A stretch of 64,000 bases of DNA, taken from assembly GCA_965223505.1 (NCBI GenBank), contig CBDCWP010000004.1:1-64000 (forward strand), given 5' to 3'. Positions within the stretch are counted from its first letter, which is position 1; every line of letters begins with the position of its first letter. The notes beneath the pieces are model-generated. The model saw only the letters and a list, made by a program, of their open reading frames with translations. It was not told the DNA's origin and searched no databases. Positions 1 through 64,000 of the stretch are shown one piece after another. The stretch comes from Planctomycetota bacterium. Its GTDB lineage: Bacteria; Planctomycetota; PLA2; JAEUHO01. The position numbers and the translations under genes are program-made.

Positions 1-1852
1 CCTCCTCCGCGTCGCGCGGCTCGGCGCCGGGATCGTGCAGGCGGGCGAGGTCCTGCGCCTTCTCGGAGCGCTTCTGCAGGACCGCCTTGGTGTCGCGCGT
101 CATCAGCTTGGGCAGGTCCTTCATCGTGTACACGGAGCGCACGCGCCCGCGCTTGGCCCACTGCACGATCCGCTTGAGCTGGATCCGGTCGTGGCCCTCG
201 CCCAGTCCGAGCGCGGTCATCGTGACGCCGCGCTTGCCCATGGGTTCGACGACACCCGGCCAGAACGGGTCGTCCCGTCCGGTGTGCGCGCCGTCGGAGA
301 GCAGGATGACGTGCAGGATCGGCGCCGTCTCGCGCGCCATCACGTCGCGCGCGAGGCCGAGCGCCTTCATGATGTTGGTGCCGCCGCCGGGCCGCACCGT
401 CCCCAGCCACAGCAGGATGTCGCCGGCCTCGCTCGCGCTGCGAACGGGGAAGTCCAACCGCGCGTCGTTCGCAAACGTGATGACGCCGACGCGGTCCCAC
501 TTCGACAGGGCGCCCGCGGCGGCGCGCGCACCCTTCAACGCCAGCTTGATCTTCTCGCCGGCCATGCTGCTGCTGCGATCGATCACCAGGAGCAGCGTGA
601 CCGGCAGCGCCTCTTCGGGCTGGCGTTTCGCCTTCAGGCCGGGGCCGTCCTCCGGCTCCGGCTTGTCAAGCGGCTCTTCGGGCACGTCCGGGCCCGGTGC
701 GGGAGGCGGCGGCTCCTCCTCGGCGAGCGGCATGACCGGCAGTGCTGCCTTCAGCGGCGCGTCCTTCAGCGCTTCCCACGCGGCGACGTCGGCGCCGGGC
801 TCGAGCAGGAGGCCCAGACCGTGATGCACCGCTTCGACCAACAGTCGCTGGGTCGCCGGCGGGATGCGCGATACGGACGGCGCGTCGAGCGCGACGAGAT
901 CCGGCGGCGTCCGGCCCGGCGCGAACGCGGCGGCGATCTCCGCGGACGCGACCGCAGCCACGCGCATGCCCTGCTTCGTCAGCGCGTTGCGAAGCGGACT
1001 TCGCTCCGGGTTCGCCAGCACCGCGAGCACGCGCGGTGCCTCGCCCATGCGCAGCAGACGACGCTCGACCGGCGGATCCGCCGCGGCGTCGTCGCTTCCG
1101 TCGGGGGTTCGCAGGACGACCGCGATCTCGTGTCGTCCCGGCGCCGGCGGCTCGCTCACGTGGAACGTGACTTCGGACCGGCCGGGCTCGACGTCCCTGC
1201 GTTCGCGCTGCGCGCCGTCTATGAGCAGCTCGAGCACGCCGCGCCGGCTTGTGTTCACCTCGGCGAGAACGTCGAACGCACCGCGCGCCGTCGTCGGCAC
1301 GTGCAGCGCGGTGATCGCCGCGCGCTCGGGCGGCGGCGGCACCGAGGTCGGCACGGCGATGGCGCCCGTTCGGATGCCGGCGGCGCGCAGGAGCTCGTTC
1401 GCCGCGCGCAGGCCCGTGCCCGGGCCGTGTGCGTTCGTGATCAGCAGCACCGAGCCGGTCTCGTCGCCCCGGAACGCGAGGTGAGCCGCCGCCAGCGCCT
1501 GGGCCGGGGGCGTCGTGTCGCGTCGGGCCGCGACGTTGATGCGCGTTACTTCGATCGCCTGCGCGCGCGCCGCGGCCGCGGCGGCGTTCGCGGCCGCGTC
1601 GGCCTCTTCGACAGCCTGCGGCGTCATCGACGTCGATCCGTCGACGGCCACGACCAACCGGCGCGCCAGCGGCGCCTCCCCGGCGCGGGCGAGCCCGGCG
1701 ACCGCGAGCAGGGCCGCCGTCAGGAGGGCCCAGCGCGTCGTCAGGCGCGCCGCGCGTCGCAGCCTGCTGCCGGGAATGCGGCGCTCGAGCAGCAGGACGC
1801 CGGCCGCCAGCGGTGCGAGCAGCCACAGCCATTCGGGATGGGTCAGGTGCAT
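1..1852 (-). CDS. vWA-domain membrane protein with BatA-like N-terminus; 3' end runs off the window
   Basis: Read manually from ATG at 1852 (MHLTHPEWLWLLAPL...). Two MIDAS-like motifs (VDGSTSM, IDRSSSM), plus GGGTNI and ILLSDG. Not in the ORF track because it is open at the window edge. Confidence 0.8.
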   Translation of the reverse strand, partial: MHLTHPEWLWLLAPLAAGVLLLERRIPGSRLRRAARLTTRWALLTAALLAVAGLARAGEAPLARRLVVAVDGSTSMTPQAVEEADAAANAAAAAARAQAIEVTRINVAARRDTTPPAQALAAAHLAFRGDETGSVLLITNAHGPGTGLRAANELLRAAGIRTGAIAVPTSVPPPPERAAITALHVPTTARGAFDVLAEVNTSRRGVLELLIDGAQRERRDVEPGRSEVTFHVSEPPAPGRHEIAVVLRTPDGSDDAAADPPVERRLLRMGEAPRVLAVLANPERSPLRNALTKQGMRVAAVASAEIAAAFAPGRTPPDLVALDAPSVSRIPPATQRLLVEAVHHGLGLLLEPGADVAAWEALKDAPLKAALPVMPLAEEEPPPPAPGPDVPEEPLDKPEPEDGPGLKAKRQPEEALPVTLLLVIDRSSSMAGEKIKLALKGARAAAGALSKWDRVGVITFANDARLDFPVRSASEAGDILLWLGTVRPGGGTNIMKALGLARDVMARETAPILHVILLSDGAHTGRDDPFWPGVVEPMGKRGVTMTALGLGEGHDRIQLKRIVQWAKRGRVRSVYTMKDLPKLMTRDTKAVLQKRSEKAQDLARLHDPGAEPRDAEE

Positions 1853-1885
1853 CTCAACCCACGTTCGTCCAATGGAAGCCGGCGT

Positions 1886-3177
1886 TCACTCTTGAACGAC
1901 GACGGGATCGACCCAGCTCACCCAATCGCAGGTGCTCGAGTTCTCCCCGAGGCCGATGACGAGCCGCAGCGTCTTCACGCCGGTCGTGTCGATCGGTCCA
2001 ACGGCGACGAGCTGACCGTGGCGCACGTTCTTGCGTTCGAACACCGGCGTCTCGCTGTCGTCCTTGTAGATGCGCACGTCGACGCTGGCATACCGCTCCC
2101 TGCCGTCCGCGTTGCGGACCGCGTCGTCGATGCCGACGCCCGATCGGAAGGACTTGAACTTTCCGTCGAGCTTCAAACTGATCTCGCACATGCCGAACGT
2201 CGCGAAGCCGTAGCGGTACACGTTGTCGTTGATCTGCAGCGGACCGCCATCGGGGTGGCGGTTGGCGCGCAGCGTGTAGAACCGCTCGTACAGCTTGGTG
2301 TACTCCGACTCGTCCGCCGACTCGGGATACGACGGAATGCGCTCGAACGTGTACGCCAGGTCGCTGGCGTACTCGAACCGGCCGCCCTTCATGCGGATCA
2401 CACGGATGCGCGACAGGGGCGCGGTCCACGTCTTCTCCGGCGCGCTGCGAAGCTGGAACGCGATGCCCTCGTCCCCGAGCGTGGGCGTCGTCGCGGTGTG
2501 CAGGCGGCTGCCGTCCACCAGCTCGAGCTCGGTTTGGACACCCTTCGGCGGCTCCGGAGGATCGTTCGCCAGATGCAGCACCCGCAGCTTGTCCCACGGA
2601 ATCTTGCGTTCGCGCTTGCGCGCGCCGCTCCCGGTCTCGATCACGAGGTGGGTCGCATCGGCGTCGACGAGCATGCCGCGATACAGGTCGTCCGACGTGA
2701 GGTGCGCGACGTCGCCGTCGTCTTCCGGGGGTACTTGTCGGCGTCGTCGTGCTTCGGCCCGGCGTCGGCCGGCACCGATTCGATCGTCTGTACCGACTCC
2801 CAGGCGAGGTCGATGCGTCCGACGAACGCGACCTCGAGCTGGAGCCCGACGTCGTTCGGGGCCCGGATCTGGCCGACGAGCACCTCGCCGCCGGTCAGCG
2901 TGACGCGCTGGTAGGCGACGGTGGGGATGCGGATGCCGTTCGGGAACCGGACCTCGCGCAGGCTGTCCAGCGCGAAGTTGGTCGGCTCGCTGTGGCCGTC
3001 CGCCTGAATCTGAAGACCTTCGGCACCGAACCCCGTCAGCCGGCCGGATTGGGGCAGGCTGTCGAGGGAGTACACGCCGACGACCGGGCGCTCGGGCGCC
3101 GCCTCCGAGCGGCCCGCGATTACCGCGACGGCGAGGAGAGCGACCAGGGCGCAGGAGCTTCGAATCGACATTCTCAT
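1886..3177 (-). pseudogene. Secreted protein with C-terminal NPCBM/NEW2-like domain, split by a 1-nt frameshift (probably a sequencing error)
   Basis: The signal-peptide N-half (MRMSIRSSCALVALL..., ORF 2641..3369) and the C-half (frame of ORF 1886..4381; LDGKFKSFRSGVGIDD...DWVSWVDP) join if one base is added to the G5 run at 2727-2731. Confidence 0.7.
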
Positions 3178-3367
3178 GACGCTGATTGTCAAAAGGCATG
3201 GTAGGCCCGTCAACTTGGGAGATGCCGTGCCGGGCCCCCCGCGCGTCCGTTGCGTTCGACGCGGCGGGCCAGTAGTGTGACGACGCTCTACGCCCTTTCG
3301 ATAGGGGGCTGGGGTCGTCGCGTGTCCGGTTCGCGCGGCGTTTCGTGGGGGGTCCAGGCGAGGTTCC

Positions 3368-4198
3368 ATGAGCGGTCACTCCGAGTCGGACTCCCAGTTC
3401 CAGCTCGCCTGGCACGGTCGCACCGTGGTCGGGAAGGTGCGGACCAACAACGAGGACACGCTGGCTGCGGGTCCCGTCGCAGATGAGATCAACGCGGGCG
3501 ACTCCCAGGGCGGCGCCTCGCTTCAGTGGGCGGGGGTTCTGCTTGCGGTCGCCGACGGGATGGGCGGCGCGCTGGCTGGTGAGGTCGCGAGCGGGCTCGC
3601 CGTCACGACGTTGGCGGACGAGCTGCGTACGCGTGCGGGCAACGACGGCGCCGGGTGGTCTGCCGAGGAGCACCGCCAGGCGCTGATTCATGCCGTCGAG
3701 TCGGCGAACCAGAAGATCCGCGGCGAGGGCGAGAACAACCCGCAACACCGCGGCATGGGAACGACGTTGACGGCGGTGTGGCTGCACGGCGGTGTCGCGG
3801 AGATCGCCCAGGTCGGGGACAGTCGCGCCTATCGATTCCGCGGCGGCCACTTGCAGCAGCTCACGAAGGACCAGAGCCTCGTCGGCAAGCTGATCGAAGA
3901 CGGCATCATCACGGAGGAGGAGGCGGAGCGCATCGCCGGCCGCAACATCATCCTCCAGGCGTTGGGCAGCGAAGAGGAACTCGAGGTCGTGCACCAGTGC
4001 GAGCCCCTCGAGCCGAGCGAGCTGTTGATGCTGTGTACGGACGGTCTCTCCGGCGTCGTGAACAATGCGGAGATCGAGGAGGAGCTGCGCAAGGGCGGCT
4101 CGCTCGACGAGCTCATCACGCGGTTGATCGAGCTGGCCGAGGCGCGCGGCGGGCCGGACAACATCACGATCCTGATGGGACGCGTCGAAGAGGACTAG
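3368..4198 (+). CDS. PP2C-family Ser/Thr protein phosphatase (Stp1/PrpC type)
   Basis: Motifs RTNNED, VADGMGG, GMGTT, VGDSRAY, LCTDGL, GGPDNIT. Confidence 0.95.
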   Translation: MSGHSESDSQFQLAWHGRTVVGKVRTNNEDTLAAGPVADEINAGDSQGGASLQWAGVLLAVADGMGGALAGEVASGLAVTTLADELRTRAGNDGAGWSAEEHRQALIHAVESANQKIRGEGENNPQHRGMGTTLTAVWLHGGVAEIAQVGDSRAYRFRGGHLQQLTKDQSLVGKLIEDGIITEEEAERIAGRNIILQALGSEEELEVVHQCEPLEPSELLMLCTDGLSGVVNNAEIEEELRKGGSLDELITRLIELAEARGGPDNITILMGRVEED

Positions 4199-4246
4199 GA
4201 CGACGCGGGAGCGGCGCGGGTCACAGTGTGCTCGGTGTCCACGTAG

Positions 4247-4280
4247 GTGTCGTGCACGTGAACGTGAGCCTGCACGACAC
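4247..4280. repeat. Intergenic inverted repeat GTGTCGTGCA...TGCACGACAC
   Basis: Perfect 10-bp arms. The left arm matches the GGTGTCGTGCACG motif found inside the REP clusters. Confidence 0.55.
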
Positions 4281-4511
4281 GGGAGGAGCTCGTTCGAGCC
4301 ACCGGTCGTCATCGGGGTACGTCCGGCCGAGCCCCTGCTCTCGCGAGCCGCGCCTGCAACAGCCGCTCCGCGGCCGCCCACCCCTTGCTCGCCCCGTAGT
4401 TACCTCCTTTTTGCGAACGCCGCTCCTCCGCGGCCGTATCAACCCCGTAGAGTGGGGGTTCGAGGGATGTCCCGACACGGTTGGAACCCCCACGCCGATC
4501 CCGGGTCTAAC

Positions 4512-5126
4512 GTGACGCAATCGAACAACAGTCCCGCGAAGCGCGATCCGGACCTCGATGCCATCGAGGCCTTCCGGGCCGGTGACCCGGGCGCCTTCGA
4601 CCTCCTCGTGGGCCGGCATCAACAGCGCGTCTACCGCCTGGCCTGCCGGCTCCTCGGGGACGAGGAGGCCGCCCAGGACGCCGCCCAGGAGGCGTTCGTC
4701 AAGGCGTGGAAGGCCCTGGCGCGGTTCAAAGGAGAGGCCCGGTTCACGACGTGGCTCACCCGCATCACCATCAACCAGTGCCGCAACGAGCTCCGCAAGC
4801 GGGGCACCGTCAAGCACACCCGGCCGATGTCGCTCGACGACAACGTCCCGGGCACGGACGTCTCGCGCGCCGAGACCCTGCCGGGCGCCGAGCCGGGTGC
4901 GCTGGAGCGTCTGCGTGGACGGGAGGTCGCCGGCGCATTTCACGCCGTGATGGCCGACCTGGACCCCGAGTCCAGGGAGGTGCTGCTGTTGAAGGACGTC
5001 GAAGAGATGTCCTACGAGGGCATGGCCGAGGTGCTGGACGTGCCGACCGGCACAGTGCGCAGCCGGTTGCACCGCGCGCGCGCCGAAGTGCGCCGGCGCA
5101 TGGCCGCCGTGCTGGGACAGAGTTGA
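4512..5126 (+). CDS. ECF (sigma-70 group 4) RNA polymerase sigma factor
   Basis: Region 2 (AQDAAQEAFVKAW...FTTWLTRI) and region 4 (MSYEGMAEVLDVPTGTVRSRLHRAR). GTG start chosen; start uncertain. Confidence 0.93.
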   Translation: MTQSNNSPAKRDPDLDAIEAFRAGDPGAFDLLVGRHQQRVYRLACRLLGDEEAAQDAAQEAFVKAWKALARFKGEARFTTWLTRITINQCRNELRKRGTVKHTRPMSLDDNVPGTDVSRAETLPGAEPGALERLRGREVAGAFHAVMADLDPESREVLLLKDVEEMSYEGMAEVLDVPTGTVRSRLHRARAEVRRRMAAVLGQS

Positions 5127-5135
5127 AGGACTGAC

Positions 5136-6710
5136 GTGATCGAACGCGACGACGCATTGCTGAACGATCTGCTCGACGGACGGTTGTCCGACGACGAAGC
5201 GGCTGCGTTGCGTGCGCGCCTCGACACCGAGCCCGCGTTGCGCGAGCGCTTCGAGGAGCTGCAGCGCGTGCAGTCGTTCGTTCGCGAGCAGGGGCAAGCG
5301 GCGTTCGCCGACGCCGACGTCCCCGACGGCTTCCTCGAGGGTGTGCACGCTCGCATCGCTCGACACGTGTCCGGGGCCGCGGACCCTACGTCGTCCGGTC
5401 CGGACGCCGCGCCGGCGCCCGCCGCCAAACCGCGGGGACGCCTCCTGCGGTTCATGGCGGTCGGCTACGCCGCCGCAGCCGCCGTCGTCCTGGCGGTCAC
5501 GGTCCATTGGGTCGTTGGACGCCCTGACGTGCAGCGCGGCGTCGAGCTCACCGACGAGAGCGCCGGGCCGCTCGAAGGCGACGGCGTGACGAAGGAAGCC
5601 GCCGACGGGTTCGGCGTCAAGAAGCTCGCGTCGGAAGCGATGGAAAAGAGGGCCTTCGGACGCCTCGAGAAGAAGAAGCCGGGCGAGTTCAGTGCCCAGC
5701 CGCCGGAGTCGTGGGATCCGAACAAGCCGCAGCCGGAAGGCGTACGGTTCCGCGGACCGCACGGCGCCGTGCCCAAGGACCTGCGCGAACCCAGCGACGA
5801 GCCGCCCGCTAGCCGCGTGAAGAACGACGCGGCCGGCGCGCGGAAGAAGGACGGCGAGATGGCGACGGGCAGTCGAACGGCTCCGGGCTCCGCGGTTCCG
5901 CCCAGCGGCGGCGCCGGGGGGATCGGCACGGGCGGCGGCGCCGGCGCGCCGAAGAGCCGCGGCCGCGCCCAGCCCGCATCGTCTCCGACGGCCCCGTCCG
6001 AAGAGCGCGCCGACCCCGATGCGGAGAAACGCACGGGTGCGGGCGAGCGCGTCTACGTGCTCGTCGCGTCCGATGCCGAGACGGCCGGTGCGGAGCTCGA
6101 CGCCCTCCTGTCGCGTGTGCGCGCGGCCGAGCGCAACGCCCGCGCCGGCTCTGCGAAGGACCGCGATCGCGTCGACGGCGCTCCGGCGCCGAGCGCGCCG
6201 GGATCCGGCGGCGGGGGCGTCGCCGACCCGGACGACGCCACGGGGCACGCGGACGCGAAGAAGGAGCCCAAGAGCGGCTTTGCCCAGCGGCCGGCGTCGA
6301 GGTTGTTCCGTCTCGGCCCCGACGAGCTGCCCGAGCTCGCGTCCCTGGTCGCGTCGCTCAATCGCGGCGCCGAGGACAAGTCGAAAGCCCATGCCGAGGA
6401 AGAGGAGGCGGATGCCCCCGAGGAGCCCCTGGGCAAGCGGCGCGCCGACGGCGTCGTGCGCATGGGGCGCGAGGTCACGACGACGCTCACGCAAGACCAG
6501 TGGAAGCGCCTCGAGGCCCTCGTGCAGTCCGACATCACGGTTCGCAACGTGCTCGGCCTGCAACCGCCGCGTCCGCCGGGCCGCCGCGGCGGGGCGCCCG
6601 CCAAGCAGCCTGCCGAGGACCGCGCCGGTTCCGACACGACCGGCAAGCATCGCGAGGAGGGGAGCGACGCCGTGCGCGTACGTCTCAAGATCTTGATCGT
6701 CCCTGAGTAG
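5136..6710 (+). CDS. Putative anti-sigma factor (N-terminal helical domain, one TM segment, long low-complexity C-terminus)
   Basis: Directly after the ECF sigma. LLNDLLDGRLSDDE N-terminus; hydrophobic AVGYAAAAAVVLAVTV segment. Confidence 0.65.
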   Translation: MIERDDALLNDLLDGRLSDDEAAALRARLDTEPALRERFEELQRVQSFVREQGQAAFADADVPDGFLEGVHARIARHVSGAADPTSSGPDAAPAPAAKPRGRLLRFMAVGYAAAAAVVLAVTVHWVVGRPDVQRGVELTDESAGPLEGDGVTKEAADGFGVKKLASEAMEKRAFGRLEKKKPGEFSAQPPESWDPNKPQPEGVRFRGPHGAVPKDLREPSDEPPASRVKNDAAGARKKDGEMATGSRTAPGSAVPPSGGAGGIGTGGGAGAPKSRGRAQPASSPTAPSEERADPDAEKRTGAGERVYVLVASDAETAGAELDALLSRVRAAERNARAGSAKDRDRVDGAPAPSAPGSGGGGVADPDDATGHADAKKEPKSGFAQRPASRLFRLGPDELPELASLVASLNRGAEDKSKAHAEEEEADAPEEPLGKRRADGVVRMGREVTTTLTQDQWKRLEALVQSDITVRNVLGLQPPRPPGRRGGAPAKQPAEDRAGSDTTGKHREEGSDAVRVRLKILIVPE

Positions 6711-6766
6711 ATCGCCCCGAAATCGTCGCCGCGTCGTGGGTCCACATCCCTCGGTACCCTCGGTGC

Positions 6767-7195
6767 GTGACGCTGCGCCTGCTCCTGCCGCTCATTCTGT
6801 TGTGCCTCGCCGGCGGTTTCGCGGGGGGCTTGTGGGGCTGGCGTCATCTGGACCGTCTCGGTGACGCGCGACCGCCGCAGCGGCCGGACGGACTGGAGCG
6901 TGCGTGGAACGCGTGGGATGCGGGCGACGACGCTGCCCTCGCCGGCGCCCTCGACGCGCTCTCGTCGTTCGACGACGAGCGCTGGCGGCGCGAGTCCGAG
7001 CTCCTGCGTTTGTTGGCGGCGCGCGATTGGCGCGAGGTCCGCGCGTTCGCCGACCGGCACGCGCAGGCGCCCGCCGGTGCGCAGGCGTTGCGCGCGTTGA
7101 TCGACCACGCGACGGACGCCGCTGAACGAGCGGCCCTCGAATCGCTGTTCGCGCAACGCTTCCCCGCGTCGTCGTACGCGCCCAAGGAGCCGTGA
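6767..7195 (+). CDS. Hypothetical membrane-anchored protein
   Basis: N-terminal hydrophobic helix; stop overlaps the recG start. Confidence 0.6.
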   Translation: MTLRLLLPLILLCLAGGFAGGLWGWRHLDRLGDARPPQRPDGLERAWNAWDAGDDAALAGALDALSSFDDERWRRESELLRLLAARDWREVRAFADRHAQAPAGAQALRALIDHATDAAERAALESLFAQRFPASSYAPKEP

Positions 7196-9306
7196 TGAAC
7201 GGGCGTGCGACGGACGCGAGCGCAACGCTGCGCGCGGACGACGACGTCGCGCGGTTGCCGGGCGTCACCGCCAACCGACGCGCCGCCTTCGGCCGCATGG
7301 GCGTCGACACGGTCGAAGACCTGCTGCGCCTCGCCCCGCGCCGCCACGAAGACCGCCGGCATCCGACGCCGATCCCAGCGCTGGAGGCCGGCGTGACCAC
7401 CCTCGTCATCGGCGTCGTGGAGCGCTCGCGGTCGTTCCGCACGCGACGCGGCATGACGATCCTCGAAGCGACCGTCGCCGACGACGCGGGCCGCATCGAC
7501 GCGCGCTGGTTCCACCGCGGCTATCTGCCGAAGCCGCTGGCCAGCGGCAAGCGCGTTGCGCTGTGGGGCGCGCCGAAGCAGCGCGGCAAGGCGCTCGAGC
7601 TCGTGTCGCCGGTCCTTGAGCGCCTGCCGGCGGAAGACCGGGAGCCGGCGCCGGGCGCAGGACGGTGGGTGCCGGTGCACCCCGCCACGACGGGGCTGAC
7701 GCCGCCGGTCATCCGCAACGCGGTCTGGCACGCGCTGCCGGCGGCCGACACGGTGGAGGACGTCGTGCCGCCCTCGTTGCTCGAAGCGCACGCCCTGCCG
7801 CCGCTGGGTCCGGCACTGCGCGCGCTGCACTTCCCGGACGATCCGGACGCCGCCGAAGACGCGCGCCGTCGCCTCGCGTTCGACGAGCTGCTGGTGCACG
7901 AGCTGTTGATCTCCCGCCGCCGCCGCGCACACCACGCGCACAAGGCGCTCGCGTGCGCTTTCGACGAGCGCGTACACGAGCGCATCCGCGCCCGGCTGCC
8001 GTTCGCGCTCACGCCCGGTCAGGAGCAGGCCGTCGATCAGATCGTCGCGGACCTGCAACGCGACGTTCCGATGAACCGGCTGCTGCAGGGCGACGTCGGC
8101 AGCGGCAAGACCGCCGTCGCCGCGTACGCGCTGCTCGGCGCGATCGCGGGGGGCATGCAGGCCGCGTTCATGGCGCCGACCGAGGTGCTGGCGCAGCAAC
8201 ACGCGCGCACGTTGGGTCGTCTTCTCGACGGCAGCCGCGTGCGCATGGAGCTGCTGACCGGATCGCGCGCCGCCAAGCAACGCCGCGACGCGGAGCAGCG
8301 GATCGCGGACGGCGAGGTCGACCTCGTGCTGGGCACGCACGCGGTGTTGCGCGCCGATCTCACGTTTCGCCGCCTCGGGTTGGTGGTCGTCGACGAGCAG
8401 CACAAGTTCGGCGTGCAGCAGCGTCGCGACCTCGTCGAGAAGGGCTTTCGAGGCGACGGCGCGTACAAACCGCACTGTCTCGTCATGACGGCGACGCCGA
8501 TCCCGCGCACGCTCGCGATGACCGTGTACGGCGAGCTCGACGTCAGCGTGATCGAGGGCCGCCTGCCCGGACGCGTACCCGTCGAGACCTGGGTGACGAA
8601 GCCCAAGGACGGACGCAAGGTGCTCACGCGCGTGAAGGCCGCGCTCGCGAACGGCAACCAGGCGTACGTGATCTACCCGCTCGTCGAGGAGTCCGACAAG
8701 GTCGCGCTGCGCGACGCCGAGGCCGGTCATGCGCGTTGGACGAAGGCGCTGCCGGACCGCCGCGTGGGACTGCTGCACGGGCGCATGAAGCGCGACGAGA
8801 AGGAAGCCGTCATGCGCGCCTTTCGCCGGGGCGACATCGACGTGCTGGTCTCGACGGTCGTCATCGAGGTGGGGGTGGACGTCGCGAACGCGACGATCCT
8901 CGTCGTCGAGCATGCGGAGCGCTTCGGCTTGTCGCAGCTACACCAGCTGCGCGGTCGCATCGGCCGTGGCACCCACGGCGGCTTGTGCGTGCTCATGGAC
9001 CGCGCGCGCGCCGGGACGCCGGCCCGGCTGGACGTGCTGGCGTCCACGGAAGACGGGTTCGAGATCGCGGAGCAAGACCTCGCGCTGCGCGGTGTAGGGG
9101 ACTTGTTCGGCACGCGCCAGCACGGGCGTCCCGGCTTCCGCGCCGCGAAGCTGCCCAGGGATCTCCCGGTGCTCGTGAAGGCCCGGGACGCGGCGCGCGC
9201 CCTGATGGACGCGGACCCCGAACTGAACGACCCCGGCTGCCGCGGGCTCCGGCGCTGGGTGACGCGAACGGAGCAGGCGCTCGAGGACCCCGCGAAGGGC
9301 GGCTGA
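7192..9306 (+). CDS. recG: ATP-dependent DNA helicase RecG
   Basis: RLLQGDVGSGKT, MAPTEVLAQQH, VDEQHKFG, MTATPIPRTL, QLHQLRGRIGRG. Confidence 0.97.
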   Translation: MMNGRATDASATLRADDDVARLPGVTANRRAAFGRMGVDTVEDLLRLAPRRHEDRRHPTPIPALEAGVTTLVIGVVERSRSFRTRRGMTILEATVADDAGRIDARWFHRGYLPKPLASGKRVALWGAPKQRGKALELVSPVLERLPAEDREPAPGAGRWVPVHPATTGLTPPVIRNAVWHALPAADTVEDVVPPSLLEAHALPPLGPALRALHFPDDPDAAEDARRRLAFDELLVHELLISRRRRAHHAHKALACAFDERVHERIRARLPFALTPGQEQAVDQIVADLQRDVPMNRLLQGDVGSGKTAVAAYALLGAIAGGMQAAFMAPTEVLAQQHARTLGRLLDGSRVRMELLTGSRAAKQRRDAEQRIADGEVDLVLGTHAVLRADLTFRRLGLVVVDEQHKFGVQQRRDLVEKGFRGDGAYKPHCLVMTATPIPRTLAMTVYGELDVSVIEGRLPGRVPVETWVTKPKDGRKVLTRVKAALANGNQAYVIYPLVEESDKVALRDAEAGHARWTKALPDRRVGLLHGRMKRDEKEAVMRAFRRGDIDVLVSTVVIEVGVDVANATILVVEHAERFGLSQLHQLRGRIGRGTHGGLCVLMDRARAGTPARLDVLASTEDGFEIAEQDLALRGVGDLFGTRQHGRPGFRAAKLPRDLPVLVKARDAARALMDADPELNDPGCRGLRRWVTRTEQALEDPAKGG

Positions 9307-9408
9307 CGCCGGATCGAGACTGTTTTTCGATCCGTCGAGCGCACCCCTCCAATGACTGCAGGATGACCTGTCCGGGGCAATCTCAGGCGTTCGAAGGACG
9401 GAACTCCC

Positions 9409-12400
9409 ATGGCCGATTCGCGCACCCTCCGCTTCCTGTTCGCTTTCGTGCTGATCCTGTCGATCGGCGTGCCGGCCGCCTACGCGCGGGGCCGGGACAC
9501 GCCCGGGAAGCCGCCCAAGCGGGACGGCTTCGACTTCGGCGGTCCCGGCGCGGAGCCGACGTCGTCGAGCGAGAAGGACCCGAAGCCGCGCGAGGTCGAT
9601 CCCGAGATCACCGATCCGGTCATGGCGGAGATCGCGCAGCTCGGCCGGTGGGGGAGCCGCAAGTCCAAGCTCGCCGCGGAAGCGCTGTTCCTGCGCGGCG
9701 CAGAGGCCATTCCCTACATGGTTCGCGCGCTCAAGGACAAGAGCAAGGAGGCGGCGCCCGTGCAGCCGGGCTGTGCGTGGGTGCTCGGCAAGATCGGCCA
9801 GAAGGAGCACATCCCCGTCATCCTGAGCGCGGCAGCGAGCCGTCCCAACGGCAGCCAGGCGCGCGTGTTCTTCACGGCCGCGTACGGTCTCGACGGCCCG
9901 ACCACGAAGCGCTGGCTCATCGGGTTCCTGACGTTGAACCGGCCGGTGTTCCGTGAGAAGGCGGCGCTGTACCTGACGGAGAAGGTCGGCCCCGAAGACA
10001 AGGACCGGATCCTCGAGCTGCTGGAGTCGGACAAGGCCGCGGTACGCGTCGCCGGGCTGCAGCTCATCGAGCCGGCCGGCGTCGAAGACGCGACCGACCG
10101 TTTGATCGCGGCGCTCTCCGACATCTCGCCCAAGGTCGCGCGCAAGGCGGCGCTGCTCCTGGCGCTCAAGGGCAATGAAGAGACGATCGCGCGGCTGAAC
10201 GCGCTCGCGCGGGAAGGCGACGCCCGTGAGCGCGCGTATGCGACGCTGGCGCTGGTCGAGACGCACCGCGCCCACAGCAAGAATCCCTTCGAGCCCGCGA
10301 CGTTGACCGAGCTGATCGGCCGCCGCGGGATGCTGCACCCCGACAAGCTCAGCCGTTCATCGGCCGCGGTCGGCCTGGCGTACGGCGCGCTCGACTCGAA
10401 CGACGCGAGCTTGACCGGCCTGCTGGACTCGACCGTCGTCGACGTGCTCATCGACGCCGTCGGCGGCGACCACTTCCGCGACTACGCGAGCATGACCGAG
10501 TTCGTCTTTGCCGCGCTGCGCCGGCTGTCGGGGCGCAAGTTCCCCAACAACGCGGTCGCGTGGGGCCAGTGGTGGCAGGTCGAGCGGGGCCGCTTCCGCG
10601 CGCGCCGGCCGTTGCGCACCATCTCCGCCACCGACCTGCCGCGCGCCTACGTGCGCTTCGAGGCCACCGAGGCGGACGGACGCAGTCACTGGGCCGAGTT
10701 CGTCTCCGCGGACGGCGAGCAGCGCGAGGACGCGTTCCTGCTGTCCACCGAGGTGTTCCGCGCGCTGGTCTCGACCCTGACGGACGCCGGCATCTTCACC
10801 GTCGAGGACCGGCGCGAGCCGCGCGCCGACGAACACATCGCGGTGTCCCTCGGCGTCATGAACCAACGCAAGCAGATGGTGCTCACGCCGGCCGAGAACG
10901 AGATGGCGTTCATGCGCTTGAAGATGCGCTTCATGTCGCTCATCGACGCCAACCTGTGGCAGCGCTATCGCGACAAGGACAAGACGGCCGACGCGCGCAC
11001 TTGGTGGGAGAAGAACGGCCCGATCATGGCCGAAGCGGGCCCGGACGAGCGCGCCAAGATGCTGCAGGCCGCGATCGTCTACTCGTTCGACGACCTCCCG
11101 GATGCCGAGGCGCGGGAAGACGCGTTGGTGCGGCTCCAGGACATGAACGCGCAGCTGACCAAGGCGCAGATGCGTGATCTCGCGAAGGCGTTGACGCAGA
11201 CCCCGTCGTTCGGCGATCTGGAGGCGCGCGGCCTCGAGTGGATCATCGAACAGGGCGACGACTCGGTGCGCGAAGATCTCATCGCGGCGGTCGCGGACCG
11301 GATCGAGCCGCGCGCGCAGGAGATCCTGGCCAACTTGCTGGAGGTGGCCGGTGTCGAGCGCCTGCGCGAGGGCTTCGCCGATCCCCGTGCCTCGATGCGC
11401 GCGGCGTCCGCACGCGCGGCGCGCGGCCTCGTGCAGACGACGGAGGTCACCGAGCTCTCGACCGAACAGCTCACGCAGCTCTTCGAGCAACTGCGTCCCG
11501 GTCTCGAGGTGCTGGCGCTCGACGACGAGCCGAAGGTGGCCATCCAGGCGTTGCTCGGGTTGGCGTACCTCGGCGAGCGGGACATCGCGCCGCGGCTCGA
11601 GGAGTACTACAAGACCGGCAACCTCGCCGTGAAGCTGCAGGTCGCCGACGCCCTCGGACGGCTGCCGTCCGCGCAAGGCCACGGGCTCCTGACGCTGATG
11701 ATCAACGAGGAGCGCAAGGAGGGCAGTGGGCAGATTCGCGCCGCCGTGCTCGAGGCGATGGCGCGCTCGCGCCACCCCAAGGCCATCAAGCTGCTCGTCT
11801 TCTACCTGCTCAACGACGCCGACCCCCGCGTGAACGCGAAGGCCGGCGAGGTCCTTGCGGAGATGGGCACCGCCGACGCGCGGTTCGCGCTGCTCGATCC
11901 GCTGGTGCGAGGCGAGGCCGATCCCATGCGTCGTGCCCGGCTCGTCGACGTGCTCGGCCGCTTCGAAGGGGAAGCCGTCGGTCCGTTGCTGTTGCGCCAC
12001 CTCGGCGACAAGGACATCCGGGTCGTGGCCGCCGCCGCGCTGCGCGGCGCGGAGCACGATCTGCCCGAGGCGGTGCCGTACTTGATCAGCTTGTTGCGCC
12101 GCGGGCAGGGAACCGAGCGCGAACGCGCGCTGCAGGCCCTGGAGATGCTGACGTCGATGCGCTTCGAGGAGACGGGCTACAGTCTCGTCGCCGAGCGCTA
12201 CGAGAAGTGGTACGAGTCGAATGCCGCCGGCAATCCGCGGGTCTGGTTCCGCGCCGCGCTCAAGCGCCGCGGCTACGAGACGGCGGCGCTCGCGACCTAC
12301 GTCGCCGGGCAGCCGGAGCTGACGCCGGTTCCGATGCTGATTCGCGTGCTGCGCGACTCGGATCCGGTACTGCGGCGCAACGCGGCGCGCGCGCTGACGC

Positions 12401-12525
12401 AGGTCACGCGCCGCTCCTTCGGCGTCGTGGAGCGCAACACGACGGCGCGCGATGCCGCGAAGATCGCGGACCGGTGGTCGCATTGGTGGGAGACCGGGCC
12501 CGCGGGCGGCGGCGAGAGGAAGTGA
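9409..12525 (+). CDS. Large secreted HEAT-repeat protein
   Basis: Signal peptide; many HEAT-like units (LIAALSDISPKVARKAA, LIRVLRDSDPVLRRNAARAL). Confidence 0.8.
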   Translation: MADSRTLRFLFAFVLILSIGVPAAYARGRDTPGKPPKRDGFDFGGPGAEPTSSSEKDPKPREVDPEITDPVMAEIAQLGRWGSRKSKLAAEALFLRGAEAIPYMVRALKDKSKEAAPVQPGCAWVLGKIGQKEHIPVILSAAASRPNGSQARVFFTAAYGLDGPTTKRWLIGFLTLNRPVFREKAALYLTEKVGPEDKDRILELLESDKAAVRVAGLQLIEPAGVEDATDRLIAALSDISPKVARKAALLLALKGNEETIARLNALAREGDARERAYATLALVETHRAHSKNPFEPATLTELIGRRGMLHPDKLSRSSAAVGLAYGALDSNDASLTGLLDSTVVDVLIDAVGGDHFRDYASMTEFVFAALRRLSGRKFPNNAVAWGQWWQVERGRFRARRPLRTISATDLPRAYVRFEATEADGRSHWAEFVSADGEQREDAFLLSTEVFRALVSTLTDAGIFTVEDRREPRADEHIAVSLGVMNQRKQMVLTPAENEMAFMRLKMRFMSLIDANLWQRYRDKDKTADARTWWEKNGPIMAEAGPDERAKMLQAAIVYSFDDLPDAEAREDALVRLQDMNAQLTKAQMRDLAKALTQTPSFGDLEARGLEWIIEQGDDSVREDLIAAVADRIEPRAQEILANLLEVAGVERLREGFADPRASMRAASARAARGLVQTTEVTELSTEQLTQLFEQLRPGLEVLALDDEPKVAIQALLGLAYLGERDIAPRLEEYYKTGNLAVKLQVADALGRLPSAQGHGLLTLMINEERKEGSGQIRAAVLEAMARSRHPKAIKLLVFYLLNDADPRVNAKAGEVLAEMGTADARFALLDPLVRGEADPMRRARLVDVLGRFEGEAVGPLLLRHLGDKDIRVVAAAALRGAEHDLPEAVPYLISLLRRGQGTERERALQALEMLTSMRFEETGYSLVAERYEKWYESNAAGNPRVWFRAALKRRGYETAALATYVAGQPELTPVPMLIRVLRDSDPVLRRNAARALTQVTRRSFGVVERNTTARDAAKIADRWSHWWETGPAGGGERK

Positions 12526-13064
12526 GGCGCCGCGGCGCGCTTGCGATCTTGCTCCTCGCGTTCGTGACCGGCGTGCTCGCGGGCCGCGCGTACGGCACGC
12601 GCACGCCGAACCTCGCTCGATACGACGAGGACATCGAACTCGCGGCGGCCGAGGCCGGGATCGATGCGGACCTGCTGCGCGCGGTCGTCGCGTCGGAGAG
12701 CGGCGGCGATCCGCAGGCGCGCAGCCGCGCCGGCGCGGTCGGACTGTGCCAGCTGATGCCGGCGACGGCGGAGGCGCTGGCCGCGGACGTAGGCATCGAG
12801 TCGTACGCGCCGAAGCGTCTCTACGAGCCGCGGGTGAACCTGCGCCTGGGGGCGGCGTATCTGCGGCGGATGCTCGCGCGCTACGAAGGCCGGGCGCCGC
12901 TGGCGTTGGCGGCGTACAACGCGGGCGGGCGGCATGTGAACCGCTGGCGCCGTCGCGCGCCGGACGCGTCACCGCGCGAGGTCATCGAGCGCGAGGGCTA
13001 TCGAGAGACGCGCGGCTTCGTGAACAGGGTCTTGCGCCTGCGGAAGCGCTACGCCGACGAGTGA
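12522..13064 (+). CDS. Lytic transglycosylase (SLT domain)
   Basis: AVVASESGG, GAVGLCQLMPATA, ALAAYNAG, ETRGFV. GTG start overlaps the upstream stop. Confidence 0.92.
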   Translation: MRRRGALAILLLAFVTGVLAGRAYGTRTPNLARYDEDIELAAAEAGIDADLLRAVVASESGGDPQARSRAGAVGLCQLMPATAEALAADVGIESYAPKRLYEPRVNLRLGAAYLRRMLARYEGRAPLALAAYNAGGRHVNRWRRRAPDASPREVIEREGYRETRGFVNRVLRLRKRYADE

Positions 13065-13080
13065 CGCGGACGACGAATTC

Positions 13081-14808
13081 CTAGCCGCCGATGGCCATCA
13101 GGAACTCGGCATTCGTCTTGTGCGTCTTCATCTTCTTCCGCAACGCCGTCATGACCGCCTGCGGTTCCTGCCCCGTGATGCCCCGGCGCAGCACCGACAC
13201 GCGCTTCAGCTCGTCCGGATGCAACAGGAGATCCTCGTTGCGCGTTCCCGACGCGGGCAGGTTGATCGCCGGCCACACGCGCGTGTTCGCCATGTCGCGG
13301 TCGAGGATCACCTCCATGTTGCCCGTGCCCTTGAACTCCTCGAAGATCACCTCGTCCATGCGGCTGCCGGTGTCGACCAACGCCGTCGCGATGATCGTCA
13401 GGCTGCCGCCGTCTTCCACGTTGCGCGCGGAACCGAAGAAGCGCTTCGGCTTCGTCAGCGCGTTCGCATCGAGGCCGCCCGACAGGATGCGGCCGCTGCC
13501 GCCCGCCTGGTTGTTGTAGGCGCGGCCCATGCGCGTGATCGAGTCGAGGAGCAGCACGACGTCCTGCCCGAACTCGACCATGCGCTTGACCTTCTCGATC
13601 ACCAGCTCCGCAACGCGAATGTGGTTGCTCGCGGGACGGTCGAACGTCGACGCGACGACCTCGCCGCGCACGGAGCGACGCATGTTGGTCACCTCTTCCG
13701 GCCGTTCGTCGAGCAGCAGCACCACGATCTGCACGTTCGGGCTGTTCAACGCGACCGCATCGGCGATCTTCGTGAGCAGGACGGTCTTGCCGGTGCGCGG
13801 CGGCGCCACGATCAGCGCCCGCTGCCCCATCCCGAGCGGGCAGAAGAGATCCATGACGCGCATCTCGACGTCGTCCTGCGCTGTCTCCAGCACGAACCGC
13901 TGGTCCGGATGGATGACCGTGAGCTTCTCGAACGGGACCATGTCCTTGATCGACTCGGGATCCTCGTCGTTGACCTTGTCGATCGAGTGCAGCGCGAGCT
14001 GCGGATGCCCCGGACTCTTCCGATGCGCGCGGCCTTCGATCCAATGGCCCGGCTTCAGGCTCAAGCGGCGAATCAGCCCCGCCGGGACGTAGATGTCCGT
14101 CGGGTGCTGGGAGAAGTTGCGCTCCGGGCGCCGCAGGAACCCGTAGCCGTCCGGATGCATCTCCAGCAGCCCGTCGCAGTGAATCGACTCGCGCTCGCGC
14201 TCCCGCTCGCGGCGTCGCGCCGCGGGGCGCTCGTTCATCAAGCGGTAGATCGTCTCGGCGCGCCGCTCGCGTCGACGCGACTTGAGCCCGGCCTCTTTCA
14301 CCAGGGCAGCGAGCTCGTCGTCGGAGAGGTCCTCGAGCGTCGAGACGTGCAGGGTGCCGGCTTTCACGCCCTCGAGGATCTCCATCGGTTTCGCGCCCTT
14401 CGGCGCGGTGCGGGACGGCTCGACGATCTCGTCGTCCTCGACGGGAACGAAGTCCTCTTCCTCGTCGGGCAGCGGCGGGATGACGCGGGCGCGCCGGCGT
14501 GCTTCCGGGAGGGGCACGTCGGTGTCGTCGTCGATCGGCGTATCGACCGGCGGCGGCGCCTCGTCGACCTCGGGCGCGATCTCGGCAGCCGGTTCGTCCG
14601 TGTCCACCTCGTCGGCGTCCTTGCGCTTGGTGGAACGCCCGTTGCGTTTGGCCGCGCTCGACTTGCGGGTCGCCGACTTGCGCCGCCCGGCCTTACGTTT
14701 CGTCGCGGCCTTCTTCTTGGCCGCCTTCTTCTTCGCGGCCTTCTTCTTCGCCGGGCGCTTGGCCGTCGCCTTCTTGCGTCCCTTCGCGCTCTTCTTCTTT
14801 GCAGCCAT
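13081..14808 (-). CDS. rho: Transcription termination factor Rho with long Lys/Ala-rich then acidic N-terminal extension
   Basis: DGYGFLR, APPRTGKT, DERPEEVT, LDSITR, FEEFKGTGNME. Start at MAAKKKSAKG. Confidence 0.96.
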   Translation of the reverse strand: MAAKKKSAKGRKKATAKRPAKKKAAKKKAAKKKAATKRKAGRRKSATRKSSAAKRNGRSTKRKDADEVDTDEPAAEIAPEVDEAPPPVDTPIDDDTDVPLPEARRRARVIPPLPDEEEDFVPVEDDEIVEPSRTAPKGAKPMEILEGVKAGTLHVSTLEDLSDDELAALVKEAGLKSRRRERRAETIYRLMNERPAARRRERERERESIHCDGLLEMHPDGYGFLRRPERNFSQHPTDIYVPAGLIRRLSLKPGHWIEGRAHRKSPGHPQLALHSIDKVNDEDPESIKDMVPFEKLTVIHPDQRFVLETAQDDVEMRVMDLFCPLGMGQRALIVAPPRTGKTVLLTKIADAVALNSPNVQIVVLLLDERPEEVTNMRRSVRGEVVASTFDRPASNHIRVAELVIEKVKRMVEFGQDVVLLLDSITRMGRAYNNQAGGSGRILSGGLDANALTKPKRFFGSARNVEDGGSLTIIATALVDTGSRMDEVIFEEFKGTGNMEVILDRDMANTRVWPAINLPASGTRNEDLLLHPDELKRVSVLRRGITGQEPQAVMTALRKKMKTHKTNAEFLMAIGG

Positions 14809-14941
14809 GGATGGTGCAGTTCCTTCGATTGCGCGTGTGGCCGTTACGGCACCGGACGCGCTCCGGGTGGGGTGGGTGCCGCGCGCATTCGTTCGATGTG
14901 AACAAGTGCGCGAAGCCGGAAGAAACGATCCGTTGCGGGTG

Positions 14942-15565
14942 CTAGACCTGCGTTTCGATGCCCACGCCCAGCGCAACGAGCCCGGCGCGCACCTGTCGAA
15001 TCAGCTCTTCGTCGTCTACGTCGTTCCGAATGATCAGATCCGCGCGTTCGCGCTTGCGTTCGAGCGGGCTCTGATTTCGTTCTCTCTTCTTGGCGTCCTC
15101 GGCGCTCAGGCCGCGCTCTTCCGCGCGTTGCATGCGAACGGACTCCGGCGCGTCAACGAACCAGAGGACGTCGCACCGCCGGTCGAGCCCAACCTCGAGC
15201 AGGAGAGGAACGTCGAGCACCAAAAGGGCGGTACCGCCGGACCGGCGGTGCGCTTGCACGCTCTCCTTGACGAGCGCCATCACCTTGGGGTGCGTCAGCC
15301 TCTCCAGCCTACGCAACAACGGGGGATTGCTGAACACTTGCGCAGCCAGCGCCGCGCGATCCGCGCCGCCGTCCTCGGCCACGAACTGGGCGCCCAGCTC
15401 CTTCTCGAGCCGGCCCTCGCGCGCGCAGGCGTCGAGCGCTTCGTGGGCGAGCTGGTCCGCGTCGACCACCTCGGCCCCCGTCAGCTGGGACAGCAGCGCG
15501 GCCACGTGGGACTTCCCCGACCCGATGCCGCCTAACAAACCGAGAACGATGCGCTGGTTGTCCAA
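14942..15565 (-). CDS. coaE: Dephospho-CoA kinase
   Basis: GLLGGIGSGKS, DADQLAH, LTHPKV, LDVPLLLE. Start (TTG) uncertain. Confidence 0.92.
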   Translation of the reverse strand: MDNQRIVLGLLGGIGSGKSHVAALLSQLTGAEVVDADQLAHEALDACAREGRLEKELGAQFVAEDGGADRAALAAQVFSNPPLLRRLERLTHPKVMALVKESVQAHRRSGGTALLVLDVPLLLEVGLDRRCDVLWFVDAPESVRMQRAEERGLSAEDAKKRERNQSPLERKRERADLIIRNDVDDEELIRQVRAGLVALGVGIETQV

Positions 15566-16131
15566 GGGACTCCGATCGGATGCCCGGTCTCCATGCGGCT
15601 TGGCAGACGGCCAGCCGCGAGAGACGTCACGTCGCCGCCGGGGATCTCTGGCTTCCGGGTCACTCAAGGTGGTGTGTGCCTCACGAACGGCGCTCCGTGG
15701 CCGCCCCACGCCCCCCCAGGCCCGTCTGGAACGGGCCGCGCTTGACGGGCCCGTCCGGTCGCCACACGGTGACCGGCAAACAACGCCGAGACCTGCCGGC
15801 CGCGCCGAATCGAACAAGGAGGAGCGGGCGGCGCTCAGGAGGGAAGTCCGACGGGGCGCGGGGCCCCGTCTCCGCGTGACCACCATAGAGATGCGCTCGG
15901 AGGGGTCAAGCCGGAACCCCCGTTCGGGGCCCGATTTGCGGCGGCCAGCCGAGTGTGTGGATGTTGACGCCCGCGCGGAGGCGCTGCTACCGTATCGAGC
16001 CGGTGGGAGGACTGGTCGGTTGGGCTGGCTGGTTCCGGCTCCCCGTGCAGCCACACGGCGTCGCCGCGTGGTGCGGGGCGCTGTTTCCTCGTACCGTTTC
16101 GCAATTCGCTCACCCCCCTACGGAGACAGCT

Positions 16132-17796
16132 ATGCGCTCTCTCAACCGGCTTCAGCGCGGCAGCACGAACTGGCCGTTCGTCATCGCGCTCCTCCTTCTG
16201 ATCGTCTTCATCTACCTCTGGTACGACTGCACCGACAAGCGCGACACCCAGATGGCGCGTGCGGACAAGGCCGAGAAAGAGATCGCCGACCTGCGCAAGG
16301 TCAACACGGCGGCCGGCGAGGAACTCAACGCCATCGCGGCGCTCATCGGCTTCAAGAAGGCGTACGAGGGGGGCATTCCGGACACGGTCACCGTGGATCG
16401 CGCGCTGCTGGAGCAGCACCTCGCCGACAACGGCTCGATCGCCGGCGACGACGGCGCGGTCGACGGGCTCGTCGCGCTGCTGATCAAGGAAGCCGTCCTC
16501 AAGATGGAGAAGGAGCTCCGTCCCGAGGGCGCGACCAGCGGAACCGAGAAGAGCTACAAGTCCAAGGTCATGTCCGAAGAGCTGAAGAACGCGCTCGCGG
16601 ACCTGCCCGAGGTGCCGAGCGCGCCGCCCATGCCCATGGACCAGGGCGATGCGGACGCGATGGCCGAGTACAAGCAGAAGCTCGCGGACTACGAAGCAGC
16701 TGTAGCGGCCTACCGTCAGAAGATGACCGAGCTGTCGCAGATGGAGGGCTTCGAAGAGGTCGCCACGACGATCATGCTGTCGCCGCGCGGCAACCCGGAC
16801 GGGAAGAACCTCGTCGAGATCCGGATGTTCGGCCCGCTCGAGGAGCTCACCGTTCGCGACCTGATCGCGAAGCTGCCGCAGATTCACCGTCAGCTGATCA
16901 AGGAGTTCGTCGCGCACAAGAACGCCGACACGGCCACGATCGTTCAGCTGCGCGAGGACATCAATCAGCGCAACGAGGAGATCACGCGGCTGCAGGGTGA
17001 GCTCAAGACCGAGCAGGAAGCGCACCAGCGCGACCTGGCGAACGCCGAGACGCAGCTCAACGAGGCGAACGAGCGCACCAACATCAACTTGATCGCGAAG
17101 ACCAACGCCGAGCAGGCGCTGGCTCTCGAGAAGGAAGGGCGTCGCAAGGACGTCGGCAAGCTGACGCAGGAGCTCGAGGCGCGCAAGGAAGCGCTGCGCA
17201 TCCTCAAGCAGAAGCGCGACCTCGTCATTCGCCGCGACGACATCGACGGCAAGATCCTGGCGGCCAGCAACTCGCTGCGCACCGCCACGATCAACCTCGG
17301 CTTCAAGGACAAGGTCTACGTCGGCCAGCAGTTCAACGTGAGCGCGTTGAACAACGTCGGCGACCGCGTCCCGAAGGGCGAGGTCATGGTCACGCGCGTC
17401 ACGGGCGATCACTCCGCTCGCGCCCGCATCACCAGCGCCACCTCGATGCTCGGGAGCGGCGATCTCATTCACAACCCGTTCTACAGCCCGACCGAGTCGA
17501 TCCACGTGTGGTTCGCCGGCACGCTGGACAAGTGGCCCCGCGAGATGGCCGCGCAGCGCCTTGGACAGATGAACGTCACCGTCCAGGACGCGATGAACGG
17601 CAAGACCGACTACGTCGTGGTCCCCGACTCCTGGGTGCTTGCCGAGGAGGCGGCGCCGACCGGCGACGAGGATGAGGAGGAAGAAGACGAGGACAGCGGT
17701 GCGGCCAGCCCGCTGGACCAGGTCCGCAAGGCGGCGCGTCTGAACGGCGCGACCATCATCACGGAGAGCCTGCTGGACGCGTTCCTCGACTTCTAA
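16132..17796 (+). CDS. Membrane-anchored coiled-coil protein with putative C-terminal BRCT-like domain
   Basis: N-terminal TM segment, long heptad-rich region, C-terminal ...KTDYVVV...ARLNGATIITESLLDAFL. GGAG RBS. Confidence 0.7.
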   Translation: MRSLNRLQRGSTNWPFVIALLLLIVFIYLWYDCTDKRDTQMARADKAEKEIADLRKVNTAAGEELNAIAALIGFKKAYEGGIPDTVTVDRALLEQHLADNGSIAGDDGAVDGLVALLIKEAVLKMEKELRPEGATSGTEKSYKSKVMSEELKNALADLPEVPSAPPMPMDQGDADAMAEYKQKLADYEAAVAAYRQKMTELSQMEGFEEVATTIMLSPRGNPDGKNLVEIRMFGPLEELTVRDLIAKLPQIHRQLIKEFVAHKNADTATIVQLREDINQRNEEITRLQGELKTEQEAHQRDLANAETQLNEANERTNINLIAKTNAEQALALEKEGRRKDVGKLTQELEARKEALRILKQKRDLVIRRDDIDGKILAASNSLRTATINLGFKDKVYVGQQFNVSALNNVGDRVPKGEVMVTRVTGDHSARARITSATSMLGSGDLIHNPFYSPTESIHVWFAGTLDKWPREMAAQRLGQMNVTVQDAMNGKTDYVVVPDSWVLAEEAAPTGDEDEEEEDEDSGAASPLDQVRKAARLNGATIITESLLDAFLDF

Positions 17797-17823
17797 AGCA
17801 GTCGACCGAACAACCAGACATCT

Positions 17824-17856
17824 GAGGGCCGGCGGAGGGATCCGCCGGCCCTCTTC
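17824..17856 (+). terminator. GC-rich hairpin, probable intrinsic terminator
   Basis: GAGGGCCGGCGGA-ggga-TCCGCCGGCCCTC, a 13-bp perfect stem just after the stop codon. Confidence 0.7.
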
Positions 17857-18051
17857 AATTCGTCATCGACGCACGCCGATCTACAATCGAGCTGACGAAT
17901 CTCTCGTCGCCGAAGGTCGTCGCCCGCGATCCGAGCGCCTGGCGAAGTGCGCTGCGATTCTCGTGACCGATTCGGAAACCACGGCCCGAAGAGGCTGGCA
18001 GCCACCCGCGCATCGAAGGCTATGCTTGCGCCGTAGATCGGTTTCCCCGCG

Positions 18052-18981
18052 ATGATCCCTGACGACGCCACCCACGATCCGATGCGCGACCCCGAAGACG
18101 ACCTGCCGCGCATGACGCTGCCGGAGCACTTGAACGAGCTGCGGGCGCGGCTGTTCCGCTCCATGATCGCGATCGTCGTCGGCATGGTGATCGCGTTCTT
18201 CTTCTACTACGAGATCTTCGAGTTCGTGACCGCGCCGTTCAACGAGGCCGCGATCAAGCTCGGAAAGCCCGAGCTCAAGCTCAACGTGATCGACCCGGGC
18301 GAGGCGTTCATGCAGACGCTGAAGCTGTGCTTCCTCGCGGGCGTCGTCGCCGTCGCGCCGATCGTGCTGTGGCAGATGTGGGGCTTCATCTCGGCGGGGC
18401 TGTACGACAAGGAGAAGCGCTACGTGCGCATCTTCTTCCCGGTATCGATCGTCCTGTTCGGTTTGGGCCTGTTGGCGGCGTACGTCATCCTGATCCCGTT
18501 CGGCATGCGGTTCCTGCTGGGATGGGCCGGGTCGCTGCCCGAGATCACGAACACGATTCGCCTCGAGTCGTACGTATCGACGTGCCTGACGATGGTTTTC
18601 GCGATGGGGCTGCTGTTCGAGCTACCGCTCGTGATGCTGTTCCTGCAGGCCACCGACATCGTGCGGCGCGAGACGTTCAAGAAGGGCTGGCGCGTCGCGG
18701 TCGTCGTCTCGTTCATCCTCGGCATGTTGTTGACGGACCCGAGCCCGATCACGCAGATCATGATGGCGATCCCGGTGGTGGGGCTCTACTGGCTGGGGGT
18801 GTGGGGCGGCCGCTTCGTGGGGGAGAATCCCGAGCGGTTCCGGCTCTGGAAGGCGTGGCCCATCTTCTTGGGCGCGACGATCTTCACCTTGATGTTGGTG
18901 TACGCGGACACGCTGAACGACTGGGCCGCCGAAATCTTCGGGCCGGACGAGACGCCCACGAAAGAAGCGCCGGACGAGTAG
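18052..18981 (+). CDS. tatC: Twin-arginine translocase subunit TatC
   Basis: MTLPEHLNELRARL, QMWGFISAGLYDKEK, FELPLV, multiple TM segments. Confidence 0.95.
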   Translation: MIPDDATHDPMRDPEDDLPRMTLPEHLNELRARLFRSMIAIVVGMVIAFFFYYEIFEFVTAPFNEAAIKLGKPELKLNVIDPGEAFMQTLKLCFLAGVVAVAPIVLWQMWGFISAGLYDKEKRYVRIFFPVSIVLFGLGLLAAYVILIPFGMRFLLGWAGSLPEITNTIRLESYVSTCLTMVFAMGLLFELPLVMLFLQATDIVRRETFKKGWRVAVVVSFILGMLLTDPSPITQIMMAIPVVGLYWLGVWGGRFVGENPERFRLWKAWPIFLGATIFTLMLVYADTLNDWAAEIFGPDETPTKEAPDE

Positions 18982-19121
18982 GAGCGGTCTCGTACCCGCC
19001 CGTCCCGTCGACCTCTTGGTTGCGCTCGACGCCGGTCCGGGCGCCGGCATCGGGATCGGCGCCGGCAACGGGTTCGGTATCGCGTTCGGGTCCGGCGTCT
19101 CGGCGCTACCCTTCCCGCATC

Positions 19122-20195
19122 ATGCGCATCGCCCTGATCGGACTCCGAGGCGCCGGCAAGACCACCGTCTTCAACGCCGTCGCCGAACAACCCGTCGAGC
19201 TTCCCGGCGGGTTCCAGACCGAGACCCACGTCCAGGTCGTCAAGGTCCGCGACGAACGACTCGAAGCCTGCCGCGACATCTTCAACCCCAAGAAGTTCAC
19301 CCAGGCGGGCCTGGAGCTCTGGGACCCGCCCGGCCTCGCGCCCGGCACCGCCGAAGCGGACAAGGAACAGCGCACCCGGCTCCTCTCCCAACTGCGTGAC
19401 TTCGACGCCTACGTCGTCGTCGTGCGCAACTTCAAGTCGGACCTCTACCCGTACGAGCGGCCCGAGGCCGATCCAGCCGCCGACGTGAAACGCGTCGTCG
19501 GCGAGCTCACGTCCGCCGACTTCGTCATCGCCGAGACGCGCGCGGAGAAGCTGCGCGAGAACATCCAACGCAAGGCGCGCTCGTTCGACCAGGACAAGCT
19601 CGAGCTCGCCGTGCTCGAGAAATGCCTCGAGAAGATGGAGGCCGACGAGTACCTCGGCGACCTCGAGCTCGACGCCGGGGACGCCAAGCGCATTCGCGGC
19701 TTCCAGTTCTTCGGCCGCAAGCCGTTCCTGCTGCTCGTGAACGGCGCCGACGCGGGGCCGGTGGGGCTCGGCGACGGCAGCGTCATTCCCTTCCGCGCGA
19801 CGATGACGATGGACGCGCAGATCGACGCGGAGCTCGCCGCCATGGACGCGGAGGACCGGCCCGCGTTCATGGAGGAGTTCGGCATCGAGGAAGCCGCGGC
19901 CGAGCGCTTCGTGCGCGAGGTGTACGCGGGTGTCGGACTGCGCTCGTTCTTCACCGTAGGCGAGGACGAGGTGCGCGCCTGGACGATTCGCGCCGGCGAC
20001 GACGCGGTCACCGCCGCCGGCAAGATCCACACGGATCTCGCGAAGGGCTTCGTTCGCGCAGAGGTGTTCCCGTACGAGGCGCTCGTCGCCGCCGGCAGCA
20101 TGCGTGAGCTCAAGGCGCAGAACGGCGTGCGTCTCGAATCGAAGGACTACGAGGTCAAGGACGGCGACATCGTCCACATCCGGAGCGGCCTGTAG
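19122..20195 (+). CDS. ychF: YchF/Ola1-family ATPase (divergent)
   Basis: SFFTVGEDEVRAWTI, AAGKIHTDLAKGFVRAEV, KDYEVKDGDI. P-loop GLRGAGKTT. Confidence 0.88.
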   Translation: MRIALIGLRGAGKTTVFNAVAEQPVELPGGFQTETHVQVVKVRDERLEACRDIFNPKKFTQAGLELWDPPGLAPGTAEADKEQRTRLLSQLRDFDAYVVVVRNFKSDLYPYERPEADPAADVKRVVGELTSADFVIAETRAEKLRENIQRKARSFDQDKLELAVLEKCLEKMEADEYLGDLELDAGDAKRIRGFQFFGRKPFLLLVNGADAGPVGLGDGSVIPFRATMTMDAQIDAELAAMDAEDRPAFMEEFGIEEAAAERFVREVYAGVGLRSFFTVGEDEVRAWTIRAGDDAVTAAGKIHTDLAKGFVRAEVFPYEALVAAGSMRELKAQNGVRLESKDYEVKDGDIVHIRSGL

Positions 20196-21410
20196 GTGAT
20201 CGCCGCCTCCATCGTCATCGTCGGTGACGAGGTGCTGGCGGGACATCGCGCCGACGCGAACGGACCGTGGCTGGCGAGAGCGTTGACGCGTCTCGGCGTG
20301 CGCGTGGATCGCATTCGCGCGGTCGGGGACGACGAAGACGCCATCGCAGGCGTGCTTCGAAACGCGGCCGCGGTCTCGCAGCTCGTGGTCTGCTGCGGCG
20401 GCATCGGACCGACGGAGGACGATCGCACCCGCGAGGCGCTCGCGCGCGCGGCCGGCGCGCCGCTCGGGGTCGACGACGAGGCCTTCGGGGCGATCCGGGC
20501 GTGTCTCGCGCAGCGCGGCGTTCCGGTGCGGCCGGTGCACGAGCAACAGGCGCAGGTGCCCGCGGGCGGGACCTGGCTTCGCAACGTCACCGGCGTGGCG
20601 CCGGGCATCGACGTCGAGATCGACGGCGCGCGGGTCGTGGCGTTTCCGGGCGTGCCGCACGAGATGCACGCGATGTTCGAAGCGCACGTCGAGCCGTGGG
20701 TGCGCGCGCATCCGGACCGTGCGCCGCAGGTCGAGCGGGGCATCTGGACCGCGGGCATCTTCGAGTCGGAGGTCGAGCGCCGGCTGCGCGAGCTGTCGGG
20801 CAGCGAGGGCGTGTCGGTCGGCTTCTATCCGCACGAGGGCGAGGTCGAGGTGCGACTCGTGGGCGCCGACGAAGAAGCGGTTACGCGGTTCGAGGCCCGC
20901 GCGCGCGACGTGCTGGGCGACCACGTGTTCGACCCGCCGCCGGGCGGGACGATCGAGCACGCGGTGATCGAGCTGCTGCGCGCCGTAGGCCGAACGCTTG
21001 CGACCGCCGAATCGGTGACGGGCGGGCACCTGGTGAACATGCTGACGCGCGTTCCCGGCGCGAGCGACGTGTTGCTGGGTGGTTGGATCACGTATGCGTC
21101 GGAGCAGAAGACGACGCAGCTCGGTGTCTCGGCGGCGCTGATCGAGGTCGAGGGGGTGGTGTCGGCGCCGGTGGCGCGTGCGATGGCGGAGGGGGCGCGG
21201 GCGCGCTCGGGCGCCGACTACGCGTTGGCGACGACGGGTGTGGCGGGGCCGGGCGACTGGGGCGACGTTCCGCAGGGGCGGGTGTTCGTGGGCCTTGCGA
21301 CGCCGGACGGCGGAAGCACGGCGCGGGAGCTGAATCTCCCGTTCCCCCGCGCGGGCGTCCAGCGCCGCGCGTCGGTGGCGGCGCTCGACCTGTTGCGGCG
21401 CTCGTTGTAG
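20196..21410 (+). CDS. cinA: CinA family protein (MoCF-like plus PncC NMN deamidase domains)
   Basis: VGDEVLAG, GGIGPTEDDRT, FPGVPHEM, ATAESVTGG, TTGVAGP. Confidence 0.93.
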   Translation: MIAASIVIVGDEVLAGHRADANGPWLARALTRLGVRVDRIRAVGDDEDAIAGVLRNAAAVSQLVVCCGGIGPTEDDRTREALARAAGAPLGVDDEAFGAIRACLAQRGVPVRPVHEQQAQVPAGGTWLRNVTGVAPGIDVEIDGARVVAFPGVPHEMHAMFEAHVEPWVRAHPDRAPQVERGIWTAGIFESEVERRLRELSGSEGVSVGFYPHEGEVEVRLVGADEEAVTRFEARARDVLGDHVFDPPPGGTIEHAVIELLRAVGRTLATAESVTGGHLVNMLTRVPGASDVLLGGWITYASEQKTTQLGVSAALIEVEGVVSAPVARAMAEGARARSGADYALATTGVAGPGDWGDVPQGRVFVGLATPDGGSTARELNLPFPRAGVQRRASVAALDLLRRSL

Positions 21411-21630
21411 GGGCAGCCCTTGTGGCTGCCCAAATGGGTGACCATCCGCTCCGAGGTGTCGTGCACGATCACGTGCACGATCACGTCCACGTGACGGATC
21501 AAACGTAGGGGCAGCCCTTGTGGCTGCCCAATGGGCGACCTGTAGGGGCATCCCTCGTGGCTGCCCAATTGGGCGACCTGTAGGGGCAGCCCTCGTGGAC
21601 TGCGCGGGCGACCACGAGGGTCGCCGCGAC
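21407..21630. repeat. Cluster of GTAG-type REP-like palindromes with an embedded CACG-hexamer tract
   Basis: GTAGGGGCAGCCCTTGTGGCTGCCC or variants at 21407, 21505, 21542 and 21580, plus an inverted copy near 21606. Same unit as 39617-40158. Confidence 0.85.
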
Positions 21631-21687
21631 GGCCATTCGACCCGGACGCGAGTGACGGGGGGGCCGCGTGGGCGTGCCGAACGGAGG

Positions 21688-21763
21688 TGGTTCCCCGGGG
21701 AGGACTCGAACCTCCAACTCTCAGATTCAAAGTCTGATGTGCTACCAGTTGCACCACCGGGGA
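21688..21763 (-). tRNA. tRNA-Gln (anticodon TTG) with encoded CCA
   Basis: Reverse complement TCCCCGGTGGTGCAACTGGTAGCACATCAGAC-TTTGAA-TCTGAGAGTTGGAGGTTCGAGTCCTCCCCGGGGAACCA folds into a cloverleaf with a GGTTCGAG T-loop. Confidence 0.96.
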
Positions 21764-21975
21764 ACGCGACACATCGCGAGCGATCGTACCTGCGCCCGGA
21801 GCAATCCCGAATCCGTAGCCGATCCGAGCCCCGAACCCGTTCCTGCTCCTCTCCCGTTCCCGAACCCGCTCCCCACCCCGCTCCCGCTCCCTCGCCCGCT
21901 GCTCCCTCTCCCGCCCTTCCCCTATCTCCCCATATGTGTTCGACTACCGCCCCCGGCCTCAAGGAGGAGAACACG

Positions 21976-22191
21976 ATGGGTCGACTGCTCGCATTCATCC
22001 TCGGGGGCGCGGCGCTCGCGCTCTACGGTCCGCACCTCTTCCCCGGTGACATCGCCGACAACGTCGAGACGTTCTGGCGCGATCTGATCCAGAGCGACGA
22101 CTGGTACGAACGCATCTTCAAGACCGGTCCCGGCCTGTTCGCCGGGCTCGCCCTGATCCTCATCGCGACGCGCGGCGGCGGCGGCGACTAG
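21976..22191 (+). CDS. Small (71 aa) two-TM hypothetical protein
   Basis: Strong AAGGAGG RBS, two hydrophobic segments, typical codon usage; ends 4 nt before glmU. Confidence 0.7.
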   Translation: MGRLLAFILGGAALALYGPHLFPGDIADNVETFWRDLIQSDDWYERIFKTGPGLFAGLALILIATRGGGGD

Positions 22192-22195
22192 GAAC

Positions 22196-23515
22196 GTGGG
22201 CGCAGCACGACCCCTCGCCCTGCTGGTTCTCGCAGCCGGCAAGGGCACCCGCATGGGCGGCGACGACGACGCGCCGCCCAAGGTGCTCGTGCCGTGCCTG
22301 GGCGTCCCGCTGCTCGACCACCTCCGGCGGGCCGTCGAACCGCTCGGCGCCGCCGAGACCGTCGTCGTCACCGGGCACCGCGCCGACCTCGTCGACGCCT
22401 GGCTCGGCGAGCACTGGCCCGGCGCCCGGATCGTGCTGCAGGTCCCGCAGAACGGCACCGGCCACGCCACCCGGCTCGCGCTCGAAGCGATCCCGGACTT
22501 CGACGGAGACGTGCTGGTGCTGAACGGCGACGTCCCGCAGCTGCACACGTCCGATCTGGAGCACCTGCTCGCCGCCCATCGCGACACCGGCGCCCAGGCC
22601 TCGCTGCTCACGGGCGTCGTCGACGAGCCGGGTCGCCTCGGCCGGGTGGTGCGAGACGCCGACGGCGCGTTCGAAGCGATCGTCGAGGCCGCCGACGCCG
22701 ACGCCGCCGTGCTCGCGATCAAGGAGTTCAACACCGGCATCTACGCCTTCGACGCGGCGGCGCTGCGGGAGGCCGTCGGCGGCCTCTCGACGGCCAACGC
22801 CCAGGGCGAGGAATACGTCACCGACGCGGTCGGCCTGGTCGACGGCGTCGTCACGCCGGTCCCGTGCGCCGATCCCGGCTCGCTCTCGGGCGTCAACGAC
22901 TGGGCGGACCTGGCGATCGCGACGTCGCTCATTCGGCGCCGGATCACCGCCGCGCACATGGCGCGCGGCGTCGTCGTCACGGACCCCGACACCACGGTCA
23001 TCGAGGTCGACGTCGAGATCGAAGCCGGCGCGACCGTCTTTCCGTTCTCGTACATCGGCAAGGGCTGCCGCATCGGCGCAGGCGCGGAGGTCGGCCCGTT
23101 CGCACGGCTGCGCAACGGCGCCGTGCTCGAAGCCGGCGCGCAGGTGGGCAACTTCGTGGAGGTGAAGAACAGCGTGCTGAGAGCCGGCGCCAAGGCGAAG
23201 CACCTCACCTACCTCGGCGATGCGGACGTCGGCGAGCGCGCCAACATCGGCTGCGGCACGATCACCGCCAACTACGACGGCAAGGACAAGCACCGCACGA
23301 CCATCGGTGCCGATGCGAGCGTCGGATCTGGTACCGTCCTCGTCGCGCCGGTGACGCTGCCGGAAGGCGCCCGAACCGGTGCCAATGCGGTGGTCTTGCC
23401 TACGACGAAGGCGCAACCGGGAGACACCGTGGCGGGCGTGCCCGCGCGGGTCGTCTCGAAGAAGAACGACGACGCGTCCGCGCCGGACGCCGAGAAAGAG
23501 GAGTCAAGCGCGTGA
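22196..23515 (+). CDS. glmU: Bifunctional UDP-GlcNAc pyrophosphorylase / GlcN-1-P acetyltransferase
   Basis: LAAGKGTRM, NGDVP, NAQGEEYVTD, GNFVEVKNS, HLTYLGDA, NYDG. Confidence 0.95.
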   Translation: MGAARPLALLVLAAGKGTRMGGDDDAPPKVLVPCLGVPLLDHLRRAVEPLGAAETVVVTGHRADLVDAWLGEHWPGARIVLQVPQNGTGHATRLALEAIPDFDGDVLVLNGDVPQLHTSDLEHLLAAHRDTGAQASLLTGVVDEPGRLGRVVRDADGAFEAIVEAADADAAVLAIKEFNTGIYAFDAAALREAVGGLSTANAQGEEYVTDAVGLVDGVVTPVPCADPGSLSGVNDWADLAIATSLIRRRITAAHMARGVVVTDPDTTVIEVDVEIEAGATVFPFSYIGKGCRIGAGAEVGPFARLRNGAVLEAGAQVGNFVEVKNSVLRAGAKAKHLTYLGDADVGERANIGCGTITANYDGKDKHRTTIGADASVGSGTVLVAPVTLPEGARTGANAVVLPTTKAQPGDTVAGVPARVVSKKNDDASAPDAEKEESSA

Positions 23516-24471
23516 GCGAACGAGGCCTACAGCTGATCGCCGGCAACGCCTGTCCCCAGCTCGCCGACGAGATCGCGCTCGAGCTCGGCATCGACCGCAC
23601 GGCCGCGCGCGTCGCGCGTTTCCCCGACGGCGAGATCGACGTGCGGATCGACTCGAACGTGCGCGGCGGCGACGTGTTCATCGTGCAGTCCACCTGTCCG
23701 CCGGTGAACGACAACCTGATGGAGCTGCTGCTGCTCATCGACGCGGCGCGCCGAGCCTCGGCCGATCGCATCACCGCCGTGATTCCGTACTACGGCTACG
23801 CACGCAAGGACCGCAAGGACGAGGGACGCGTTCCGATCACCGCCAAGCTCACAGCGAACCTGCTCGTCGAGGCGGGCGCGCAGCGCGTGCTCACCGTGGA
23901 CCTGCACGCGGCGCAGATTCAGGGCTTCTTCGACATCCCGGTCGATCACCTCTACTCGGCGCCGGTGCTGGCGTCGCACTTCCGCAACCAGCGTCTACCC
24001 GACTTGACCGTCGTGGCGCCGGACGTGGGCTCGTCGAAGATGGCGCGGGGCTACGCCGGCCGGCTCGGGGGCGAGCTCGCCATCGTCGACAAGCGCCGGG
24101 TCTCGGCGGAAGACATCGAGATCGGCGCCGTGATCGGCGAGGTCGAGGGCCGCAACGTCCTGCTCATCGACGACATGATCTCGACGGCGGGGTCGATCAC
24201 CGAAGCGGCGAAGCTCTGCAAGGACAAGGGCGCGACGTCCGTTCGGATCGCCGCGACCCACGGCGTCCTGTGCGGGCCGGCCCGGGAGCGCCTGCGGGCG
24301 GCGCCCGTCGAGGAGATCGTGCTGACCGACACGATTCCGGTCGATCCCACGGGGCTGGACAAGCTGACGGTGCTCTCGATCGCCCCGCTGCTGGCGGAGG
24401 CGGTGATGCGGGTCCACAGGGAGCAGTCCATCTCCGCGATCTTCAACCGCCGCGAAGAGGGCATGTCCTAG
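23512..24471 (+). CDS. prs: Ribose-phosphate pyrophosphokinase
   Basis: FPDGEI, PYYGYARKDRK, VDLHAAQIQGFF, DDMISTAGS. Confidence 0.97.
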   Translation: MSERGLQLIAGNACPQLADEIALELGIDRTAARVARFPDGEIDVRIDSNVRGGDVFIVQSTCPPVNDNLMELLLLIDAARRASADRITAVIPYYGYARKDRKDEGRVPITAKLTANLLVEAGAQRVLTVDLHAAQIQGFFDIPVDHLYSAPVLASHFRNQRLPDLTVVAPDVGSSKMARGYAGRLGGELAIVDKRRVSAEDIEIGAVIGEVEGRNVLLIDDMISTAGSITEAAKLCKDKGATSVRIAATHGVLCGPARERLRAAPVEEIVLTDTIPVDPTGLDKLTVLSIAPLLAEAVMRVHREQSISAIFNRREEGMS

Positions 24472-24524
24472 CGGACCGCTGGATGCTCGGTGGCGCAGCG
24501 GACCGCTGGATGCTCGGTGGCGCT
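24471..24524. repeat. 27-bp tandem direct repeat (2 copies)
   Basis: GCGGACCGCTGGATGCTCGGTGGCGC(A/T) twice, directly after the prs stop. Confidence 0.8.
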
Positions 24525-24780
24525 GCGTGCCGTCGTCCTTGCGTGGTGCACCACGCGGCGTCCTCCGTCACTTTGCGGCACCTTCGCCCCAGCGATCCGC
24601 TCGGGCGCAAGGAGCTCGGCCGGTTCCCGCCTCCCGTTTCCCGCATCCCGTGAGCACCGTCCGGGAATCGGGAAACGGTCGGATCCCCCCTCCCGATCCT
24701 GGGCCCCCTGCGGTCCCCCGCGTAACCTTTTTGCCCCTCCGCGCCGGCGAACGAACGCCTCGCGATGATGGACAGGTGCC

Positions 24781-25434
24781 ATGGATTTCTTTCAGATCAA
24801 CGTCGCGCTGCGCGAAGAGAACGGCACCGCTGCCGTCCGTCGCCTGCGCCGCGCCGGCCAGGTCCCGGCCAACCTCTACGGCCTGAAGCGCCGCAACCTC
24901 TCGCTCACCATCGGCGAGGAGGACCTGCAGCGGTTCATGCGCTCCGATAGCCACCTCGTCGAGCTCAAGCTGGGCGACGAGGCGCGTCCGGCCATCGTGC
25001 GCGAGGTCCAGATCCACCCCGTCACCGACGAGATCCTGCACGTCGACTTCACGCGCGTCGCCGCGGACGTCGAGGTCGAAGACCACGTCCGCATCACCTT
25101 CAAGGGCCGCGCCAAGGGCACGACCGAAGGCGGCGTGTTCAACGCGCTCATGGACGCGGTCCTGCTGCGCGCACTGCCGAAGCACCTCCCGCACGAGATC
25201 ATCCTCGATGTGACCGAGCTGGCCCTGGGCGACGGCGTCACCGTCGAGGAGCTCGAGCTGCCGCCGAACGTGACAGCCGTCTCGAACCCGGAAGAGATGG
25301 TCTGCAACGTCTCGACGCCGAAGGCGGTCGTCGAGGAAGAGCCCGTCGAGGGCGAGGAAGGCGAAGCCCCGGCCGAAGGCGAAGCCCCGGCCGAGGGCGG
25401 CGAAGAGACGCCGGCCGAGGGTGGCGACGAGTAG
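24781..25434 (+). CDS. rplY: 50S ribosomal protein bL25 (Ctc form)
   Basis: RRLRRAGQVPANLYG, QIHPVTDEILHVDF, acidic tail. Confidence 0.95.
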   Translation: MDFFQINVALREENGTAAVRRLRRAGQVPANLYGLKRRNLSLTIGEEDLQRFMRSDSHLVELKLGDEARPAIVREVQIHPVTDEILHVDFTRVAADVEVEDHVRITFKGRAKGTTEGGVFNALMDAVLLRALPKHLPHEIILDVTELALGDGVTVEELELPPNVTAVSNPEEMVCNVSTPKAVVEEEPVEGEEGEAPAEGEAPAEGGEETPAEGGDE

Positions 25435-25497
25435 CGCCGCCGCGTCGCACCGCACGGGCCCGTCGTTTCGGATGCGTCGAAGGGGTAGTCTGTCCTC

Positions 25498-26070
25498 GTG
25501 TCGCACATCCTCTTCGGCCTCGGCAATCCCGGATCGCGCTATGCCAAGACCCGGCATAACGCGGGCTGGCAGGTGCTCGATCAGCTGGTCGCGCGGCACG
25601 ACGCGTCCTTCAAGAAGACCCGCCTGCTGAACGGCGAGATCGCCGACGCGCAGTTCGCGGGCCGGCGCGTGCGCATGATCAAGCCGCACTCGTACATGAA
25701 CCTCGTCGGCGGCGTCTACTTCCGGGCGCTCGACGTGTTCGACGCGGCGCCCGAGCAGGTGCTCGTGCTCGTCGACGACTTTCAGCTCGAGTTCGGCCGG
25801 CTGCGCTTTCGTGCCGAAGGGTCCGCGGGCGGACACAACGGGCTGAAGTCGATCGAGCAGCGTCTCAACGACCGCGAGTACCCCCGCTTGAAGCTCGGGA
25901 TCGGCCCCGCGCCCCAGGGCGCGCGCTGGGCGGACTACGTGCTGCGGGGCTACGACGTCGAGCAGCGCAAGGCGTTGCCGGCCATGCTGGATCGGGCTGC
26001 CGACGCCGTCGAGGCGTGGCTCGCGGACGGCCTCGACAGTGCCATGAACCGCTTCAATCCGAGGGTCTGA
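25498..26070 (+). CDS. pth: Peptidyl-tRNA hydrolase
   Basis: GLGNPG, TRHNAG, GSAGGHNGLKSI, AMNRFN. Confidence 0.97.
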   Translation: MSHILFGLGNPGSRYAKTRHNAGWQVLDQLVARHDASFKKTRLLNGEIADAQFAGRRVRMIKPHSYMNLVGGVYFRALDVFDAAPEQVLVLVDDFQLEFGRLRFRAEGSAGGHNGLKSIEQRLNDREYPRLKLGIGPAPQGARWADYVLRGYDVEQRKALPAMLDRAADAVEAWLADGLDSAMNRFNPRV

Positions 26071-26315
26071 GGGCCGCCATCCGGGCCCGGTCGGCCGTCG
26101 GCCCCGATTCCGGCTCCAGAGGCCCGGAATTGGGCCTCCGGGCCACTGCTGTATCGGGTTGGGGCTCCGCGAGGGCTCTGGTACTTTCGCTCGCTTGTCG
26201 CCCGTCCGGGGGCCCAAAACTCCGGGAGGGGGTCCGGCCGCGTACGCGCCGGACGACGATCACGCGATGGATTCCTTCCGGCGCCGCACGCTGCGTCCCG
26301 AGGGCTGGACAGCAC

Positions 26316-26915
26316 ATGAAGATCAATCAGTACGAGGCCATGTTCCTCCTCGACAACAACGCCGCCACTGCGGACTTCGACGCGACGGCCGGCCAGGTCG
26401 ACGCCATCCTCGAGAAGCACGGTGCGTCGATCGTCCAGAAGGAGAAGTGGGACGAGCGCAAGCTCGCCTACGAGATCAAGGGCCATCGCCGCGCGACCTA
26501 CTACCTCGTCTACTTCACGTCGCCCACGAACGCGATCGACAAGATCAACGAAGACGTGGCGCTGAACGAGGTCATCCTGCGCCACCTCACGATCGCGCTG
26601 GACGAGCCGATCGAGGAGCACATCGAGAAGCGCGCCAAGGAGCGTGAGCTGCTCGCCGAAGACAGCCGCAAGAACTCCCTCGGAGGTTGGGGCGATCGTC
26701 GCGACCGTCGCAGCAGCCGCAAGCCCGGTGGCGAGAAGCCGGCCGCGGACAAGCCCGCGGAGGGCAAGACCGACGACGACAAGCCGGCGGAAGGCAAGGC
26801 GGACGACAAGCCCGCCGCGAAGGACGCGGACGCGGCGCCCGAGGCCGAGACGCCCGTCGCCGAGGCCGAAACGAAATCCGAAGACGTGAAGGAAGAAGCC
26901 GCGCCCAAGTCGTAG
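26316..26915 (+). CDS. rpsF: 30S ribosomal protein bS6 with long charged C-terminal extension
   Basis: YEAMFLLD, WDERKLAYEIK, VILRHL. Confidence 0.93.
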   Translation: MKINQYEAMFLLDNNAATADFDATAGQVDAILEKHGASIVQKEKWDERKLAYEIKGHRRATYYLVYFTSPTNAIDKINEDVALNEVILRHLTIALDEPIEEHIEKRAKERELLAEDSRKNSLGGWGDRRDRRSSRKPGGEKPAADKPAEGKTDDDKPAEGKADDKPAAKDADAAPEAETPVAEAETKSEDVKEEAAPKS

Positions 26916-26934
26916 GCGGCGGTAGAGAACCAAC

Positions 26935-27192
26935 ATGGCGAGTCAGAACAAGCTCAAGAACCTGAAGAAGCTCCTGAAGAAGCAGGGCGAGCGCGGAAAG
27001 TGCCGTTTCACCCGCGCGAAGGTGGAATACGTCGACTACAAGGACGTACCCACGCTTCAGAAGATGGTCAGCGCACAGGGCAAGATGTACGGCCGCAAGC
27101 GCACGGGAACCATGGCGCACTTCCAGCGCAAGGTTCGCGTCGCCGTCAAGCGTGCGCGCTACATCGGGCTGCTCCCGTACGTCGGACGCTAG
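26935..27192 (+). CDS. rpsR: 30S ribosomal protein bS18
   Basis: VDYKDV, GKMYGRKRTG, AVKRARYIGLLPY. Confidence 0.95.
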   Translation: MASQNKLKNLKKLLKKQGERGKCRFTRAKVEYVDYKDVPTLQKMVSAQGKMYGRKRTGTMAHFQRKVRVAVKRARYIGLLPYVGR

Positions 27193-27230
27193 AGCCGGCT
27201 GTTCAGCCAGGCTGCAAGGAGTCGAGAGAG

Positions 27231-27794
27231 ATGGCATTCGAAGTCCTGCTTCGCAGAAGCATCGAAGGCGTCGGCAAGGTCGGCGAGGTCGTGCGCGTCA
27301 AGAACGGGTACGCCCGCAACTACCTGCTGCCGAAGGGCTACGCCGCGATCGTCTCGGACGACAGCCTGCGGCAGATCGAGAAGGACAAGAAGGTCGAGGC
27401 GGTCCGCCTCGCCGAGCTCGCGAAGTACCACGCCGAGGTCGCCGAGCAGCTCGAGAAGACGCAGCTCACGATCGAGGCGCGTGCCGGTGAAGACGGTCAT
27501 CTGTACGGCTCCGTCGGCGTCAAGCACGTGCTCGACGCGTTCGCCGAGATCGACTTCAACTTCGAGGCCCGACAGATCCGGTTCGAGCCGGTTCGCGAGC
27601 TGGGCGAGTACGTCGTGCCGGTGCACCTGAGCCGCGACCTCGCCGTCGACGTGAAGCTCTGGGTGGTGCAGGACGCCGCCGAGGCCGTCGAGCTGGCCGA
27701 GGCCGCCGAGGCCGCCGCCGAGCGCGAGGCCATCGACGCCGAGATGGCCGCCGAAGAGCGCGCCGAGGAAGAGGCCGAAGCCGTCGGCGAGTAG
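27231..27794 (+). CDS. rplI: 50S ribosomal protein bL9
   Basis: GEVVRVKNGYARNYLLPKG, GHLYGSV. Confidence 0.95.
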   Translation: MAFEVLLRRSIEGVGKVGEVVRVKNGYARNYLLPKGYAAIVSDDSLRQIEKDKKVEAVRLAELAKYHAEVAEQLEKTQLTIEARAGEDGHLYGSVGVKHVLDAFAEIDFNFEARQIRFEPVRELGEYVVPVHLSRDLAVDVKLWVVQDAAEAVELAEAAEAAAEREAIDAEMAAEERAEEEAEAVGE

Positions 27795-28040
27795 CGTTCT
27801 CGGGCTTCCGAGCGCGAATCGGCGCGGCTTGCGCCCATGCGGGTCGTTCGACCCAGATCAAATTCGTTGTCGCACCCCCGGTGCATACTTGACTGGGGCT
27901 CCGCCCTACGGCATAAGTCATTATCTGACAAGGGGTTATGTTAACTCCTTGTGGATTGAGCGGTGAAAAGCCCGTTCAAAACCATGGGAACCGCCCTTCT
28001 CACTGCGGTGCGCGGGCGGGCGTCCTGGAATCAGCGTCCA

Positions 28041-29429
28041 ATGATCGATCGTTCGCCCACGCCCGCTACGCCGTCGCGGGAGACGATCGAGCGCGTTCCG
28101 CCCCACAGCCTCAAGGCCGAGATGGCCGTGCTGGGCTCCGTCCTGCTCGCCCACGACGACGACATCATGGGCAACCTGATTCCGATTCTGCAACCCGAGG
28201 ACTTCTATCACGGCGCGCATCGGAAGCTGTTCGAGATCATCCTCTCGCTCTACGACCGGGGAAGTCCGCTCGACGTGGTGCTCGTCATGCGCGAGTGCGA
28301 GCGAACCGGCGCGCTCGAGAGCGTGGGGGGGCTGGACTACCTGACGAAGCTGCCGGAGGCGGTGTCGAGTCCCGCCAACGCGGAGCACTACGCATCGATC
28401 GTGCGCGAGCGCGGTATCGCGCGCGCGTTGATCGGCGTGACCACCGAGGTGCAACAGCTGGCGTACTCGGGCGAGGAGATCGGCGACGAGCTGCTCGACG
28501 TGGCCGAGTCGAGGGTGTTCGAGATCGGCAACCGGCGCGGCGTGGCCGAGGTACAGGGCGTCGCGGGCATCCTGCACGAGGCGATGGAGGAGCTCGACAA
28601 CGCCGACGGTCACGTCGCGGGGATCGAGACGGGCTTCTACGAGCTCGACGAGATGACGACCGGCTTCCGCCCCGGCGAGCTGATCATCATCGCGGGCCGT
28701 CCTTCGATGGGAAAGACGTCGTTCGCGTTGAACGTCGCGCTGAACGCGGCGTTGATCGGCGGCAAGTCCGTCGGAATCTTCAGCCTCGAGATGACCTCGA
28801 AGAACATCGTGCGCAACATGCTGTGCTCGCTCGCGCGCTTCCCGGGCCAGGACATGCGCAAGGCCGGCCGCGGGCAGTTCATTAGCAAGGAGCGCATGGC
28901 GGGCCTGCGCGAAGCCGCCAGCCCGCTCTTCGAAGCGCCGCTGCACATCGACGACAGCTCGACGCTCACGCCGACGCTGCTGCGCGCGAAGGCGCGCCGT
29001 CTGAAGGCCAAGCACGGACTCGACCTCATCCTGATCGACTACCTGCAGCTCATGGACGCGGGCGGCGCGGTGCGCGGCAGCGACAGCCGCCAGCAGGAGA
29101 TCTCGTACATCAGCCGTTCGCTCAAGGGGCTCGCACGCGAGCTGCAGGTGCCCGTGATCGCGCTGTCGCAGCTCAACCGCGCGGCGGAGATGCGCCAGGG
29201 CAACGAGCCCAAGCTCTCCGATCTGCGCGAGTCGGGCGCCATCGAGCAGGATGCCGACGTGATCTGCCTGCTCTACCGGAAGTTCTACTACACGCGCAGT
29301 CCGGAGGACGACGGCCTGGCCGAGGTGATCCTCGCCAAGCAGCGCAACGGCCCGACGGGCAGGGTGAAGTTGTCGTTCTTCGCCGAGTACATGCGCTTCG
29401 ACAACAACACGAGCGTCGTTACCTTCTAG
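28041..29429 (+). CDS. dnaB: Replicative DNA helicase
   Basis: PPHSLKAEMAVLG, GRPSMGKT, FSLEM, IDYLQL, LSQLNR, SDLRESGAIEQDAD, KQRNGPTG. No intein seen. Confidence 0.97.
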   Translation: MIDRSPTPATPSRETIERVPPHSLKAEMAVLGSVLLAHDDDIMGNLIPILQPEDFYHGAHRKLFEIILSLYDRGSPLDVVLVMRECERTGALESVGGLDYLTKLPEAVSSPANAEHYASIVRERGIARALIGVTTEVQQLAYSGEEIGDELLDVAESRVFEIGNRRGVAEVQGVAGILHEAMEELDNADGHVAGIETGFYELDEMTTGFRPGELIIIAGRPSMGKTSFALNVALNAALIGGKSVGIFSLEMTSKNIVRNMLCSLARFPGQDMRKAGRGQFISKERMAGLREAASPLFEAPLHIDDSSTLTPTLLRAKARRLKAKHGLDLILIDYLQLMDAGGAVRGSDSRQQEISYISRSLKGLARELQVPVIALSQLNRAAEMRQGNEPKLSDLRESGAIEQDADVICLLYRKFYYTRSPEDDGLAEVILAKQRNGPTGRVKLSFFAEYMRFDNNTSVVTF

Positions 29430-29643
29430 ATCGGGCGTTCAAGCCGGCGCGGCGCGTGACAAGACGGTGACAGTCCGAAACCGCCGTTTTCATTCGCGCG
29501 CCAACGGCACGTTCGTTCCTTCGTAGAGCGGGCAGAGGGCAGGACTACAATCGCGCCCGCTTGGGCGGGGGGCAGGCGCGTCGGGGCAGGTCTCGATTCG
29601 ACGCTGCCCCTGCAAACGGCCGTAAGGGCAGGGAGAACGCAGC

Positions 29644-32349
29644 GTGCAGCCGAGGCATCGCTCAACCGGGCGCGGATCGCCCGGCCTGCTGCGCGCCGTC
29701 TGTCTCGCACTGACGCTCCTGCCCGCGGTGGTTCTCGCGCCGGACCGCACCGCCGGCGCGGACAACCCGCCGCCGCCGCCGCCCCCGGCATGGAATCCCG
29801 ACTGGGATCGCGACCCGAGCCTGCGCCGCAAGGCGCCGCAGCCGCGCCCGCGCGGTCCCGCGCCGCGCGTTCGACCGCGCGCCCAGCCGCCGCGCTCCGG
29901 CGCCGTCGTTCGACCGCCGGCGCCCGCCCCGCAGCCGGGTGTACCGCGCCCGCGCCCCGACGAGCCGCCGCCGGATCGCGGCGACACCGGGATCGACCGC
30001 ATCCAGGGGACCGACGTCATTCGGCGCATCGAGTTCAAGGGCAACGTCCTCTACAGCGCCGAGAGCATCAAGGTCAAGCTGCTGAACAAAGAGGGGCGGC
30101 GCCTCGACAAGGCCGCGCTCGTGCGCGACATGGAGACGCTGCACAGCTTCTTCAAGTGGGTGCGCATCACGCAGGAGAACGTCGCCGGCGGCATCGTGCT
30201 GCGCTTCACCGTCTCCGAGTATCCGCTCGTCGTGCAACTCGTCATCCGCGGCGCCGAGGAGATGGACGAGTCCGAGATTCGCGGCATGATGCAGACGCGC
30301 GAGCGTTTTCCGCTCTCGCCCTATCACCTCGCCGCCGACGTCGAGAACATCGTCGAAGCCTATCGACTGCGCGGTTTCCATTTCGCGCACATTCCGGAGC
30401 CGCAGATCACGCGGCTCGCGAACGGCGGCCGCCGCATCGATCTCTCGATCGTCGAAGGTCCGGAGGTCAGTGTCGAGCGCATCATCTTCCGCGGCAACCA
30501 GCACATTCCGCGCAAGGACCTGCTCGAGGTGATGCAGACCGAGGGCCGCAGCTTCTTCGAGAACATCCTCAACTCCGGCGGCACGTTCCGCGAGGACGTG
30601 CTGCGTGAGGACCTCGTCGCCCTGAAGCGCCTCTACCGCGACGAGGGATTCCTGGACGCCGAGGTCTTCCTCGACGACCTGCGGTTCTCCGACGACAAGG
30701 AACGCGCGACCATCGTGATCGCGATCGTCGAGCACCGCGCGTACGAGGTCGGCGACGTCGAGATCATCATCGAGCGCGTCGAGGCCGGGGAGTCGGGAAG
30801 TCCGCCGCCCGAAGACGTCGCCTTCTTCACCGAGGAGCGCATCAGGAACATCATCGGCTGTCGGACCGGTGCACGCTTCTCGGGCAAGAAGCTCACGGAA
30901 GGACTGGAAGCCGTTCGCGACGCCTACTTCGCGCGGTCGTATCTCGAGGCGGTCGTGCGAACGCCCGTGCAGCGCGGCCGGCAGAACGAGCTCGTCGTCG
31001 ACCTCGAGATCACGATCGTGGAAGGTCGCAAGCAGCGCCTGGCGCGTGTCGACTTCTACGGCAACGAGTTCACGCGCGACAAGATCCTCCGTCGTGAGGT
31101 CAAGCTGTCCCCGGGCGGCTACATCGATCGCGGCGAGCTGCAACGCGCTCGGGAGCGCCTGCAACGCACGCGCTTCTTCGACCGCGTCTCGATGCGCATG
31201 GAAGACGCCGTCGGTCCGGACGGGGAGCCGATGGACGGCTGGAAGTCGGTCGCCTACGAGGTGATCGAGGCCAAGACCGGCAACTTCAACTTCGGGATCG
31301 GTATCAGCACGAACAGCGGCGCGTTCGGCAGCATCACGTTCAACAAGCGCAACTTCGACATCGCCCGGCCCCCCCGGTCGCTCGATGAGGTCTTCTCGCG
31401 GCGCGCCTTCACCGGCGCGGGGCAGAATTTCAACGTCCTTCTGCGCCCGAGCACCGAGCAGAGCCAGTTCCGCGTCGGCTTCGCGGAGCCGCGGCTCTTC
31501 GGCACCATGCTCTCGTTCAACGCGGAGATCTTCAGCCTCCTCGCGGTGCGCGAGAGCTACGACGAGGCGGTGTACGGCTACCGCGTCGGTTTCGGCTACC
31601 CGCTCTACCTCGCGCCGGACGAGACCTCCGCGCTCACCGCCGGCATCTCCTGGCGTCACCAGCGCTCCGACATCAACGACATCGAGCCGGACGCGGTGCC
31701 CGGCGCGTTCCTGTTCGCATCGCAGCAGGAGACCCGCGCGGTGCGCTTCGACCTGAGCTACGGCAAGCAGGAGAAGCGCGTCGACCCGATCTGGTCCTGG
31801 ACCCTCGCCACACAGGCGGAGCTCGCCGGCACCGTGTTCGGGGGCGACCTCGACTTCGTCAAGGTCATTGCGCAGCTCAACGCCATCTACACGGTGTTCG
31901 AAGACGACGAGGGCAAGAAGCACCGCGTCTCTTTCAAGTCGCTGGCGCGTTGGGCGGAGGCCCTCGAGGACACGCCGGAGCTGCCGCCCAACGAGCGCTT
32001 CTACGCCGGCGGCACCACCTTCCGCGGCTTCGAGTTCCGCGGCGTCGGTCCTCACGCCAACGGGCAACCGATGGGCGGCGAGTGGGCGCTCGTGAACCAG
32101 CTCGAGTACGAGTATCCGCTCATCGCGAGGACGCTCAGCGTCGTCGCCTTCACCGACTTCGGCACGCTCGGCACGAACATCTACGAGGACGACGCGTTTC
32201 GGTGGCGCTGGACCGCCGGCCTCGGCCTGCGAATCGTGATTCCGTTCTTGGGCGAGCGCCCGCTGGCCTTCGACTTCGCCCTGCCGATCTTCAAGGAGAG
32301 CGAGGACGAGCGCGGGCTCGTCTCGTTCAGCGTCGGCCGCGATTTCTAG
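29644..32349 (+). CDS. bamA: Outer-membrane protein assembly factor BamA
   Basis: POTRA repeats (IEFKGN, IIFRGN, FYGNEFTRDKILRRE), FYAGG..FRGF, C-terminal F. Pro-rich N-terminal linker. Confidence 0.92.
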   Translation: MQPRHRSTGRGSPGLLRAVCLALTLLPAVVLAPDRTAGADNPPPPPPPAWNPDWDRDPSLRRKAPQPRPRGPAPRVRPRAQPPRSGAVVRPPAPAPQPGVPRPRPDEPPPDRGDTGIDRIQGTDVIRRIEFKGNVLYSAESIKVKLLNKEGRRLDKAALVRDMETLHSFFKWVRITQENVAGGIVLRFTVSEYPLVVQLVIRGAEEMDESEIRGMMQTRERFPLSPYHLAADVENIVEAYRLRGFHFAHIPEPQITRLANGGRRIDLSIVEGPEVSVERIIFRGNQHIPRKDLLEVMQTEGRSFFENILNSGGTFREDVLREDLVALKRLYRDEGFLDAEVFLDDLRFSDDKERATIVIAIVEHRAYEVGDVEIIIERVEAGESGSPPPEDVAFFTEERIRNIIGCRTGARFSGKKLTEGLEAVRDAYFARSYLEAVVRTPVQRGRQNELVVDLEITIVEGRKQRLARVDFYGNEFTRDKILRREVKLSPGGYIDRGELQRARERLQRTRFFDRVSMRMEDAVGPDGEPMDGWKSVAYEVIEAKTGNFNFGIGISTNSGAFGSITFNKRNFDIARPPRSLDEVFSRRAFTGAGQNFNVLLRPSTEQSQFRVGFAEPRLFGTMLSFNAEIFSLLAVRESYDEAVYGYRVGFGYPLYLAPDETSALTAGISWRHQRSDINDIEPDAVPGAFLFASQQETRAVRFDLSYGKQEKRVDPIWSWTLATQAELAGTVFGGDLDFVKVIAQLNAIYTVFEDDEGKKHRVSFKSLARWAEALEDTPELPPNERFYAGGTTFRGFEFRGVGPHANGQPMGGEWALVNQLEYEYPLIARTLSVVAFTDFGTLGTNIYEDDAFRWRWTAGLGLRIVIPFLGERPLAFDFALPIFKESEDERGLVSFSVGRDF

Positions 32350-32438
32350 CCGCTTGTGAGCCGTCCGGGATTCCCGTGAAGCCCACCGGGTCACAGGCGA
32401 CAATGTTCCGAACCACCATCTTCCTGGGAGGAAACCCG

Positions 32439-33005
32439 ATGCACCGCGTCGTGCTGGTTCTCATCTTGAGCGCACTCTTGTTCTCCGGCCGGTCCCTCGA
32501 CGTCGCCGAAGCCGCGCCCGTTTCCAATGCCGCGGTCGTCGACATGCTCACGCTGATCGAGGCGCACCCGGAGACCGCGTTGATCCGTCAGAAGTTCGAC
32601 AACGCGAAGAAGAAGGCGCAGGAGAACTTCGATCGCTCGAAGGCCGACATCGACAAGGCGCAAAAGGAGCTGGTCGCCATGGGAAAGAAGGACCCCCGGC
32701 GCAGGGCCAAGGAGAACCAGATCCTGATGCAGGTGGTGCAGGCCGAGCACAAGGCCAAGCGCGCCGTTCAGATCGCCCACCAGGACTACATGGACGATCT
32801 CGAGTCGGTGTTCAAGGCCGTCCGGTCCGTCGTGGCCGACTACGCGCGGCGCAACGGCATTCAGCTCGTCCTCCAGAAGACGGAGGACGACCTGAGCCCG
32901 AAGGACGAGCAGGACTACATCTGGAAGGTTGCACTCCGCTCGGTGGTGTACTACGAGCCCGAGCTCGACATCACCGAGGCGGTGGAGGCGGAGCTCAAGA
33001 AGTAG
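32439..33005 (+). CDS. skp: OmpH/Skp periplasmic chaperone
   Basis: Signal peptide, AVVDM, coiled coil, LDITEAV; located after bamA. Confidence 0.85.
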   Translation: MHRVVLVLILSALLFSGRSLDVAEAAPVSNAAVVDMLTLIEAHPETALIRQKFDNAKKKAQENFDRSKADIDKAQKELVAMGKKDPRRRAKENQILMQVVQAEHKAKRAVQIAHQDYMDDLESVFKAVRSVVADYARRNGIQLVLQKTEDDLSPKDEQDYIWKVALRSVVYYEPELDITEAVEAELKK

Positions 33006-33010
33006 GCACG

Positions 33011-34333
33011 ATGTCGCGGAAGCAGCGCACCGTCAAACGCGAGGGTGAGATCGGAGGGATCGGACTCCACTCCGGCCGCGAGGCGGTGCTGCACATCGAG
33101 CCCGCGGAGCCCGACACCGGCGTCACCTTCGTGCGCACCGACCTCGAGGGCGCGCCGCGCATCGCAGCACAGGCGGAGAACCTGCGCGACGAGCGGCGCC
33201 GGACCGCGCTTGTGGGAGAGCGCGGCGCCGACGTCCACACGGTCGAGCACTTCCTCGCGTGCTGCACCGCGCTCGGCGTCGACAACCTGGTCGTCAAGAT
33301 CAGCGGCCCGGAGTGCCCGGGGCTCGACGGATCGGCCAGGGAGTTCCTCGCCGTGCTCGAGGACCTCGAGCCGGAGGAACAGGATGCCGAGCGTCCGACG
33401 GTGCAGGTCCCGCATCCAGTCGCGGTCGAGGCCGGCAACGGCGCGTCGCTGGTCGCGTTTCCGGCGAGCGACGGCCTGACCGTCTCGTACACGCTCGACT
33501 ACGGCCACAGCTATCTCGACACGCAGCACTTCTCGGTGCGCGTCGATGCCGACACGTTCAAGAACGAGGTCGCCGGTGCCCGCACGTTCTGTCTCGAGTC
33601 CGAGGCCGAGGCGCTGCGCGCGGCCAATCTCGGTCTGGGGGCGTCGTATGAGAACACCCTCGTCGTCGGCGAAGAGGGCGTGATCGACAACACGCTGCGC
33701 TGGCCGGACGAGTTCGCCCGCCACAAGACCCTCGACCTGCTCGGCGACCTGTTCCTGCTCGGCGCCGACCTGAACGCGCACGTGGTGGCCTACCGCAGCG
33801 GACACGCCGCCAACCTCGACCTCGTCAAGGCGCTGCGATCGGAAGCACGGCGCGCGGAGGAGGCCGCGAAGGCGCCGGCGAAGCCGTCGCAGACCGCGCT
33901 CAATCCCGTGCAGATCCGCCGCATCCTGCCGCACCGCTACCCGTTCCTGCTCGTGGACCGCGTCATCGAGGTCGACGGCTTCCAGCGCGCGGTGGGGGTG
34001 AAGAACGTCAGCGTCAACGAGCCGTTCTTCCAGGGCCACTACCCGTCCGAGCCGATCATGCCGGGCGTGCTCATTCTCGAGGCGATGGCCCAGCTCGCCG
34101 GCATCCTCCTGCTGCGCAAGCTCGAGCTGACGGGGCGCGTCCCCGTGCTTCTGTCCATCGACCGGGTTAAGTTTCGGCGCGCAGTGGTACCGGGAGACCA
34201 GATTCGGTTGGAAGCCCAGACGCTCAGAGTGTCCAGCGGCCGCGGCCGCGTGAAGTGCCGTTCGACGGTGGACGGCCGCCTCGTCTCCGAGGCACGGCTC
34301 AACTTCGCCATGGCGGAGCCGCCCAGCGCATGA
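33011..34333 (+). CDS. lpxC-fabZ: Bifunctional LpxC-FabZ fusion
   Basis: LpxC motifs GIGLHSG, TVEH, ARTF, RHKTLDLLGD followed in frame by FabZ motifs LPHRYPFLLVD, FFQGHYP, PGVLILEAMAQ. Confidence 0.95.
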   Translation: MSRKQRTVKREGEIGGIGLHSGREAVLHIEPAEPDTGVTFVRTDLEGAPRIAAQAENLRDERRRTALVGERGADVHTVEHFLACCTALGVDNLVVKISGPECPGLDGSAREFLAVLEDLEPEEQDAERPTVQVPHPVAVEAGNGASLVAFPASDGLTVSYTLDYGHSYLDTQHFSVRVDADTFKNEVAGARTFCLESEAEALRAANLGLGASYENTLVVGEEGVIDNTLRWPDEFARHKTLDLLGDLFLLGADLNAHVVAYRSGHAANLDLVKALRSEARRAEEAAKAPAKPSQTALNPVQIRRILPHRYPFLLVDRVIEVDGFQRAVGVKNVSVNEPFFQGHYPSEPIMPGVLILEAMAQLAGILLLRKLELTGRVPVLLSIDRVKFRRAVVPGDQIRLEAQTLRVSSGRGRVKCRSTVDGRLVSEARLNFAMAEPPSA

Positions 34334-35145
34334 CGACGCTCGCCCATCCCACGGCCGTCATCGACGACGCTGCCGAGCTCGCCGAAGACGTGGTCGTCGG
34401 CGCCCGCTGCGTGATCCAGGGGCCGGTCAAGATCGGCGCGGGCACGTTCCTGCACCCGCACGTCACCATCATGGGCGACACGACGATGGGGCGGAACAAC
34501 CACTTGTTCCCCGGCGCCGTCATCGGCGCGCCGCCGCAGGACCTCAAGTACGGCGGCGAGCGAACGAAGCTCGTGATCGGCGACCGCAACCACTTCCGCG
34601 AGCACGTGACCGTCCACCCCGGCACGACCCAGGGCGGCGGCGTCACGCGGATCGGGTCGAACAACCTCTTCATGGTGGGCTGCCACGTCGCGCACGACTG
34701 CACCATCGGCAACAACGTCGTGCTCTCGAATCACGTGCTGCTCGCCGGGCACATCATCGTGAAGGACGGCGCCATCATGAACGGCGCGAGCGCCTCGCAT
34801 CACTTCACGACGGTCGGCCGGCTCTCCTATGTCGGCGGGCTCACGCGCATCACGCAGGACGTGCACCCCTTCACCGTCGTCGAAGGGCATCCGGCCCGCA
34901 TTCGCGCGGCGAACGTGATCGGCATGCAGCGCGCGGGGTTCGCCCCCGAGGACATCGAGCTCATCAAGCGCACCGTCTACTCGATCTTCATCTCGGACAA
35001 GCTGAGCGCGTCGGACGCGATCCGGCGGGCCGAAGAGAAGCACGGGAACAACCCGCACATCGTCGAGCTGATCGCGTCGATCCGCGCGCAGCAGGCGGGC
35101 CGGCAGGGACGCGCGGCCGAAGCGCCGCGGGAGGATCGCGCGTGA
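34330..35145 (+). CDS. lpxA: UDP-GlcNAc acyltransferase LpxA
   Basis: Hexapeptide repeats, PQDLKY, REHVTVHPGT, HVAHDC. Confidence 0.95.
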   Translation: MTTLAHPTAVIDDAAELAEDVVVGARCVIQGPVKIGAGTFLHPHVTIMGDTTMGRNNHLFPGAVIGAPPQDLKYGGERTKLVIGDRNHFREHVTVHPGTTQGGGVTRIGSNNLFMVGCHVAHDCTIGNNVVLSNHVLLAGHIIVKDGAIMNGASASHHFTTVGRLSYVGGLTRITQDVHPFTVVEGHPARIRAANVIGMQRAGFAPEDIELIKRTVYSIFISDKLSASDAIRRAEEKHGNNPHIVELIASIRAQQAGRQGRAAEAPREDRA

Positions 35146-36191
35146 GTGACGTTGCGGTCAACGGCGGAGGCTCGATCGGCGCGGCCGTGATCGGCGTCGG
35201 CTCGTTCGGCCGCCACCACGCGCGCATCTACAACGAGCTCGCGTCGGACGGCGTCCGCCTCCTCGGTCTCGTCGACACCGACGTGGAGAGTCCGCGCGAG
35301 CTCTCGACGCGGTTGAACGTGCCGCTCGTTCGGTCGCTGAGCGAGCTCGGCGCCGTGCCCGACGTCGTCTCGATCGCCGTGCCGACGACCGATCACCGGC
35401 GTGTCGCCGAGCCGCTGCTTCGAAGCGGCGTGCACTGTCTCGTCGAGAAGCCCCTCGCGGGCAGCACCAGTGACGCCCGCGCGCTCGTCGAAGCCGCCGA
35501 AGCCGGCGGCGCGCATCTGCAGGTCGGGCTGGTCGAGCGCTTCAATCCGGTGCTTTCGGCGCTCGATCGGCTGGGGGAGCCGCCGGTCTACATCGAGGTC
35601 CACCGCCTGGCGCCCTTCGCTTTCCGTGCGACCGACGTCGGCGTCGTGATGGACATGATGATCCACGATCTCGACATCCTGAATCACCTCGTGGGCGAGG
35701 AAGCCTGCGACGTCCAGGCGGTCGGGGTGCGGGTCTCCGGCGGACAGGAGGACATCGCCAATGCGCGGGTGATCTTCCCGTCGGGCTGCGTGGCCAACGT
35801 GACGGCCAGCCGCGTCTCCCAGCGCCGGATGCGACGCATCCGGATCTTCTCGCACAACGCCTACCTGCGGCTGGACTACGACAAGCGCGAGGCGCGGCTG
35901 GTGCGCTCGTCGCGTTCGGTCCGGGATTGGAACGACCGCCTGCGCGACATGGCCGCCCGGGGCGCGGGCCTGGAGCCCGACGAGGGCGGCGCCGGGGACG
36001 ACCTGGAGGCGCGCCTGGAGATCGAGCTGCTGCCGATCCAGGACGCCGAGCCCCTGCGCGAGGAGATCAGCGCCCTGGTGCGGGCCGTGCGCACGGGCCG
36101 GGCGCCGGCGGTGGGGGGCAGCGAGGGGCTGCGGGCGCTTCGGCTCGCGGAGCGCATCCTGGCCGAGATCCGGGCCGGCGAGCCCTCCTGA
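35142..36191 (+). CDS. Gfo/Idh/MocA oxidoreductase, GnnA-like
   Basis: GVGSFGRHH, VEKP, ERFNP, DMMIHDLD, TASRVS; coupled to lpxA. Confidence 0.85.
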   Translation: MSDVAVNGGGSIGAAVIGVGSFGRHHARIYNELASDGVRLLGLVDTDVESPRELSTRLNVPLVRSLSELGAVPDVVSIAVPTTDHRRVAEPLLRSGVHCLVEKPLAGSTSDARALVEAAEAGGAHLQVGLVERFNPVLSALDRLGEPPVYIEVHRLAPFAFRATDVGVVMDMMIHDLDILNHLVGEEACDVQAVGVRVSGGQEDIANARVIFPSGCVANVTASRVSQRRMRRIRIFSHNAYLRLDYDKREARLVRSSRSVRDWNDRLRDMAARGAGLEPDEGGAGDDLEARLEIELLPIQDAEPLREEISALVRAVRTGRAPAVGGSEGLRALRLAERILAEIRAGEPS

Positions 36192-36368
36192 GCCCCCGAA
36201 TTGGGGCCCCTTCCGGGGCGGGCAACGACCCCTCCATCCGTAGACCCTCTGTGGGGGTCGGGCTACACTCCGCCGCTTGACTCCGCTTTTTGGCGCGGGG
36301 TCGCGAAACACCCAGTTTGGCCGCCTCCATGGGGCGGGCCGGTGCGTCCCCCGGGGCGCCCAAGAGGA

Positions 36369-37328
36369 ATGGCGTTGGCGAACATCACGCTCGAGCAGCT
36401 TCTGGAGAACGGCGTCCACTTCGGTCACCGCGCAAGTCGGTGGAATCCGAAGATGCGGCCGTTCATCCACAGCAAGAAGAACCAGATCCACATCATCGAC
36501 CTGCGTGAGACCGTCCGCGGCCTCCTGCAGTCGCGTCACTACCTCCAGGCCGTGTCCGCACAGGGCGGGCGCGTCATGTGGGTTGGCACCAAGCGCTCGG
36601 CCAAGGAAGCCATTCGCGGCGTCGCCCAGCGCACCAAACAGCCCTTCGTGACGGAGCGTTGGCTCGGCGGCACGCTGACCAACTTCAAGACGATTCGCAG
36701 CCGCCTCGGCAGGTTGCAGGAGCTCGAGGGCCTGGAGGCCGACGGCACGTTCGAGGTGCTGTCCAAGAAGCAGCAGTCGCGCCACCGCATCGAGAAGAAG
36801 AAGATCCTCAAGAACCTCGAGGGCATTCGCGAGCTCGAGCAGCTGCCCGCGTGCCTGGTCGTCGTCGACCCCAAGCACGAGCACATCGCGGTCGCCGAGG
36901 CGAACAAGATGCGCATTCCGGTGCTGGCGGTGCTCGACACCGACTGCGACCCGGACAGCGTCGACATCACGATTCCCGGCAACGACGACGCCATGCGTTC
37001 GGTCAACGTGTTGCTCAACCTCCTCGCCGACGCGGTGGAGGAAGGCAACAAGACGTGGGCCGTCGTGAAGGCCGAGCAGGAGCGGCAGCAGGCCGCGCTG
37101 CGCGCCGAAGAGGAACAGCGCCGCGCCGCCGATCGCCAGCGCCAGCAGGTGACCGAGGACTGGCAGCGCAAGCTTCGCGAAGAGGCCGACAAGAGTCGCG
37201 CGGTGAAGACCGACGACGCGCCGGCGCCCGCGGAAACGCCCGCGGAGGACGCTTCCAAGGAGGACGCTCCCGAGGCGGATGCGCCCAAGACGGACGCGCC
37301 TGCAGCGGAAGAAGCGCCGAGCGAGTAG
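36369..37328 (+). CDS. rpsB: 30S ribosomal protein uS2
   Basis: GVHFGH, WNPKM, RWLGGTLTNF, IPGNDDA. Confidence 0.97.
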   Translation: MALANITLEQLLENGVHFGHRASRWNPKMRPFIHSKKNQIHIIDLRETVRGLLQSRHYLQAVSAQGGRVMWVGTKRSAKEAIRGVAQRTKQPFVTERWLGGTLTNFKTIRSRLGRLQELEGLEADGTFEVLSKKQQSRHRIEKKKILKNLEGIRELEQLPACLVVVDPKHEHIAVAEANKMRIPVLAVLDTDCDPDSVDITIPGNDDAMRSVNVLLNLLADAVEEGNKTWAVVKAEQERQQAALRAEEEQRRAADRQRQQVTEDWQRKLREEADKSRAVKTDDAPAPAETPAEDASKEDAPEADAPKTDAPAAEEAPSE

Positions 37329-37427
37329 CGTGCGGTGCGCTTTCTTCGGAAAGCACTGACATGGTTGGGGCGAGCGATCGCTCGCCTGGGTCGCGGACTG
37401 CGACGAACGACGACGGAGACCGACGAG

Positions 37428-38282
37428 ATGAGCATTAGCGCTAAGCAGGTGATGGAGCTGCGTGCGGCGACGGGCCTCGGCATGATGAAGTGCAAGCAGG
37501 CCCTGATCGACACCGACGGCGACTTCGAGAAGGCCCAGGAGCTGCTTCGCAAGGAGCTCGGCAAGGCGGCCGAGAAGAAGGCGGGGCGCAAGACGGGCGA
37601 AGGCCTCGTACGCGTGAAGATGTCGGACGACAACAAGACCGGCACCGCGGTCGTCGTGCTGTGCGAGACCGAGCCGGTCAAGAACACGCCGATGTTCATC
37701 GAGTTCGTCGACAAGGTGGTCGGCATCGCGTTCGAGAACGGCGCTGCGACCGTCGAGGAGCTCGAAGCTCTGCCGTGGCCGGGCGACGAGCCCACCGTCG
37801 GCGAGGCGCTCAAGGCGCTCATCGGCACCATCGGCGAGAACATGAAGCTGGCCAACGTCGCGCGCCTGACCGCCACGAACGGTGGCTACGTCGGCTCGTA
37901 CGTGCACTTCAACGACAAGATCGGCGTGCTGATCTCGCTGAGCGGCGACGCCGAGGACAAGGCGGAAGCGGCCAAGGAGATCGGCATGCACCTGTCGTTC
38001 GGCAAGCCGCAGGCGATGTCGCGCGACGAGATTCCGGCGGACGAGGTCGAGAAGGAGCTCAGCTTCCTGCGCGAGCAGATCGCCGAGGATCCGAAGATGA
38101 AGGGCAAGCCCGAGCAGGCGATCGAAGGCATCGTCCAGGGCCGGCTCAACAAGAACTTCTTCGGGGAGCGCGTCTTCCTCGAGCAGGCCTGGTCGCGCGA
38201 CCCGAGCAAGAAGGTCAAGGCGGCGCTCGACGAGCTGAAGGTCGCCGTCCACGAATACGCCGTCCTGCAGGTCGGGGGCTAA
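37428..38282 (+). CDS. tsf: Elongation factor Ts
   Basis: ELRAATGLGMMKCKQAL, CETEPV, IGENMKL. Confidence 0.95.
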   Translation: MSISAKQVMELRAATGLGMMKCKQALIDTDGDFEKAQELLRKELGKAAEKKAGRKTGEGLVRVKMSDDNKTGTAVVVLCETEPVKNTPMFIEFVDKVVGIAFENGAATVEELEALPWPGDEPTVGEALKALIGTIGENMKLANVARLTATNGGYVGSYVHFNDKIGVLISLSGDAEDKAEAAKEIGMHLSFGKPQAMSRDEIPADEVEKELSFLREQIAEDPKMKGKPEQAIEGIVQGRLNKNFFGERVFLEQAWSRDPSKKVKAALDELKVAVHEYAVLQVGG

Positions 38283-39013
38283 TGGCTGACGGCCCGCGCT
38301 GGAAGCGAGTGCTTCTGAAGGTCTCCGGGGAAGCGCTCTCGGACGACTCGGGCCGTGCGATCGAAGGCGGCGCCGTCGGCGCCCTGGCCGACGAGATCAT
38401 CGCGGCGCATCGCCTGGGCGTTCAGATCGCCGTCGTCAACGGCGGCGGCAACATCCTGCGCGGCGCGCAGACGCACATCGAGGGCATCGGCCGTGCGACG
38501 GCCGACACGATGGGCATGCTGGCCACCGTGATCAACGCGCTCGCGTTGCAGGACATGCTCGAGAGCAAGGGGGTCAAGACCCGCGTGCTCACGGCGATCA
38601 ACATGCACTCCGTCGCCGAGCCGTACATCCGGCGGCGCTGCGTGCGGCACCTGGAGAAGGGCCGCGTCATCATCCTGGCGGCGGGCACCGGCCATCCGTT
38701 CTTCAGCACGGACACGGCCGCGGCGCTGCGAGGCACCGAGATCGGCGCGGAGGTGATCCTCAAGGGCACGCAGGTGGACGGGGTCTACGACAAGGATCCG
38801 AAGAAGCACGACGACGCCGAGCGGTTCGACCGGATCTCGTTCGACGAGGCGGCGCGCCGGCGGCTTCAGATCATGGACCGTACGGCGTTCACCATCTGCG
38901 AGGAGAACGACGTTCCGATCGTGGTGTTCGACATGGGCGTCAAGGGCAACCTGGCGCGCTTGCTGTCCGGGGAATCCTTGGGAACGACCGTCGGCGGCAA
39001 GGCCACGGCGTAG
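38282..39013 (+). CDS. pyrH: UMP kinase
   Basis: RVLLKVSGEAL, GGGNILRG, GMLATVINAL, PFFSTDT. Confidence 0.97.
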   Translation: MADGPRWKRVLLKVSGEALSDDSGRAIEGGAVGALADEIIAAHRLGVQIAVVNGGGNILRGAQTHIEGIGRATADTMGMLATVINALALQDMLESKGVKTRVLTAINMHSVAEPYIRRRCVRHLEKGRVIILAAGTGHPFFSTDTAAALRGTEIGAEVILKGTQVDGVYDKDPKKHDDAERFDRISFDEAARRRLQIMDRTAFTICEENDVPIVVFDMGVKGNLARLLSGESLGTTVGGKATA

Positions 39014-39048
39014 AATCAGGGCCCCGTCCCGGGGCCGGAGTGGTGGTC

Positions 39049-39609
39049 ATGAGTGCAGACGAGATCCTGATGTCGACGGAAGAGCGAATGGAGGGCGCGA
39101 CGACGCACCTCGCGTCGGAGCTGAGCGGGCTGCGGTCCGGTCGCGCGAGTCCGGCGCTGGTCGACAAGCTGCAGGTCGACGCCTACGGCGCGAAGACGCC
39201 GCTGGGACAGCTGGGGCAGATCGGTTGTCCGGAGCCGCGGCAGATCCTGATCAAGCCGTACGACCCGTCGATCGTGAAGGAGATCGAGCGCGCCATCCAG
39301 TCGTCGGATCTCGGCTTGAACCCGAGCTCGGACGGCAAGGTGATTCGTCTGACGCTGCCACAGCTCTCGGAGGAGCGCCGCGCGCAGCTGGCCAAGCTCG
39401 TGAAGGAGCATGGCGAGAAGACGAACATCTCGATTCGCAACGTGCGCCGGGACGCGAACAAGGAAGCGGACGCGGCGAAGAACGACAAGGCGCTGACCGA
39501 GGACGATCTCGAGCGGGCGAAGAAGGACATCCAGGACTTGACCAAGAAGTACGAAGGCAAGGTCAAGGAGATGGTGGACAAGAAGATCGCCGAGCTGATG
39601 GAGGTTTGA
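39049..39609 (+). CDS. frr: Ribosome recycling factor
   Basis: LRSGRA, IKPYD, LGLNP, LSEERR, IRNVRRDAN. Confidence 0.97.
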   Translation: MSADEILMSTEERMEGATTHLASELSGLRSGRASPALVDKLQVDAYGAKTPLGQLGQIGCPEPRQILIKPYDPSIVKEIERAIQSSDLGLNPSSDGKVIRLTLPQLSEERRAQLAKLVKEHGEKTNISIRNVRRDANKEADAAKNDKALTEDDLERAKKDIQDLTKKYEGKVKEMVDKKIAELMEV

Positions 39610-39616
39610 CGTCGTC

Positions 39617-40158
39617 GGGGCAGCCCTTGTGTAGGGGCAGCCCTTGTGGCTGCCCAATTGGGCGACAGTCCGGTCCGAGGTGTCGTGCACGATCACGCGC
39701 ACGTTCACGTAACGGATCAAACGTAGGGGCAGCCCTCGTGGCTGCCCGAAATGGGCGACCACAAGGGTCGCCCCTACCAATTTGGGCGACCTGTAGGGGC
39801 AGCCCTTGTGGCTGCCCAATTGGGCGACAATCCGGTCCGAGGTGTCGTGCACGATCACGTTCACGTGCACGATCACGTAACGGATCAAACGTAGGAGCAT
39901 CCCTCGTGGCTGCCCGAAATGGGCGACCACAAGGGTCGCCCCTACCAATTTGGGCGACCTGTAGGGGCAGCCCTTGTGGCTGCCCAATTGGGCGACAATC
40001 CGGTCCGAGGTGTCGTGCACGATCACGTGCACGATCACGTTCACGCGCACGTTCACGTAACGGATCAAACGTAGGGGCAGCCCTCGTGGCTGCCCGAAAT
40101 GGGCGACCACAAGGGTCGCCCCTACCAATTGGGCGACCACAAGGGTCGCCCCCACCTA
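39617..40158. repeat. Tandem array of three composite REP/BIME-like units
   Basis: Units start at 39631, 39793 and 39961. Each is GTAG-REP + hexamer tract + GTAG-REP + inverted REP (GGGCGACCACAAGGGTCGCCCCTAC). Confidence 0.9.
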
Positions 40159-40175
40159 CCACGAGCGTTGTTGCC

Positions 40176-41108
40176 CTACCGCCGCCGCAACGGCGCGCGC
40201 AGCGCCCACGCCCTGAGCCACTGCCCGCTCTTGCGCTCGTAGCCGTAGTCACGCGTCAGCTGCTTCTCGAGATCCGGCATGTGCGCAGCGCCGTAGAAGA
40301 TCGCGATCCGGCCGTTCGTCTGATCGCGCACCTCGTCGAAGCGCTTCATCACGACCTCGTTGCGCTTGTCCAGAATCAACTCCGACATCTCCGGGAACAT
40401 GTCCAACGCACCCTCGATGTCGGTCGTCCCCAGAACGCGCGCGAACTCGCGCCGCGCCAGCGAACGCAGCACGTTCGGCTTCGACATCGTCTGGTCCATG
40501 AAGCCCTCGAACTGCCTCAACATGCTCTTCAACGCGCCGGTCAGCTCGCCGCGGCCGTCCCAGCTCTCCGACGGATTCGTCTCCAGGTTGATGAAGCGCC
40601 CGCCGCCCGCGTCCGCGAACTGCTCCAGACTCATGTCCGCGTGCACGAAGTTCTCGCGCGTGTAGTCGATGGCGTCGAGCTGGAACTTGAATCCGAACCA
40701 GCCCGCCATCTTGGCCTGGAACCGACGCGCCTCGACCTCGCTGTCCAGGCCGTTCTGGAACGCCTCGGCGTCCGCGTCTTCGGGCTTCACGCCCTCGTAG
40801 AGCACGATGTCGCACGTCGCGAGGTAGTCCTGGAGCTTCTGGAAGTACCCCTCGTCCGCGATGTGCACGACGCCGACCAGGTCGACCTTCGGACCGCCGC
40901 TCGGGTTCGCGTAGGTCGTGATCGCGATGTCGAGCCCGCCGCCGCGCGCGCTCGCGGGGCTGTAGCGGATGAACTCGCCCGCCTCCGGCACGTCATCGGG
41001 CTGGATGACGTTGACCTCCTCCGGCGGGACGACCTCCCATTCCCGGCGCTCCCCGCACGCGCAGAGCGCGATGAGGGGCAGGGTCAGCACGAGGGGGAGG
41101 AGGCGCAT
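40176..41108 (-). CDS. Putative lipoprotein, possibly TraB/GumN-like
   Basis: Lipobox-like LCAC; VDLVGVVHIAD, VLYEGV, RNEVV, IAIFYGAAHMPD. Confidence 0.65.
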   Translation of the reverse strand: MRLLPLVLTLPLIALCACGERREWEVVPPEEVNVIQPDDVPEAGEFIRYSPASARGGGLDIAITTYANPSGGPKVDLVGVVHIADEGYFQKLQDYLATCDIVLYEGVKPEDADAEAFQNGLDSEVEARRFQAKMAGWFGFKFQLDAIDYTRENFVHADMSLEQFADAGGGRFINLETNPSESWDGRGELTGALKSMLRQFEGFMDQTMSKPNVLRSLARREFARVLGTTDIEGALDMFPEMSELILDKRNEVVMKRFDEVRDQTNGRIAIFYGAAHMPDLEKQLTRDYGYERKSGQWLRAWALRAPLRRR

Positions 41109-41188
41109 CAGGGTTCATTCTCCCACTGATTCGGGGCACCGGCCACGTCCGCGTTTCGCGGCTGTTCGCGCAGTACCCTTTGGACGAC

Positions 41189-41737
41189 GTGAGCGACGAC
41201 GACCGAGAGCGCTGGGACGCGAGGTACCGGGACCGCGGGCCCACACCCATGGCGCCGACGCCGTTCCTGACCGGCAACCGTCATCTGCTGCCCGACGCCG
41301 GGCGCGCCCTCGACGTCGCCGGGGGCGCGGGCCGCCAGGCCGCCTGGCTCGTCGCGCAGGGGTTCGACGTCACCCTTGTCGACTTTTCCCCGGTGGGCCT
41401 TGATCTGGCCCGGGCGGCCCACGGGGTCGCCACCGTCTGCGCCGATCTCGAGCGCGAGCCGCTGCCAGAGGGCCCGTGGGACCTCGTCGTCCAGGTGCAC
41501 TACCTGCACCGGCCGCTGTTCGCGCAGTACCCGCGGATCCTGCGGCCCGGCGGCGTGCTGCTCTTCGAGCACCCCACGCGCACGAACCTGCGGCGCAACC
41601 CGAAGCCGTCCGAGCGCTTCCTGCTCGAGGACGGGGAGCTGCCGTCGCTGATCCAGGGGCTCGAGGTCGTGCACTACGGCGAAGGCTGGAACGCCACCGG
41701 GCGGCACGAGGCCCGCCTGATCGCGGTCAACCCTTGA
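41189..41737 (+). CDS. Class I SAM-dependent methyltransferase (TehB-like)
   Basis: RWDARY, ALDVAGGAGR, VDFS, FLLEDGEL. Confidence 0.88.
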   Translation: MSDDDRERWDARYRDRGPTPMAPTPFLTGNRHLLPDAGRALDVAGGAGRQAAWLVAQGFDVTLVDFSPVGLDLARAAHGVATVCADLEREPLPEGPWDLVVQVHYLHRPLFAQYPRILRPGGVLLFEHPTRTNLRRNPKPSERFLLEDGELPSLIQGLEVVHYGEGWNATGRHEARLIAVNP

Positions 41738-42956
41738 CGCAGACGACCTGACGCAGCGTGTGGACGATCGACACCAGGTCGCGCTGGGCGCGCATGACGT
41801 CGTCGATCGACTTGTACGCGGCCGGCGTCTCGTCGATCACGCCGATGTCCTTGCGGCACTCGACGCCGCGCGTGGCCTTCTCGTGGTCCGCGAGCGTGAA
41901 GCGCTTGCGCGCCGCCGTGCGCGACATCGTGCGGCCCGCGCCGTGCGAGCAGCTCTCGAAGCTCTCCGGGTTGCCCTTGCCGCGCACGATGTACGAGCGC
42001 GCACCCATGCTGCCCGGAATGATGCCGAGGTCGTCCTTGCCCGCCCGCACCGCGCCCTTGCGGGTCAGCCACACGTCCTTGCCGTAGTGGCGCTCGCGCT
42101 GCACGTAGTTGTGATGGCAGTTGACCGCTTCCGCCTCCATGCGGAACGGCTTGATGCCCTTCACGCGGGCGACGGCCTCGACCACCGCGTCCATCATCAG
42201 ATCGCGGTTCACGCGCGCGAAGCGCTGCGCCCAACCGACGGCCTCGACGTAGTCGTCGAACGAGGTCGTGCCTTCCTGCAGGTACGCGAGGTCCTTGTCC
42301 GGCAGTCGCATGTCCAGGCGCTCCATCTCCTTCTTGGCGAGCGAGATGAAGTGCTGGCCGATGCGGTTGCCCACGCCGCGCGAGCCGCTGTGCAGCATGA
42401 ACCACACGCGGTCTTCCTCGTCGAGGCAGACCTCGATGAAGTGGTTGCCGGTGCCGAGCGTGCCGAGCTGGCGTTCGGTCTGGCCGCGGTCCAGGCGCGG
42501 GTACTTGGCGAGGATGCCCTCGTAGCCGGGCCGCAGCCGCTTCCAGGCTTTCTCGTGGGGGGCGGGGAGGTCGCGGAAGGCGCCCTTGTCGTTGCGGCCG
42601 CCGTGGTGGGTGCGCCCGTGGGGGACGGCGCGTTCGATGGCCGTACGAACGCCCTTGAGGTCGTCCGGCAGGTCCGCGGCGTCGAGCGTGGTACGGGCCG
42701 CGATCATGCCGCAGCCGATGTCGACGCCGACGGCGGCAGGGATGATGGCCTTGTCCGTGGGGATGACGCTGCCGACGGTGGCGCCGTAACCGAGGTGCAC
42801 GTCGGGCATGGCCGCGACCCAGCGGTGGATGAACGGCAGGCTGGCGACGTTTTCGAGCTGCTTGCGGGCGGCGTCTTCGAGCGGCACGCCGCGGGTCCAG
42901 CTCTTGATGGGAACGCCGTCGGTCGGATTCAGGATGTAGGCCGTACGCTTGGCCAT
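41727..42956 (-). CDS. rtcB: RNA ligase RtcB
   Basis: MPDVH, GVDIGCG, LGTLGTGNHFIE, HSGSRG, HHNY, RKGA, PGSMG, SHGAGR, DETPAAYK. Confidence 0.96.
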   Translation of the reverse strand: MAKRTAYILNPTDGVPIKSWTRGVPLEDAARKQLENVASLPFIHRWVAAMPDVHLGYGATVGSVIPTDKAIIPAAVGVDIGCGMIAARTTLDAADLPDDLKGVRTAIERAVPHGRTHHGGRNDKGAFRDLPAPHEKAWKRLRPGYEGILAKYPRLDRGQTERQLGTLGTGNHFIEVCLDEEDRVWFMLHSGSRGVGNRIGQHFISLAKKEMERLDMRLPDKDLAYLQEGTTSFDDYVEAVGWAQRFARVNRDLMMDAVVEAVARVKGIKPFRMEAEAVNCHHNYVQRERHYGKDVWLTRKGAVRAGKDDLGIIPGSMGARSYIVRGKGNPESFESCSHGAGRTMSRTAARKRFTLADHEKATRGVECRKDIGVIDETPAAYKSIDDVMRAQRDLVSIVHTLRQVVCVKG

Positions 42957-43076
42957 GATGTCTCCGGTGCAAACACGTCGGACGACGGCGCGGCACCTCA
43001 AGTTCCGTCCATCGTACGTCGGGGCGCGGTCCTCATCTCCGAGCCCGTACCCAGCGGGCGGGGCCGCGCCCGGCGC

Positions 43077-44414
43077 CTACGCCCCGGAGAACTGCACGCC
43101 CTCGAACGCCATCGTCGGCACGCGCATGGCCGAGCACGGATACGGATCGTTGCCGACGTGCAGCAGCCGCCCGAGCATCCGGAGGTAGTTGCCCGTGATG
43201 TTCATCTCGCCCACGGCTTCGCCGAGCTCGCCGTCCACGATGCGGTTGCCGCGAATGCCGAACGAGAAGTCGCCCGTCGTCGCGTCGGCGTTCCCGCCGG
43301 CCCAGTTGGTCACGTAGATGCCGTTGCCCACCGCCGCGAGGATGCCGTCGCGGTCGTGCTCGCCGTGCGCGAAGACCAGATTCGACGCCGAGCCGCTGGT
43401 CGGCTCCCAGCCGAGCTTGCGGCCGTAGTAGGTGTCGACGTAGAAGCTCTTCAGCACCCCGTTTTCGATCACGGCCCGCGGCCTGGCTGCGATGCCCTCG
43501 CCGTCGTAGTGATGCGAGCCCAGCCCGCGCGCGATCAACGGTTCATCGGTGATCGTGAGAAGCGCGGGCGCGATCGTCTGGTCGCGCTGCTTTTCGAGGA
43601 AGGAGCGGCCCTGCTGGATCGAGGACGCCGTGAGCGCGCCGAAGATGCGCCCGAGAAACGACGCGCCTGCTTCGCGGTCGACGACCATCGTGAAGCGGCC
43701 GGACGCGCCCTTGACCGCGCCGATGCGCCCGATCGCGCGCGCGAGCGCCTCCCGGGCGATCGCATCGTGGCTGCGCATGTCCTCGAGGTGCCGGGCGCAG
43801 CCGTAGTCGTAGGCCTCGGGGCGCTTGTCTCCCTCCCCTTGCACGGTGACCTCGGTGTACGCCGAAATGCGCGTGCCGGCACGCGCGCCGCGAAATCCGT
43901 TCGAGCTCACGCGCGCGGACGCGCCCGCGCCCATGGCGAGATGACTCGTCGCGCTGATGACGCGCTCGTCGGTGTGCGACGCGGCGTCCATCTTCGACAG
44001 CCACTCGATGCAGCGGTCGCGGTCCAGCGCTTCGACGGCGGGATCGAAGAGATCGAGGTCGACGTCCGAGCGGCCTTCGTACAGCGCCGGATCGGGGATC
44101 GTTCGATACGGATCCGGCTCCAACGCGCGGGTCAGCTTGACCGCCTCGCGCAGGAACGGCTTGAGCACCGACGGACGCAGGTCGTTGCTCTGATGCGCCG
44201 AGTACCGTCCGTCCACGTAGAGCTGCACGCCCAGCATGCGACTCGCGCTCTCCTGGACGCGCTCGATCTGGCCGTCGCGGTACGAGTACTCCGTCGAGCG
44301 GCCCGTGCTGACGCCGGTGACCACGTCGTCCGCGCCCGCCGCGAGGGCGAGGGCGAGCGCCTGCTCGGCGTCGTCGAGCAGCTCGGTCTCCGTGGCCTGG
44401 TCCGTCGCCGGCAT
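43077..44414 (-). CDS. tldE: TldE/PmbA family protein
   Basis: DGEG, NADATTGDFSFG, EMNITGN; no HExxxH; coupled to tldD. Confidence 0.9.
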   Translation of the reverse strand: MPATDQATETELLDDAEQALALALAAGADDVVTGVSTGRSTEYSYRDGQIERVQESASRMLGVQLYVDGRYSAHQSNDLRPSVLKPFLREAVKLTRALEPDPYRTIPDPALYEGRSDVDLDLFDPAVEALDRDRCIEWLSKMDAASHTDERVISATSHLAMGAGASARVSSNGFRGARAGTRISAYTEVTVQGEGDKRPEAYDYGCARHLEDMRSHDAIAREALARAIGRIGAVKGASGRFTMVVDREAGASFLGRIFGALTASSIQQGRSFLEKQRDQTIAPALLTITDEPLIARGLGSHHYDGEGIAARPRAVIENGVLKSFYVDTYYGRKLGWEPTSGSASNLVFAHGEHDRDGILAAVGNGIYVTNWAGGNADATTGDFSFGIRGNRIVDGELGEAVGEMNITGNYLRMLGRLLHVGNDPYPCSAMRVPTMAFEGVQFSGA

Positions 44415-45847
44415 CAGTCCTGCCCTCCGACGGTGAGCTGCTTGACGAGCACGGACGGGATGCCCTGGCTCACCGGAACCCCCTGGCCGTCCTTGCCGCA
44501 GGTCCAGCCACCCGAGTCGAGCTTGGCGTCGTTCGCGGCCATGGTGATGTCGCGCAGGGCATCGGGGCCGTTGCCGATGATGTTCACGTTGGCGATGGGG
44601 GAGGTGATCTTGCCGTCCTCGATCAGCCAACCGTTCTTCACGAAGAAGGTGAAGTCGCCGGCGCCGATCTGCACCTGTCCGTTCGTGAACGTCTCGGCGA
44701 CGATGCCTCGGTCGACCGACGCGATGATCTCGTCGTAGCTGTGGGGCCCGTTCTCCATGAACGTGCAGCGCATGCGCGGCATGGGGACGTGACGGAAGCT
44801 CTCGCGGCGCCCGGAGCCGGTCGGCTCGATGCCGTATTGCTTGGCGCTGATGCGGTCGTGCATGTAGCTGCGCAGGACGCCGTCCTCGATGAGAACCGTG
44901 CGCTCGACCGCGTTGCCTTCGTCGTCGACGTTGATCGAGCCGCGCTCGTGTTCGAGCGTGCCGTCGTCGACCACGGTCACGAAGTCGGGCGCGACCTTCT
45001 GGTCCATCATGGTCGAGTAGATCGATACGTTCTTGCGGTTGAAGTCGGCTTCGAGCCCGTGGCCGATGGCTTCGTGCAGCAGGATGCCGGATGCGCCGGC
45101 GGCCAGCACGACGGGCATCTCACCCGCGGGCGGCTTGCGCGCGTCGAACAGGATCATCGTGCGCTTGACCGCGTCCTCGACCAGATCGCGCAGCCGCTCG
45201 TCGGTGAACCACTCGATGCCGTCGCGGCGAACCAGGCTGGCCATGCCGGTCTGGCGTTCGTCGTTCTTCGTCGCATTGACGACGCAGTGCAGGCCCGCCA
45301 TGGGGCGACGATCGGTGAAGATCGCGCCCTCGCTCGTGGCGATGAGCACGCGGTCGTCGCTGTCGAACCAACCCGTCGAGACCTTGTCGACGGCGGGCTC
45401 GAGCGCGCGTGCCAGCTCGTCGATCCGGCGCAACAGCGGCAGCTTCTCCTCGACCGCGACGTCTTCGACGTTGCGCTGGACGGCGTAGTAGTCCGGCAGG
45501 CTGCGCACCTCGATCGCCTGCGGGGCGACCTTGGCGTTGCCGGCGGCGATGGAGGCCGCGGTGCGCGCCGCGCGGCATAGCGCCTCGACGTCGAGGTCTT
45601 CGCTGTAGGCGTAGCCGGTTTGGTCGCCGATGACGACGCGGACGCCGGCGCCCTGGTCGACGCTCGAGGAGCCGCGGCTGACGATGCCGTCCTCCATGCC
45701 GATCGACGTCGAGTGTTGGTGCTGGAAGTAGACGTCGGCGAAGTCGGCGCCGCGCTCCATGGCGGCGGCGAGGACGCGGCGAAGGAGCGGTTCGTCGATG
45801 CCGAACCAGGTGGCGAACGGGTTGTCTGTCAGTGCGGCGGTCGTCAT
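44414..45847 (-). CDS. tldD: TldD metalloprotease
   Basis: GILLHEAIGHGLEADFNRK, DDEG, GSGRRES, PMPRM, CGKDGQGVPV. Confidence 0.96.
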   Translation of the reverse strand: MTTAALTDNPFATWFGIDEPLLRRVLAAAMERGADFADVYFQHQHSTSIGMEDGIVSRGSSSVDQGAGVRVVIGDQTGYAYSEDLDVEALCRAARTAASIAAGNAKVAPQAIEVRSLPDYYAVQRNVEDVAVEEKLPLLRRIDELARALEPAVDKVSTGWFDSDDRVLIATSEGAIFTDRRPMAGLHCVVNATKNDERQTGMASLVRRDGIEWFTDERLRDLVEDAVKRTMILFDARKPPAGEMPVVLAAGASGILLHEAIGHGLEADFNRKNVSIYSTMMDQKVAPDFVTVVDDGTLEHERGSINVDDEGNAVERTVLIEDGVLRSYMHDRISAKQYGIEPTGSGRRESFRHVPMPRMRCTFMENGPHSYDEIIASVDRGIVAETFTNGQVQIGAGDFTFFVKNGWLIEDGKITSPIANVNIIGNGPDALRDITMAANDAKLDSGGWTCGKDGQGVPVSQGIPSVLVKQLTVGGQD

Positions 45848-45916
45848 GGGGAGCAGAGTCTGACAGGGGCTGCGGAGGCTGCCGAACATTCCCGGAAGGC
45901 GCCGCGCCTGATCCCG

Positions 45917-47365
45917 TCAGGTTCGCGCGCCCTGCGGCAGCTCACGGACGTATCGTCGGTAGGTCGCCAGCCAGCGCTCGGGATGGCGCAAGGGATGCAC
46001 GTATTCGAGCAGCGCGCCCGGCAGGTCGAACGCCAGGCGGTCCGGAATCGCGTTCCACACACGACAGCGACCGAAGGTCAGTGTCGCCGACGACACCTCG
46101 CATCGGAGGAACGCGAGAAGATCGCGCGCCCAACACTCGAACACGGCGACGTAGTCGCTGACGGGATCGCCCGAGTCCACGGCGACGAACGTAGAGCGCT
46201 GCGGTTCGTACGCGTATACGAATGCGCCGTCGTCCTCCCCGTCGCGCAGCGCCAGGGCGAAGGTCGGGCGCGTCTGCGCGTCGTCCAGCGCCCCGAGCGA
46301 GTACAGGTCCTTGAAGAGGTCCCTTCCATACAGGTGCGCCGCCAACGAGCGCAGCTCGACGTCGAGGGCGTCGAGCTCCTCGTCCGAGAGCGACGCCTGC
46401 GAGGTCGCCGCGTCGTAGTCTTCGAGCCACTCGACGTCGCCGACGAACGTCCGCGCGGGCCACTCGTCCTCGGGCGAAGCGGACAGGAACGGTGTGCCGT
46501 GCGCCTGCTCGACCAACTCACCGTCTATCATCACATACGTGTCGCCGGGCCGAGGCCAACACACACGGTTCGCGGGCAGGAGCGGCTCGAGCGCGAGGGC
46601 GTGCGCGCGCCCGTCCGTCGTGAAGGCATTTCCGTTGAGCCAGGCCCGATCGCCCCCGAAGCAGAATCCGCCGCCGACGACGGCCCAGGCGGCCGGCATT
46701 CGGTGGTTCGCATCGAGCCACTCGCAGATCCCGATGGCGCTTTGCACGAACGTTGCGATCTCTTCCGGATGCGGTCCGCTCCAGCTCGTGAGGAAGTGCC
46801 ACTCGCTCCAGTTGTTGGTCTGCCCCCAGACTCCGACGCGGTCGACGCGGGCACGGACCCGCTCGAGCATGTCTTGCGTCGCCGGCATGTCCACGCTGGT
46901 GAAGAAGCTGCCGTGCCCGGCCAGGTCACGTACCAGATACGGCAGGACGTCCCACTCTTCGATGATGGCGTCGCGGCGCTGATCGGCGGACATCGGCAGG
47001 AACTCGAGGCCGCCGACCGTCACGCCCTCGTCCGGGTTCAGCAGACGGACGCCGAATCCCATCTCCGCCAGGATCGTCCGCATGGCGACAGAGGAGCGCG
47101 ACGACATGTAGATGGGCACCGAGCGGTCCAGGCAGTGGAGCGAGGCCAGGTCGAAGTGCCCTTCGTGTTCGTGCGTGAGCATGACCGCGTCGAGAGCCGG
47201 GAGCGCCGATACGTCGACGCGGCGGGGCGGAAACACGCGCAGGCCGACCGCGGGCGTCAGTCCGAACGCGTCGTGCAAGAGGGGATCGACGAGGATCCGC
47301 GCATCAGCGGCCTCGAACAGCCAGCCGTGGTGGCCGAGCGCGGTCATGCGAAAGGCGTCGTTCAT
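45917..47365 (-). CDS. MBL-fold metalloenzyme paralog 1 (putative peptide-modifying enzyme)
   Basis: LGHHGW, LVDPLL, THEHEGHFD, EEWD, C-terminal ECWARDLL/YVHPLR domain. Confidence 0.8.
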   Translation of the reverse strand: MNDAFRMTALGHHGWLFEAADARILVDPLLHDAFGLTPAVGLRVFPPRRVDVSALPALDAVMLTHEHEGHFDLASLHCLDRSVPIYMSSRSSVAMRTILAEMGFGVRLLNPDEGVTVGGLEFLPMSADQRRDAIIEEWDVLPYLVRDLAGHGSFFTSVDMPATQDMLERVRARVDRVGVWGQTNNWSEWHFLTSWSGPHPEEIATFVQSAIGICEWLDANHRMPAAWAVVGGGFCFGGDRAWLNGNAFTTDGRAHALALEPLLPANRVCWPRPGDTYVMIDGELVEQAHGTPFLSASPEDEWPARTFVGDVEWLEDYDAATSQASLSDEELDALDVELRSLAAHLYGRDLFKDLYSLGALDDAQTRPTFALALRDGEDDGAFVYAYEPQRSTFVAVDSGDPVSDYVAVFECWARDLLAFLRCEVSSATLTFGRCRVWNAIPDRLAFDLPGALLEYVHPLRHPERWLATYRRYVRELPQGART

Positions 47366-49494
47366 GGCATCCGGGCTCGCAGGGTGTGAATCTCACCGAA
47401 CACGGGCCTGAGATCCGGCGCCAATCCGAGCTGAAGCCGTCTCACCGCGCGCTCGAGGTGTGGCCCGCCGTCGGCGTCGAGCTCGGGCCACCGCAGACGC
47501 AGGGTGTTGATGCCCGATCGCACGGTCGTCGCCGGCGCCAGCACGGTCGCGCGGCTCCATTGCGCACCTGTGGTGATCCGGCCCACCTCCGTGCCGTTCA
47601 GCACGAGGGCCGACGTGCGATCGTCCTCGTCGTCGCGGGGGGCACGGAGCGTGAGCGCGAGCTCCACGGCGCGAGGCTCGACGACCAGAAAGTGGAACGT
47701 GGACTCCGGCGTCAGCGCGCGCTCGTAGGAACGCGACGTCGGATATGCGGCGAACGGCGACCCGCGGAAGTACCCGCGCGCGAGATCCTGCTCGCCGCGC
47801 TCGAGTCCGCGGGCGTCGGCCAGCAGCAGTTCGAGCCGCTCGCCGGCGCCCGGTCGCCGGCGCTCGAGGACGGCGATGACCGCGCGGACCACGGGCACGT
47901 CGAGCACGTCGTAGTCCTGCCAGCGCCAGATCCGCGCCGGCATACGGTACGGCGATTCGAACACGCGTTGCTGCGCCGACGAGAGCAGTGGGGGGGCGCA
48001 GGCCGCCTTTGCCGCGACGTAGTCCGCCAGCACCTCCTCGATGCCTTCCGAGCTGTCGAGTGCCTGCTCGATCCAGTACTCGGTGCCGGCGGCGCCGTCG
48101 GTCAGCGGACGCTGAATGTGGGCGGTGTGCAGCGCGGCCAACATCGCGCCGCGGGCCTCGACCGTGTCCGCCGGACTCGGCGGCGGCGATGCACTCGCGA
48201 CCGTTCGCCAGTCCAGCGCCTGGAAGCGAGCGGGATGGCTGACTGCCAACACCTCGGCCACGACCGCGGCCATCGCGACGTGCATGCCCTCGGGCGTCAG
48301 ATGACAATAGTCGAGGAACAACCTGCGACCGGGCAGCGGCGATGCGGCATGGTCTGCGAACACGGCCGGAAGGTCGACACACAACAGGTCGTGCGCTTGC
48401 GCCGCGTCACGGATCGCTTGCCGGACCACCGGACTCGCACCGGGCGCCGATGCGCGTCCGAGCCAGCGCGACGCCTCGAGTCCGGCGAGCAGCGCGTCGC
48501 GCGCCGCCTCCGTCCGACCGATGCGAAGCAGTGTCGTACCGAGTGCCTGATGGGACGTGGCGCACGTTCCGTCGTCCAGGGCAAGCATCGCGCGGGCGGC
48601 GTTCTCCGCTGCCGCGAGATCGTCGTTCGCCAGCGCGTCGAGAACCTCTTGCTTGTGCGCGAGCCAGCGGCGATTCCGGTCGCCCGGCAACCACGACGGC
48701 GGGAGATCGTGCTCCCAATCCGTCAGGTTCGTCTCCGGCACGACCAACGCCATCGTGACTCCGGAGCGGTCCGCGATCGCGGCGAGCTCGGCGCACACGG
48801 CCTCCGCCTTCGACTTCAGGTGGTTCGTTGCGAGGCGCTGAAGGCCAGCCGGCCCTTCGGCGTCCAGCGCCGCCGCGTGTTCGTGCAGGAGCTCGAGCGA
48901 GAGGACGTCGGCGAACGCGGGCGCGTCCGGCGCCGCGGCGAGCCAGTTGTTGCCGGCGAACACGACGATCACGTCCGGAAGCAGCTGCAACGCGGTCCGC
49001 GAGACCTCCAGGACGCCCTCGTCCGTCTGATCGACCCGGCACAGGTCGATGACCTCGAACAGGTCCGCGCCCGCCGTTGCGTCCAGCTGGCCCTGCAGCA
49101 CCTGCGCGGGCGTCAGATCCGGCGCGTACAAGAACCCCGCCGCCGTCGACTCGCCGACGAGGCAGACCCGAATCGGCAGGAACGCGTCTTTGGGTCGCAG
49201 CGTCTTGGTGAGCGCCCAGTCGTCCTCGAGCTCGAGAGGATCGGGGCGAACGAAGACCAGCTCGCCGTCGACCTCCTGGGGCTCCCAGATCCCGATGGCC
49301 TCCGGGCGGTCGGCGTCCGGATCGTCTTCGTCGGAGTACGGCTCGTCGAGCCCGGCCGGCTCGACGGCGCGCGGGACGCCGACCATGCCGGTCTGTTGCA
49401 GCAGACGCAGCGTGCGCAGTCCTTCCTCCGTTGCCAAGAGCTGCGCGAGCTCTTCGCAGGCGGCCAACGGAGGTTGTCGTCGGTCTCGGGACAT
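47362..49494 (-). CDS. SGNH/GDSL-type hydrolase with TPR-like helical insertion
   Basis: Block I VCLVGESTAAG, block III VFAGNN, block V FLDYCH. C-terminal part of ORF 47362..51036, ATG at 49494. Confidence 0.72.
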   Translation of the reverse strand: MSRDRRQPPLAACEELAQLLATEEGLRTLRLLQQTGMVGVPRAVEPAGLDEPYSDEDDPDADRPEAIGIWEPQEVDGELVFVRPDPLELEDDWALTKTLRPKDAFLPIRVCLVGESTAAGFLYAPDLTPAQVLQGQLDATAGADLFEVIDLCRVDQTDEGVLEVSRTALQLLPDVIVVFAGNNWLAAAPDAPAFADVLSLELLHEHAAALDAEGPAGLQRLATNHLKSKAEAVCAELAAIADRSGVTMALVVPETNLTDWEHDLPPSWLPGDRNRRWLAHKQEVLDALANDDLAAAENAARAMLALDDGTCATSHQALGTTLLRIGRTEAARDALLAGLEASRWLGRASAPGASPVVRQAIRDAAQAHDLLCVDLPAVFADHAASPLPGRRLFLDYCHLTPEGMHVAMAAVVAEVLAVSHPARFQALDWRTVASASPPPSPADTVEARGAMLAALHTAHIQRPLTDGAAGTEYWIEQALDSSEGIEEVLADYVAAKAACAPPLLSSAQQRVFESPYRMPARIWRWQDYDVLDVPVVRAVIAVLERRRPGAGERLELLLADARGLERGEQDLARGYFRGSPFAAYPTSRSYERALTPESTFHFLVVEPRAVELALTLRAPRDDEDDRTSALVLNGTEVGRITTGAQWSRATVLAPATTVRSGINTLRLRWPELDADGGPHLERAVRRLQLGLAPDLRPVFGEIHTLRARMP

Positions 49495-49502
49495 GTCGCT
49501 CG

Positions 49503-51266
49503 TCAAATGAAGGTGTAGACCGTCTCGCTGATTCGCCCGCGGCGGTCGGAAGCCCGTAGCCGGCGATGGTATTCCAGTGTGTGTGTCCACGACGAGGGCA
49601 GCATCTCCCGGTCGATGACGAAGTCCTCTAGGACCAGCGCGTCCAGGCGTGCGTCGACGGCGCACAGCAGGGCTTCGGCCGGCGTGCGCACGATCGGCTC
49701 GCCGCGGACGTTGAACGACGTGTTCACCAACACGGGGCAGCCCGTCAGTTCTTCGAACGCCGAAAGCAGCGCGGCGAACCTGGGCGCGACCGATGGATCC
49801 ACCGTCTGGGGGCGCGCCGATCCGTCGACGTGCGTGATCGCCGGCAGGTCGAGCTTCGAGTCGACCCGGCACGTCTCCAACATGAACGGAGACGGGTGAT
49901 CGAGCGCGAAGTGTTCGGCGGTGCGATCGGCGAGCACCGCCGGCGCGAACGGCCGGAACCCCTCCCGTTTCTTGATCCGCTCGTTCAGGCGGCTCTGCAT
50001 CTGCGGGTCGCGTGGGTCCGCGAGGATGCAGCGCGCGCCGAGCGCGCGGGGGCCGAACTCCATTCGGCCCTGGAACCAACCTACGACCTGTCCGGCCGCG
50101 AGTCGTCGCGCGACGTCGGCGACGAGCTGTCCTTCGTCGTGCCGGAACGCGGCTGCCTCGATCCCGACGCCCTCCAGCAGCCGCGCGACGTCGTCGCGCG
50201 CGAACGACGGACCGAGGCAGACGTCCTCCAGTCGCCGAGTGTCCGGTCGATGCCCCGTGAGTCGCACATGCGCCAGCGCGGCGGCGCCGAGCGCGCCGCC
50301 CGCATCGCCCGCGGCCGGCTGGACGAACACGTTGCCGAACGGGCCCTCCCGCGCGATGCGACCGTTTGCGACGCAGTTGAGCGCCACGCCGCCGGCCATG
50401 CAGAGGTTGTCCGAGGCGACGAGCCCGGCGAGACGGGAGACGGCGTCGAGCAGGATGTCTTCGAGCACGACCTGCAGACTGCGAGCGATGTCCTTGTGTC
50501 GTTGGCGCAGTGGCTCGTCGGGCCGTCGTGCCGGCCCGCCGAGCAGGTCGCAGAGCGCGTCGGTGTACATGCGATCTGCGCGACGAAATTCGAAGTACGA
50601 GAGGTCGAGCGCGTAGTGTCCGGCGCCGTCCGGCGTGCTCAGCGCGCGAATCGCATCGACGCAGGTCGGTCGCCCGTAGGGAGCGAGTCCCATCACCTTG
50701 TACTCGCCACTGTTGACAGCGAACCCGAGGTATCCGGTGATCGTGCTGTACAGCAGGCCCAGCGAGTGGGGGAAACGCACCTCGTCGAGCAACTCGATCT
50801 CGGCGCCCTGAGCGCGTCCGTAGGTCGTCGTCGCCCACTCGCCGACGCCGTCGACCGTCAGCACCGCCGCGTCGTCGAACCCGGAGAAGAAGTACGCGCT
50901 CGCCGCGTGCGACATGTGATGCTCGAAGGACTCGATCCGTCCCTCGTGGCCGAGGAGCTCGCGAATGTCCCGTTCCGGCCGTCCCGGGTCGATCCAGCGA
51001 AGATCCTGCGCTCCGCCGAGCGGACAGCCTGCCCAAATCTGTCTAGCCAGCTTGAGCGGCGGCGACTCGTAGTATGCGACACAGTCCACGTCGTCGATGT
51101 CGATCGCCCCCTCGTCCAGGCAGAATCGGAATGCATCCACGGGAAGCCGCCCGTCGTGCTTGATGCGCGAGAAGCGCTCCTGGGCGGCGGCGGCGACGAG
51201 CACGCCGTCCGAGATCAGGCAGCATGCGGACTCGTGGAAGTACATGGAGAGACCGATGATGTTCAC
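49503..51266 (-). CDS. O-carbamoyltransferase (NodU/CmcH/TobZ family)
   Basis: HESACC, QERFSRIKHD, HHMSHAAS, DGVGE, EYKVMGLAPYG, GGVALNC, FGPRALG, KKREGFRPFAP, HVDGSARPQ, NTSFN. Confidence 0.96.
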   Translation of the reverse strand: MNIIGLSMYFHESACCLISDGVLVAAAAQERFSRIKHDGRLPVDAFRFCLDEGAIDIDDVDCVAYYESPPLKLARQIWAGCPLGGAQDLRWIDPGRPERDIRELLGHEGRIESFEHHMSHAASAYFFSGFDDAAVLTVDGVGEWATTTYGRAQGAEIELLDEVRFPHSLGLLYSTITGYLGFAVNSGEYKVMGLAPYGRPTCVDAIRALSTPDGAGHYALDLSYFEFRRADRMYTDALCDLLGGPARRPDEPLRQRHKDIARSLQVVLEDILLDAVSRLAGLVASDNLCMAGGVALNCVANGRIAREGPFGNVFVQPAAGDAGGALGAAALAHVRLTGHRPDTRRLEDVCLGPSFARDDVARLLEGVGIEAAAFRHDEGQLVADVARRLAAGQVVGWFQGRMEFGPRALGARCILADPRDPQMQSRLNERIKKREGFRPFAPAVLADRTAEHFALDHPSPFMLETCRVDSKLDLPAITHVDGSARPQTVDPSVAPRFAALLSAFEELTGCPVLVNTSFNVRGEPIVRTPAEALLCAVDARLDALVLEDFVIDREMLPSSWTHTLEYHRRLRASDRRGRISETVYTFI

Positions 51267-52723
51267 GCCGACCTCCGCGGGCCGGGCAGACGCGGCCCGT
51301 CGTCGTGAAGCGCGGCGACGATCGAACGATAGCGCTCGCGATACGCATCCGGACGACGCAACGGATGCACGTACTCGAACAGCGGCTTGTTGAACTCGAA
51401 CGCGAAGGCACGGGGATTCGCATTCCACATGCGCGAGCGTCCGAAGCAGAGCGCCGTCGTCGACATCCGGCAGGTCAACATGGCCAGGAGGTCCGTCGCC
51501 CAGCACTCGTAGACGGCGAGGAACTCCTTCGGCGGATCGGGTGACGCGACGCGCACGAACGAGCAATGCTCCGGTCGGTAGGCGAAGGCGAGCGGCTGCT
51601 CGCCGTCACGAAGCGACAAGGCGAAGGTCGGGATCCGTCCCGCCGCGTCCGGCACGGACAGGCCGCAGATGGCGCGGTGAAGCGAACCACCGTGCAGGCT
51701 GCGCGCCAGCCCGGCCAACGCAGCTTCGAGCGCCGGGACGTGCGAACGCTCCAGCACCTCGCGACCGGAGGCCGGGCGGTAGTCCTCCAACCAAGCGACG
51801 TCGCCGCGATGCTCCCGCGCCGGCCACGCGGCCCTCGGCGCGACGCGCACGAACGGCGAGCTCGGTCGGACCTCGGCGACCTCGCCGTTCTTCAGAATCA
51901 ACGTTTCACCGGGGACCGACGGGCGAACCGTGACGCCCGGGAGCTGCAGCGCCAGCGCGCGCGCGGCCTCGTCGTTGGTCCAGGGGAAGACCTCGTGATT
52001 GAGGAACGCTTGCTCCCCCCGGAAGCAGAAGCTCTCGCCGGTGACCAGCAGCTGCTCGGGCGCGGTCCACTCATGCGCCATCGCGGTGTGGTAGTCGACG
52101 ATCGATCCCACGAAGCTGGACAGGCTGAAACGGTCCGGACGCGCCCACCGGGCCTGGAAGTGCCAGTCCGTGTTGTTGTTGGTGTACACCCAGAGCCCCG
52201 GTCGCTCGACGAAGGAGCGTGCGCTGCGCCACATCGAAGGCGTCGGCGCCATGTCGATGTGCGTGAAGAGGTTGCCGTGTCCGTCGCGATCGCGAACCAC
52301 GAACGGCAGCACGTCCCACTCCTCGACGATGCCGTTCTCCACCTGGTCCGCGGTCATCGGAAGCACGCTCAGATCCGCGCCGATCTCGACGGGACGTCCC
52401 GGTCTCGTGAGCCGAACGGAGAAGCCCATGTCGGTCAGAATCTCGCGCATCGCCGGGGACGAGCGGGACGGCATCAAGATCGGCGTGCTGCGATCCACCA
52501 TGTCGATCGACGCGAGGTCGAAGTGGTCCTCGTGCTCGTGCGTGAGCAGCACGGCGTCAAGAGGCGGCGCAGCATCGAAGTCGAATCGCCGCGGCGGATG
52601 TACGGCGAGTCCTACGGCTTCGGTCGCGGCGAACGTGTCGCGCAGCAACGGGTCGACGAGCAGGGTGGAGGATGCCGTCGACACGACCCATCCGTTGTGT
52701 CCGACGTGGGTGACGGAAAACAT
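51263..52723 (-). CDS. MBL-fold metalloenzyme paralog 2
   Basis: VGHNGW, LVDPLL, THEHEDHFD (HxHxDH), EEWD, ECWATDLL, YVHPLR. Confidence 0.82.
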   Translation of the reverse strand: MFSVTHVGHNGWVVSTASSTLLVDPLLRDTFAATEAVGLAVHPPRRFDFDAAPPLDAVLLTHEHEDHFDLASIDMVDRSTPILMPSRSSPAMREILTDMGFSVRLTRPGRPVEIGADLSVLPMTADQVENGIVEEWDVLPFVVRDRDGHGNLFTHIDMAPTPSMWRSARSFVERPGLWVYTNNNTDWHFQARWARPDRFSLSSFVGSIVDYHTAMAHEWTAPEQLLVTGESFCFRGEQAFLNHEVFPWTNDEAARALALQLPGVTVRPSVPGETLILKNGEVAEVRPSSPFVRVAPRAAWPAREHRGDVAWLEDYRPASGREVLERSHVPALEAALAGLARSLHGGSLHRAICGLSVPDAAGRIPTFALSLRDGEQPLAFAYRPEHCSFVRVASPDPPKEFLAVYECWATDLLAMLTCRMSTTALCFGRSRMWNANPRAFAFEFNKPLFEYVHPLRRPDAYRERYRSIVAALHDDGPRLPGPRRSA

Positions 52724-52727
52724 GACG

Positions 52728-53933
52728 TCAAAGCGCCTTCCGATAGCGCTCGGCGAAACGCTCGGGGAACCGATGCGGGTGGATGTGTGCTTCCAAGGCG
52801 CTCGCGAGCTCGAATGTGAACCGTGGATGCGCGACGGAGGTGCTCTGCGAGCCGGTCCGCGTCAGCGTCTCCGGCAGGATCTCGGCACGCAACGTCATCA
52901 ACAAGTCCGTTGCCCAGCACTCGAAAACGGCGACGTAGTCGTCGATCGTTCGACTGTCGTGAAGCAGCCGGAACGCGCATGCGTGCGGCGCGTACTCGAA
53001 CACGTGCCCTTCGCGATCCGTACTTCGCAAGAAGAGTGCAACCGTTGGACGCTTGCCCGGATGCTCCTGGGGCGAGAGCGAGTAGAGCTCGCGAAACAAA
53101 CGCTTGCCGTACAGGTGTCTTGCCAATGTGTTCAGCTCAGCGCGAAGCTCCGCGATCTCTCCGTCCGAGAGCGCGCCGCGTCCGCACAGCGGACCGTTCT
53201 CCAGCGTGTCTTCGATGGGTTCCCGGGCGTCCACATAGGCGTCATCGCTCTCGTGTTCGACGACCGTTCCACGGCGGACGCCGAAGCGCTGCCCCGGAGC
53301 CCACGCGCGCACGTCGTCTTGCGGCAGGAGCTGCGCGAGAACGCCGGCTTGTGCCTGCGCGCCCGTCGCCGGTCCATCGGCGATCAACAGGCCCGCCGGG
53401 CGTGCCCACTGCCGGCTCATGCGCCGGTGCGCCCCGGCCAGCGCCAGGATGCCTTCATGCGCCGGCGCCGGGTACACCACCAACCCGGGGACGTCGAGTG
53501 CGGCGCTCGCCGCCGCGCACTCCACGGATGAGGGCGCTCCGTCGATCGGCATGAAGAGACTGCCCTCCGCGTCGGCGTCGCGAACGACGCACCCGAGCGC
53601 ACCCCACGCTCGGCCGGCGTCGGCGATGTCCGCCACCGTGTCGACGCGCAGCGTTCCGATGTCCAGCGTCTCTCCACCGTGCACACGCTGCGTCGCGAAG
53701 CCCAGCTCCTCGATGACGACGACCATTGCGGTGGACGCATGCGCGGACACGTAGATCGGGACGCTGCGATCCAGCCCCGCGAGCGACGTAGGATCGAACG
53801 CTCGTTCGCGTGGCAGAAACACGGCGTCAGGCGCGTGTCCGCGGTCCACTCGGAACGCGTCACCGATGATCAGGTGCCCGCGACGCCCGCGCACCGACCA
53901 GGTGCGACTGCCCAGGTACGTGGCCGTGAACAT
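52728..53933 (-). CDS. MBL-fold paralog 3, metal ligands lost (pseudo-enzyme or scaffold)
   Basis: Homologous to paralogs 1 and 2 (LDRSVPIY, LARHLYG, VFECWATDLL, HPHRFPERF), but the HxHxDH position reads PRERAFD. Confidence 0.75.
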   Translation of the reverse strand: MFTATYLGSRTWSVRGRRGHLIIGDAFRVDRGHAPDAVFLPRERAFDPTSLAGLDRSVPIYVSAHASTAMVVVIEELGFATQRVHGGETLDIGTLRVDTVADIADAGRAWGALGCVVRDADAEGSLFMPIDGAPSSVECAAASAALDVPGLVVYPAPAHEGILALAGAHRRMSRQWARPAGLLIADGPATGAQAQAGVLAQLLPQDDVRAWAPGQRFGVRRGTVVEHESDDAYVDAREPIEDTLENGPLCGRGALSDGEIAELRAELNTLARHLYGKRLFRELYSLSPQEHPGKRPTVALFLRSTDREGHVFEYAPHACAFRLLHDSRTIDDYVAVFECWATDLLMTLRAEILPETLTRTGSQSTSVAHPRFTFELASALEAHIHPHRFPERFAERYRKAL

Positions 53934-53963
53934 CGACGCCCCGTCCTTGCCGGCAAGACCTTG

Positions 53964-54206
53964 CTAGGAGGAGACGTTGTCGTTGGTGTTGCCGTTGTTG
54001 AGTCGGTTCTGCACGGCCCACAACGCGTTGACGGCAGGTGTGTTCTTCTGACCGATGGCCCAGAGGGCGTTCAGGGCCGTGTTGGTGCCCCCGATGGCGT
54101 TGCTGGCGCTGGGGTGTCGCATCCCCCCGCGCATCTCCCGCAACTCTTTCTTGGGGATCGTCCGGGTCTTGCCCGTCAACTGGACGCGCCGTGCTCGCTT
54201 CTTCAT
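53964..54206 (-). CDS. RiPP/bacteriocin precursor A with double-glycine leader (80 aa)
   Basis: Leader ends IPKKELREMRGG. The 52-aa core has two NALWA repeats and 11 Asn. GAGAGG RBS. Confidence 0.85.
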   Translation of the reverse strand: MKKRARRVQLTGKTRTIPKKELREMRGGMRHPSASNAIGGTNTALNALWAIGQKNTPAVNALWAVQNRLNNGNTNDNVSS

Positions 54207-54402
54207 GGCAACCTCTCAGGTTATCGACCCCTGCGCATCGTAGCACTTCTGCGCGGCGCCATGCAAGGCCACCAGCGCATGGCGACCCCCGCCATATGTT
54301 CACGATTATCGACATCGGCTGTACGGCGCAGATACAAGCCGTATCGACGCCGAATCCGTCCCGCCGGCCACTCGCGGGCCGACGGGACGGTGGTTTGCGC
54401 TT

Positions 54403-54608
54403 CTAGAAAACCTGGTTCGCGAAATGCACCGCGTCCTGCACGCCGTTGCTTGCGGGGTTGATGAAGACGGAGTAGATGTCGCCTTCGGAGGCGGGAAGAG
54501 GGCGCTCGGCCAACCCGAAGTAACCACGGCAACGCCGGCGGCGTTGTCACTGAGGCCCCCGCGGGTCAAACGCATGTCCTTCTTGGAAAGCTGCTTCGTG
54601 AAGTCCAT
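54403..54608 (-). CDS. RiPP/bacteriocin precursor B with double-glycine leader, apparently frameshifted (predicted 68 aa)
   Basis: Leader MDFTKQLSKKDMRLTRGG. GC3-rich codons switch frame near 54493-54495 and end at TAG 54403-54405. The uncorrected ORF runs to 54306. Confidence 0.65.
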
Positions 54609-54763
54609 CCTCGTCAAGTGGTTTCAACCAGCCGAGCGGGATGCTCGACCGGGGGTGGGAGTCTAGCAGGCCACCGTTGAAGCCCTTTGCGGCGAAGCGT
54701 CCGAATCGAAGACCAAGACGACGTTCACTCTGCGCGACACTCTCCGTTCACTCAGCGCGGCCG

Positions 54764-57055
54764 TCACTTGTTCCTCGGCGGCGTGTTCGCGCGGACCGCT
54801 TCGATGAGGACGTCGCCGGTGGTCTGCAGGCTCGCCCGCGATACCCGCTCCACGCGGTCCTCCGACGTGTGTCGGAATCGATTGCGACCGGCGCGTCGAA
54901 CGGGATCGGCGCCGCCGAAGTCGAAGTCGCACAGCAACGCCGCCGGGATGCCGGCGCGAAGAAACGGGATGTGGTCGTTGCGCACGGCGATCGGAATGCT
55001 GTGGGCGCGCGCTATCTCGAAGTAGCGTCCGTAGCCCAACCGTGCTCCGGCGTCGAGCAGCGATGCCGCCACCGACGTCGTGGAGCGTAGATCGTCGGTG
55101 AACTGCAGTCGCTCGTCGCCGACCATGTCGCAGACGACGACCGCGATCAGCCGGTCGACCTCGCCGGCGGCGACGACGTGCTCGACGAATGCGCGGCTGC
55201 CGTACAAGCCGTGGCGCGGACCCGAACGCCCCAGCGCCTCCTTGCCGTCGAAGAACGCGATCCGCACCGCCGGACGGGGCTTCATGGCCGCCAGGACACG
55301 CGCGCACTCGATCAGGACGGCGGCGCCAGAAGCGCCTTCGTTCGCGCCGGTGAAACCCGACACCCCCTCCAGCCGCTTCGTGTCGAGGTGCGTCGCGAGA
55401 AGAACGTATCGTTCGTCACGCTCGCCTGGCAACGAGGCGAGCGTGTTCTTCAGGACCCGTCCCCCGCCCGGCGTTTGCACTGCGACGTCCTCGATCTCCA
55501 CTGACCAACCCGCGGCCTCGAGCTGCGCGCGCACGTACCCGCGTGCGTTCTCCAGGGCCTCGCTGCCGAGGGGACGCGGACCCAGCTCGGCCAGGGCGAC
55601 GAGGTCCGCCATCGAACGATCGGCGTCGAACGGCGTTCGCGCAGCGGGCGCCGGTCGCGGCGAGAGCGGCGGCGGCGCTTCGGTCGGCGTCGTCGGCGTC
55701 ACCGCGGCGCCTCCGCTCAGGCCGAACAGGCGACGCACCGGTTCGAAGAGCAAGCTGACGATCCGCGGTCGCTCGGTCACGATCTCCGCGGAGAGCGTCA
55801 GCCCTGCGCGCAGTGCAAGCCCCTCCGGTGCGTCGCCTTGCACACGCTGTACGGCGAGGCGTCCGGTGAACACCGACGCGCCCGTCGTAGGGTCCTCCGT
55901 CGGTACCAGCGCGACACTCTCCAACCGTGCCTTCACGACGCCGAAGCGCTCGAACGGATACGCGTCGAGCTTGATCTTGCAGAGCGCGCCGGGTCGCAGA
56001 GCCGCGGCGTCGCGATTGGCGAACGTCGCGGTCGCCGCCACGTGGGGGGACGTGGAGATCGAAAATGCAGGCGTGTCCGCCTCGACCCGGTCGCCCGGAA
56101 CGATCGGCGCCGCGAAGTTGATCAACCCGCTCACCGGCGCATGCAGGACCAGCAGCTCGAGCACGCGCTCGCTCGCGTCGATCTCCGCCTCGAGCTTCTC
56201 GATGTCCGCGCGCGCCGTGTCGCGGGTGGCCCGCGTACGCGCGGCCGCGTCGCGCAGCGCGGCCTGCGCGGATTCCAGTCGGCTCTTCGCGGCGGCGACG
56301 CGTTCGTCGGCTTCGATGGTGATCACGTCGAGCGCCTGACGCGCCTCGCGCAACGCCGCTTTCGCACCCTCGACGAGTCCGCGCTGCGCGTCACGCTTGG
56401 CGATCGCCGCGTCGTGCGTCTCGCCGTCGATCAGCTTCTTCTTGTACAACGTCGTCGCGCGCTCGGCCGCCTTGTCGTCCCTACGAAGGGTGGCTTCGGC
56501 GGCGGTCAGCGCCGCCTGCTTGGCCTCGAGGCGTGCGCGCTCGAGCTCCACCCGGCGCGGAATGACCGTCTCGCGATGACGCAGCTCTCGCGTGTGCGCG
56601 TCGCGCGCTGCGCGCCAGTCTTCGATCGTCTCGGCGGCGGCGACGTCGGCGACGGCCTTCGCTTCGCCCGACGCCAGGAGGGCCGCCAGCGCGGTGACGG
56701 TCTCGTCGAGGGTCGTCCACTGCCGGTGCGCGCGACCGTGGTCCTTGCGCAGCCGCTCCAGACGCCCGCGTTCGGCTGCGTCTTCCAACCGCAGGAGCAG
56801 CTGTCCGGCTCGCACCTGCTCGCCTTCGGCCGCGTAGACCTCCGCGACGACGCCGGCGGTCGAGAGCCGTACGTCCGTGCGCTCGTCCACGGCGACGAGC
56901 AGCCCGCGGCCGACGACGACCCGATCGACGCGCACGACCGTCACGAACGTTCCGACCGCGCCCAGCAGGAGGAGCAACAGCCACAACAGCAGCCGACGCC
57001 CGCGCGCGCCGACCGCGGGCTTGGCGGGACGGGGCAGGATGGCGCCGCCGCTCAT
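54764..57055 (-). CDS. HlyD-family secretion adaptor fused to a C-terminal M28 (glutaminyl-cyclase-like) domain
   Basis: TM anchor, EGEQVRAGQLLLRL, coiled coil, LHAPVSG, LDAYPFERFG; Pro-rich linker; then THLDTK, GANEGASG, FFDGKE, GSR, DMVGD, NDHIPF, HTSED. Confidence 0.85.
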   Translation of the reverse strand: MSGGAILPRPAKPAVGARGRRLLLWLLLLLLGAVGTFVTVVRVDRVVVGRGLLVAVDERTDVRLSTAGVVAEVYAAEGEQVRAGQLLLRLEDAAERGRLERLRKDHGRAHRQWTTLDETVTALAALLASGEAKAVADVAAAETIEDWRAARDAHTRELRHRETVIPRRVELERARLEAKQAALTAAEATLRRDDKAAERATTLYKKKLIDGETHDAAIAKRDAQRGLVEGAKAALREARQALDVITIEADERVAAAKSRLESAQAALRDAAARTRATRDTARADIEKLEAEIDASERVLELLVLHAPVSGLINFAAPIVPGDRVEADTPAFSISTSPHVAATATFANRDAAALRPGALCKIKLDAYPFERFGVVKARLESVALVPTEDPTTGASVFTGRLAVQRVQGDAPEGLALRAGLTLSAEIVTERPRIVSLLFEPVRRLFGLSGGAAVTPTTPTEAPPPLSPRPAPAARTPFDADRSMADLVALAELGPRPLGSEALENARGYVRAQLEAAGWSVEIEDVAVQTPGGGRVLKNTLASLPGERDERYVLLATHLDTKRLEGVSGFTGANEGASGAAVLIECARVLAAMKPRPAVRIAFFDGKEALGRSGPRHGLYGSRAFVEHVVAAGEVDRLIAVVVCDMVGDERLQFTDDLRSTTSVAASLLDAGARLGYGRYFEIARAHSIPIAVRNDHIPFLRAGIPAALLCDFDFGGADPVRRAGRNRFRHTSEDRVERVSRASLQTTGDVLIEAVRANTPPRNK

Positions 57056-60000
57056 CCCACCTGCTCCGCGTGGAACATGGCATACAAGCCGCCTTGCTCG
57101 AGGAGGGCGGCGTGGGTGCCTTGCTCGGCGACGCGGCCCCGTTCGAGCACCACGATGCGATCCGCCCGCCGCGCGTACCCGAGGCGGTGCGCGAGGAACA
57201 CCACGGTGCGGTCGCGGCTGGTCTCGTCCAACGCGTTCAAGAGCGCGGCCTCGCTTTCCATGTCGAGCGAGCTCGTCGGCTCGTCGAGCAGCAGGAGTCT
57301 CGGCTGCCCCACGAGCGCGCGCGCGATCGCGAGACGTTGGAGCTCACCGCCGGAGAACCGTGCCGTGCTCCGCTCGCCGACGAGCGTACCGTAACCCTGC
57401 GGGCGATTGATGATCTGGTCGTGGATCCCCGCAGCCTGCGCAGCGGCGATGATGTCCGCTGCTGCGAGCTCGCGGCCGACCGCGATGTTCTCCATGATCG
57501 TTCCGGAAAGCAGCTCGATCTTCTGCGGAACGAATCCGACCTGGCGGCGCAGCGATCGCGCCGAGACGTTGCGCAGGTCGTGACGATCGACGTAGACCGA
57601 ACCCTTCTCGGGTTGAAAGAGCTTCAGCAGCAGATGAACGAATGTGGTCTTGCCCGCGCCGCTGCGTCCGACGATCGCGACGCGTTCGCCGGGCAGGACC
57701 TCGAGCGAGAGATCTTCGAAGACCGGCGGTAGGTCCCGTTCGTAGCGAAACGTGACATTCTCCAGGCGAATGTGGCCTTCCACGGAGCCGATGTCGAGCA
57801 ACGACTCCGTCTGCGGTTCCTCCGGCGAAGCGTCGAACACCTGGCTGAGCCGCTCGAGCGAGACCGCCGTCTCCTGAAAGCTCTCCCAGATCCCCAGCAA
57901 GCGCGTCGCGGGCGCGAGCACCTGGGCTAGCACGGCCGAGAAAGCGACGTACGCACCGACGCTGAGCGAACCGTCGATCACGAACCGTGCGCCGAAGTAG
58001 ATGACCGCGGCTTGGCCGCACGCGCCAATGAACGTGCCGAGCGTCTGCGACAACGTCACGAGGCGCACCCCGCGCAGCTCCGAGGCGAGCATCCGGTGGA
58101 AGAGACGCTCGTATCGGCGCCGTTCCGCATGTTCCGCGTTCGCGCCCTTGACCGTGACGACCGACGAGAGCGAGTCGACGAGGGCGGACTGGGTCTCGCC
58201 CTGGCGGGTCACCTGCTCTCGGCGGATGCGACGCAGGCGCGGTGTGATGAACCACGTGAGCAGTGCCAACAGCGGAATCGGAAACAGTCCGATGATTGCG
58301 AGCTCGACGTCGTAGCACAGGAGCACGATCAGGTACACGGCCCCCAACGCGACGTCCAGGATGGCGCCCGTCGCGACGGTCGTGAGGAAGTGACGGACCT
58401 TCTCGTTGTCCGCGAACCGCACGAGCAGGTCGCCGACCTTGCGCGACGCGAAGAACTGCAGCGGCAGGCGAAAGAGCTTGTGGTGGAAATCGCTCACCAG
58501 CGCCAGGTCGGCCGCACGCACGACGTCGTAGAGCAGCAGCGTGCGCAGCGCGCCGATCAGCGCGGAGAAGAGCGCGGCGCCGATCATCGCGGCCAACAAC
58601 GCGATCAGGATCGACACCTCGCCGTGGACGAACACCCGATCGATGACGGTCTGTGTCGTGAAGGGGATGACGAGACCAAGCAGCTGCAATGTGAAGGCGG
58701 CCAGCAGCACCTGGAAGATGACGCCGCGGTGGGGCCGCAGGTAGGGCAGAAAGCGCGAGAGCCCCTTCGGTCGTCCGCCCGCGTCTTCGGGCGGCGCGGA
58801 GGTGGGCCGCAACAACAGCAAGGTGCCGTCCCACCCTTCCATGAACGCCTTGAGCGGTATGCGCTTGAGCCCCTGCATCGGGTCTGCCACGACGACACGT
58901 CGTCGCGAGACGGCGTACAAGACGACGAAATGATTGCCGCCGACGTGCGCGATGGCGGGCAGCCGCACGTTGCGCAGGTCGTCCGCCCCTTCGACGCCGA
59001 CGCCGCGGGCGAGGAAGCCGATGTCCTCGGCGGCTTCGGCCAGCGACAGGAGGGAACAGCCTTGCTGCGAGACGCACGCGAGCTCGCGCAGCCGCCCGTG
59101 CAACGCCGGCCGTCCGTAGAAGTCCGCGATCATGCCCAGGCAGGCCGGACCGCAGTCGGTCGCGTCCGGTTGGAGCCGCAAGGGGTACCTGTGCAACGCC
59201 CGTCGCAGTGCGCGTCCGACGAGCGTGCCCGGCGGTTCCAGCAGACGGGGATCGAGCGCCTCTTCGAGCTCCTCCTCGACGGTTTCATGCGACGCGCTGC
59301 GTGTCGGCGTGCGGCGTCCGCGGTGCGACAGGGCGGCCACGAGGGTCGCGAAGAACGGCCGCAGGGCCCGCGCCTCTTCGTCGGACGCGGCAAGCACGAG
59401 CCGCCGCCCCGGCGACAGCGCCACGATGTCGGCCGGCTCCGGCGTGTCGAGCGCCATGCCGGCTTCGCCGAAGGTGTCGCCGCTCACCAGCATGCGCGGC
59501 GAGTCGTGCGCGTCCCCGGCCTCGCGGCGAGCGCGTCCTTCGACAAGGAGCGAGAAGCCGTCGGCGCGCTCGCCCTGGCGGGCCAACACGTCGCCGGCGG
59601 CGAACGCCTGGGGTGCGAGCGCGAGGACGACGTTGCGGACGATCTCGGCGTCGACGGACGTCGCGTCGAGATCGTCCAAGAAGGCACGCAGCGCCGGCTC
59701 CCCGAGCGCGGCCGTCAACGGTCGAAGCGACGGGTCGTTGTCGAGCACGCTTCGATCGAGGCGCAACACGGTCATCGCCGTCTCGACGTGCACGGCATCG
59801 CCGCCCGGCGCCTCGCCGAAGAGCTGTCCCCGGAACGCGACGCCGCCTTGTCCGACGGGCGCGTCGCCGCCCTCGGATCTCCCCATCCCGTCGAGCACGA
59901 GTAGGGCGCCCTTGGACGGCGGGATCACGGCGCCGCGTTTGAAGCGTGCGCGCTCGCCGTGCGCCGCGAGTTCCGTGCAGGCGTTGCGTCCGAGCACCCG

Positions 60001-60060
60001 CAGCACGGCGTCGGCGAGTAGCAACCGGGCTGTTCGCCGGAGTTCGGGGTCGTCCTGCAC
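57052..60060 (-). CDS. Peptidase-containing ABC transporter (cNMP-like + C39 + TMD + NBD)
   Basis: C39 QPDATDCGPACL...HFVV...DP; Walker A GRSGAGKT, FSGGELQR, LLLDE, AHR. N-terminal cNMP-like motifs (RQGERADGF, GDTFGE). Confidence 0.93.
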   Translation of the reverse strand: MQDDPELRRTARLLLADAVLRVLGRNACTELAAHGERARFKRGAVIPPSKGALLVLDGMGRSEGGDAPVGQGGVAFRGQLFGEAPGGDAVHVETAMTVLRLDRSVLDNDPSLRPLTAALGEPALRAFLDDLDATSVDAEIVRNVVLALAPQAFAAGDVLARQGERADGFSLLVEGRARREAGDAHDSPRMLVSGDTFGEAGMALDTPEPADIVALSPGRRLVLAASDEEARALRPFFATLVAALSHRGRRTPTRSASHETVEEELEEALDPRLLEPPGTLVGRALRRALHRYPLRLQPDATDCGPACLGMIADFYGRPALHGRLRELACVSQQGCSLLSLAEAAEDIGFLARGVGVEGADDLRNVRLPAIAHVGGNHFVVLYAVSRRRVVVADPMQGLKRIPLKAFMEGWDGTLLLLRPTSAPPEDAGGRPKGLSRFLPYLRPHRGVIFQVLLAAFTLQLLGLVIPFTTQTVIDRVFVHGEVSILIALLAAMIGAALFSALIGALRTLLLYDVVRAADLALVSDFHHKLFRLPLQFFASRKVGDLLVRFADNEKVRHFLTTVATGAILDVALGAVYLIVLLCYDVELAIIGLFPIPLLALLTWFITPRLRRIRREQVTRQGETQSALVDSLSSVVTVKGANAEHAERRRYERLFHRMLASELRGVRLVTLSQTLGTFIGACGQAAVIYFGARFVIDGSLSVGAYVAFSAVLAQVLAPATRLLGIWESFQETAVSLERLSQVFDASPEEPQTESLLDIGSVEGHIRLENVTFRYERDLPPVFEDLSLEVLPGERVAIVGRSGAGKTTFVHLLLKLFQPEKGSVYVDRHDLRNVSARSLRRQVGFVPQKIELLSGTIMENIAVGRELAAADIIAAAQAAGIHDQIINRPQGYGTLVGERSTARFSGGELQRLAIARALVGQPRLLLLDEPTSSLDMESEAALLNALDETSRDRTVVFLAHRLGYARRADRIVVLERGRVAEQGTHAALLEQGGLYAMFHAEQVG

Positions 60061-60152
60061 GCGCCGGATTCTACGGGAACGCGTCGTGGGATCGGGCGGC
60101 CTGGCAAACCCGGCCGTCTGTCAAATGCCGAACACGCCGAGCGATCCGACCG

Positions 60153-61502
60153 CTACTCGCCCGCTTCGTCGGCTTCGGCCAACCCGTATCGAAGCAGCTT
60201 GCGGTACAGCGTCTTGCGATCGACGCCCAGGATCGCCGCCGCGCGCCGGCGAACACCGCCGACGCTCTTCAGCACCGACAAGATGTGCGCGCGCTCGACC
60301 GCTTCCAGCGTCTGCAGCGAACCCGGCGCCGCGTCCGACTTGCGCTCGTTCCCGTGGCGAATGACCGAAGGCAGCTCGTCCACGTCGATGCGCGGACCGC
60401 GCGCGAGCGCCACGGCGCGCTCGATCACGTGCGCCAGCTCCCGGACGTTGCCGGGCCACGGATACGAGTGCAGCGCGGCGAGGGCGTTGTCCGTGATCTT
60501 CGCCGCCTTGCCGGCCGTGGCGAATCGGCGTAGGAAGTGGCCGACGAGCAACGGAATGTCCTCGACGCGATCGCGCAACGGCGGAACGCGGATCGTCACC
60601 GCGTTCAAGCGATACAGGAGATCCTCGCGGAAGCTCCCGTCCCGAACGGCCGTATCGAGGTCGCAGTTCGTGGCCGCGAGCACACGCACGTCCACGTGGC
60701 GCACCGACGACGACCCCACGCGCCGCACCTCGTTGGACTCGAGCACGCGCAGCAGCTTCGCCTGCACGGCTAGGGGCATGTCCCCGATCTCGTCGAGCAG
60801 GATCGTGCCCTTGTCCGCGGCTTCGAAGAGACCGGGACGGTCCGCGTTCGCGCCGGTGAACGCGCCGCGCACGTGGCCGAACAGTTCGCTCTCCAGCAGT
60901 CCCTCCGGCAACGAGGGACAGTTCACGGCGACGTACGGACCGCTCGAGCGCGGGCCCGCGTCGTGGATCGCGCGCGCAACCAGTTCCTTGCCGGTGCCGG
61001 TCTCGCCTTGCACGAGCACGGACACCGTCAGGGGTGCGACGCGCGCGATCGACTTGAACACCCGCGTCATGGCCTCCGAGCGGCCGACCATCGCGCGCTT
61101 CGCTTCGCCGCGCTCCATCGACGCCTCGCCCGCCTCGCCGCGCGCCTCGGCGGCGCGCTTCACCATGCGGCAGATCTCGTCCATGGAGAACGGCTTGCTC
61201 ATGTAGTCGAACGCGCCGGCGTGAATCGCCTCGACGGCCGTCTCCAGCGACCCGAACGCGGTGACGACGATCGCTTGCAGCTTCGGATCCCGCTCGCGCA
61301 GCGTGCGCATGAGCTCGATGCCGTCCATGCCCTCGAGCCTTACGTCCGTGACGACGACGTCCACCGTCTCGCCGTTCATCGCCTCCAACGCGGACTCCGC
61401 GCTGTCGGCCGCGCTCACGTCGTAGCCTTCGCCTCGCAGGACCTCGACGAGGAGGTTGCGCGCAACCGCGTCGTCTTCCACGATCAACACGCTCGTGCCC
61501 AT
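60153..61502 (-). CDS. Sigma-54-dependent response regulator (NtrC/AtoC family)
   Basis: Receiver VEDD...TDV; GETGTGKE, ESELFGH, GAFTGA, WPGNVREL, Fis-type HTH. Confidence 0.96.
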   Translation of the reverse strand: MGTSVLIVEDDAVARNLLVEVLRGEGYDVSAADSAESALEAMNGETVDVVVTDVRLEGMDGIELMRTLRERDPKLQAIVVTAFGSLETAVEAIHAGAFDYMSKPFSMDEICRMVKRAAEARGEAGEASMERGEAKRAMVGRSEAMTRVFKSIARVAPLTVSVLVQGETGTGKELVARAIHDAGPRSSGPYVAVNCPSLPEGLLESELFGHVRGAFTGANADRPGLFEAADKGTILLDEIGDMPLAVQAKLLRVLESNEVRRVGSSSVRHVDVRVLAATNCDLDTAVRDGSFREDLLYRLNAVTIRVPPLRDRVEDIPLLVGHFLRRFATAGKAAKITDNALAALHSYPWPGNVRELAHVIERAVALARGPRIDVDELPSVIRHGNERKSDAAPGSLQTLEAVERAHILSVLKSVGGVRRRAAAILGVDRKTLYRKLLRYGLAEADEAGE

Positions 61503-61503
61503 C

Positions 61504-62307
61504 TCAGCGCTCCTCGCCCAGCGGCTCGATGGTGAGCGTGACCACGGTGCCGATGCCCGGCTTGGAGTCCAGAAGGATGTCGCCACCGTGCGCCTTCGCG
61601 ATCTCCCGGCAGATGGCGAGACCGAGGCCGGATCCGCGGCCCGCCCCCTTGGTCGAGAAGAAGGGCTCGAAGACGTGGTCCATGTGCCGCGACGAGACCC
61701 CGTGCCCGGAGTCGCAGACGGAGATGGCGCGGCCGGCGCCGGTGGCGTCGGTTCGAATGACGAGCGTGCCGCCCTTGGGCATCGCGTCGATCGCGTTTTG
61801 AACGAGATTGAGGAAGACCTGTTCGAGCTGATCGCGGTCGCACGCGATCGGCGCTTCCGACCCGGCGCCGATGTCGAGTTCGAGTTGAATCTCGTTCTTG
61901 GTCAGCAGAGGTTCGAGAACGTCGAGGACGTGCACGAGCAGGGCGTGAATGTCGGTCGGCGTCGGCTCGGGCTCGGGGCCTCGCAGTCGGCGCAGGTAGC
62001 GCCGAATGAGCAGCGAGAGGCGAGAGACCTGGTCCGCGATGATCTCGGTGCGGCGGCGCGCGTCGTCCGGAAGCGCCGGGTCCGCGAGCATGAGGTCGAG
62101 ATGTCCGGAGATGGAGTGCAGAGGCGTGCCGAGCTCGTGCGCGAGACGGCCGACCAACGCGCCGAGTGCGGCGACCCGCTGCGCTTGCGCGAGCTTGCGC
62201 TGCATGTCGAGCAGGGTCGGCGACGTCGCGTCCTGCGTGGGCTCGGACGGCGGCGTCTGCGTGGCGCGCTCTTCGCTCTGACGCGCATCCGCGTTCATAC
62301 GTGACAC
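61504..62307 (-). CDS. Histidine kinase with only HisKA and HATPase domains
   Basis: AHELGTPL, QVFLNLVQNAIDA, DSGHG, FEPFFSTK, GSGLGL. Alternative ATG at 62298. Confidence 0.92.
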   Translation of the reverse strand: MSRMNADARQSEERATQTPPSEPTQDATSPTLLDMQRKLAQAQRVAALGALVGRLAHELGTPLHSISGHLDLMLADPALPDDARRRTEIIADQVSRLSLLIRRYLRRLRGPEPEPTPTDIHALLVHVLDVLEPLLTKNEIQLELDIGAGSEAPIACDRDQLEQVFLNLVQNAIDAMPKGGTLVIRTDATGAGRAISVCDSGHGVSSRHMDHVFEPFFSTKGAGRGSGLGLAICREIAKAHGGDILLDSKPGIGTVVTLTIEPLGEER

Positions 62308-62392
62308 TCCGCGCGTGGTGCGCGTTCACATGATACGCGGGGAGCCGGTCGACCGCAGTCCGCGGAGGTCATGCGGTCGACCGTCGTCGGCG

Positions 62393-63160
62393 CTACTTGT
62401 CGGCGTCCTTGAAGAGCGCGCTCAGCTTCTTCTTGTTGGCCTTGTACGCTTCCACCCACTCCTTCCCGCCGGGGAAGGTCTGGCCGGTGAGCCCGTTGGC
62501 GGACGCGACGAGCGCTCCGCCGAGCGCCTTCCAGGGTGCGCCTCCGGATCCGCCCTTGGGATTGCGCCCCGCGGACTCGGCGGCCGCGTACAGCCGGCTC
62601 ATCGTGTCGAGAAGCTCATTGAGAACGTCGGCGCGCTTCTTCGACGCGCCGTAGCGCCCGAGTGCCACGATCGCTTCTTTGGCCGCGGCGGGGGCCTTGG
62701 CCTTCTGCATGAGCTTGACCAGGACGGGAATCGCCGAATCCGGCGCCAGGGCCGCGGTCGCCCGCAGGGCTTCGAGCTGAAGCGGGCTCGCATCCTTGTC
62801 CTTGGGTTGGGGGAAGGCCTTGACGAGCTCGGCGTAGGCGCCCTTGGGGTCGTCGAGACGACCCAGCGCTTCGGCGGCCGCGGTGGCGGCGTTGCCGGCC
62901 TTGGCGTCCTTCAGGACCTTGCCGAGCGCGGCGCGGAGCTTCTTCTTCAGCGGCGCCTTCTCGAGGCCGTTGTGGACGTCGGGCACGCGCCGGACCGCGT
63001 CTTCGAGGCCGGTGCGTTCCTTGTCCTTGCGCGCCTTGTCGATCTCGGCAAGCAGCGCCTTGACGGCTGTCTCGCTGTCGTCGGCCGCGCGTGCGAGCTC
63101 GTTGCCGCCACAAAGCAGCAGTCCAGCGGCGAAGCCACAGAGAATGAGACGTTGGATCAT
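62393..63160 (-). CDS. Secreted HEAT-repeat-like protein
   Basis: Signal peptide MIQRLILCGFAAGLLL; helical repeats; LTGQTF...WVEAY terminal motif. Confidence 0.7.
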   Translation of the reverse strand: MIQRLILCGFAAGLLLCGGNELARAADDSETAVKALLAEIDKARKDKERTGLEDAVRRVPDVHNGLEKAPLKKKLRAALGKVLKDAKAGNAATAAAEALGRLDDPKGAYAELVKAFPQPKDKDASPLQLEALRATAALAPDSAIPVLVKLMQKAKAPAAAKEAIVALGRYGASKKRADVLNELLDTMSRLYAAAESAGRNPKGGSGGAPWKALGGALVASANGLTGQTFPGGKEWVEAYKANKKKLSALFKDADK

Positions 63161-63259
63161 GGGTCGAAAACTCCGAAGATCGCCGCTGCCAAGCACGCAG
63201 CGGGCCAACTGCGGCGAGGTGCCGAATTCCGCCTCCGAGGCGCCCCCGACCGACCCGGC

Positions 63260-63295
63260 GGGGCATTTTGCCCCTCGCGTGGGGCAGTTGGCCCC
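63260..63295. promoter_or_regulatory. Tandem palindromic enhancer-like sites
   Basis: GGGGCA-TTT-TGCCCC (63260-63274) and GGGGCA-GTT-GGCCCC (63281-63295), centres 21 bp apart. Confidence 0.7.
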
Positions 63296-63370
63296 AGCGC
63301 CGCGCCCGATGTGCGCGTCCGCGGGCGTCTTCTTCCGGCGCAGCGAGGCCGGCGCGGACCTCGCGTCGCG

Positions 63371-63385
63371 TGGCACGCACGTTGC
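63371..63385 (+). promoter_or_regulatory. Sigma-54 (-24/-12) promoter
   Basis: TGGCAC-GCACG-TTGC, an exact TGGCAC-N5-TTGC match. Confidence 0.85.
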
Positions 63386-63420
63386 GAAGCGGTGGATCGA
63401 TCCTTTCACAGGAGGTTCCC

Positions 63421-63627
63421 ATGTTCGACATGAGCAGTAGCACCGACGACAGCACCGAATGTTCGGTCTGCGGCGAGCTCGTTCCCCACAGCCACACCGT
63501 CCTGCGATCCGGCATCGGCCGCATGTGCTGGTTCTGCCACACGGACGAAAGCATGGATCCCGACGTCCTCGACGGCGAGGACTTCGACGACTACGACGAC
63601 TACGACGATTGGGAAGACTGGGCCTGA
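63421..63627 (+). CDS. Small (68 aa) CxxC/CxxC protein with very acidic aromatic tail
   Basis: CAGGAGG RBS; CSVC...CWFC; tail DFDDYDDYDDWEDWA. Confidence 0.75.
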   Translation: MFDMSSSTDDSTECSVCGELVPHSHTVLRSGIGRMCWFCHTDESMDPDVLDGEDFDDYDDYDDWEDWA

Positions 63628-63738
63628 CGCCCGGCGACCCGTCGTTGCTCCCTCTGTTTCGTTCTTTTTGTTTCTCTCTCTCCAACTTCCCTCCCCCTCC
63701 AAACGAGAACGCCTCATAACGAAGAAAGCGAAGGCACG

Positions 63739-63774
63739 AACGCACCCCGTCTCTCGGCGGGGTGCGTTTTTCTT
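63739..63774 (+). terminator. Intrinsic terminator
   Basis: AACGCACCCCG...CGGGGTGCGTT stem followed by a T-rich run. Confidence 0.75.
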
Positions 63775-64000
63775 CGGGAGTATGTACTTAGCGCACGGGC
63801 GGCCAGGACGCCGCAGAAATGGGCCTCGGAAGGCCACGCCACCTCGGCGACGCACGCATTCATCAACGGGACTGGGTAGTTGGCGAAAACCGACCAGCCT
63901 CGGACCGACCAGCGCCGGGCGGCCTAGCTCCAGATTACGTCCACGTCAGGTCCGGGAAGGGCGATCCCGTGGCGAAAGTACGCCCAGAATCTGCCACCAT

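Follow-up and report, generated by a model that had tools for sequence, protein, structure and literature searches.

The window (the whole stretch of 64,000 nucleotides analysed here) contains nine co-oriented genes on the minus strand. Gene calls, Pfam searches and inspection of the junctions agreed with the original prediction as to the coordinates, order, strand, overlaps, gaps and domains of these genes, which are as follows.

57052..60060, minus strand: PCAT (peptide-cleaving exporter), with Pfam cNMP-binding, Peptidase_C39, ABC_membrane and ABC_tran matches
54764..57055, minus strand: HlyD adaptor fused to a C-terminal M28 domain (Pfam HlyD_3/HlyD_D23 and Peptidase_M28)
54306..54617, minus strand: preB, precursor B candidate, with a leader ending in RGG and a core Trp amid small residues (TSGWPS)
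53964..54206, minus strand: preA, precursor A (leader 54123-54206, core 53967-54122)
52728..53933, minus strand: degenerate MBL-SCP2 paralog, no Pfam match, SCP2-like C-domain at about 52740-53210
51263..52723, minus strand: MBL2 (MBL-SCP2 paralog 2), Pfam Lactamase_B_2/B_3, motif HEHEDH
49503..51266, minus strand: carbamoyltransferase of the NodU/CmcH/TobZ type (Carbam_trans_N 1.3e-70, Carbam_trans_C 1.7e-67)
47362..49494, minus strand: SGNH/GDSL-like protein, 710 aa long and much extended at the C-terminus, with a weak Lipase_GDSL_2 match
45917..47365, minus strand: MBL3 (MBL-SCP2 paralog 3), Pfam Lactamase_B_2/B_3, motif HEHEGH, SCP2-like domain at about 45950-46420

The stretch from preA to MBL3 was compact, with 4-nt overlaps and gaps of 4, 8 and 30 nt, the 30-nt gap being that between preA and the first MBL gene. 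Overlapping junctions were found at 47362-65 (ATGA), at 51263-66 (GTGA, the GTG start of the carbamoyltransferase gene overlapping the MBL2 stop) and at 57052-55 (ATGA, between the HlyD-M28 and PCAT genes), and gaps of 146 nt and 99 nt separated HlyD from preB and preB from preA, respectively. Neither terminator-like sites between the operon genes nor internal sigma-70-like promoters were found. Four further genes, assigned by Pfam and, for TldD and TldE/PmbA, also by NCBIfam, flank the operon.

60153-61502/61586, minus strand: sigma-54-dependent response regulator, directly upstream of the operon
61504-62298, minus strand: histidine kinase, directly upstream together with the response regulator
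44414-45889, minus strand: TldD, 27 nt downstream of the nine genes
43077-44414, minus strand: TldE/PmbA, co-oriented with TldD and overlapping it by 1 nt

The response regulator and histidine kinase are possible regulators of the cluster. The downstream TldD and TldE/PmbA genes had been overlooked in the earlier reading of this DNA; the pair is also present in three same-family relatives devoid of the cluster, and its membership is uncertain. Searches revealed no second occurrence of the complete nine-gene set, and 24 genomes of the same family yielded nothing beyond a weak N-terminal match to the MBL family.

Both small ORFs encode a leader ending in GG. The preA gene has a GAGAGG ribosome-binding site and a GC3 of 0.90; its leader carries VQLTGK at residues 8-13 and ends in MRGG, and its core contains two NALWA repeats and no Cys. 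A search for preA homologues found none, leaving it a singleton. The coding signal of preB fades beyond codon 30-40 or so, and its sequence recurs in contigs of a second sample across 54447-54662; its reading frame and true C-terminus are uncertain. The C39 domain of the exporter (1.4e-28, about 58798-59187) shows the cysteine motif DCGPACL in the translation and is preceded by an N-terminal cNMP-binding-like region; the best NCBIfam matches of the protein were HlyB and NHLP exporters, both under their cut-offs. In the HlyD-type periplasmic adaptor, the C-terminal Peptidase_M28 domain (2.8e-27) spans about 54797-55447. As had been claimed, the Pfam scan of the operon revealed no class-defining RiPP (ribosomal post-translationally modified peptide) enzyme, namely no LanB/C/M, YcaO, radical SAM, ATP-grasp or P450 domain, and the locus looks like a RiPP cluster.

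The assignment of the SGNH-like protein draws on a Lipase_GDSL_2 match below threshold (26.2 versus 32.9 bits) and on GES, GNN and DxxH blocks spotted by eye in the translation. The family comprises at least 361 clusters, mainly from Acidobacteriota, and in its ESM Atlas relatives GDSL domains occur together with TPR domains. Within one Acidobacteriota class, 4 of the 121 genomes encode a carbamoyltransferase paired with an SGNH-like protein of 700 aa, with no MBL, PCAT or precursor gene alongside, and the carbamoyltransferases of these modules share 52-59% identity with that of the window. The two genes thus form an independent module, contrary to the expectation that MBL and carbamoyltransferase genes would recur as one cassette, and, as the pair stands free without precursors, a non-peptide substrate is possible in this operon too.

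The three MBL paralogs share an MBL fold (approximately residues 1-300 in MBL2, whose AF2 model has a pLDDT of 95.5) and a C-terminal domain that fold searches identified as SCP2-like (about 51299-51772 in MBL2). The degenerate paralog, predicted as such and borne out by the paralog alignment, is 31-32% identical to the other two; it lacks the HxHxDH motif, RERA replacing HEHExH with loss of the metal-binding residues, and its C-domain retains Y382, E406, C407, W408, D411, H453 and R456. Judging from their sequences, the metal sites of MBL2 and MBL3 are atypical and could be inactive, because both carry Gln at position 127, where most family members have His, and Gly replaces the motif Asp in MBL3.

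A profile search with the C-domain against 1.84 billion proteins retrieved 268 representatives (50% identity clusters, E<=1e-3), 129 of them at <=1e-30 and nearly all with the same architecture, and a further search yielded 50 clusters at 90% identity, every one named "hypothetical". No NCBIfam model covers the family, Pfam offers only generic MBL models, and no description was found in curated families or in the literature searched. MBL-SCP2 is thus a rare, undescribed enzyme family.

We then surveyed the neighbours of 49 related loci (39 from GTDB and 10 from metagenomes, 13 short metagenome contigs being left out). The expected association of MBL homologues with GG-leader ORFs or PCAT genes held for 15 of the 49, where a precursor-type ORF or a LanB/LanC/PCAT context was present, and all 15 fell among the 28 loci outside one clade. 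That clade (21 loci, SH-aLRT 100) contained no detectable precursor, which goes partly against the original prediction, and several of its loci adjoin wax-ester synthase/DGAT, carboxylesterase or glycosyltransferase genes, with acyl-CoA dehydrogenase also among the neighbours, so peptides need not be the substrate throughout the family. In 10 loci (L001, L003, L007, L036, L047, L048, L049, L051, L052 and L063) a small ORF on the same strand precedes the MBL gene, its end no more than 160 nt away, and encodes a basic leader with GG or (R/K)AG as its last residues, followed by a short Trp/Tyr core. Minimal loci have no other peptidase or exporter nearby. A similar leader-bearing ORF lies one gene away in L004, adjoining a C39-PCAT, and another sits between LanC and the MBL gene in L008. 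LanB and/or LanC genes adjoin the MBL gene in L008, L020, L038, L061 and L063, in some cases with stop/start overlaps. Between L001, L048 and L051 the small ORFs share 56-67% identity, with T11, P12, RAG and W invariant. In L047 and L007 the cores have just 4-6 residues. All that the cores have in common across loci is an aromatic residue, in most cases Trp, and not the Asn proposed originally as the likely target. L003 and L047, with which the three window paralogs group in the tree, each have a precursor upstream.

Co-folding, with alignments built in-house, was carried out on a pair from outside the window, the L001 enzyme and its 46-aa ORF. The 3 controls reached at best an ipSAE of 0.00, against 0.82 for this pair (runs 0.83, 0.79 and 0.82). 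Among solved complexes 116 of 157 attain the latter mark, and among mismatched pairs 2 of 215 do; contact agreement between runs was at least 50%, with a partner pLDDT of 50-58. In the model, leader residues 3-23 sit on residues 363-375 and 385-394 of the SCP2 domain, and D153 and N179 of the MBL site are close to core residues 38 and 41, on either side of Asn-Trp. The segment of lowest predicted error, VIVTPK, aligns with VQLTGK of preA, whose leader motif matches that of the relatives' precursors. The SCP2-like domain therefore seems, in this model, to grip the peptide leader and to hold the core at the metal site.

These results make it likely that the operon produces a secreted ribosomal post-translationally modified peptide, with members of the MBL-SCP2 family as key enzymes, and the cluster probably represents a new RiPP type. 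For the role of class-defining enzyme the MBL paralogs are the strongest candidates, because their relatives pair with leader-bearing ORFs or sit in LanBC/PCAT operons.

An unlikely alternative is that one transcript carries two unrelated modules, an export unit for unmodified bacteriocins (PCAT, HlyD and two unmodified GG-leader peptides) and a set for envelope lipids, alkyl sulfates or glycans (three MBL-SCP2 proteins, carbamoyltransferase and SGNH-like protein), in which the SCP2-like domain would hold a hydrophobic tail. Lipid binding is the usual role of SCP2 folds, alkylsulfatase C-domains were among the fold matches, the best PDB match by sequence was NAPE-PLD (1.3e-9), and both the lipid and glycan neighbours of the 21-locus clade and the free-standing Acidobacteriota pair fit such a division. 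However, preA lies only 30 nt from the first MBL gene and shares the leader motif, the window paralogs belong to the part of the tree in which 15 of 28 loci have precursors or LanBC/PCAT genes, and the L001 co-fold, unlike its controls, seats a precursor on the SCP2-like domain.

Hydroxylation by the MBL enzymes, as first proposed, is one option among several. CmlA was the top Foldseek match (6.6e-10), and profile matches included FrsH (1.2e-7) and CmlA (1.1e-6), but RNase J, NAPE-PLD, SaxA, UlaG, CmlA and FrsH all scored Z values of 17.5-19.4 in the fold comparison, so that oxygenase and hydrolase cannot be told apart by fold. Hydrolases predominate among characterised MBL-fold enzymes and in the fold-match lists, and it is conceivable, if quite improbable, that the MBL-SCP2 proteins are peptide hydrolases, either leader or follower peptidases or self-protection or turnover enzymes cutting near the aromatic residue, and that the product is an unoxidised, possibly carbamoylated fragment. 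The very short cores and the minimal loci agree with such a role, whereas proteolysis is already covered in the window by C39, M28 and TldD/E, the canonical second-site ligands are unconserved (D or G at the motif Asp, Asn in place of the motif-5 His), which is unusual for dinuclear Zn hydrolases, and three paralogs, one of them inactive, better match stepwise modification. Finally, the singleton status of preA and an MbtH-like gene following the carbamoyltransferase-SGNH pair in L137 might suggest that the small ORFs are regulatory leader peptides or mere neighbours and that the product is a non-ribosomal small molecule, which is very improbable given the absence of NRPS, PKS or other scaffold-forming genes from operon and window, the PCAT-type cleavage sites at the leader ends with a PCAT present, and the cores conserved between loci.

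The favoured reading, a modified secreted peptide, has partial parallels in known systems. PqqB is a hydroxylase. As in PQQ biosynthesis (PqqA and PqqB), a RiPP-derived pathway, an MBL-fold protein would act on an aromatic residue of the precursor, but the window has no PqqC, PqqD or PqqE, PqqB has no SCP2-like domain, and it was not among the listed fold matches. Class I lanthipeptide operons with LanB/LanC/PCAT genes house MBL-SCP2 relatives (L038, L061/L063, L008 and L020) and precursors with the leader style of preA, whereas the window lacks LanB and LanC and the preA core lacks Cys. Type III alkylsulfatases (SdsA1, Pisa1 and YjcS, from PDB matches) likewise join an MBL-fold catalytic domain to a C-terminal SCP2-like domain, but sequence similarity is confined to the generic MBL core, Pfam detected no alkylsulfatase domains in the MBL-SCP2 family, and the latter is paired with leader peptides. 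The diiron beta-hydroxylases CmlA and FrsH share the MBL-fold domain and subfamily by fold and profile matches, with many hydrolases scoring equally, but their substrates are carrier-bound amino acids on NRPS lines, and they possess an additional N-terminal domain. Carbamoyltransferases acting on RiPPs have a rare precedent in CgnI of crocagin (PMC10070186) and in StdF, a NodU-like enzyme called the second case after crocagin (PMC13174530). StdF N-carbamoylates Lys and is a peptidase fusion, whereas the window enzyme pairs with an SGNH-like protein. Crocagin (Chondromyces crocatus; CgnA-E, CgnI and CgnL) has a short aromatic core, Ile-Tyr-Trp, with beta-carbon hydroxylations, a NodU-type carbamoyltransferase and two homologous peptide-binding proteins, one of them (CgnE) seemingly non-catalytic (PMC10070186), features that resemble those seen or proposed in the window cluster. 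It differs in using aminopeptidase-derived binders (CgnB and CgnE) and the 2OG dioxygenase CgnC, whereas the window cluster has no 2OG oxygenase, offers MBL-SCP2 fusions as candidates and exports through PCAT/HlyD.

From the gene order, domains, folds, co-occurrence and co-fold, which were obtained directly, we infer every step of the following scheme. The SCP2-like domain would take the leader as an extra beta-strand through h-x-h-T-(P/G)-K near residues 8-13, positioning the short core above the MBL metal site, and modification would take place at the aromatic residue, a Trp in both preA and preB, or in the adjoining backbone. O2-dependent oxidation or hydroxylation is our favoured guess, with hydrolysis or cyclisation as alternatives; the intact MBL2 and MBL3 may target different sites or steps, and the metal-less paralog, through its SCP2-like domain, may serve as a non-catalytic leader-binding partner. 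The recruited carbamoyltransferase and SGNH-like module would then decorate the peptide by carbamoylating one of its hydroxyl or amino groups, the C39-ABC exporter would cleave behind the leader GG and export the product together with the HlyD adaptor, and the fused M28 domain may trim the fresh N-terminus. The original prediction is thus partly supported and, if this reading is true, the cluster may represent a new class of natural products made from ribosomal peptides.

The block of nine genes running from 60060 down to 45917 on the minus strand is likely a RiPP operon in which MBL-SCP2 proteins, each an MBL-fold domain fused to a C-terminal SCP2-like domain, serve as peptide-modifying enzymes. 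Translation and Pfam bore out the nine genes of the original prediction, and its junctions (ATGA, GTGA and ATGA overlaps and gaps of 4, 8 and 30 nt) were all found. Two neighbouring pairs of genes that it had overlooked are included in the following list.

Genes of the block and its borders
Just upstream of the exporter gene: sigma-54 response regulator and histidine kinase
57052-60060, minus: C39-ABC exporter (PCAT), with a cNMP-binding region, C39 peptidase and ABC exporter domains (Pfam)
54764-57055, minus: HlyD adaptor fused to an M28 peptidase (Pfam)
54306-54617, minus: candidate precursor preB, with a leader that ends in GG and a core Trp flanked by small residues
53964-54206, minus: candidate precursor preA, with a GAGAGG ribosome-binding site and a GC3 of 0.90
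52728-53933, minus: third MBL paralog
51263-52723, minus: MBL2, Lactamase_B_2/B_3 protein of 486 aa (Pfam)
49503-51266, minus: carbamoyltransferase (CarbT)
47362-49494, minus: SGNH-like protein of 710 aa
45917-47365, minus: MBL3, Lactamase_B_2/B_3 protein of 482 aa (Pfam)
43077-45889, same strand, 27 nt downstream of the block: TldD/TldE protease pair

The exporter has the features that define a PCAT, an N-terminal C39 domain (PF03412 at 1.4e-28) with the catalytic Cys motif visible in the translation and an ABC exporter (PF00664, PF00005), and together with the HlyD adaptor it provides the operon with machinery for leader removal and export. Its C39 peptidase is preceded by about 290 N-terminal residues (1-290) containing at least one cNMP-binding domain, so a cyclic nucleotide might control export. 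The TldD/TldE proteins may be merely neighbours of the cluster; pairs 63-70% identical to them were found in three same-family relatives without it. The remainder of the window encodes core housekeeping functions (ribosomal proteins, EF-Ts, DnaB, BamA, LpxA/C, Rho and RecG), among them a single 440-aa protein (33011-34333) in which LpxC is fused to a FabA/FabZ-like dehydratase, within a BamA-OmpH-LpxC/FabZ-LpxA block. The G+C content was about 69% throughout, a sigma-70 promoter scan returned no site, and the three terminator-like sites, fewer than in shuffled sequences, all fell within genes. No member of the MBL family turned up in the 24 same-family genomes searched, 2 of 16 other relatives gave only weak N-terminal matches to it, and the SGNH-like protein was missing from all 40 relatives, indicating that the nine-gene block is an accessory insertion. 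The whole cassette was also searched for in GTDB (45 loci, 39 of them true relatives, from contigs of one genome per species), metagenomes (78 loci, mostly short) and the 40 relatives of the genome, and nowhere among them did three paralogs occur together with CarbT and the SGNH-like protein; one 16806-base contig carries three family members (P0006, P0009 and P0021).

None of the curated models in Pfam and NCBIfam describes the MBL-SCP2 family. A word-indexed search returned no more than 50 clusters at 90% identity, all lacking a functional name, and the nearest clusters in the ESM Atlas are called 'MBL fold metallo-hydrolase', one of them bearing an SCP2_Rv3818 domain. The C-terminal domain has no Pfam or NCBIfam model either (Pfam at E<=10 gave three stray rows only); a profile built from it matched 268 representatives at E<=1e-3, and 129 at <=1e-30, among 1.84 billion proteins, nearly always as the C-terminal part of proteins of 440-500 aa, the shorter matches resembling fragments. 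An AlphaFold2 model of MBL2 from 47 sequences (pLDDT 95.5) predicted an MBL fold for residues 1-300, with Z up to 19.4 against solved MBL folds, and MBL2 has both the alpha-beta/beta-alpha fold and the HxHxDH motif of that superfamily. The fold did not decide the chemistry, since oxygenases and hydrolases tied: RNase J, NAPE-PLD, SaxA, UlaG, CmlA and FrsH were equally close (Z 17.5-19.4), so that likeness to the diiron beta-hydroxylases CmlA and FrsH was matched by likeness to hydrolases. Foldseek nominally placed CmlA first (6.6e-10) and profile comparison NAPE-PLD (1.3e-9), followed by FrsH and CmlA, and the profile alignments to these three span only the first 77-121 residues, ending before the later ligands.

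The C-terminal 160 residues, modelled alone (pLDDT 92.5), resemble sterol-carrier-protein-2 folds, which are usually lipid binders. The closest agreement included AeSCP-2 (Z 8.6, rmsd 3.5 A over 104 residues), with many more SCP2 rows, and the SCP2-like C-domain of the alkylsulfatase YjcS (Z 6.0); Foldseek returned SCP2-L3 at 2.3e-4 together with SdsA1 and Pisa1 rows. With SdsA1-type alkylsulfatases the family has only domain architecture in common, and membership of the type III alkylsulfatases was not supported, as their Pfam models matched neither the whole proteins nor the C-domain. PqqD-like elements had no Pfam or NCBIfam match among the window's proteins, the C-domain resembling an SCP2 fold instead.

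Residues conserved across the family in the MBL domain are H62-E-H64-(E/D)-(D/G)-H67, D126-(H/Q)127, E135-W-D137, D157 and N183, and in the C-domain Y382, E406-C-W408, D411, H453 and R456. The metal motif reads HEHEDH in MBL2 and HEHEGH in MBL3, and position 127, His in most members, is Gln in both; to judge from these residues, their metal site is atypical. The third paralog (401 aa), described in the original prediction as a degenerate MBL, did prove to have no Pfam match and no HxHxDH motif, and it aligns with the other two. All its metal-motif residues are gone except D157 and all its C-domain residues are kept, from which we infer a non-catalytic partner that would bind the leader.

To read the surroundings of the relatives, genes were called with a position-specific GC model, which reproduces the window's operon, and neighbours within 6.5 kb were compared to Pfam. 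Besides the GTDB relatives, 23 metagenome loci had good matches, 10 of which were long enough for their neighbours to be read; the 13 short ones were dropped. A quick IQ-TREE phylogeny of 52 members (LG+G4) separated a clade of 21 rows with an SH-aLRT of 100, made up of beta-proteobacteria, Kofleriaceae/Haliangiales and Acidobacteriota, in which the neighbourhood scan found no precursor-like ORF. RiPP hallmarks were present in 15 of the 28 loci outside this clade, as against none within it. Neighbours inside the clade were often wax-ester synthase/DGAT and carboxylesterase genes, which adjoin the MBL-SCP2 gene in five Kofleriaceae/Haliangiales MAGs (L016, L018, L022, L030 and L035); this precursor-less subfamily may have a lipid-related role. 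Six beta-proteobacterial loci of the clade have a carbamoyltransferase-SxtJ-GDSL region and glycosyltransferases nearby, not co-operonic with the MBL gene.

Among the other 28 loci, 10 had a same-strand small ORF ending no more than 160 nt from the MBL start, encoding a short core that contains Trp or Tyr behind a basic leader terminating in GG or (R/K)AG. Core motifs included THTDNW (L001, L048 and L051), TPSWGS (L007) and PRWV (L047), the cores of L049 and L052 were rich in Tyr, and L003, L036 and L063 had GG leaders. In two further loci the leader-bearing small ORF lay one gene from the MBL gene, beside a C39 transporter (L004), or between LanC and the MBL gene (L008). Relatives of the MBL-SCP2 gene are also embedded in operons of the class I lanthipeptide kind, in the order unknown-MBL-LanC-PCAT-LanB with overlapping junctions in L038 and unknown-MBL-LanC-PCAT-LanB-LanB-MBL on the contig of L063 and L061, and LanB adjoins in L008 and L020 as well. 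The window's three paralogs grouped in the tree with L003 and L047.

Several further genes were observed at these loci. A second unannotated family of 445-496 aa (42-70% mutual identity, no Pfam match), absent from the window, adjoins MBL-SCP2 in four of them (L038:7991-9481, L063:8027-9454, L036:12304-13641 and L056:9589-9888). A third, of 408-425 aa and 36% identity, stands beside MBL-SCP2 in two RiPP-like loci (L004:11461-12687 and L038:6439-7716), its L004 member having a weakly PqqD/RRE-like C-terminus (E ~1e-3). The metagenome contig L047 carries a JmjC-type (cupin) hydroxylase gene (767-2227), followed by a 28-aa precursor and an MBL-SCP2 gene that is among the nearest relatives of those in the window. 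In a Burkholderiaceae MAG, gene calling placed a tryptophan halogenase gene (L009:5919-7424) some 560 nt upstream of MBL-SCP2; the vicinity also encodes an S8 autotransporter, a GDSL-like protein, a CarbT and a 2OG oxygenase. This arrangement fits a Trp-centred chemistry, but the locus yielded no precursor.

Both candidate precursors of the window have the leader-plus-core layout, with leaders ending in GG. preA combines a 28-residue leader with a 52-residue core containing two NALWA repeats, and a search of a 5.8-billion-protein collection returned only preA itself. Alignment of 14 candidate precursors revealed a common style of leader, with a basic N-terminus, then a hydrophobic-Thr-(Pro/Gly)-Lys segment and finally GG or (R/K)AG; VQLTGK at residues 8-13 of preA aligns with VIVTPK of L001. 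The third-position G+C signal of preB shifts frame after about codon 30-40, the new frame ending at a TAG at 54403-54405, and this shift (54403-54560) may reflect noise, gene decay or a true frameshift. Over 54447-54662, contigs of a second sample from the same study were identical to the window, at a depth of about 5-7 and with 54170-54440 uncovered, so that an assembly error in preB is not evident, a weak indication at such low depth. The 30 nt that separate the preA stop from the first MBL gene contain a perfect 12-nt palindrome, CTTGCCGGCAAG (53946-53957), which could be a small hairpin or binding site setting the ratio of precursor to enzyme.

The L001 enzyme (alignment of 40 rows) was co-folded with the 46-residue product of the ORF upstream of its gene (alignment of 4 rows). 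Three runs scored 0.83, 0.79 and 0.82 (median 0.82), compared to 0.00 for the best of three controls; 116 of 157 solved complexes attain the mark applied, as do 2 of 215 mismatched pairs, a rough guide only, as our own alignments were used. At least 50% of contacts agreed between runs, and the pLDDT of the partner was 50-58. In the models, leader residues 3-23 run along two strands of the SCP2 domain (enzyme residues 363-375 and 385-394), with the smallest errors at leader residues 8-12, and core residues 38 and 41, which flank Asn-Trp, are in contact with two invariant residues of the MBL site, Asp153 and Asn179. This prediction, made for the L001 pair and not for the window's proteins, supports binding of the small peptide by the L001 enzyme, and preA has a like leader segment.

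CarbT contains both domains of its family (Carbam_trans_N, 239 bits, cut-off 24; Carbam_trans_C, 226.7 bits, cut-off 27) and matches the NodU NCBIfam model at 6.8e-47, below the equivalog cut-off. The SGNH-like protein scored 26.2 bits with Lipase_GDSL_2, under the cut-off of 32.9; by eye, its translation has GES, GNN and DYCH blocks where GDS, GxND and DxxH are expected, and most of its homologues bear PF13472. These comprise at least 361 clusters of the same length, mostly from Thermoanaerobaculia and other Acidobacteriota, with relatives in the ESM Atlas too. Of 121 genomes sampled from the class Thermoanaerobaculia, 4 encode the protein; it was not found in three genomes of that class reached through the loci. 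The four genomes that encode it all have a same-strand carbamoyltransferase 52-59% identical to CarbT, directly upstream of the SGNH-like gene in three and 8 kb off in the fourth, and near these pairs no MBL-SCP2 gene, PCAT or leader peptide was found. The idea of an MBL plus carbamoyltransferase cassette as one unit, put forward in the original prediction, thus did not hold. The window joins the precursor/MBL-SCP2 system with a CarbT-SGNH pair, with 4-nt overlaps on both sides. In the acidobacterial locus L137:6021-11848 the pair stands between same-strand genes for an M28 peptidase (upstream) and an MbtH-like protein (downstream), which hints that the module serves peptide metabolism there too. 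The SGNH-like protein has no similarity to the GDSL-like protein encoded beside CarbT in beta-proteobacterial loci.

Among described systems, crocagin shares an aromatic core, a carbamoyltransferase and paired binders with the window and differs in its enzymes. Its core enzymes are, in the available part of PMC10070186, aminopeptidase-like binders and a 2OG dioxygenase, whereas the operon has no 2OG oxygenase domain and its only M28-like domain is fused to HlyD, so that descriptions and domains set it apart from CgnB/CgnE and membership was rejected; the putative role of the third paralog resembles that proposed for CgnE in the same part of that source. Class I lanthipeptide membership was also discarded, because no Lant_dehydr or LANC_like domain is encoded in the operon, although loci of relatives have them. 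According to one source, Lactamase_B_2 genes occur in some MNIO clusters, which are unrelated. Searches of a limited library of papers returned no relevant MBL-fold or SCP2-type RiPP enzyme or leader binder. As an analogy we take PQQ, in which the MBL-fold PqqB acts on a Tyr-derived ring.

Counted against a RiPP operon were the usual lipid binding of SCP2 folds, the precursor-less clade within the family, the independence of CarbT-SGNH elsewhere and the atypical metal site of MBL2 and MBL3. With these weighed, we still favour a RiPP operon, and we advance more tentatively, at less than even chance, that it represents a new class: leader recognition would fall to the SCP2-like domain, a Trp or Tyr in a very short core would be oxidised or rewired in some other way at the atypical MBL metal site, and carbamoylation would follow. 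On this tentative scheme, the window's system would have grown to two catalytic paralogs and one metal-less paralog binding the leader, the CarbT-SGNH module would have been captured, and the cell would secrete a peptide that is carbamoylated and modified at Trp. Overall, we read the operon as a RiPP pathway that combines a new enzyme family with a probable new recognition domain.

Should this be true, the enzymes of RiPP biosynthesis would include one more family and its leader binders a novel type of domain, neither of which would be detected by genome mining that relies on PqqD-like recognition elements or known class enzymes. Carbamoylation is rare in RiPPs: the available part of PMC13174530 presents crocagin as the only well-characterised case before StdF, which forms homocitrulline from Lys, and counts only two carbamoyltransferases in RiPP pathways, to which CarbT would add a third. 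A question would also be raised about the substrate of the Acidobacteriota CarbT-SGNH pair. The minimal two-gene versions (L001, L007, L047, L048, L049, L051 and L052), each a precursor of 28-72 aa and one enzyme, make the chemistry of the family directly testable.

What the first reader, a model, noticed from the sequence alone, without database searches (positions are those of the whole stretch)
45917..53933. MBL-fold triplet with graded metal sites: HEHEDH, HEHEGH and a ligand-less copy
The three paralogs share an N-terminal MBL fold and an uncharacterised C-terminal domain (LYG/LHG, ECWAxDLL, HP(L/H)RxP). Paralog 2 has canonical HxHxDH, paralog 1 has HxHxGH, and paralog 3 has lost the motif and sits directly after precursor A. 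Paralogs 1 and 2 have an acidic EEWD about where MBL hydrolases have a His ligand, followed by (V/I)DM. Established: MBL-fold oxygenases exist, for example the diiron beta-hydroxylase CmlA, which uses carboxylate-rich ligation. Inference: these are diiron hydroxylases acting on the peptide, with the inactive copy serving as leader-binding or scaffold subunit.
Basis: partly seen in the sequence, partly recalled or inferred. Interest (0 to 1): 0.72.

Follow-up and report, generated by a model that had tools for sequence, protein, structure and literature searches.

The report
Three MBL–SCP2 paralogues in peptide cluster
Three old copies of an unstudied two-part metalloenzyme, one of them with a dead active site, sit in one operon behind a small precursor-peptide gene and probably mark an undescribed kind of peptide natural-product pathway.

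Summary
Three minus-strand genes (45917-47365, 51263-52723, 52728-53933) are paralogues carrying HEHEGH, HEHEDH and no motif.

New findings:
- The shared C-terminal domain has an SCP2-like (sterol-carrier) fold.
- The family is large: 339 cluster representatives at E<=1e-30. Most members are single-copy with canonical HEHEDH plus a motif-3 His at position 127.
- All three window copies fall in one 42-row clade. There His127 is Gln and Asp66 is mostly Gly. In 6 of its 7 distinct loci with DNA in hand, the gene follows a short precursor-like ORF with a Trp in its tail.
- HEHEGH is therefore the normal working form of a peptide-linked clade, not a half-decayed site.
- EEWD is not a substitute for the His ligand. 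It lies 8 residues after that position, and Glu135 is kept in 274 of 275 rows, including those that keep His127.
- Paralogue 3 is the only degenerate member seen. It keeps 31 of 37 conserved C-domain positions but 25 of 50 N-domain ones, as expected of a non-catalytic binding partner.

CmlA-like diiron chemistry is not supported over hydrolysis: fold scores are tied, and NAPE-PLD is the best profile match. The reaction type stays open.

The parts
45917..47365 (-). Paralogue 1 (482 aa): MBL domain with HEHEGH and Gln127, plus SCP2-like C-domain. Belongs to the Gly66/Gln127 clade; nearest relatives are P0007 and P0013.
   Evidence: Its ATG overlaps the stop of the upstream gene by 4 nt.
47362..49494 (-). 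About 710-aa hypothetical protein with a weak GDSL/SGNH-like N-terminal part. The family is widespread and unnamed.
   Evidence: Lipase_GDSL_2 E 1.2e-5, below its cut-off; Atlas 0.98 to unnamed ~700-aa clusters; start codon.
49503..51266 (-). Carbamoyltransferase (NodU/CmcH type). Its GTG start overlaps the end of paralogue 2.
   Evidence: Carbam_trans_N 2.2e-70, Carbam_trans_C 2.2e-67.
51263..52723 (-). Paralogue 2 (486 aa): MBL domain with HEHEDH and Gln127, plus SCP2-like C-domain. Lies on the basal Asp66/Gln127 branch with P0009 and P0011.
   Evidence: (AF2 pLDDT 95.7).
52728..53933 (-). Paralogue 3 (401 aa): metal-site residues lost (H62R, H64R, E65A, residues 66-67 deleted, E135A, D137G, N183P). 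Asp157 and the C-domain motifs are kept. Probably a non-catalytic partner.
53964..54206 (-). Precursor A (80 aa): basic leader ending MRGG; the core holds two NALWA motifs.
   Evidence: no family match in Pfam or NCBIfam.
54403..54617 (-). Second precursor-like reading frame (leader ending TRGG). Codon bias switches frame near 54515.
   Evidence: contigs from two samples agree with the window here.
54764..57055 (-). HlyD-type membrane-fusion protein fused to an M28 peptidase.
57052..60060 (-). Peptidase-containing ABC exporter (cNMP-binding + C39 peptidase + ABC). Expected to cleave after the Gly-Gly of the leader.
43077..45889 (-). TldD/PmbA peptidase pair directly downstream of paralogue 1.
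60153..62307 (-). Sigma-54-dependent response regulator and histidine kinase at the head of the gene string.

Best explanation
**What they are.** The three genes are old paralogues of an uncharacterised two-domain protein family. The N-terminal domain has a metallo-beta-lactamase fold (residues 1-295). It is packed against a C-terminal SCP2-like domain (about 320-470) that carries the invariant ECWxxDLL and HPLR motifs.

**Where they sit in the family.** All three belong to one clade in which the motif-3 His is replaced by Gln and the motif-2 Asp is mostly replaced by Gly. In that clade the gene normally lies directly behind a short precursor-like ORF. The leader of that ORF ends in R-(A/G)-G or G-G, and its tail contains Trp.

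**Proposed roles (inferred).**
- Paralogues 1 and 2 are metal-dependent enzymes that modify the exported peptide, most likely at or near its Trp residues. They would use a remodelled site: His62, His64, His67, Glu135, Asp157, and possibly C-domain Asp411 and His453.
- The SCP2-like domain would hold the hydrophobic peptide segment.
- Paralogue 3 has lost the catalytic site but keeps the SCP2-like domain. It would act as a non-catalytic peptide-binding or partner subunit. This is analogous to, but not homologous with, CgnE beside CgnB in crocagin biosynthesis.
- The carbamoyltransferase, the GDSL-like protein, TldD/PmbA, the C39 exporter and the M28 fusion would then tailor, trim and export the product.

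**Shown here:** homology, folds, motif states, clade structure, gene order, upstream peptides.

**Inferred:** peptide as substrate, Trp as target, role of paralogue 3.

**Open:** whether the chemistry is oxidative (slightly favoured) or hydrolytic.
For: **Fold and family.**
- The paralogue 2 model has pLDDT 95.7 and pTM 0.93.
- The C-domain model has pLDDT 90.1.
  - Foldseek ranks 1-12 are all SCP2 proteins or the SCP2-like C-domains of the alkylsulfatases SdsA1 and YjcS (best E 7.4e-4).
  - A language-model lead agrees.
- Family size: 5430 representatives at E<=1e-3 and 339 at E<=1e-30.
- Invariance across 275 rows: Glu135 274, Asp157 275, Asp411 271.

**Clade.** A 42-row clade has SH-aLRT support 100. 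The paralogue 2 group (Asp/Gln) is basal, and the other 39 rows are all Gly66 except one Ser and paralogue 3. Gly66 co-varies with Gln127.

**Link to a peptide.**
- Of 8 Gly66 loci (7 distinct), 6 have an upstream same-strand peptide ORF 52-156 nt away. GC3, where it was printed, is 0.73-0.97. Each holds a Trp after the leader-end motif.
- Three of these peptides (L004, L122, L093) are clearly homologous to each other.
- L007 shows a full operon: GG-leader peptide, a 445-aa protein, the family gene, a 408-aa protein with a PqqD/RRE-like end (E 8.4e-5), and a divergent C39 exporter.
- In the window the whole string is translationally coupled. Gaps run from a few bases of overlap to 30 nt between precursor A and TldD.

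**Paralogue 3.**
- It is the only one of 172 rows without the motif.
- It keeps 31 of 37 clade-conserved C-domain positions against 25 of 50 N-domain positions.
- Its ORF is intact and ends 4 nt before paralogue 2 starts.
Against: **Structure.** No tool returned model coordinates. The position of Glu135, Asp137, Asp411 and His453 relative to the His cluster was therefore not seen.

**Upstream peptides.**
- The bare leader-end motif is barely enriched: 10 of 95 upstream ORFs against 400 of 5713 other ORFs.
- The peptide link therefore rests on position, codon bias, mutual homology and the Trp pattern. All of these were noticed after the fact.
- None of the peptides matches a curated precursor family. 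The one partial exception is L007, which is weak and below its cut-off.

**Context of the wider family.**
- Most family members are single genes: 49 of 49 genome loci and 75 of 80 metagenome loci with one hit.
- Their neighbours are heterogeneous and often lipid-related: PLD, WS/DGAT, carboxylesterase, TonB receptors, GMC oxidoreductases.
- The family as a whole is therefore not a RiPP family, and SCP2 domains classically bind lipids.

**Paralogue 3.**
- It has no orthologue in two searches.
- It sits on a very long branch (2.35).
- It could be decaying rather than newly functional.

**Other.** One Gly66 locus (L002) shows no upstream peptide. No expression data were obtained.
Confidence: 0.5

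Rival explanations
1. One reading: paralogues 1 and 2 are CmlA-like diiron hydroxylases with carboxylate-rich ligation that hydroxylate the peptide. The new hydroxyl group would perhaps feed the carbamoyltransferase. Paralogue 3 is the leader-binding subunit.
For: - FrsH and CmlA are the second and third best solved-structure matches to the family profile (1.5e-7 and 3e-6). They appear among the top Foldseek hits (ranks 2, 7, 11).
- The conserved acidic residues Glu63, Glu65, Asp/Glu134, Glu135 and Asp137 lie next to the His cluster in sequence.
- A review passage states that Fe-dependent MBL oxidoreductases show more acidic ligand sets (PMC7785958, passages).
- The operon encodes a carbamoyltransferase but no other oxygenase. 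In crocagin, hydroxylation and carbamoylation occur in one pathway (PMC10070186, passages).
- Redox-type neighbours occur elsewhere: a cytochrome b5-domain protein (L003), 2OG oxygenases (L009, L028) and a CxxCxxCC protein (6 adjacent loci).
Against: - NAPE-PLD is the best profile match (1.3e-9).
- The profile alignment to CmlA covers only the first ~120 residues.
- The residue matching CmlA Glu377 (by spacing and alignment) is Gln127, not EEWD.
- Paralogue 1 and most of its clade lack Asp66 as well, which leaves too few ligands for a canonical two-metal site.
- Domain order differs: in CmlA the MBL part is residues ~250-532, behind an N-terminal domain.
- Carbamoylation does not need a prior hydroxylation; Ser, Thr, Lys or the N-terminus could accept the group.
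Confidence: 0.2
2. Paralogues 1 and 2 are hydrolases, as most MBL-fold enzymes are. Possible substrates are an ester, an amide or the leader of the precursor or product. Possible roles include de-esterification, ring opening or closure, leader removal after the R-(A/G)-G site, or self-protection.
For: - Pfam Lactamase_B_2 and Lactamase_B_3 membership.
- The best profile match is the hydrolase NAPE-PLD.
- Most of the wider family keeps six of the seven canonical hydrolase ligands: HEHEDH, His127 and Asp157.
- The only solved proteins in these searches that combine an MBL domain with an SCP2-like C-domain are hydrolases, the type III alkylsulfatases SdsA1, YjcS and Pisa1.
Against: - The clade tied to peptides has lost two canonical ligands (Asp66 and His127).
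- The operon already encodes four peptidases (C39, M28, TldD, PmbA) and a GDSL-like hydrolase.
- I recall no MBL-fold leader peptidase, and none appeared in the search listings.
Confidence: 0.22
3. The paralogues do not act on the peptide. Like other SCP2-linked enzymes they handle a lipid or another hydrophobic small molecule, and their place in the operon reflects another role or chance.
For: - SCP2 domains classically bind lipids. Several of the top structural matches are lipid-bound SCP2 proteins.
- Many single-copy relatives lie beside PLD, WS/DGAT, carboxylesterase or acyltransferase genes.
Against: - All three copies in the genome lie in this one translationally coupled operon.
- The closest clade is precursor-adjacent in 6 of 7 distinct loci.
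- 0 of 40 related genomes carry a full-length member, so it is not a housekeeping gene of this lineage.
Confidence: 0.08

Closest known systems
CmlA / FrsH non-heme diiron beta-hydroxylases (PDB 4jo0, 5kik, 8a90)
   Same: - Detectable profile similarity over the first ~100-120 residues, including GH...VDP...THxHxDH.
- Loss of the motif-3 His.
- Role in natural-product biosynthesis.
   Different: - In CmlA and FrsH the MBL domain is C-terminal, behind a ~250-residue domain. Here it is N-terminal and followed by an SCP2-like domain.
- Their substrate is an amino acid on an NRPS carrier protein (PMC7794379, passages). No NRPS gene lies in this operon.
- Their motif 2 is intact HxHxDH, and the motif-3 position is Glu (recalled; the PDB title 'E377D mutant' appears). 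Here it is Gln127, and mostly Gly66.
NAPE-PLD and UlaG-like Lactamase_B_2 hydrolases (PDB 4qn9, 2wym, 3rpc, 6brm)
   Same: - Best profile match (1.3e-9).
- Same Pfam family for paralogues 1 and 2.
- The THEHEDH wording also occurs in ordinary UlaG-like MBL proteins.
   Different: - They keep the motif-3 and motif-5 His ligands.
- They lack the EEWD-type motif, reading G-K-Y-R at those columns.
- They lack an SCP2-like domain.
Type III alkylsulfatases SdsA1 / YjcS / Pisa1 (PDB 2cg2, 4pdx, 2yhe)
   Same: - They are the only solved proteins found in these searches that combine an MBL catalytic domain with a C-terminal SCP2-like domain.
   Different: - They are ~620-660 residues long with an extra dimerisation domain.
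- No Alkyl_sulf Pfam hit for the paralogues.
CgnB / CgnE of crocagin biosynthesis (PMC10070186)
   Same: - Paralogous metalloenzyme-derived proteins in a RiPP operon that acts on a Trp-containing core.
- One copy has an intact metal site and the other a disrupted one; the disrupted copy recruits the precursor.
- Genomes with a single copy keep the site intact.
- A carbamoyltransferase is present in the cluster (passages).
   Different: - They are not homologous. CgnB and CgnE are aminopeptidase-T-like and do not appear in PDB sequence searches with the paralogues.
- The oxidant there is a separate 2OG dioxygenase.
PqqB of PQQ biosynthesis (recalled, not tested here)
   Same: - An MBL-fold protein in a ribosomal-peptide pathway, reported as an iron-dependent hydroxylase.
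   Different: This is a lead only.

Membership tests
Metallo-beta-lactamase fold superfamily (Pfam Lactamase_B_2, PF12706) | Alpha-beta/beta-alpha MBL fold | tested here: met
   [not shown]
Metallo-beta-lactamase fold superfamily (Pfam Lactamase_B_2, PF12706) | Profile score above Pfam's gathering cut-off | tested here: met
   Paralogue 1 scores 36.6 bits and paralogue 2 scores 32.5 bits against a cut-off of 27. Paralogue 3 has no MBL hit at E<=0.1, so it fails this feature taken alone.
Metallo-beta-lactamase fold superfamily (Pfam Lactamase_B_2, PF12706) | Motif 2 HxHxDH | tested here: inconclusive
   Paralogue 2 has HEHEDH (met). Paralogue 1 has HEHEGH (Asp lost). Paralogue 3 has RERA-- (lost)..
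Metallo-beta-lactamase fold superfamily (Pfam Lactamase_B_2, PF12706) | Motif 3 His | tested here: not met
   Column 127 holds His in 84 of 172 family rows, and canonical UlaG-like proteins align their His there. It is Gln in paralogues 1 and 2 and Ala in paralogue 3.
Metallo-beta-lactamase fold superfamily (Pfam Lactamase_B_2, PF12706) | Motif 4 bridging Asp | tested here: met
   Asp157 is present in all three paralogues and in 275 of 275 rows.
Metallo-beta-lactamase fold superfamily (Pfam Lactamase_B_2, PF12706) | Motif 5 His | tested here: inconclusive
   No conserved His aligns after strand 224-229; the columns read Gly/Gly. The UlaG-like sequences did not align this far. His453 of the C-domain could substitute, but that was not testable without coordinates.
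CmlA/FrsH diiron beta-hydroxylases | Specific sequence kinship beyond the general MBL fold | tested here: inconclusive
   [not shown]
CmlA/FrsH diiron beta-hydroxylases | Intact HxHxDH plus a carboxylate at the motif-3 position (Glu377 in CmlA; residue number recalled) | tested here: not met
   Only paralogue 2 has HxHxDH. The matching column is Gln127 in paralogues 1 and 2. The correspondence rests on alignment and spacing, not on a superposition.
CmlA/FrsH diiron beta-hydroxylases | N-terminal ~250-residue domain before the MBL domain; carrier-protein-bound substrate | tested here: not met
   The CmlA and FrsH MBL parts are chain residues ~250-532. Here the MBL domain starts at residue 1, and the extra domain is C-terminal and SCP2-like. 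No NRPS domains occur in the operon.
CmlA/FrsH diiron beta-hydroxylases | Two iron ions and O2-dependent hydroxylation | not testable with these tools
   Needs metal analysis and enzyme assays.
Type III alkylsulfatases (SdsA1 type) | MBL domain plus C-terminal SCP2-like domain | tested here: met
   The C-domain model matches SCP2 proteins and the C-domains of SdsA1 and YjcS. This is fold-level only.
Type III alkylsulfatases (SdsA1 type) | Alkyl-sulfatase dimerisation and C-terminal Pfam domains; ~620-660 residues | tested here: not met
   No such Pfam hit at E<=0.1. Lengths are 482, 486 and 401 aa.
RiPP maturases that use a PqqD-like recognition element (RRE) | RRE/PqqD-like domain in the enzyme or a partner in the operon | tested here: not met
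   No PqqD hit in the three paralogues or in the other operon proteins scanned. An RRE-like end was seen only in a neighbour of the relative L007.
Crocagin CgnB/CgnE peptide-binding proteins | Aminopeptidase-T-like fold and sequence kinship | tested here: not met
   No CgnB or CgnE chain appears among PDB sequence matches at E<=1. The fold of the paralogues is MBL. The likeness is functional analogy only.

The most novel reading that the evidence does not exclude
The Gly66 clade of MBL-SCP2 proteins is the class-defining maturase of an undescribed family of ribosomal peptides. These peptides have leaders ending R-(A/G)-G or G-G and cores built around a Trp, in the smallest cases only 4-6 residues long.

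The enzyme would use a metal site that has shed two canonical MBL ligands, together with an SCP2-like domain re-purposed from lipid binding to peptide binding, to oxidise or cross-link the Trp.

In this operon three anciently diverged subtypes would work as a hetero-oligomer. The dead subunit would present the precursor to the two live ones.
Probability: 0.2. Interest if true: 0.82.

Novelty: new variant of a known kind. Interest (0 to 1): 0.62.

Why it matters
**Possible new pathway.** If the reading is right, this is a new enzyme architecture (MBL fold plus SCP2-like fold) serving as the core enzyme of a ribosomal-peptide pathway. It comes with a recognisable precursor signature, which could be used for genome mining.

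**Other points of interest.**
- It would be a second, independent case of the 'live enzyme plus dead paralogue that holds the peptide' arrangement described for crocagin.
- It gives a natural series for asking how many ligands an MBL site can lose and still work: Asp/His, then Asp/Gln, then Gly/Gln, then none.
- The single-enzyme loci with 4-6-residue cores are simple systems for finding the reaction.

**Literature.** I found no description of such a system in three full-text searches. Those searches cover open-access papers and bioRxiv only.

Tried and rejected
**Complex prediction.** Paralogue 3 (with an alignment) plus precursor A returned 'no answer', score 0.00. This is neither support nor evidence against binding.

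**Unavailable or uninformative tools.**
- No tool gave model coordinates, and /data holds FASTA files only. The distance of EEWD from the metal site could therefore not be measured.

**Searches that found nothing.**
- PDB sequence search with paralogue 3: no match at E<=1.
- Homologue search with paralogue 3: no orthologue. Three hits at E<=1e-10 besides itself, the two with precomputed Pfam domains being ordinary MBL-bearing family members.
- Earlier-findings look-ups by place, sequence and words: nothing on this locus.
- Sequencing runs: no RNA holder listed.

**Literature.**
- The CmlA ligand set was not obtained. One paper id was not held and the searches gave no structural description. 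The Glu377 numbering is therefore recalled.

**Ideas dropped.**
- I first suspected the crocagin CgnB/CgnE family; that was rejected on fold.
- I first aligned the motif-3 His with Ala125 by eye (after). The wider alignments corrected this to column 127.
- A regular-expression screen for leader-end motifs was not discriminating: 10 of 95 against 400 of 5713.
- All-against-all clustering of neighbour ORFs over 49 loci gave no conserved partner gene. The largest non-self cluster covered 6 loci.


Full report
**1. Observation**

The window has high G+C, about 0.69. Codon-position bias picks out a string of minus-strand genes from about 62300 down to 43000.

- Paralogue 1 (45917-47365, 482 aa): HEHEGH, EEWD, VDM.
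- Paralogue 2 (51263-52723, 486 aa): HEHEDH, EEWD, IDM.
- Paralogue 3 (52728-53933, 401 aa): LPRERA in place of the motif, and no EEWD.
- All three: LYG/LHG, ECWAxDLL and HP(L/H)RxP in the C-terminal part.

Pairwise BLASTP confirms the relationship. Paralogues 1 and 2 share 47% identity (E 4e-139). Paralogue 3 shares 31-32% with each (E 2e-40 and 1e-48).

Pfam places paralogues 1 and 2 in Lactamase_B_2 and Lactamase_B_3, above the cut-offs. Paralogue 3 has no MBL hit. Paralogue 3 begins 30 nt after an 80-aa ORF whose leader ends MRGG.

**2. Surroundings**

The operon reads as follows:
- a histidine kinase and a sigma-54 response regulator;
- an ABC exporter with cNMP-binding and C39 peptidase domains;
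- a HlyD protein fused to an M28 peptidase;
- a second precursor-like frame;
- precursor A;
- paralogue 3, then paralogue 2;
- a carbamoyltransferase;
- a ~710-aa GDSL-like hypothetical protein;
- paralogue 1;
- TldD and PmbA, then RtcB.

From precursor A to TldD the genes are separated by at most 30 nt or overlap. This is a ribosomal-peptide (RiPP)-like operon.

The genome holds exactly three family members, all of them here. None of 40 related genomes has a full-length member; the only two matches cover the first 77-129 residues. The cluster is therefore patchy in this lineage. An earlier AI note calls the genome an uncultured planctomycete; I did not test that.

**3. Folds**

*Full-length paralogue 2.* An AlphaFold2 model built on a 51-row alignment has pLDDT 95.7 and pTM 0.93.
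- Foldseek finds only MBL-fold proteins. The top ranks mix hydrolases (3rpc, TM1162, NAPE-PLD, SaxA, Igni18) with CmlA and FrsH, at similar E-values of 8e-9 to 5e-8.
- Rows within 1 Z unit count as tied, so fold comparison does not separate oxygenase from hydrolase.
- The family profile against PDB sequences gives NAPE-PLD 1.3e-9, FrsH 1.5e-7, CmlA 3e-6 and SaxA 1.2e-4. All of these alignments cover only the first 77-126 residues.

*C-terminal part alone.* Residues 300-486 were folded with a 50-row alignment (pLDDT 90.1). The result is an SCP2-like domain.
- Foldseek ranks 1-12 are SCP2 proteins or the SCP2-like C-domains of the alkylsulfatases SdsA1 and YjcS (best E 7.4e-4).

It usually binds hydrophobic ligands.

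**4. The family**

A word-based search found 50 proteins. A full HMMER scan of 1.84 billion representatives found 5430 at E<=1e-3 and 339 at E<=1e-30.

I aligned 172 of the 190 stored proteins. I kept those of 380-560 aa and left out P0004. Motif 2 reads:

| Motif 2 | Rows |
|---|---|
| HEHEDH | 88 |
| HEHEGH | 29 |
| HEHDDH | 25 |
| HEHPDH | 11 |
| RERA-- (paralogue 3) | 1 |

The remaining 18 rows have other single-residue variants or gaps. RERA-- is the only degenerate form.

Column 127 is His in 84 rows, Gln in 34 and Leu in 17. Canonical UlaG-like MBL proteins picked up in the scan align their motif-3 His to this column. Position 127 is therefore the motif-3 position. EEWD (134-137) lies eight residues later, in columns where ordinary MBL proteins read G-K-Y-R.

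I then combined these rows with the locus genes, giving 275 rows. Some protein and locus rows are identical, so the rows are not all independent.
- Glu135 is present in 274.
- Asp157 is present in 275.
- Asp411 is present in 271.
- Glu135 is present in all 152 rows that keep Asp66 and His127.

EEWD is thus a universal family feature and not a replacement for a lost His. Gly66 goes with Gln127: 22 of the 31 Gly66 rows show both with Asn183, and only 3 complete rows are Asp/Gln.

**5. Tree**

A FastTree of 275 rows places all three paralogues in one clade of about 42 rows (support 97). I then ran an IQ-TREE 'quick' tree of those 42 rows plus 14 outgroup rows that I chose from the Asp/His majority. 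It shows:
- the clade at SH-aLRT 100;
- paralogue 2 with P0009 and P0011 (all Asp66/Gln127) as the basal branch (95);
- the other 39 rows together (82), all Gly66 except one Ser and paralogue 3;
- paralogue 1 with P0007 and P0013 (95);
- paralogue 3 on a very long branch (2.35) inside a 15-row group (97), so its place is unsure.

The simplest reading is a sequence of states: Asp/His in the wider family, then Asp/Gln, then Gly/Gln, with a few returns to Gly/His. The three window genes are old subtypes, not recent tandem duplicates.

By the contig lengths listed, P0009, P0012 and P0023 share one contig, and P0015 and P0020 share another. Other multi-copy operons therefore exist. I could not fetch them.

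**6. Link to peptides**

Most relatives are single genes with varied neighbours.
- All 49 near-full-length genome loci have one copy.
- 75 of 80 metagenome loci show a single hit.
- Neighbours of the 80 genes scanned include PLD, WS/DGAT with a carboxylesterase, GMC oxidoreductases, TonB receptors, LanB dehydratases (L008, L024), C39 exporters (L007, L048), and a Trp halogenase with a 2OG oxygenase (L009).
- No partner gene is conserved across loci.

The Gly66 loci are different. Of 109 locus genes, 8 are Gly66, and L001 and L086 are the same gene. Six of the 7 distinct loci have a short same-strand ORF 52-156 nt upstream. GC3, where it was printed, is 0.73-0.97.
- The leader ends in R-A-G or G-G-G.
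- The tails are PRWV-like, TPSWGS-like, ...THTDNWR... (three homologous peptides) and a longer Trp-rich one.
- Every one holds Trp.
- L002 shows no such ORF.

Precursor A of the window ends its leader in MRGG and carries NALWA twice.

By an ad hoc filter, seven Asp/His loci also have upstream peptides: L089, L096, L098, L101, L039, L007 and L103. L007 forms a complete operon with an RRE-like neighbour and a C39 exporter.

Two cautions apply.
- The bare motif is hardly enriched upstream: 10 of 95 ORFs against 400 of 5713.
- None of the peptides matches a curated precursor family above its cut-off.

The case therefore rests on position, codon bias, mutual homology and the Trp pattern, all noticed post hoc.

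**7. Paralogue 3**

It has lost His62, His64, Glu65, residues 66-67, Asp126, Glu135, Asp137 and Asn183. It keeps Asp157 and the C-domain residues Glu406, Cys407, Trp408, Asp411, His453 and Arg456.

I counted positions conserved at 90% or more in 32 clade rows.
- N-domain: it keeps 25 of 50.
- C-domain: it keeps 31 of 37.
- Its identity to paralogue 1 is 27.5% in the N-domain and 41.3% in the C-domain.

It has no orthologue in two searches. The pattern fits a non-catalytic subunit whose SCP2-like domain is still under constraint. A slowly decaying copy is not excluded. The one complex prediction gave no answer.

**8. Mechanism**

*Shown:* the folds, the motif states, the clade, the gene order and the upstream peptides.

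*Inferred:*
- Paralogues 1 and 2 modify the peptide.
- The SCP2-like domain holds a hydrophobic, Trp-bearing segment.
- Paralogue 3 binds the peptide or a partner enzyme.

*The chemistry is open.*
- For oxidation: the FrsH and CmlA profile matches, the acidic residues beside the His cluster, the carbamoyltransferase with no other oxygenase in the operon, and redox-type neighbours elsewhere.
- For hydrolysis: the NAPE-PLD match, Pfam membership, the canonical ligand set of the wider family, and the alkylsulfatase architecture.
- Against a CmlA-type two-iron site in particular: Gln at the Glu377-equivalent column, Gly66 in paralogue 1 and most of the clade, and the reversed domain order.

**9. 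Comparison with known systems, and novelty**

- The proteins are members of the MBL superfamily at the Lactamase_B_2 level.
- They are not members of the CmlA/FrsH family or the alkylsulfatase family.
- They resemble the crocagin CgnB/CgnE pair only by analogy (PMC10070186, passages read).
- Three full-text searches found no MBL-fold maturase of this kind. Subscription journals are not covered.

I rate it a new variant of a known kind. It is a known superfamily in a new two-domain form, apparently recruited as the core enzyme of an undescribed peptide pathway. Here it occurs as a live, live and dead triplet.

Noticed in passing
window 54403-54617 (-): A second precursor-like frame starts MDFTKQ..., with a leader ending TRGG. 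Codon bias moves to another frame near 54515, and that frame ends at 54403 just before a terminator-like hairpin. Contigs from three runs of two samples match the window here without any indel. The frame break is therefore not a one-off assembly error. It may be a broken gene or something odder.
   Followed up: partly
window 54764-57055 (-): HlyD-type membrane-fusion protein fused to an M28 aminopeptidase domain. This is an unusual pairing that suggests trimming of the peptide during export.
   Followed up: no
window 57052-60060 (-): The C39-peptidase ABC exporter carries an extra N-terminal cyclic-nucleotide-binding domain.
   Followed up: no
window 47362-49494 (-): A ~710-aa protein with a weak GDSL/SGNH-like part belongs to a widespread unnamed family (Atlas score 0.98 to ~700-aa clusters, commonest in Acidobacteriota and Pseudomonadota). 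Relatives often pair GDSL with TPR repeats.
   Followed up: partly
L019:9684-9941, L022:2408-2665, L026:3489-3746, L090:2694-2951, L091:121-378, L109:833-1090: In six loci of the Asp66/His127 type, an 86-aa CxxCxxCC protein (Pfam PF03692, E 1.6e-4, just below its cut-off) lies directly upstream of the family gene. It may be a metal or redox partner.
   Followed up: partly
L009:1421-12348: A family gene sits between a Trp halogenase (upstream) and a 2OG oxygenase (downstream), with a carbamoyltransferase 5.6 kb away. No upstream peptide ORF was seen there.
   Followed up: partly
L007:5840-12687: Compact RiPP-like operon: a divergent C39 exporter, a 55-aa GG-leader peptide with a GPGWGPD core, a 445-aa protein with an HxD...H oxygenase-like end, the family gene, and a 408-aa protein with a PqqD/RRE-like C-terminus.
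   Followed up: partly
proteins P0106-P0184: A subgroup of about 39 shorter members (435-466 aa) has Trp at column 9 and Met at column 183, lacks residues ~187-246, and has a hydrophobic residue instead of Glu406. It is a distinct branch of the family.
   Followed up: no
window 41727-43001 (-): An RtcB RNA ligase gene follows the TldD/PmbA pair on the same strand. Whether it belongs to the operon is unknown.
   Followed up: no

Follow-up and report, generated by a model that had tools for sequence, protein, structure and literature searches.

Peptides that are cut and exported by C39-ABC transporters are well known. According to the available part of a review (PMC10885120), the leaders recognised by PCATs end in GG, GA or GS and carry hydrophobic residues at positions -4, -7 and -12, and just these three positions are underlined in the figure legend of that text. 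In crocagin biosynthesis of Chondromyces crocatus, as described in the available part of PMC10070186, the paralogous metalloenzyme-derived proteins CgnB and CgnE bind the precursor, and hydroxylation is followed by carbamoylation. The NodU-like enzyme StdF carbamoylates Lys to homocitrulline in a Streptomyces RiPP, as given in the accessible text of PMC13174530.

The locus described here was analysed within a stretch of 64,000 nucleotides from a Planctomycetota bacterium, referred to as the window. What sets it apart is an orphan Asn-rich core with a repeat, a little-studied lineage (probably that of an uncultured planctomycete) and the set of enzymes encoded. The ORF termed precursor A has a GG leader, adjoins an exporter gene and is followed by unusual enzyme genes; thus it probably encodes a precursor from which a new, modified peptide is made and secreted. 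The reading as a whole, that of a secreted-peptide precursor which is processed by the exporter and probably tailored, is given a probability of about 0.6. Processing and secretion by the exporter, tailoring aside, is very likely.

The precursor gene and its surroundings

The features of the locus are as follows, in the order in which they are read on the minus strand.

57052..60060, minus strand: exporter/protease of 1002 aa with cNMP-binding, C39 peptidase, ABC membrane and ABC ATPase regions (Pfam, NCBIfam, PCAT1 alignment)
54764..57055, minus strand: HlyD-family membrane-fusion protein with a C-terminal M28 peptidase domain, 763 aa (domain searches)
54403..54617, minus strand: ORF B, the second GG-leader ORF; the leader frame runs from 54617, the coding signal changes frame near 54500 and that frame stops at 54403
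54356..54390, minus strand: GC-rich hairpin with 14-nt arms (93% complementary) and a 7-nt loop, 13 nt past the second-frame stop of ORF B and upstream of precursor A
54212..54217, minus strand: Shine-Dalgarno-like GAGAGG, 5 nt before the precursor A ATG (read from the sequence)
53964..54206, minus strand: precursor A gene, 80 codons plus stop (translation, codon-position GC, open-frame length)
54123-54206, minus strand: leader of precursor A, aa 1-28, with the GG codons at 54123-54128
53967-54122, minus strand: core of precursor A, aa 29-80
54057..54071, minus strand: first NALWA unit, aa 46-50, within predicted helix 34-51
54015..54029, minus strand: second NALWA unit, aa 60-64, within predicted helix 57-71
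52728..53933, minus strand: degenerate MBL-fold paralog, 401 aa, starting 30 nt after the precursor A stop
51263..52723, minus strand: MBL-fold paralog, 486 aa, with HEHEDH (domain search; AF2 pLDDT 92.6; fold and profile matches)
49503..51266, minus strand: NodU/CmcH-type carbamoyltransferase, 587 aa, with a likely GTG start at 51266 that is preceded by GGAGG and overlaps the upstream stop
47362..49494, minus strand: 710-aa protein with a weak GDSL/SGNH-like match (26 bits, below cutoff); atlas look-alikes have GDSL and TPR
45917..47365, minus strand: MBL-fold paralog, 482 aa; it carries HEHEGH and shares 47% identity with the 486-aa paralog
44414..45889, minus strand: TldD
~43077-44630: PmbA, after TldD

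Translation of 53964-54206 on the minus strand gives exactly the 80 residues reported in an initial annotation of this DNA, which had taken the ORF for a peptide precursor. The coding signal and the start codon agree with a real small gene. Codon-position GC1/2/3 values are 0.51/0.50/0.90 in a window with 69% GC, and resemble those of the neighbouring genes. The open frame totals 83 aa, with the in-frame stop upstream separated from the ATG by only 3 sense codons, and the start is therefore unambiguous. Independent contigs from 4 runs show zero differences over the covered parts of precursor A, and two of them (X1 and X2) span the whole gene; it should be noted that these contigs come from a single study and that the source of the window itself is possibly among them. 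A contig from a second sample of the same study is identical over 54447-54662, a segment that takes in part of ORF B.

Scans for sigma-70-like and sigma-54-like promoters and for terminators near precursor A found nothing, and an Rfam search gave no meaningful match. The hairpin at 54356..54390 is not followed by a T-tract. ORF B itself may be a second precursor that is broken or frameshifted, or it may consist of two distinct elements.

A homologue search of 5.8e9 proteins returned the peptide itself alone. In a search of 1.84e9 representatives, the peptide was accompanied by four repeat proteins from unrelated families (a beta-helix/NosD protein, a GEVED-domain protein, a Nup98-type repeat protein and an unassigned protein), and these were dismissed because repeats inflate scores. 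Among 60 related genomes the best E value for the peptide was 0.02, and a search for NALW-type peptides in 38 homologous loci gave no such peptide and two irrelevant matches. The 80-aa protein matched 0 families in Pfam and NCBIfam.

Leader, core and export machinery

The leader is 28 aa long and very basic, with 11 K/R, and ends in Gly27-Gly28. Met25 is at position -4, Leu22 at -7, a Glu at -8 and Ile17 at -12. Thus the double-glycine leader proposed in the initial annotation is canonical, with the GG end and the hydrophobic -4, -7 and -12 residues of PCAT leaders. Position -15, which is hydrophobic in ComA-type leaders, is Thr14 and is not hydrophobic. In the window, the leaders of precursor A and ORF B are the two matches to the plain GG-leader pattern. 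A six-frame scan of the whole assembly (5.15 Mb) with the GG-leader pattern and GC3/GC2 filters passed 25 ORFs, among which precursor A was judged, by eye, the sole convincing one.

The core comprises 52 residues, of which 11 are Asn and none is Cys. Asn makes up 1.6% of the residues in nine neighbouring proteins, and the binomial P for at least 11 in 52 is 7e-10, which upholds the earlier description of an Asn-rich, Cys-free core. The duplicated core unit described at the same time is also found, as two copies of NALWA; an exact non-overlapping repeat of at least 5 residues occurs in 0.27% of 200,000 composition-preserving shuffles of the core. The copies differ in their Ala and Leu codons (GCC CTC versus GCG TTG), thus it is as protein that the repeat is kept. 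The core has a single Lys, at aa 54, and its Ser and Thr residues show no arrangement matching any known modification motif. In a single-sequence AF2 model of the precursor (mean pLDDT 76.5), aa 19-27 of the leader form a helix, and the core forms two helices, aa 34-51 and 57-71, with one NALWA unit in each.

Precursor A lies ~560 nt downstream of the exporter/HlyD-M28 gene pair. The exporter gene ends ~2.8 kb upstream of it; the HlyD-M28 gene and ORF B lie in the interval, and all are on the same strand. The C39 domain of the exporter, at about residues 286-430, is the sole one found in the assembly (tblastn of the genome; the assembly is 92% complete). Aligned to PCAT1 (4ry2), it keeps Gln, Cys, His and Asp, which we take to be the C39 catalytic residues. 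The C39 partner that had been named for the peptide is thus present in an ABC exporter that adjoins precursor A, with these residues intact in the alignment. Against the model TIGR03796 the exporter scores 488 bits (cutoff 853), and the HlyD protein scores 48 bits against TIGR03794 (cutoff 156).

The HlyD-M28 fusion also occurs in 4 metagenome protein clusters, at 72-74% identity over the M28 region (query aa 500-763). In one genome locus, L227, a HlyD-M28 homologue adjoins an exporter that is 70% identical to the one here; this is the only genome locus with a conserved export module, and its sequence ends inside the HlyD-M28 gene. No close HlyD-M28 protein was found in 400 genomes of the phylum.

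These data bear on whether precursor A is a functional gene, or a chance ORF or decaying remnant comparable to its neighbour ORF B. The second possibility is extremely improbable: the peptide is a sequence orphan, the adjacent GG-leader ORF shifts frame and no promoter consensus was found, but GC3 is 0.90 with GC1 and GC2 near 0.5 along the entire ORF, the Shine-Dalgarno-like site is properly spaced, Asn is enriched 13-fold despite the high-GC genome, the NALWA repeat is maintained at the protein level, and a leader that obeys the GG rule belongs to an ORF adjoining the sole PCAT.

The possibility that more than one product is released from the core should also be considered. The precursor could be a multi-core or scaffold peptide in which each NALWA unit, or each segment that follows a GG, is cut out as a small product of its own, or from which a small modified fragment is freed and the rest discarded. 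The two near-identical units, kept as protein despite their codon differences, would fit such a peptide, as would a second GG at aa 39-40, the M28 peptidase fused to HlyD, and TldD and PmbA adjoining the cluster. However the internal GG, suggested in the initial annotation as a second cleavage site, did not bear this out. It appears to fit the cleavage rule poorly, with Ala at -4, Ala at -7 and Ser at -8, and lies inside helix 34-51 of the single-sequence AlphaFold model. In addition, no recognisable repeated cleavage sites flank the units. TldD and PmbA were rejected as proteases of the cluster, since TldD-PmbA pairs recur elsewhere without the cluster genes: in 10 of 10 loci checked (8 of these labelled Planctomycetota), picked from 80 listed, the pair is present and all cluster genes are missing within 8 kb upstream. 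Thus TldD and PmbA are probably adjacent housekeeping genes of the host, and not members of the cluster. Taken together, a multi-core or scaffold precursor is very unlikely.

Enzyme genes downstream and related loci

Behind the precursor, five co-oriented genes extend to the third MBL gene, with gaps or overlaps of 30, 4, -4, 8 and -4 nt. Gene order and domain matches therefore sustain the earlier placement of precursor A in a tailoring-enzyme setting, at the head of tightly packed enzyme genes. The carbamoyltransferase matches Carbam_trans_N and Carbam_trans_C of Pfam with E values of 2e-70 and 2e-67. The enzyme set, consisting of three MBL paralogs, a NodU-type carbamoyltransferase and the 710-aa protein, matched no described RiPP pathway in the literature searched.

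The 486-aa and 482-aa paralogs have an N-terminal MBL domain followed by a C-terminal domain of ~190 aa (about residues 294-486), and both carry the HxHxDH motif of CmlA and FrsH. The 401-aa paralog has neither HxHxDH nor several other motifs of the family, but it retains the C-terminal ECWATDLL and HPxR. A locus search with the 401-aa paralog alone found no relatives. A complex prediction of this paralog with the precursor gave a score of 0.00 ("no answer"), which is evidence neither way. In a search with the family profile the nearest solved relatives are NAPE-PLD (3e-10), then FrsH, a diiron monooxygenase (3.6e-8), and CmlA (8e-7). In fold comparison of the N-terminal ~280 residues, MBL hydrolases, CmlA and FrsH score Z 17.7-19.2 and PqqB scores 15.2. 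Hydrolase and oxygenase are not separated by these profile and fold matches.

The context of the MBL family was counted over 38 genome loci that hold a member. An ABC match covering the C39 part is present in 3 of the 38, and 4 more have other ABC matches; a carbamoyltransferase is found in 5. One gene family is common to loci L020, L039 and L052, and its L020 member is a LanB-type dehydratase in a Pfam scan. Individual loci show a weak PqqD/RRE match, a second MBL paralog or a C39-VKOR protein. Most of the loci have one MBL gene in varied contexts that are not RiPP-looking. Metagenome contigs with three paralogs, and a 62-kb contig with a HlyD-M28 homologue, lie outside the 80 metagenome loci listed.

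Small ORFs with basic, GG- or GA-ended leaders recur beside distant homologues of the MBL family elsewhere. Among filter-passing ORFs with a basic N-terminus and GG/GA, 9 of 15 are within 1.4 kb of a family gene, compared with the 22% of non-MBL sequence that lies as close (P 0.002; the criteria for these ORFs were chosen after examples had been seen). Several of them end 20-153 nt upstream of an MBL-family gene on the same strand. A leader HMM made from 11 candidates at other loci did not retrieve precursor A or B when the genome's 71,706 short frames were searched at E values up to 100, and pairwise BLASTP of precursor A with the two most suggestive peptides, those of L023 and L123, was not significant. 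Since neither the leader HMM nor BLASTP shows a sequence relation, the "leader family" is one of position and composition, and the small ORFs of other loci are analogues of precursor A by position and make-up only. The initial annotation had asked for a conserved peptide beside homologous clusters. In the collections searched no sequence homologue of the peptide was found, and what recurs is the basic GG/GA-leader ORF beside distant MBL homologues.

A simpler product is conceivable, namely an unmodified class II microcin-like bacteriocin or signal. The exporter would cut after GG and a plain 52-aa helical hairpin would be secreted, and the downstream enzymes would belong to another pathway or to immunity and merely share the transcript. 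A GG leader, a PCAT and a HlyD protein are the complete machinery for unmodified peptides, as described in the available part of PMC10885120. The core is predicted to form two helices unaided, the peptide has no Cys, its Ser and Thr are in no known modification motif, and many MBL-family loci are without a visible precursor or exporter. Against this, another gene begins only 30 nt after the precursor stop, the five genes downstream are overlapping or almost contiguous, and small ORFs with GG/GA leaders recur right beside distant members of the MBL family. Class II microcin and bacteriocin clusters hold precursor, immunity and export genes only, whereas five enzyme-like genes follow the precursor here, and a small membrane immunity-like gene was not noticed in the ORF lists. 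An unmodified product is therefore considered rather unlikely, and the preferred reading is that of a tailored peptide.

Proposed pathway and comparison with known systems

The general definition of a RiPP covers a leader-core architecture with tailoring-enzyme genes in the cluster, and both are found here; that the enzymes act on the peptide we infer from gene order only. The core would be hydroxylated and carbamoylated. In the proposed pathway, the precursor would be made from its own promoter region, and proteins of the MBL-fold family may hold the basic leader, with the degenerate 401-aa paralog as non-catalytic partner. The two intact MBL paralogs, which are diiron-hydroxylase-like as much as hydrolase-like, would oxidise core residues, most likely within or close to the two NALWA units. 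The NodU-type enzyme may then carbamoylate the hydroxyl made in the oxidation step, or the single Lys. The C39 domain would cut after Gly28 as the ABC/HlyD machine exports the product, and the periplasmic M28 domain on HlyD may shorten the N-terminus so formed. For the mature peptide a helix-loop-helix hairpin is predicted, which would work extracellularly as a bacteriocin or a signal.

A wider proposal, which must be held doubtful, is that precursor A represents the first example of a ribosomal-peptide class not described so far. An MBL family with its own C-terminal domain would recognise very basic GG-ended leaders and oxidise aromatic or Asn residues of the core, using two catalytic copies and a degenerate copy that holds the peptide, and each NALWA would be one modification site. 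A NodU-type enzyme would then carbamoylate the new hydroxyl, export would be by a cNMP-regulated PCAT, and trimming by the HlyD-fused M28 domain. If this is so, the MBL family marks a hidden set of clusters in Myxococcota, Proteobacteria and other phyla. Should the enzymes indeed act on the peptide, genome mining would gain a new family of tailoring enzymes, and the peptide chemistry might be new as well; otherwise the locus encodes one more unmodified secreted peptide.

Among known systems, the NHLP/Nif11-leader type shares GG-type cleavage and partial matches of the exporter and HlyD protein to TIGR03796 (NHLM_micro_ABC1) and TIGR03794 (NHLM_micro_HlyD). However both scores are far below the cutoffs (488 vs 853 and 48 vs 156 bits), no leader model is matched, and the leader of precursor A has 28 aa, whereas those of NHLP/Nif11 have more than 70 aa in the portion of the literature available on them.

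The PCAT/AMS systems (ComC/ComA, class II bacteriocins, microcins such as MccV, and LahA/LahT) have in common with precursor A the GG site, the hydrophobic -4, -7 and -12 residues, a helical stretch of the leader (predicted here) right before GG, and an adjacent C39-ABC exporter with catalytic residues and a HlyD partner. Precursor A differs from them in its unusually basic leader (11 K/R in 28) with Thr at -15, and in that it heads a row of enzyme genes and has a core that matches no Pfam or NCBIfam family. In addition, the exporter here has an N-terminal cNMP-binding region, and the HlyD protein a C-terminal M28 peptidase.

CmlA and FrsH act on amino acids tethered to carrier proteins. The two intact MBL paralogs share HxHxDH with CmlA, FrsH and PqqB, and resemble them in fold (Z 17.8 and 17.7 for CmlA and FrsH, and 15.2 for PqqB). 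In CmlA and FrsH the MBL domain is C-terminal, behind another domain, whereas here it is N-terminal. Zinc hydrolases score as high as, or above, CmlA and FrsH (3rpc, Z 19.2; NAPE-PLD, E 3e-10).

StdF and the NodU/TobZ-type O-carbamoyltransferases belong to the same Pfam family as the carbamoyltransferase here, and StdF is a precedent on a ribosomal peptide. In the accessible text of PMC13174530, StdF carries a fused S8/S53 peptidase and acts together with YcaO-TfuA and an MNIO; all of these are missing here.

Crocagin differs in that, according to the available part of PMC10070186, CgnB and CgnE are aminopeptidase-like and not MBL-fold, the oxygenase is 2OG-dependent, the core is the C-terminal tripeptide and a PCAT is not involved. 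Like the locus described here, it has paralogs of a metalloenzyme fold, one of them without the metal site, beside a basic-leader precursor, and the hydroxylation followed by carbamoylation described in that text is the order of steps that would apply here, as judged from the genes alone.

Precursor A: gene, leader and core

The 80 residues of precursor A in the initial annotation are the translation of 53964-54206 on the reverse strand. Features in this area are:

53964-54206 (-): precursor A, leader aa 1-28, core aa 29-80
54403-54617 (-): ORF B, neighbouring ORF, TTG start at 54617, GG-type leader of 21 aa

Because the open frame is just 83 codons, the ATG at 54206 is the start of precursor A; a GAGAGG hexamer is found 5 nt upstream of it. 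At codon positions 1, 2 and 3 GC is 0.51/0.50/0.90, as is typical of real genes in this DNA (69% GC), and overlapping ORFs on both strands do not display this pattern. Across 53700-54800, Logan contigs of four runs, from one study and at most three samples, show zero differences wherever covered, with X1 and X2 spanning the whole gene. The core has 11 Asn in 52 residues and is devoid of Cys, as described before; Asn forms 1.6% of nine neighbouring proteins (P = 7e-10 for the core excess). The two repeat units are likewise present, with NALWA at aa 46-50 and aa 60-64. A repeat of this length arises in 0.27% of core shuffles (n = 200,000). The Ala and Leu codons differ between the copies; it is therefore the amino-acid repeat that is kept. 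Judged by these features, precursor A is a real small gene.

The proposed double-glycine leader holds: GG is at aa 27-28, with Met at -4, Leu at -7, Glu at -8 and Ile at -12, and Thr at -15. It agrees with the PCAT (peptidase-containing ABC transporter) recognition rule in the available part of PMC10885120, and is very basic (K/R in 11 of 28 residues). A plain GG-leader pattern matched two ORFs in the window, only A and B. In a filtered genome-wide six-frame scan 25 ORFs pass, and only precursor A looks real.

In a single-sequence AlphaFold model (mean pLDDT 76.5, pTM 0.40), two short strands (aa 5-10 and 13-18) and a leader helix directly before the GG (19-27) are predicted, together with two core helices, 34-51 and 57-71, with one NALWA unit in each, and a disordered Asn-rich tail. 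The helices are mildly amphipathic only (muH 0.25-0.36). The internal GG (39-40) had been suggested as a second cleavage site, but C39 is unlikely to cut here: the site is within the first predicted core helix, with Ala at both -4 and -7. Any shortening of the N-terminus would more plausibly be the work of the HlyD-fused M28 domain.

The coding bias of ORF B shifts frame near 54500, and the new frame stops at 54403, where the C-terminus looks plausible. In a second sample from the same study, one contig is identical across the switch. ORF B may be a second precursor that is broken or frameshifted, or else two separate elements. A GC-rich hairpin (54356-54390; 14-nt arms, 7-nt loop) lies between the two peptide genes, 13 nt past the stop of the second frame and some 150 nt ahead of precursor A, with no T-tract after it. 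Its role may be in processing, stabilisation or attenuation. The 196-nt spacer upstream of precursor A also holds three direct copies of TATCGAC (54221, 54306 and 54342, within 54221-54351), two of them as TTATCGAC, which may be a regulator-binding site. Neither a sigma-70 nor a sigma-54 consensus is found in 54221-54351.

Export genes

Upstream of precursor A and on the same strand are:

54764-57055 (-): HlyD-family membrane-fusion protein, 763 aa, with C-terminal M28 peptidase
57052-60060 (-): exporter, 1002 aa, with cNMP-binding, C39 peptidase, ABC membrane and ABC ATPase domains
60153-61586 (-): NtrC-type sigma-54 activator (receiver, AAA+, Fis-type HTH), 93 nt upstream of the exporter

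The exporter C39 domain aligns with PCAT1 (4ry2; E = 2.8e-24) and retains its Gln, Cys, His and Asp, which we take to be the PCAT1 catalytic residues. No other C39 domain was found by tblastn of the 92%-complete assembly. The pair is conserved as a unit elsewhere: at locus L227 the exporter is 70% and HlyD-M28 66% identical, and the contig stops before any precursor. A query covering the M28 region (aa 500-763) matched the HlyD-M28 fusion at 72-74% identity in four metagenome protein clusters; among 400 genomes of the phylum the fusion was not found.

The exporter has a long extension at its N-terminus (residues 1-285) that contains at least one cNMP-binding domain (Pfam match, residues 151-226), which suggests nucleotide-gated export. 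No sigma-54-type -24/-12 pattern precedes the exporter or precursor A; one good match, TGGCACGCACGTTGC, is at 63371-63385 (+).

Enzyme genes and the MBL family

Behind precursor A are five genes, with gaps or overlaps of 4, -4, 8 and -4 nt in order:

52728-53933 (-): degenerate MBL-fold paralog, 401 aa, beginning 30 nt past the precursor A stop
51263-52723 (-): MBL-fold paralog, 486 aa, HEHEDH
49503-51266 (-): NodU/CmcH-type carbamoyltransferase, GTG at 51266 the likely start
47362-49494 (-): 710-aa protein, weak GDSL/SGNH-like matches
45917-47365 (-): MBL-fold paralog, 482 aa, HEHEGH

Identity is 47% between the 486- and 482-aa proteins. Their 401-aa paralog (31% identity) lacks HEHEDH/HEHEGH and several further family motifs while retaining the C-terminal ECWATDLL and HPxR. 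In the AlphaFold model of the 486-aa protein (25-sequence alignment, pLDDT 92.6), the first ~290 residues are predicted to form the MBL fold, followed by a C-terminal part of ~190 residues. The modelled fold resembles hydrolase 3rpc (Z 19.2), CmlA (17.8), FrsH (17.7) and PqqB (15.2), and Foldseek concurs with the MBL-fold matches. The nearest solved sequences by profile are NAPE-PLD (3e-10), the diiron monooxygenase FrsH (3.6e-8) and CmlA (8e-7). These fold and profile matches fit hydrolase and oxygenase chemistry alike.

The GC content of the cluster is that of the surrounding DNA. TldD and PmbA come after the enzyme genes, with the closest TldD matches in Planctomycetota MAGs (72% and 70%). 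In 10 of 10 loci, hand-picked from 80 returned and 8 of them labelled Planctomycetota, the pair has no cluster gene within 8 kb upstream; the two are therefore treated as neighbours, probably housekeeping, and not as cluster members.

Precursor A is a sequence orphan. A search of 5.8e9 proteins returned the self-match only, and the best E in 60 related genomes was 0.02; the 401-aa paralog is missing from the same genomes, bar one weak partial match. A HMMER search (1.84e9 representatives) gave precursor A itself and four long, repetitive proteins of unrelated families, which were rejected as homologs. Since the peptide is not conserved by sequence, the neighbourhoods of MBL-family homologs were examined (50 proteins, 45 genome loci, 80 metagenome loci).

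The ~480-aa family (loci L017-L054 and L062-L129) is found in Myxococcota, in Beta- and Alphaproteobacteria and in further MAGs. Its proteins combine an MBL fold at the N-terminus, bearing HEHE[DG]H, with a conserved C-terminal domain that has the ECWATDLL and HPLR motifs; all those named in their sources are annotated as hypothetical or "metallo-beta-lactamase domain" proteins. Some adjoin LanB-type dehydratases, C39 exporters, NodU-type carbamoyltransferases or a Trp halogenase. Most loci have a single family gene and contexts vary. Among 38 substantial genome loci, 3 have an ABC match that includes the C39 part, 4 more have other ABC matches, and 5 have a carbamoyltransferase. A gene family common to L020, L039 and L052 is a LanB-type dehydratase (Pfam, L020 member only). 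In individual loci the family gene is accompanied by a second MBL paralog together with a C39-VKOR protein, by a weak PqqD/RRE match or by the Trp halogenase.

At several loci the family gene adjoins a small ORF whose N-terminus is basic and which has a GG/GA site:

L018: 8520-8687
L053: 8761-8910
L098: 404-556
L063: 2282-2368
L023: 9597-9848
further candidate loci: L064, L065 (identical to L104), L123, L110, L102, L128

Several are on the strand of the family gene and stop 20-153 nt upstream of it, a layout similar to that of precursor A, which stops 30 nt before the 401-aa paralog. Of 15 filter-passing ORFs, nine are no more than 1.4 kb from a family gene, versus 22% of non-MBL sequence (P = 0.002), with criteria fixed after examples were seen and some loci near-duplicates of one another. 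The candidate cores are mutually unrelated. Trp occurs in 7 of 11 (12/267 residues, where short open frames from these loci have 2.0%; P = 0.009), a lead only. An HMM of the 11 leaders misses precursors A and B among 71,706 short frames of the genome, and BLASTP of precursor A against the L023 and L123 peptides was not significant; both count against a true leader family. Mining beside homologous clusters, as the initial annotation had advised, thus gave recurrent basic GG/GA ORFs and no sequence relative of precursor A.

On three metagenome contigs, an MBL-family gene is preceded by an ORF of 70-72 aa that ends 20-24 nt ahead of it and whose N-terminus is extremely rich in Lys (L065 1543-1761, L104 101-319, L123 547-759). 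These ORFs are conserved: two are identical, and the third differs with the frame kept.

Proposed pathway

By sequence, the leader is of canonical PCAT type, the sole PCAT is nearby and intact, and the precursor gene is tightly coupled to the enzyme genes. We put the probability that precursor A is a PCAT-processed secreted peptide at about 0.85. The RiPP interpretation is partly supported, being strong in its leader and exporter reading, plausible in its tailoring and weak in its internal-GG idea. Tailoring by the downstream enzymes is somewhat favoured; the main rival, an unmodified microcin-like peptide, would share the leader and exporter and is rather unlikely beside enzyme genes so closely spaced.

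In the tailored pathway, the basic leader would be bound by MBL-family proteins, with the degenerate 401-aa paralog a non-catalytic partner. The two intact paralogs (486 and 482 aa) would oxidise the core, the NodU-type enzyme would carbamoylate a hydroxyl or Lys54, and the exporter would cut after Gly28.

A full-text literature search of a limited collection turned up no comparable MBL-fold family of RiPP tailoring enzymes. Crocagin biosynthesis, according to the available part of PMC10070186, has paralogous proteins derived from metalloenzymes that bind the precursor, and its hydroxylation step precedes carbamoylation. In a Streptomyces RiPP, Lys is carbamoylated by a NodU-like enzyme (PMC13174530, available part). 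Both precedents support the logic of the proposed tailoring.
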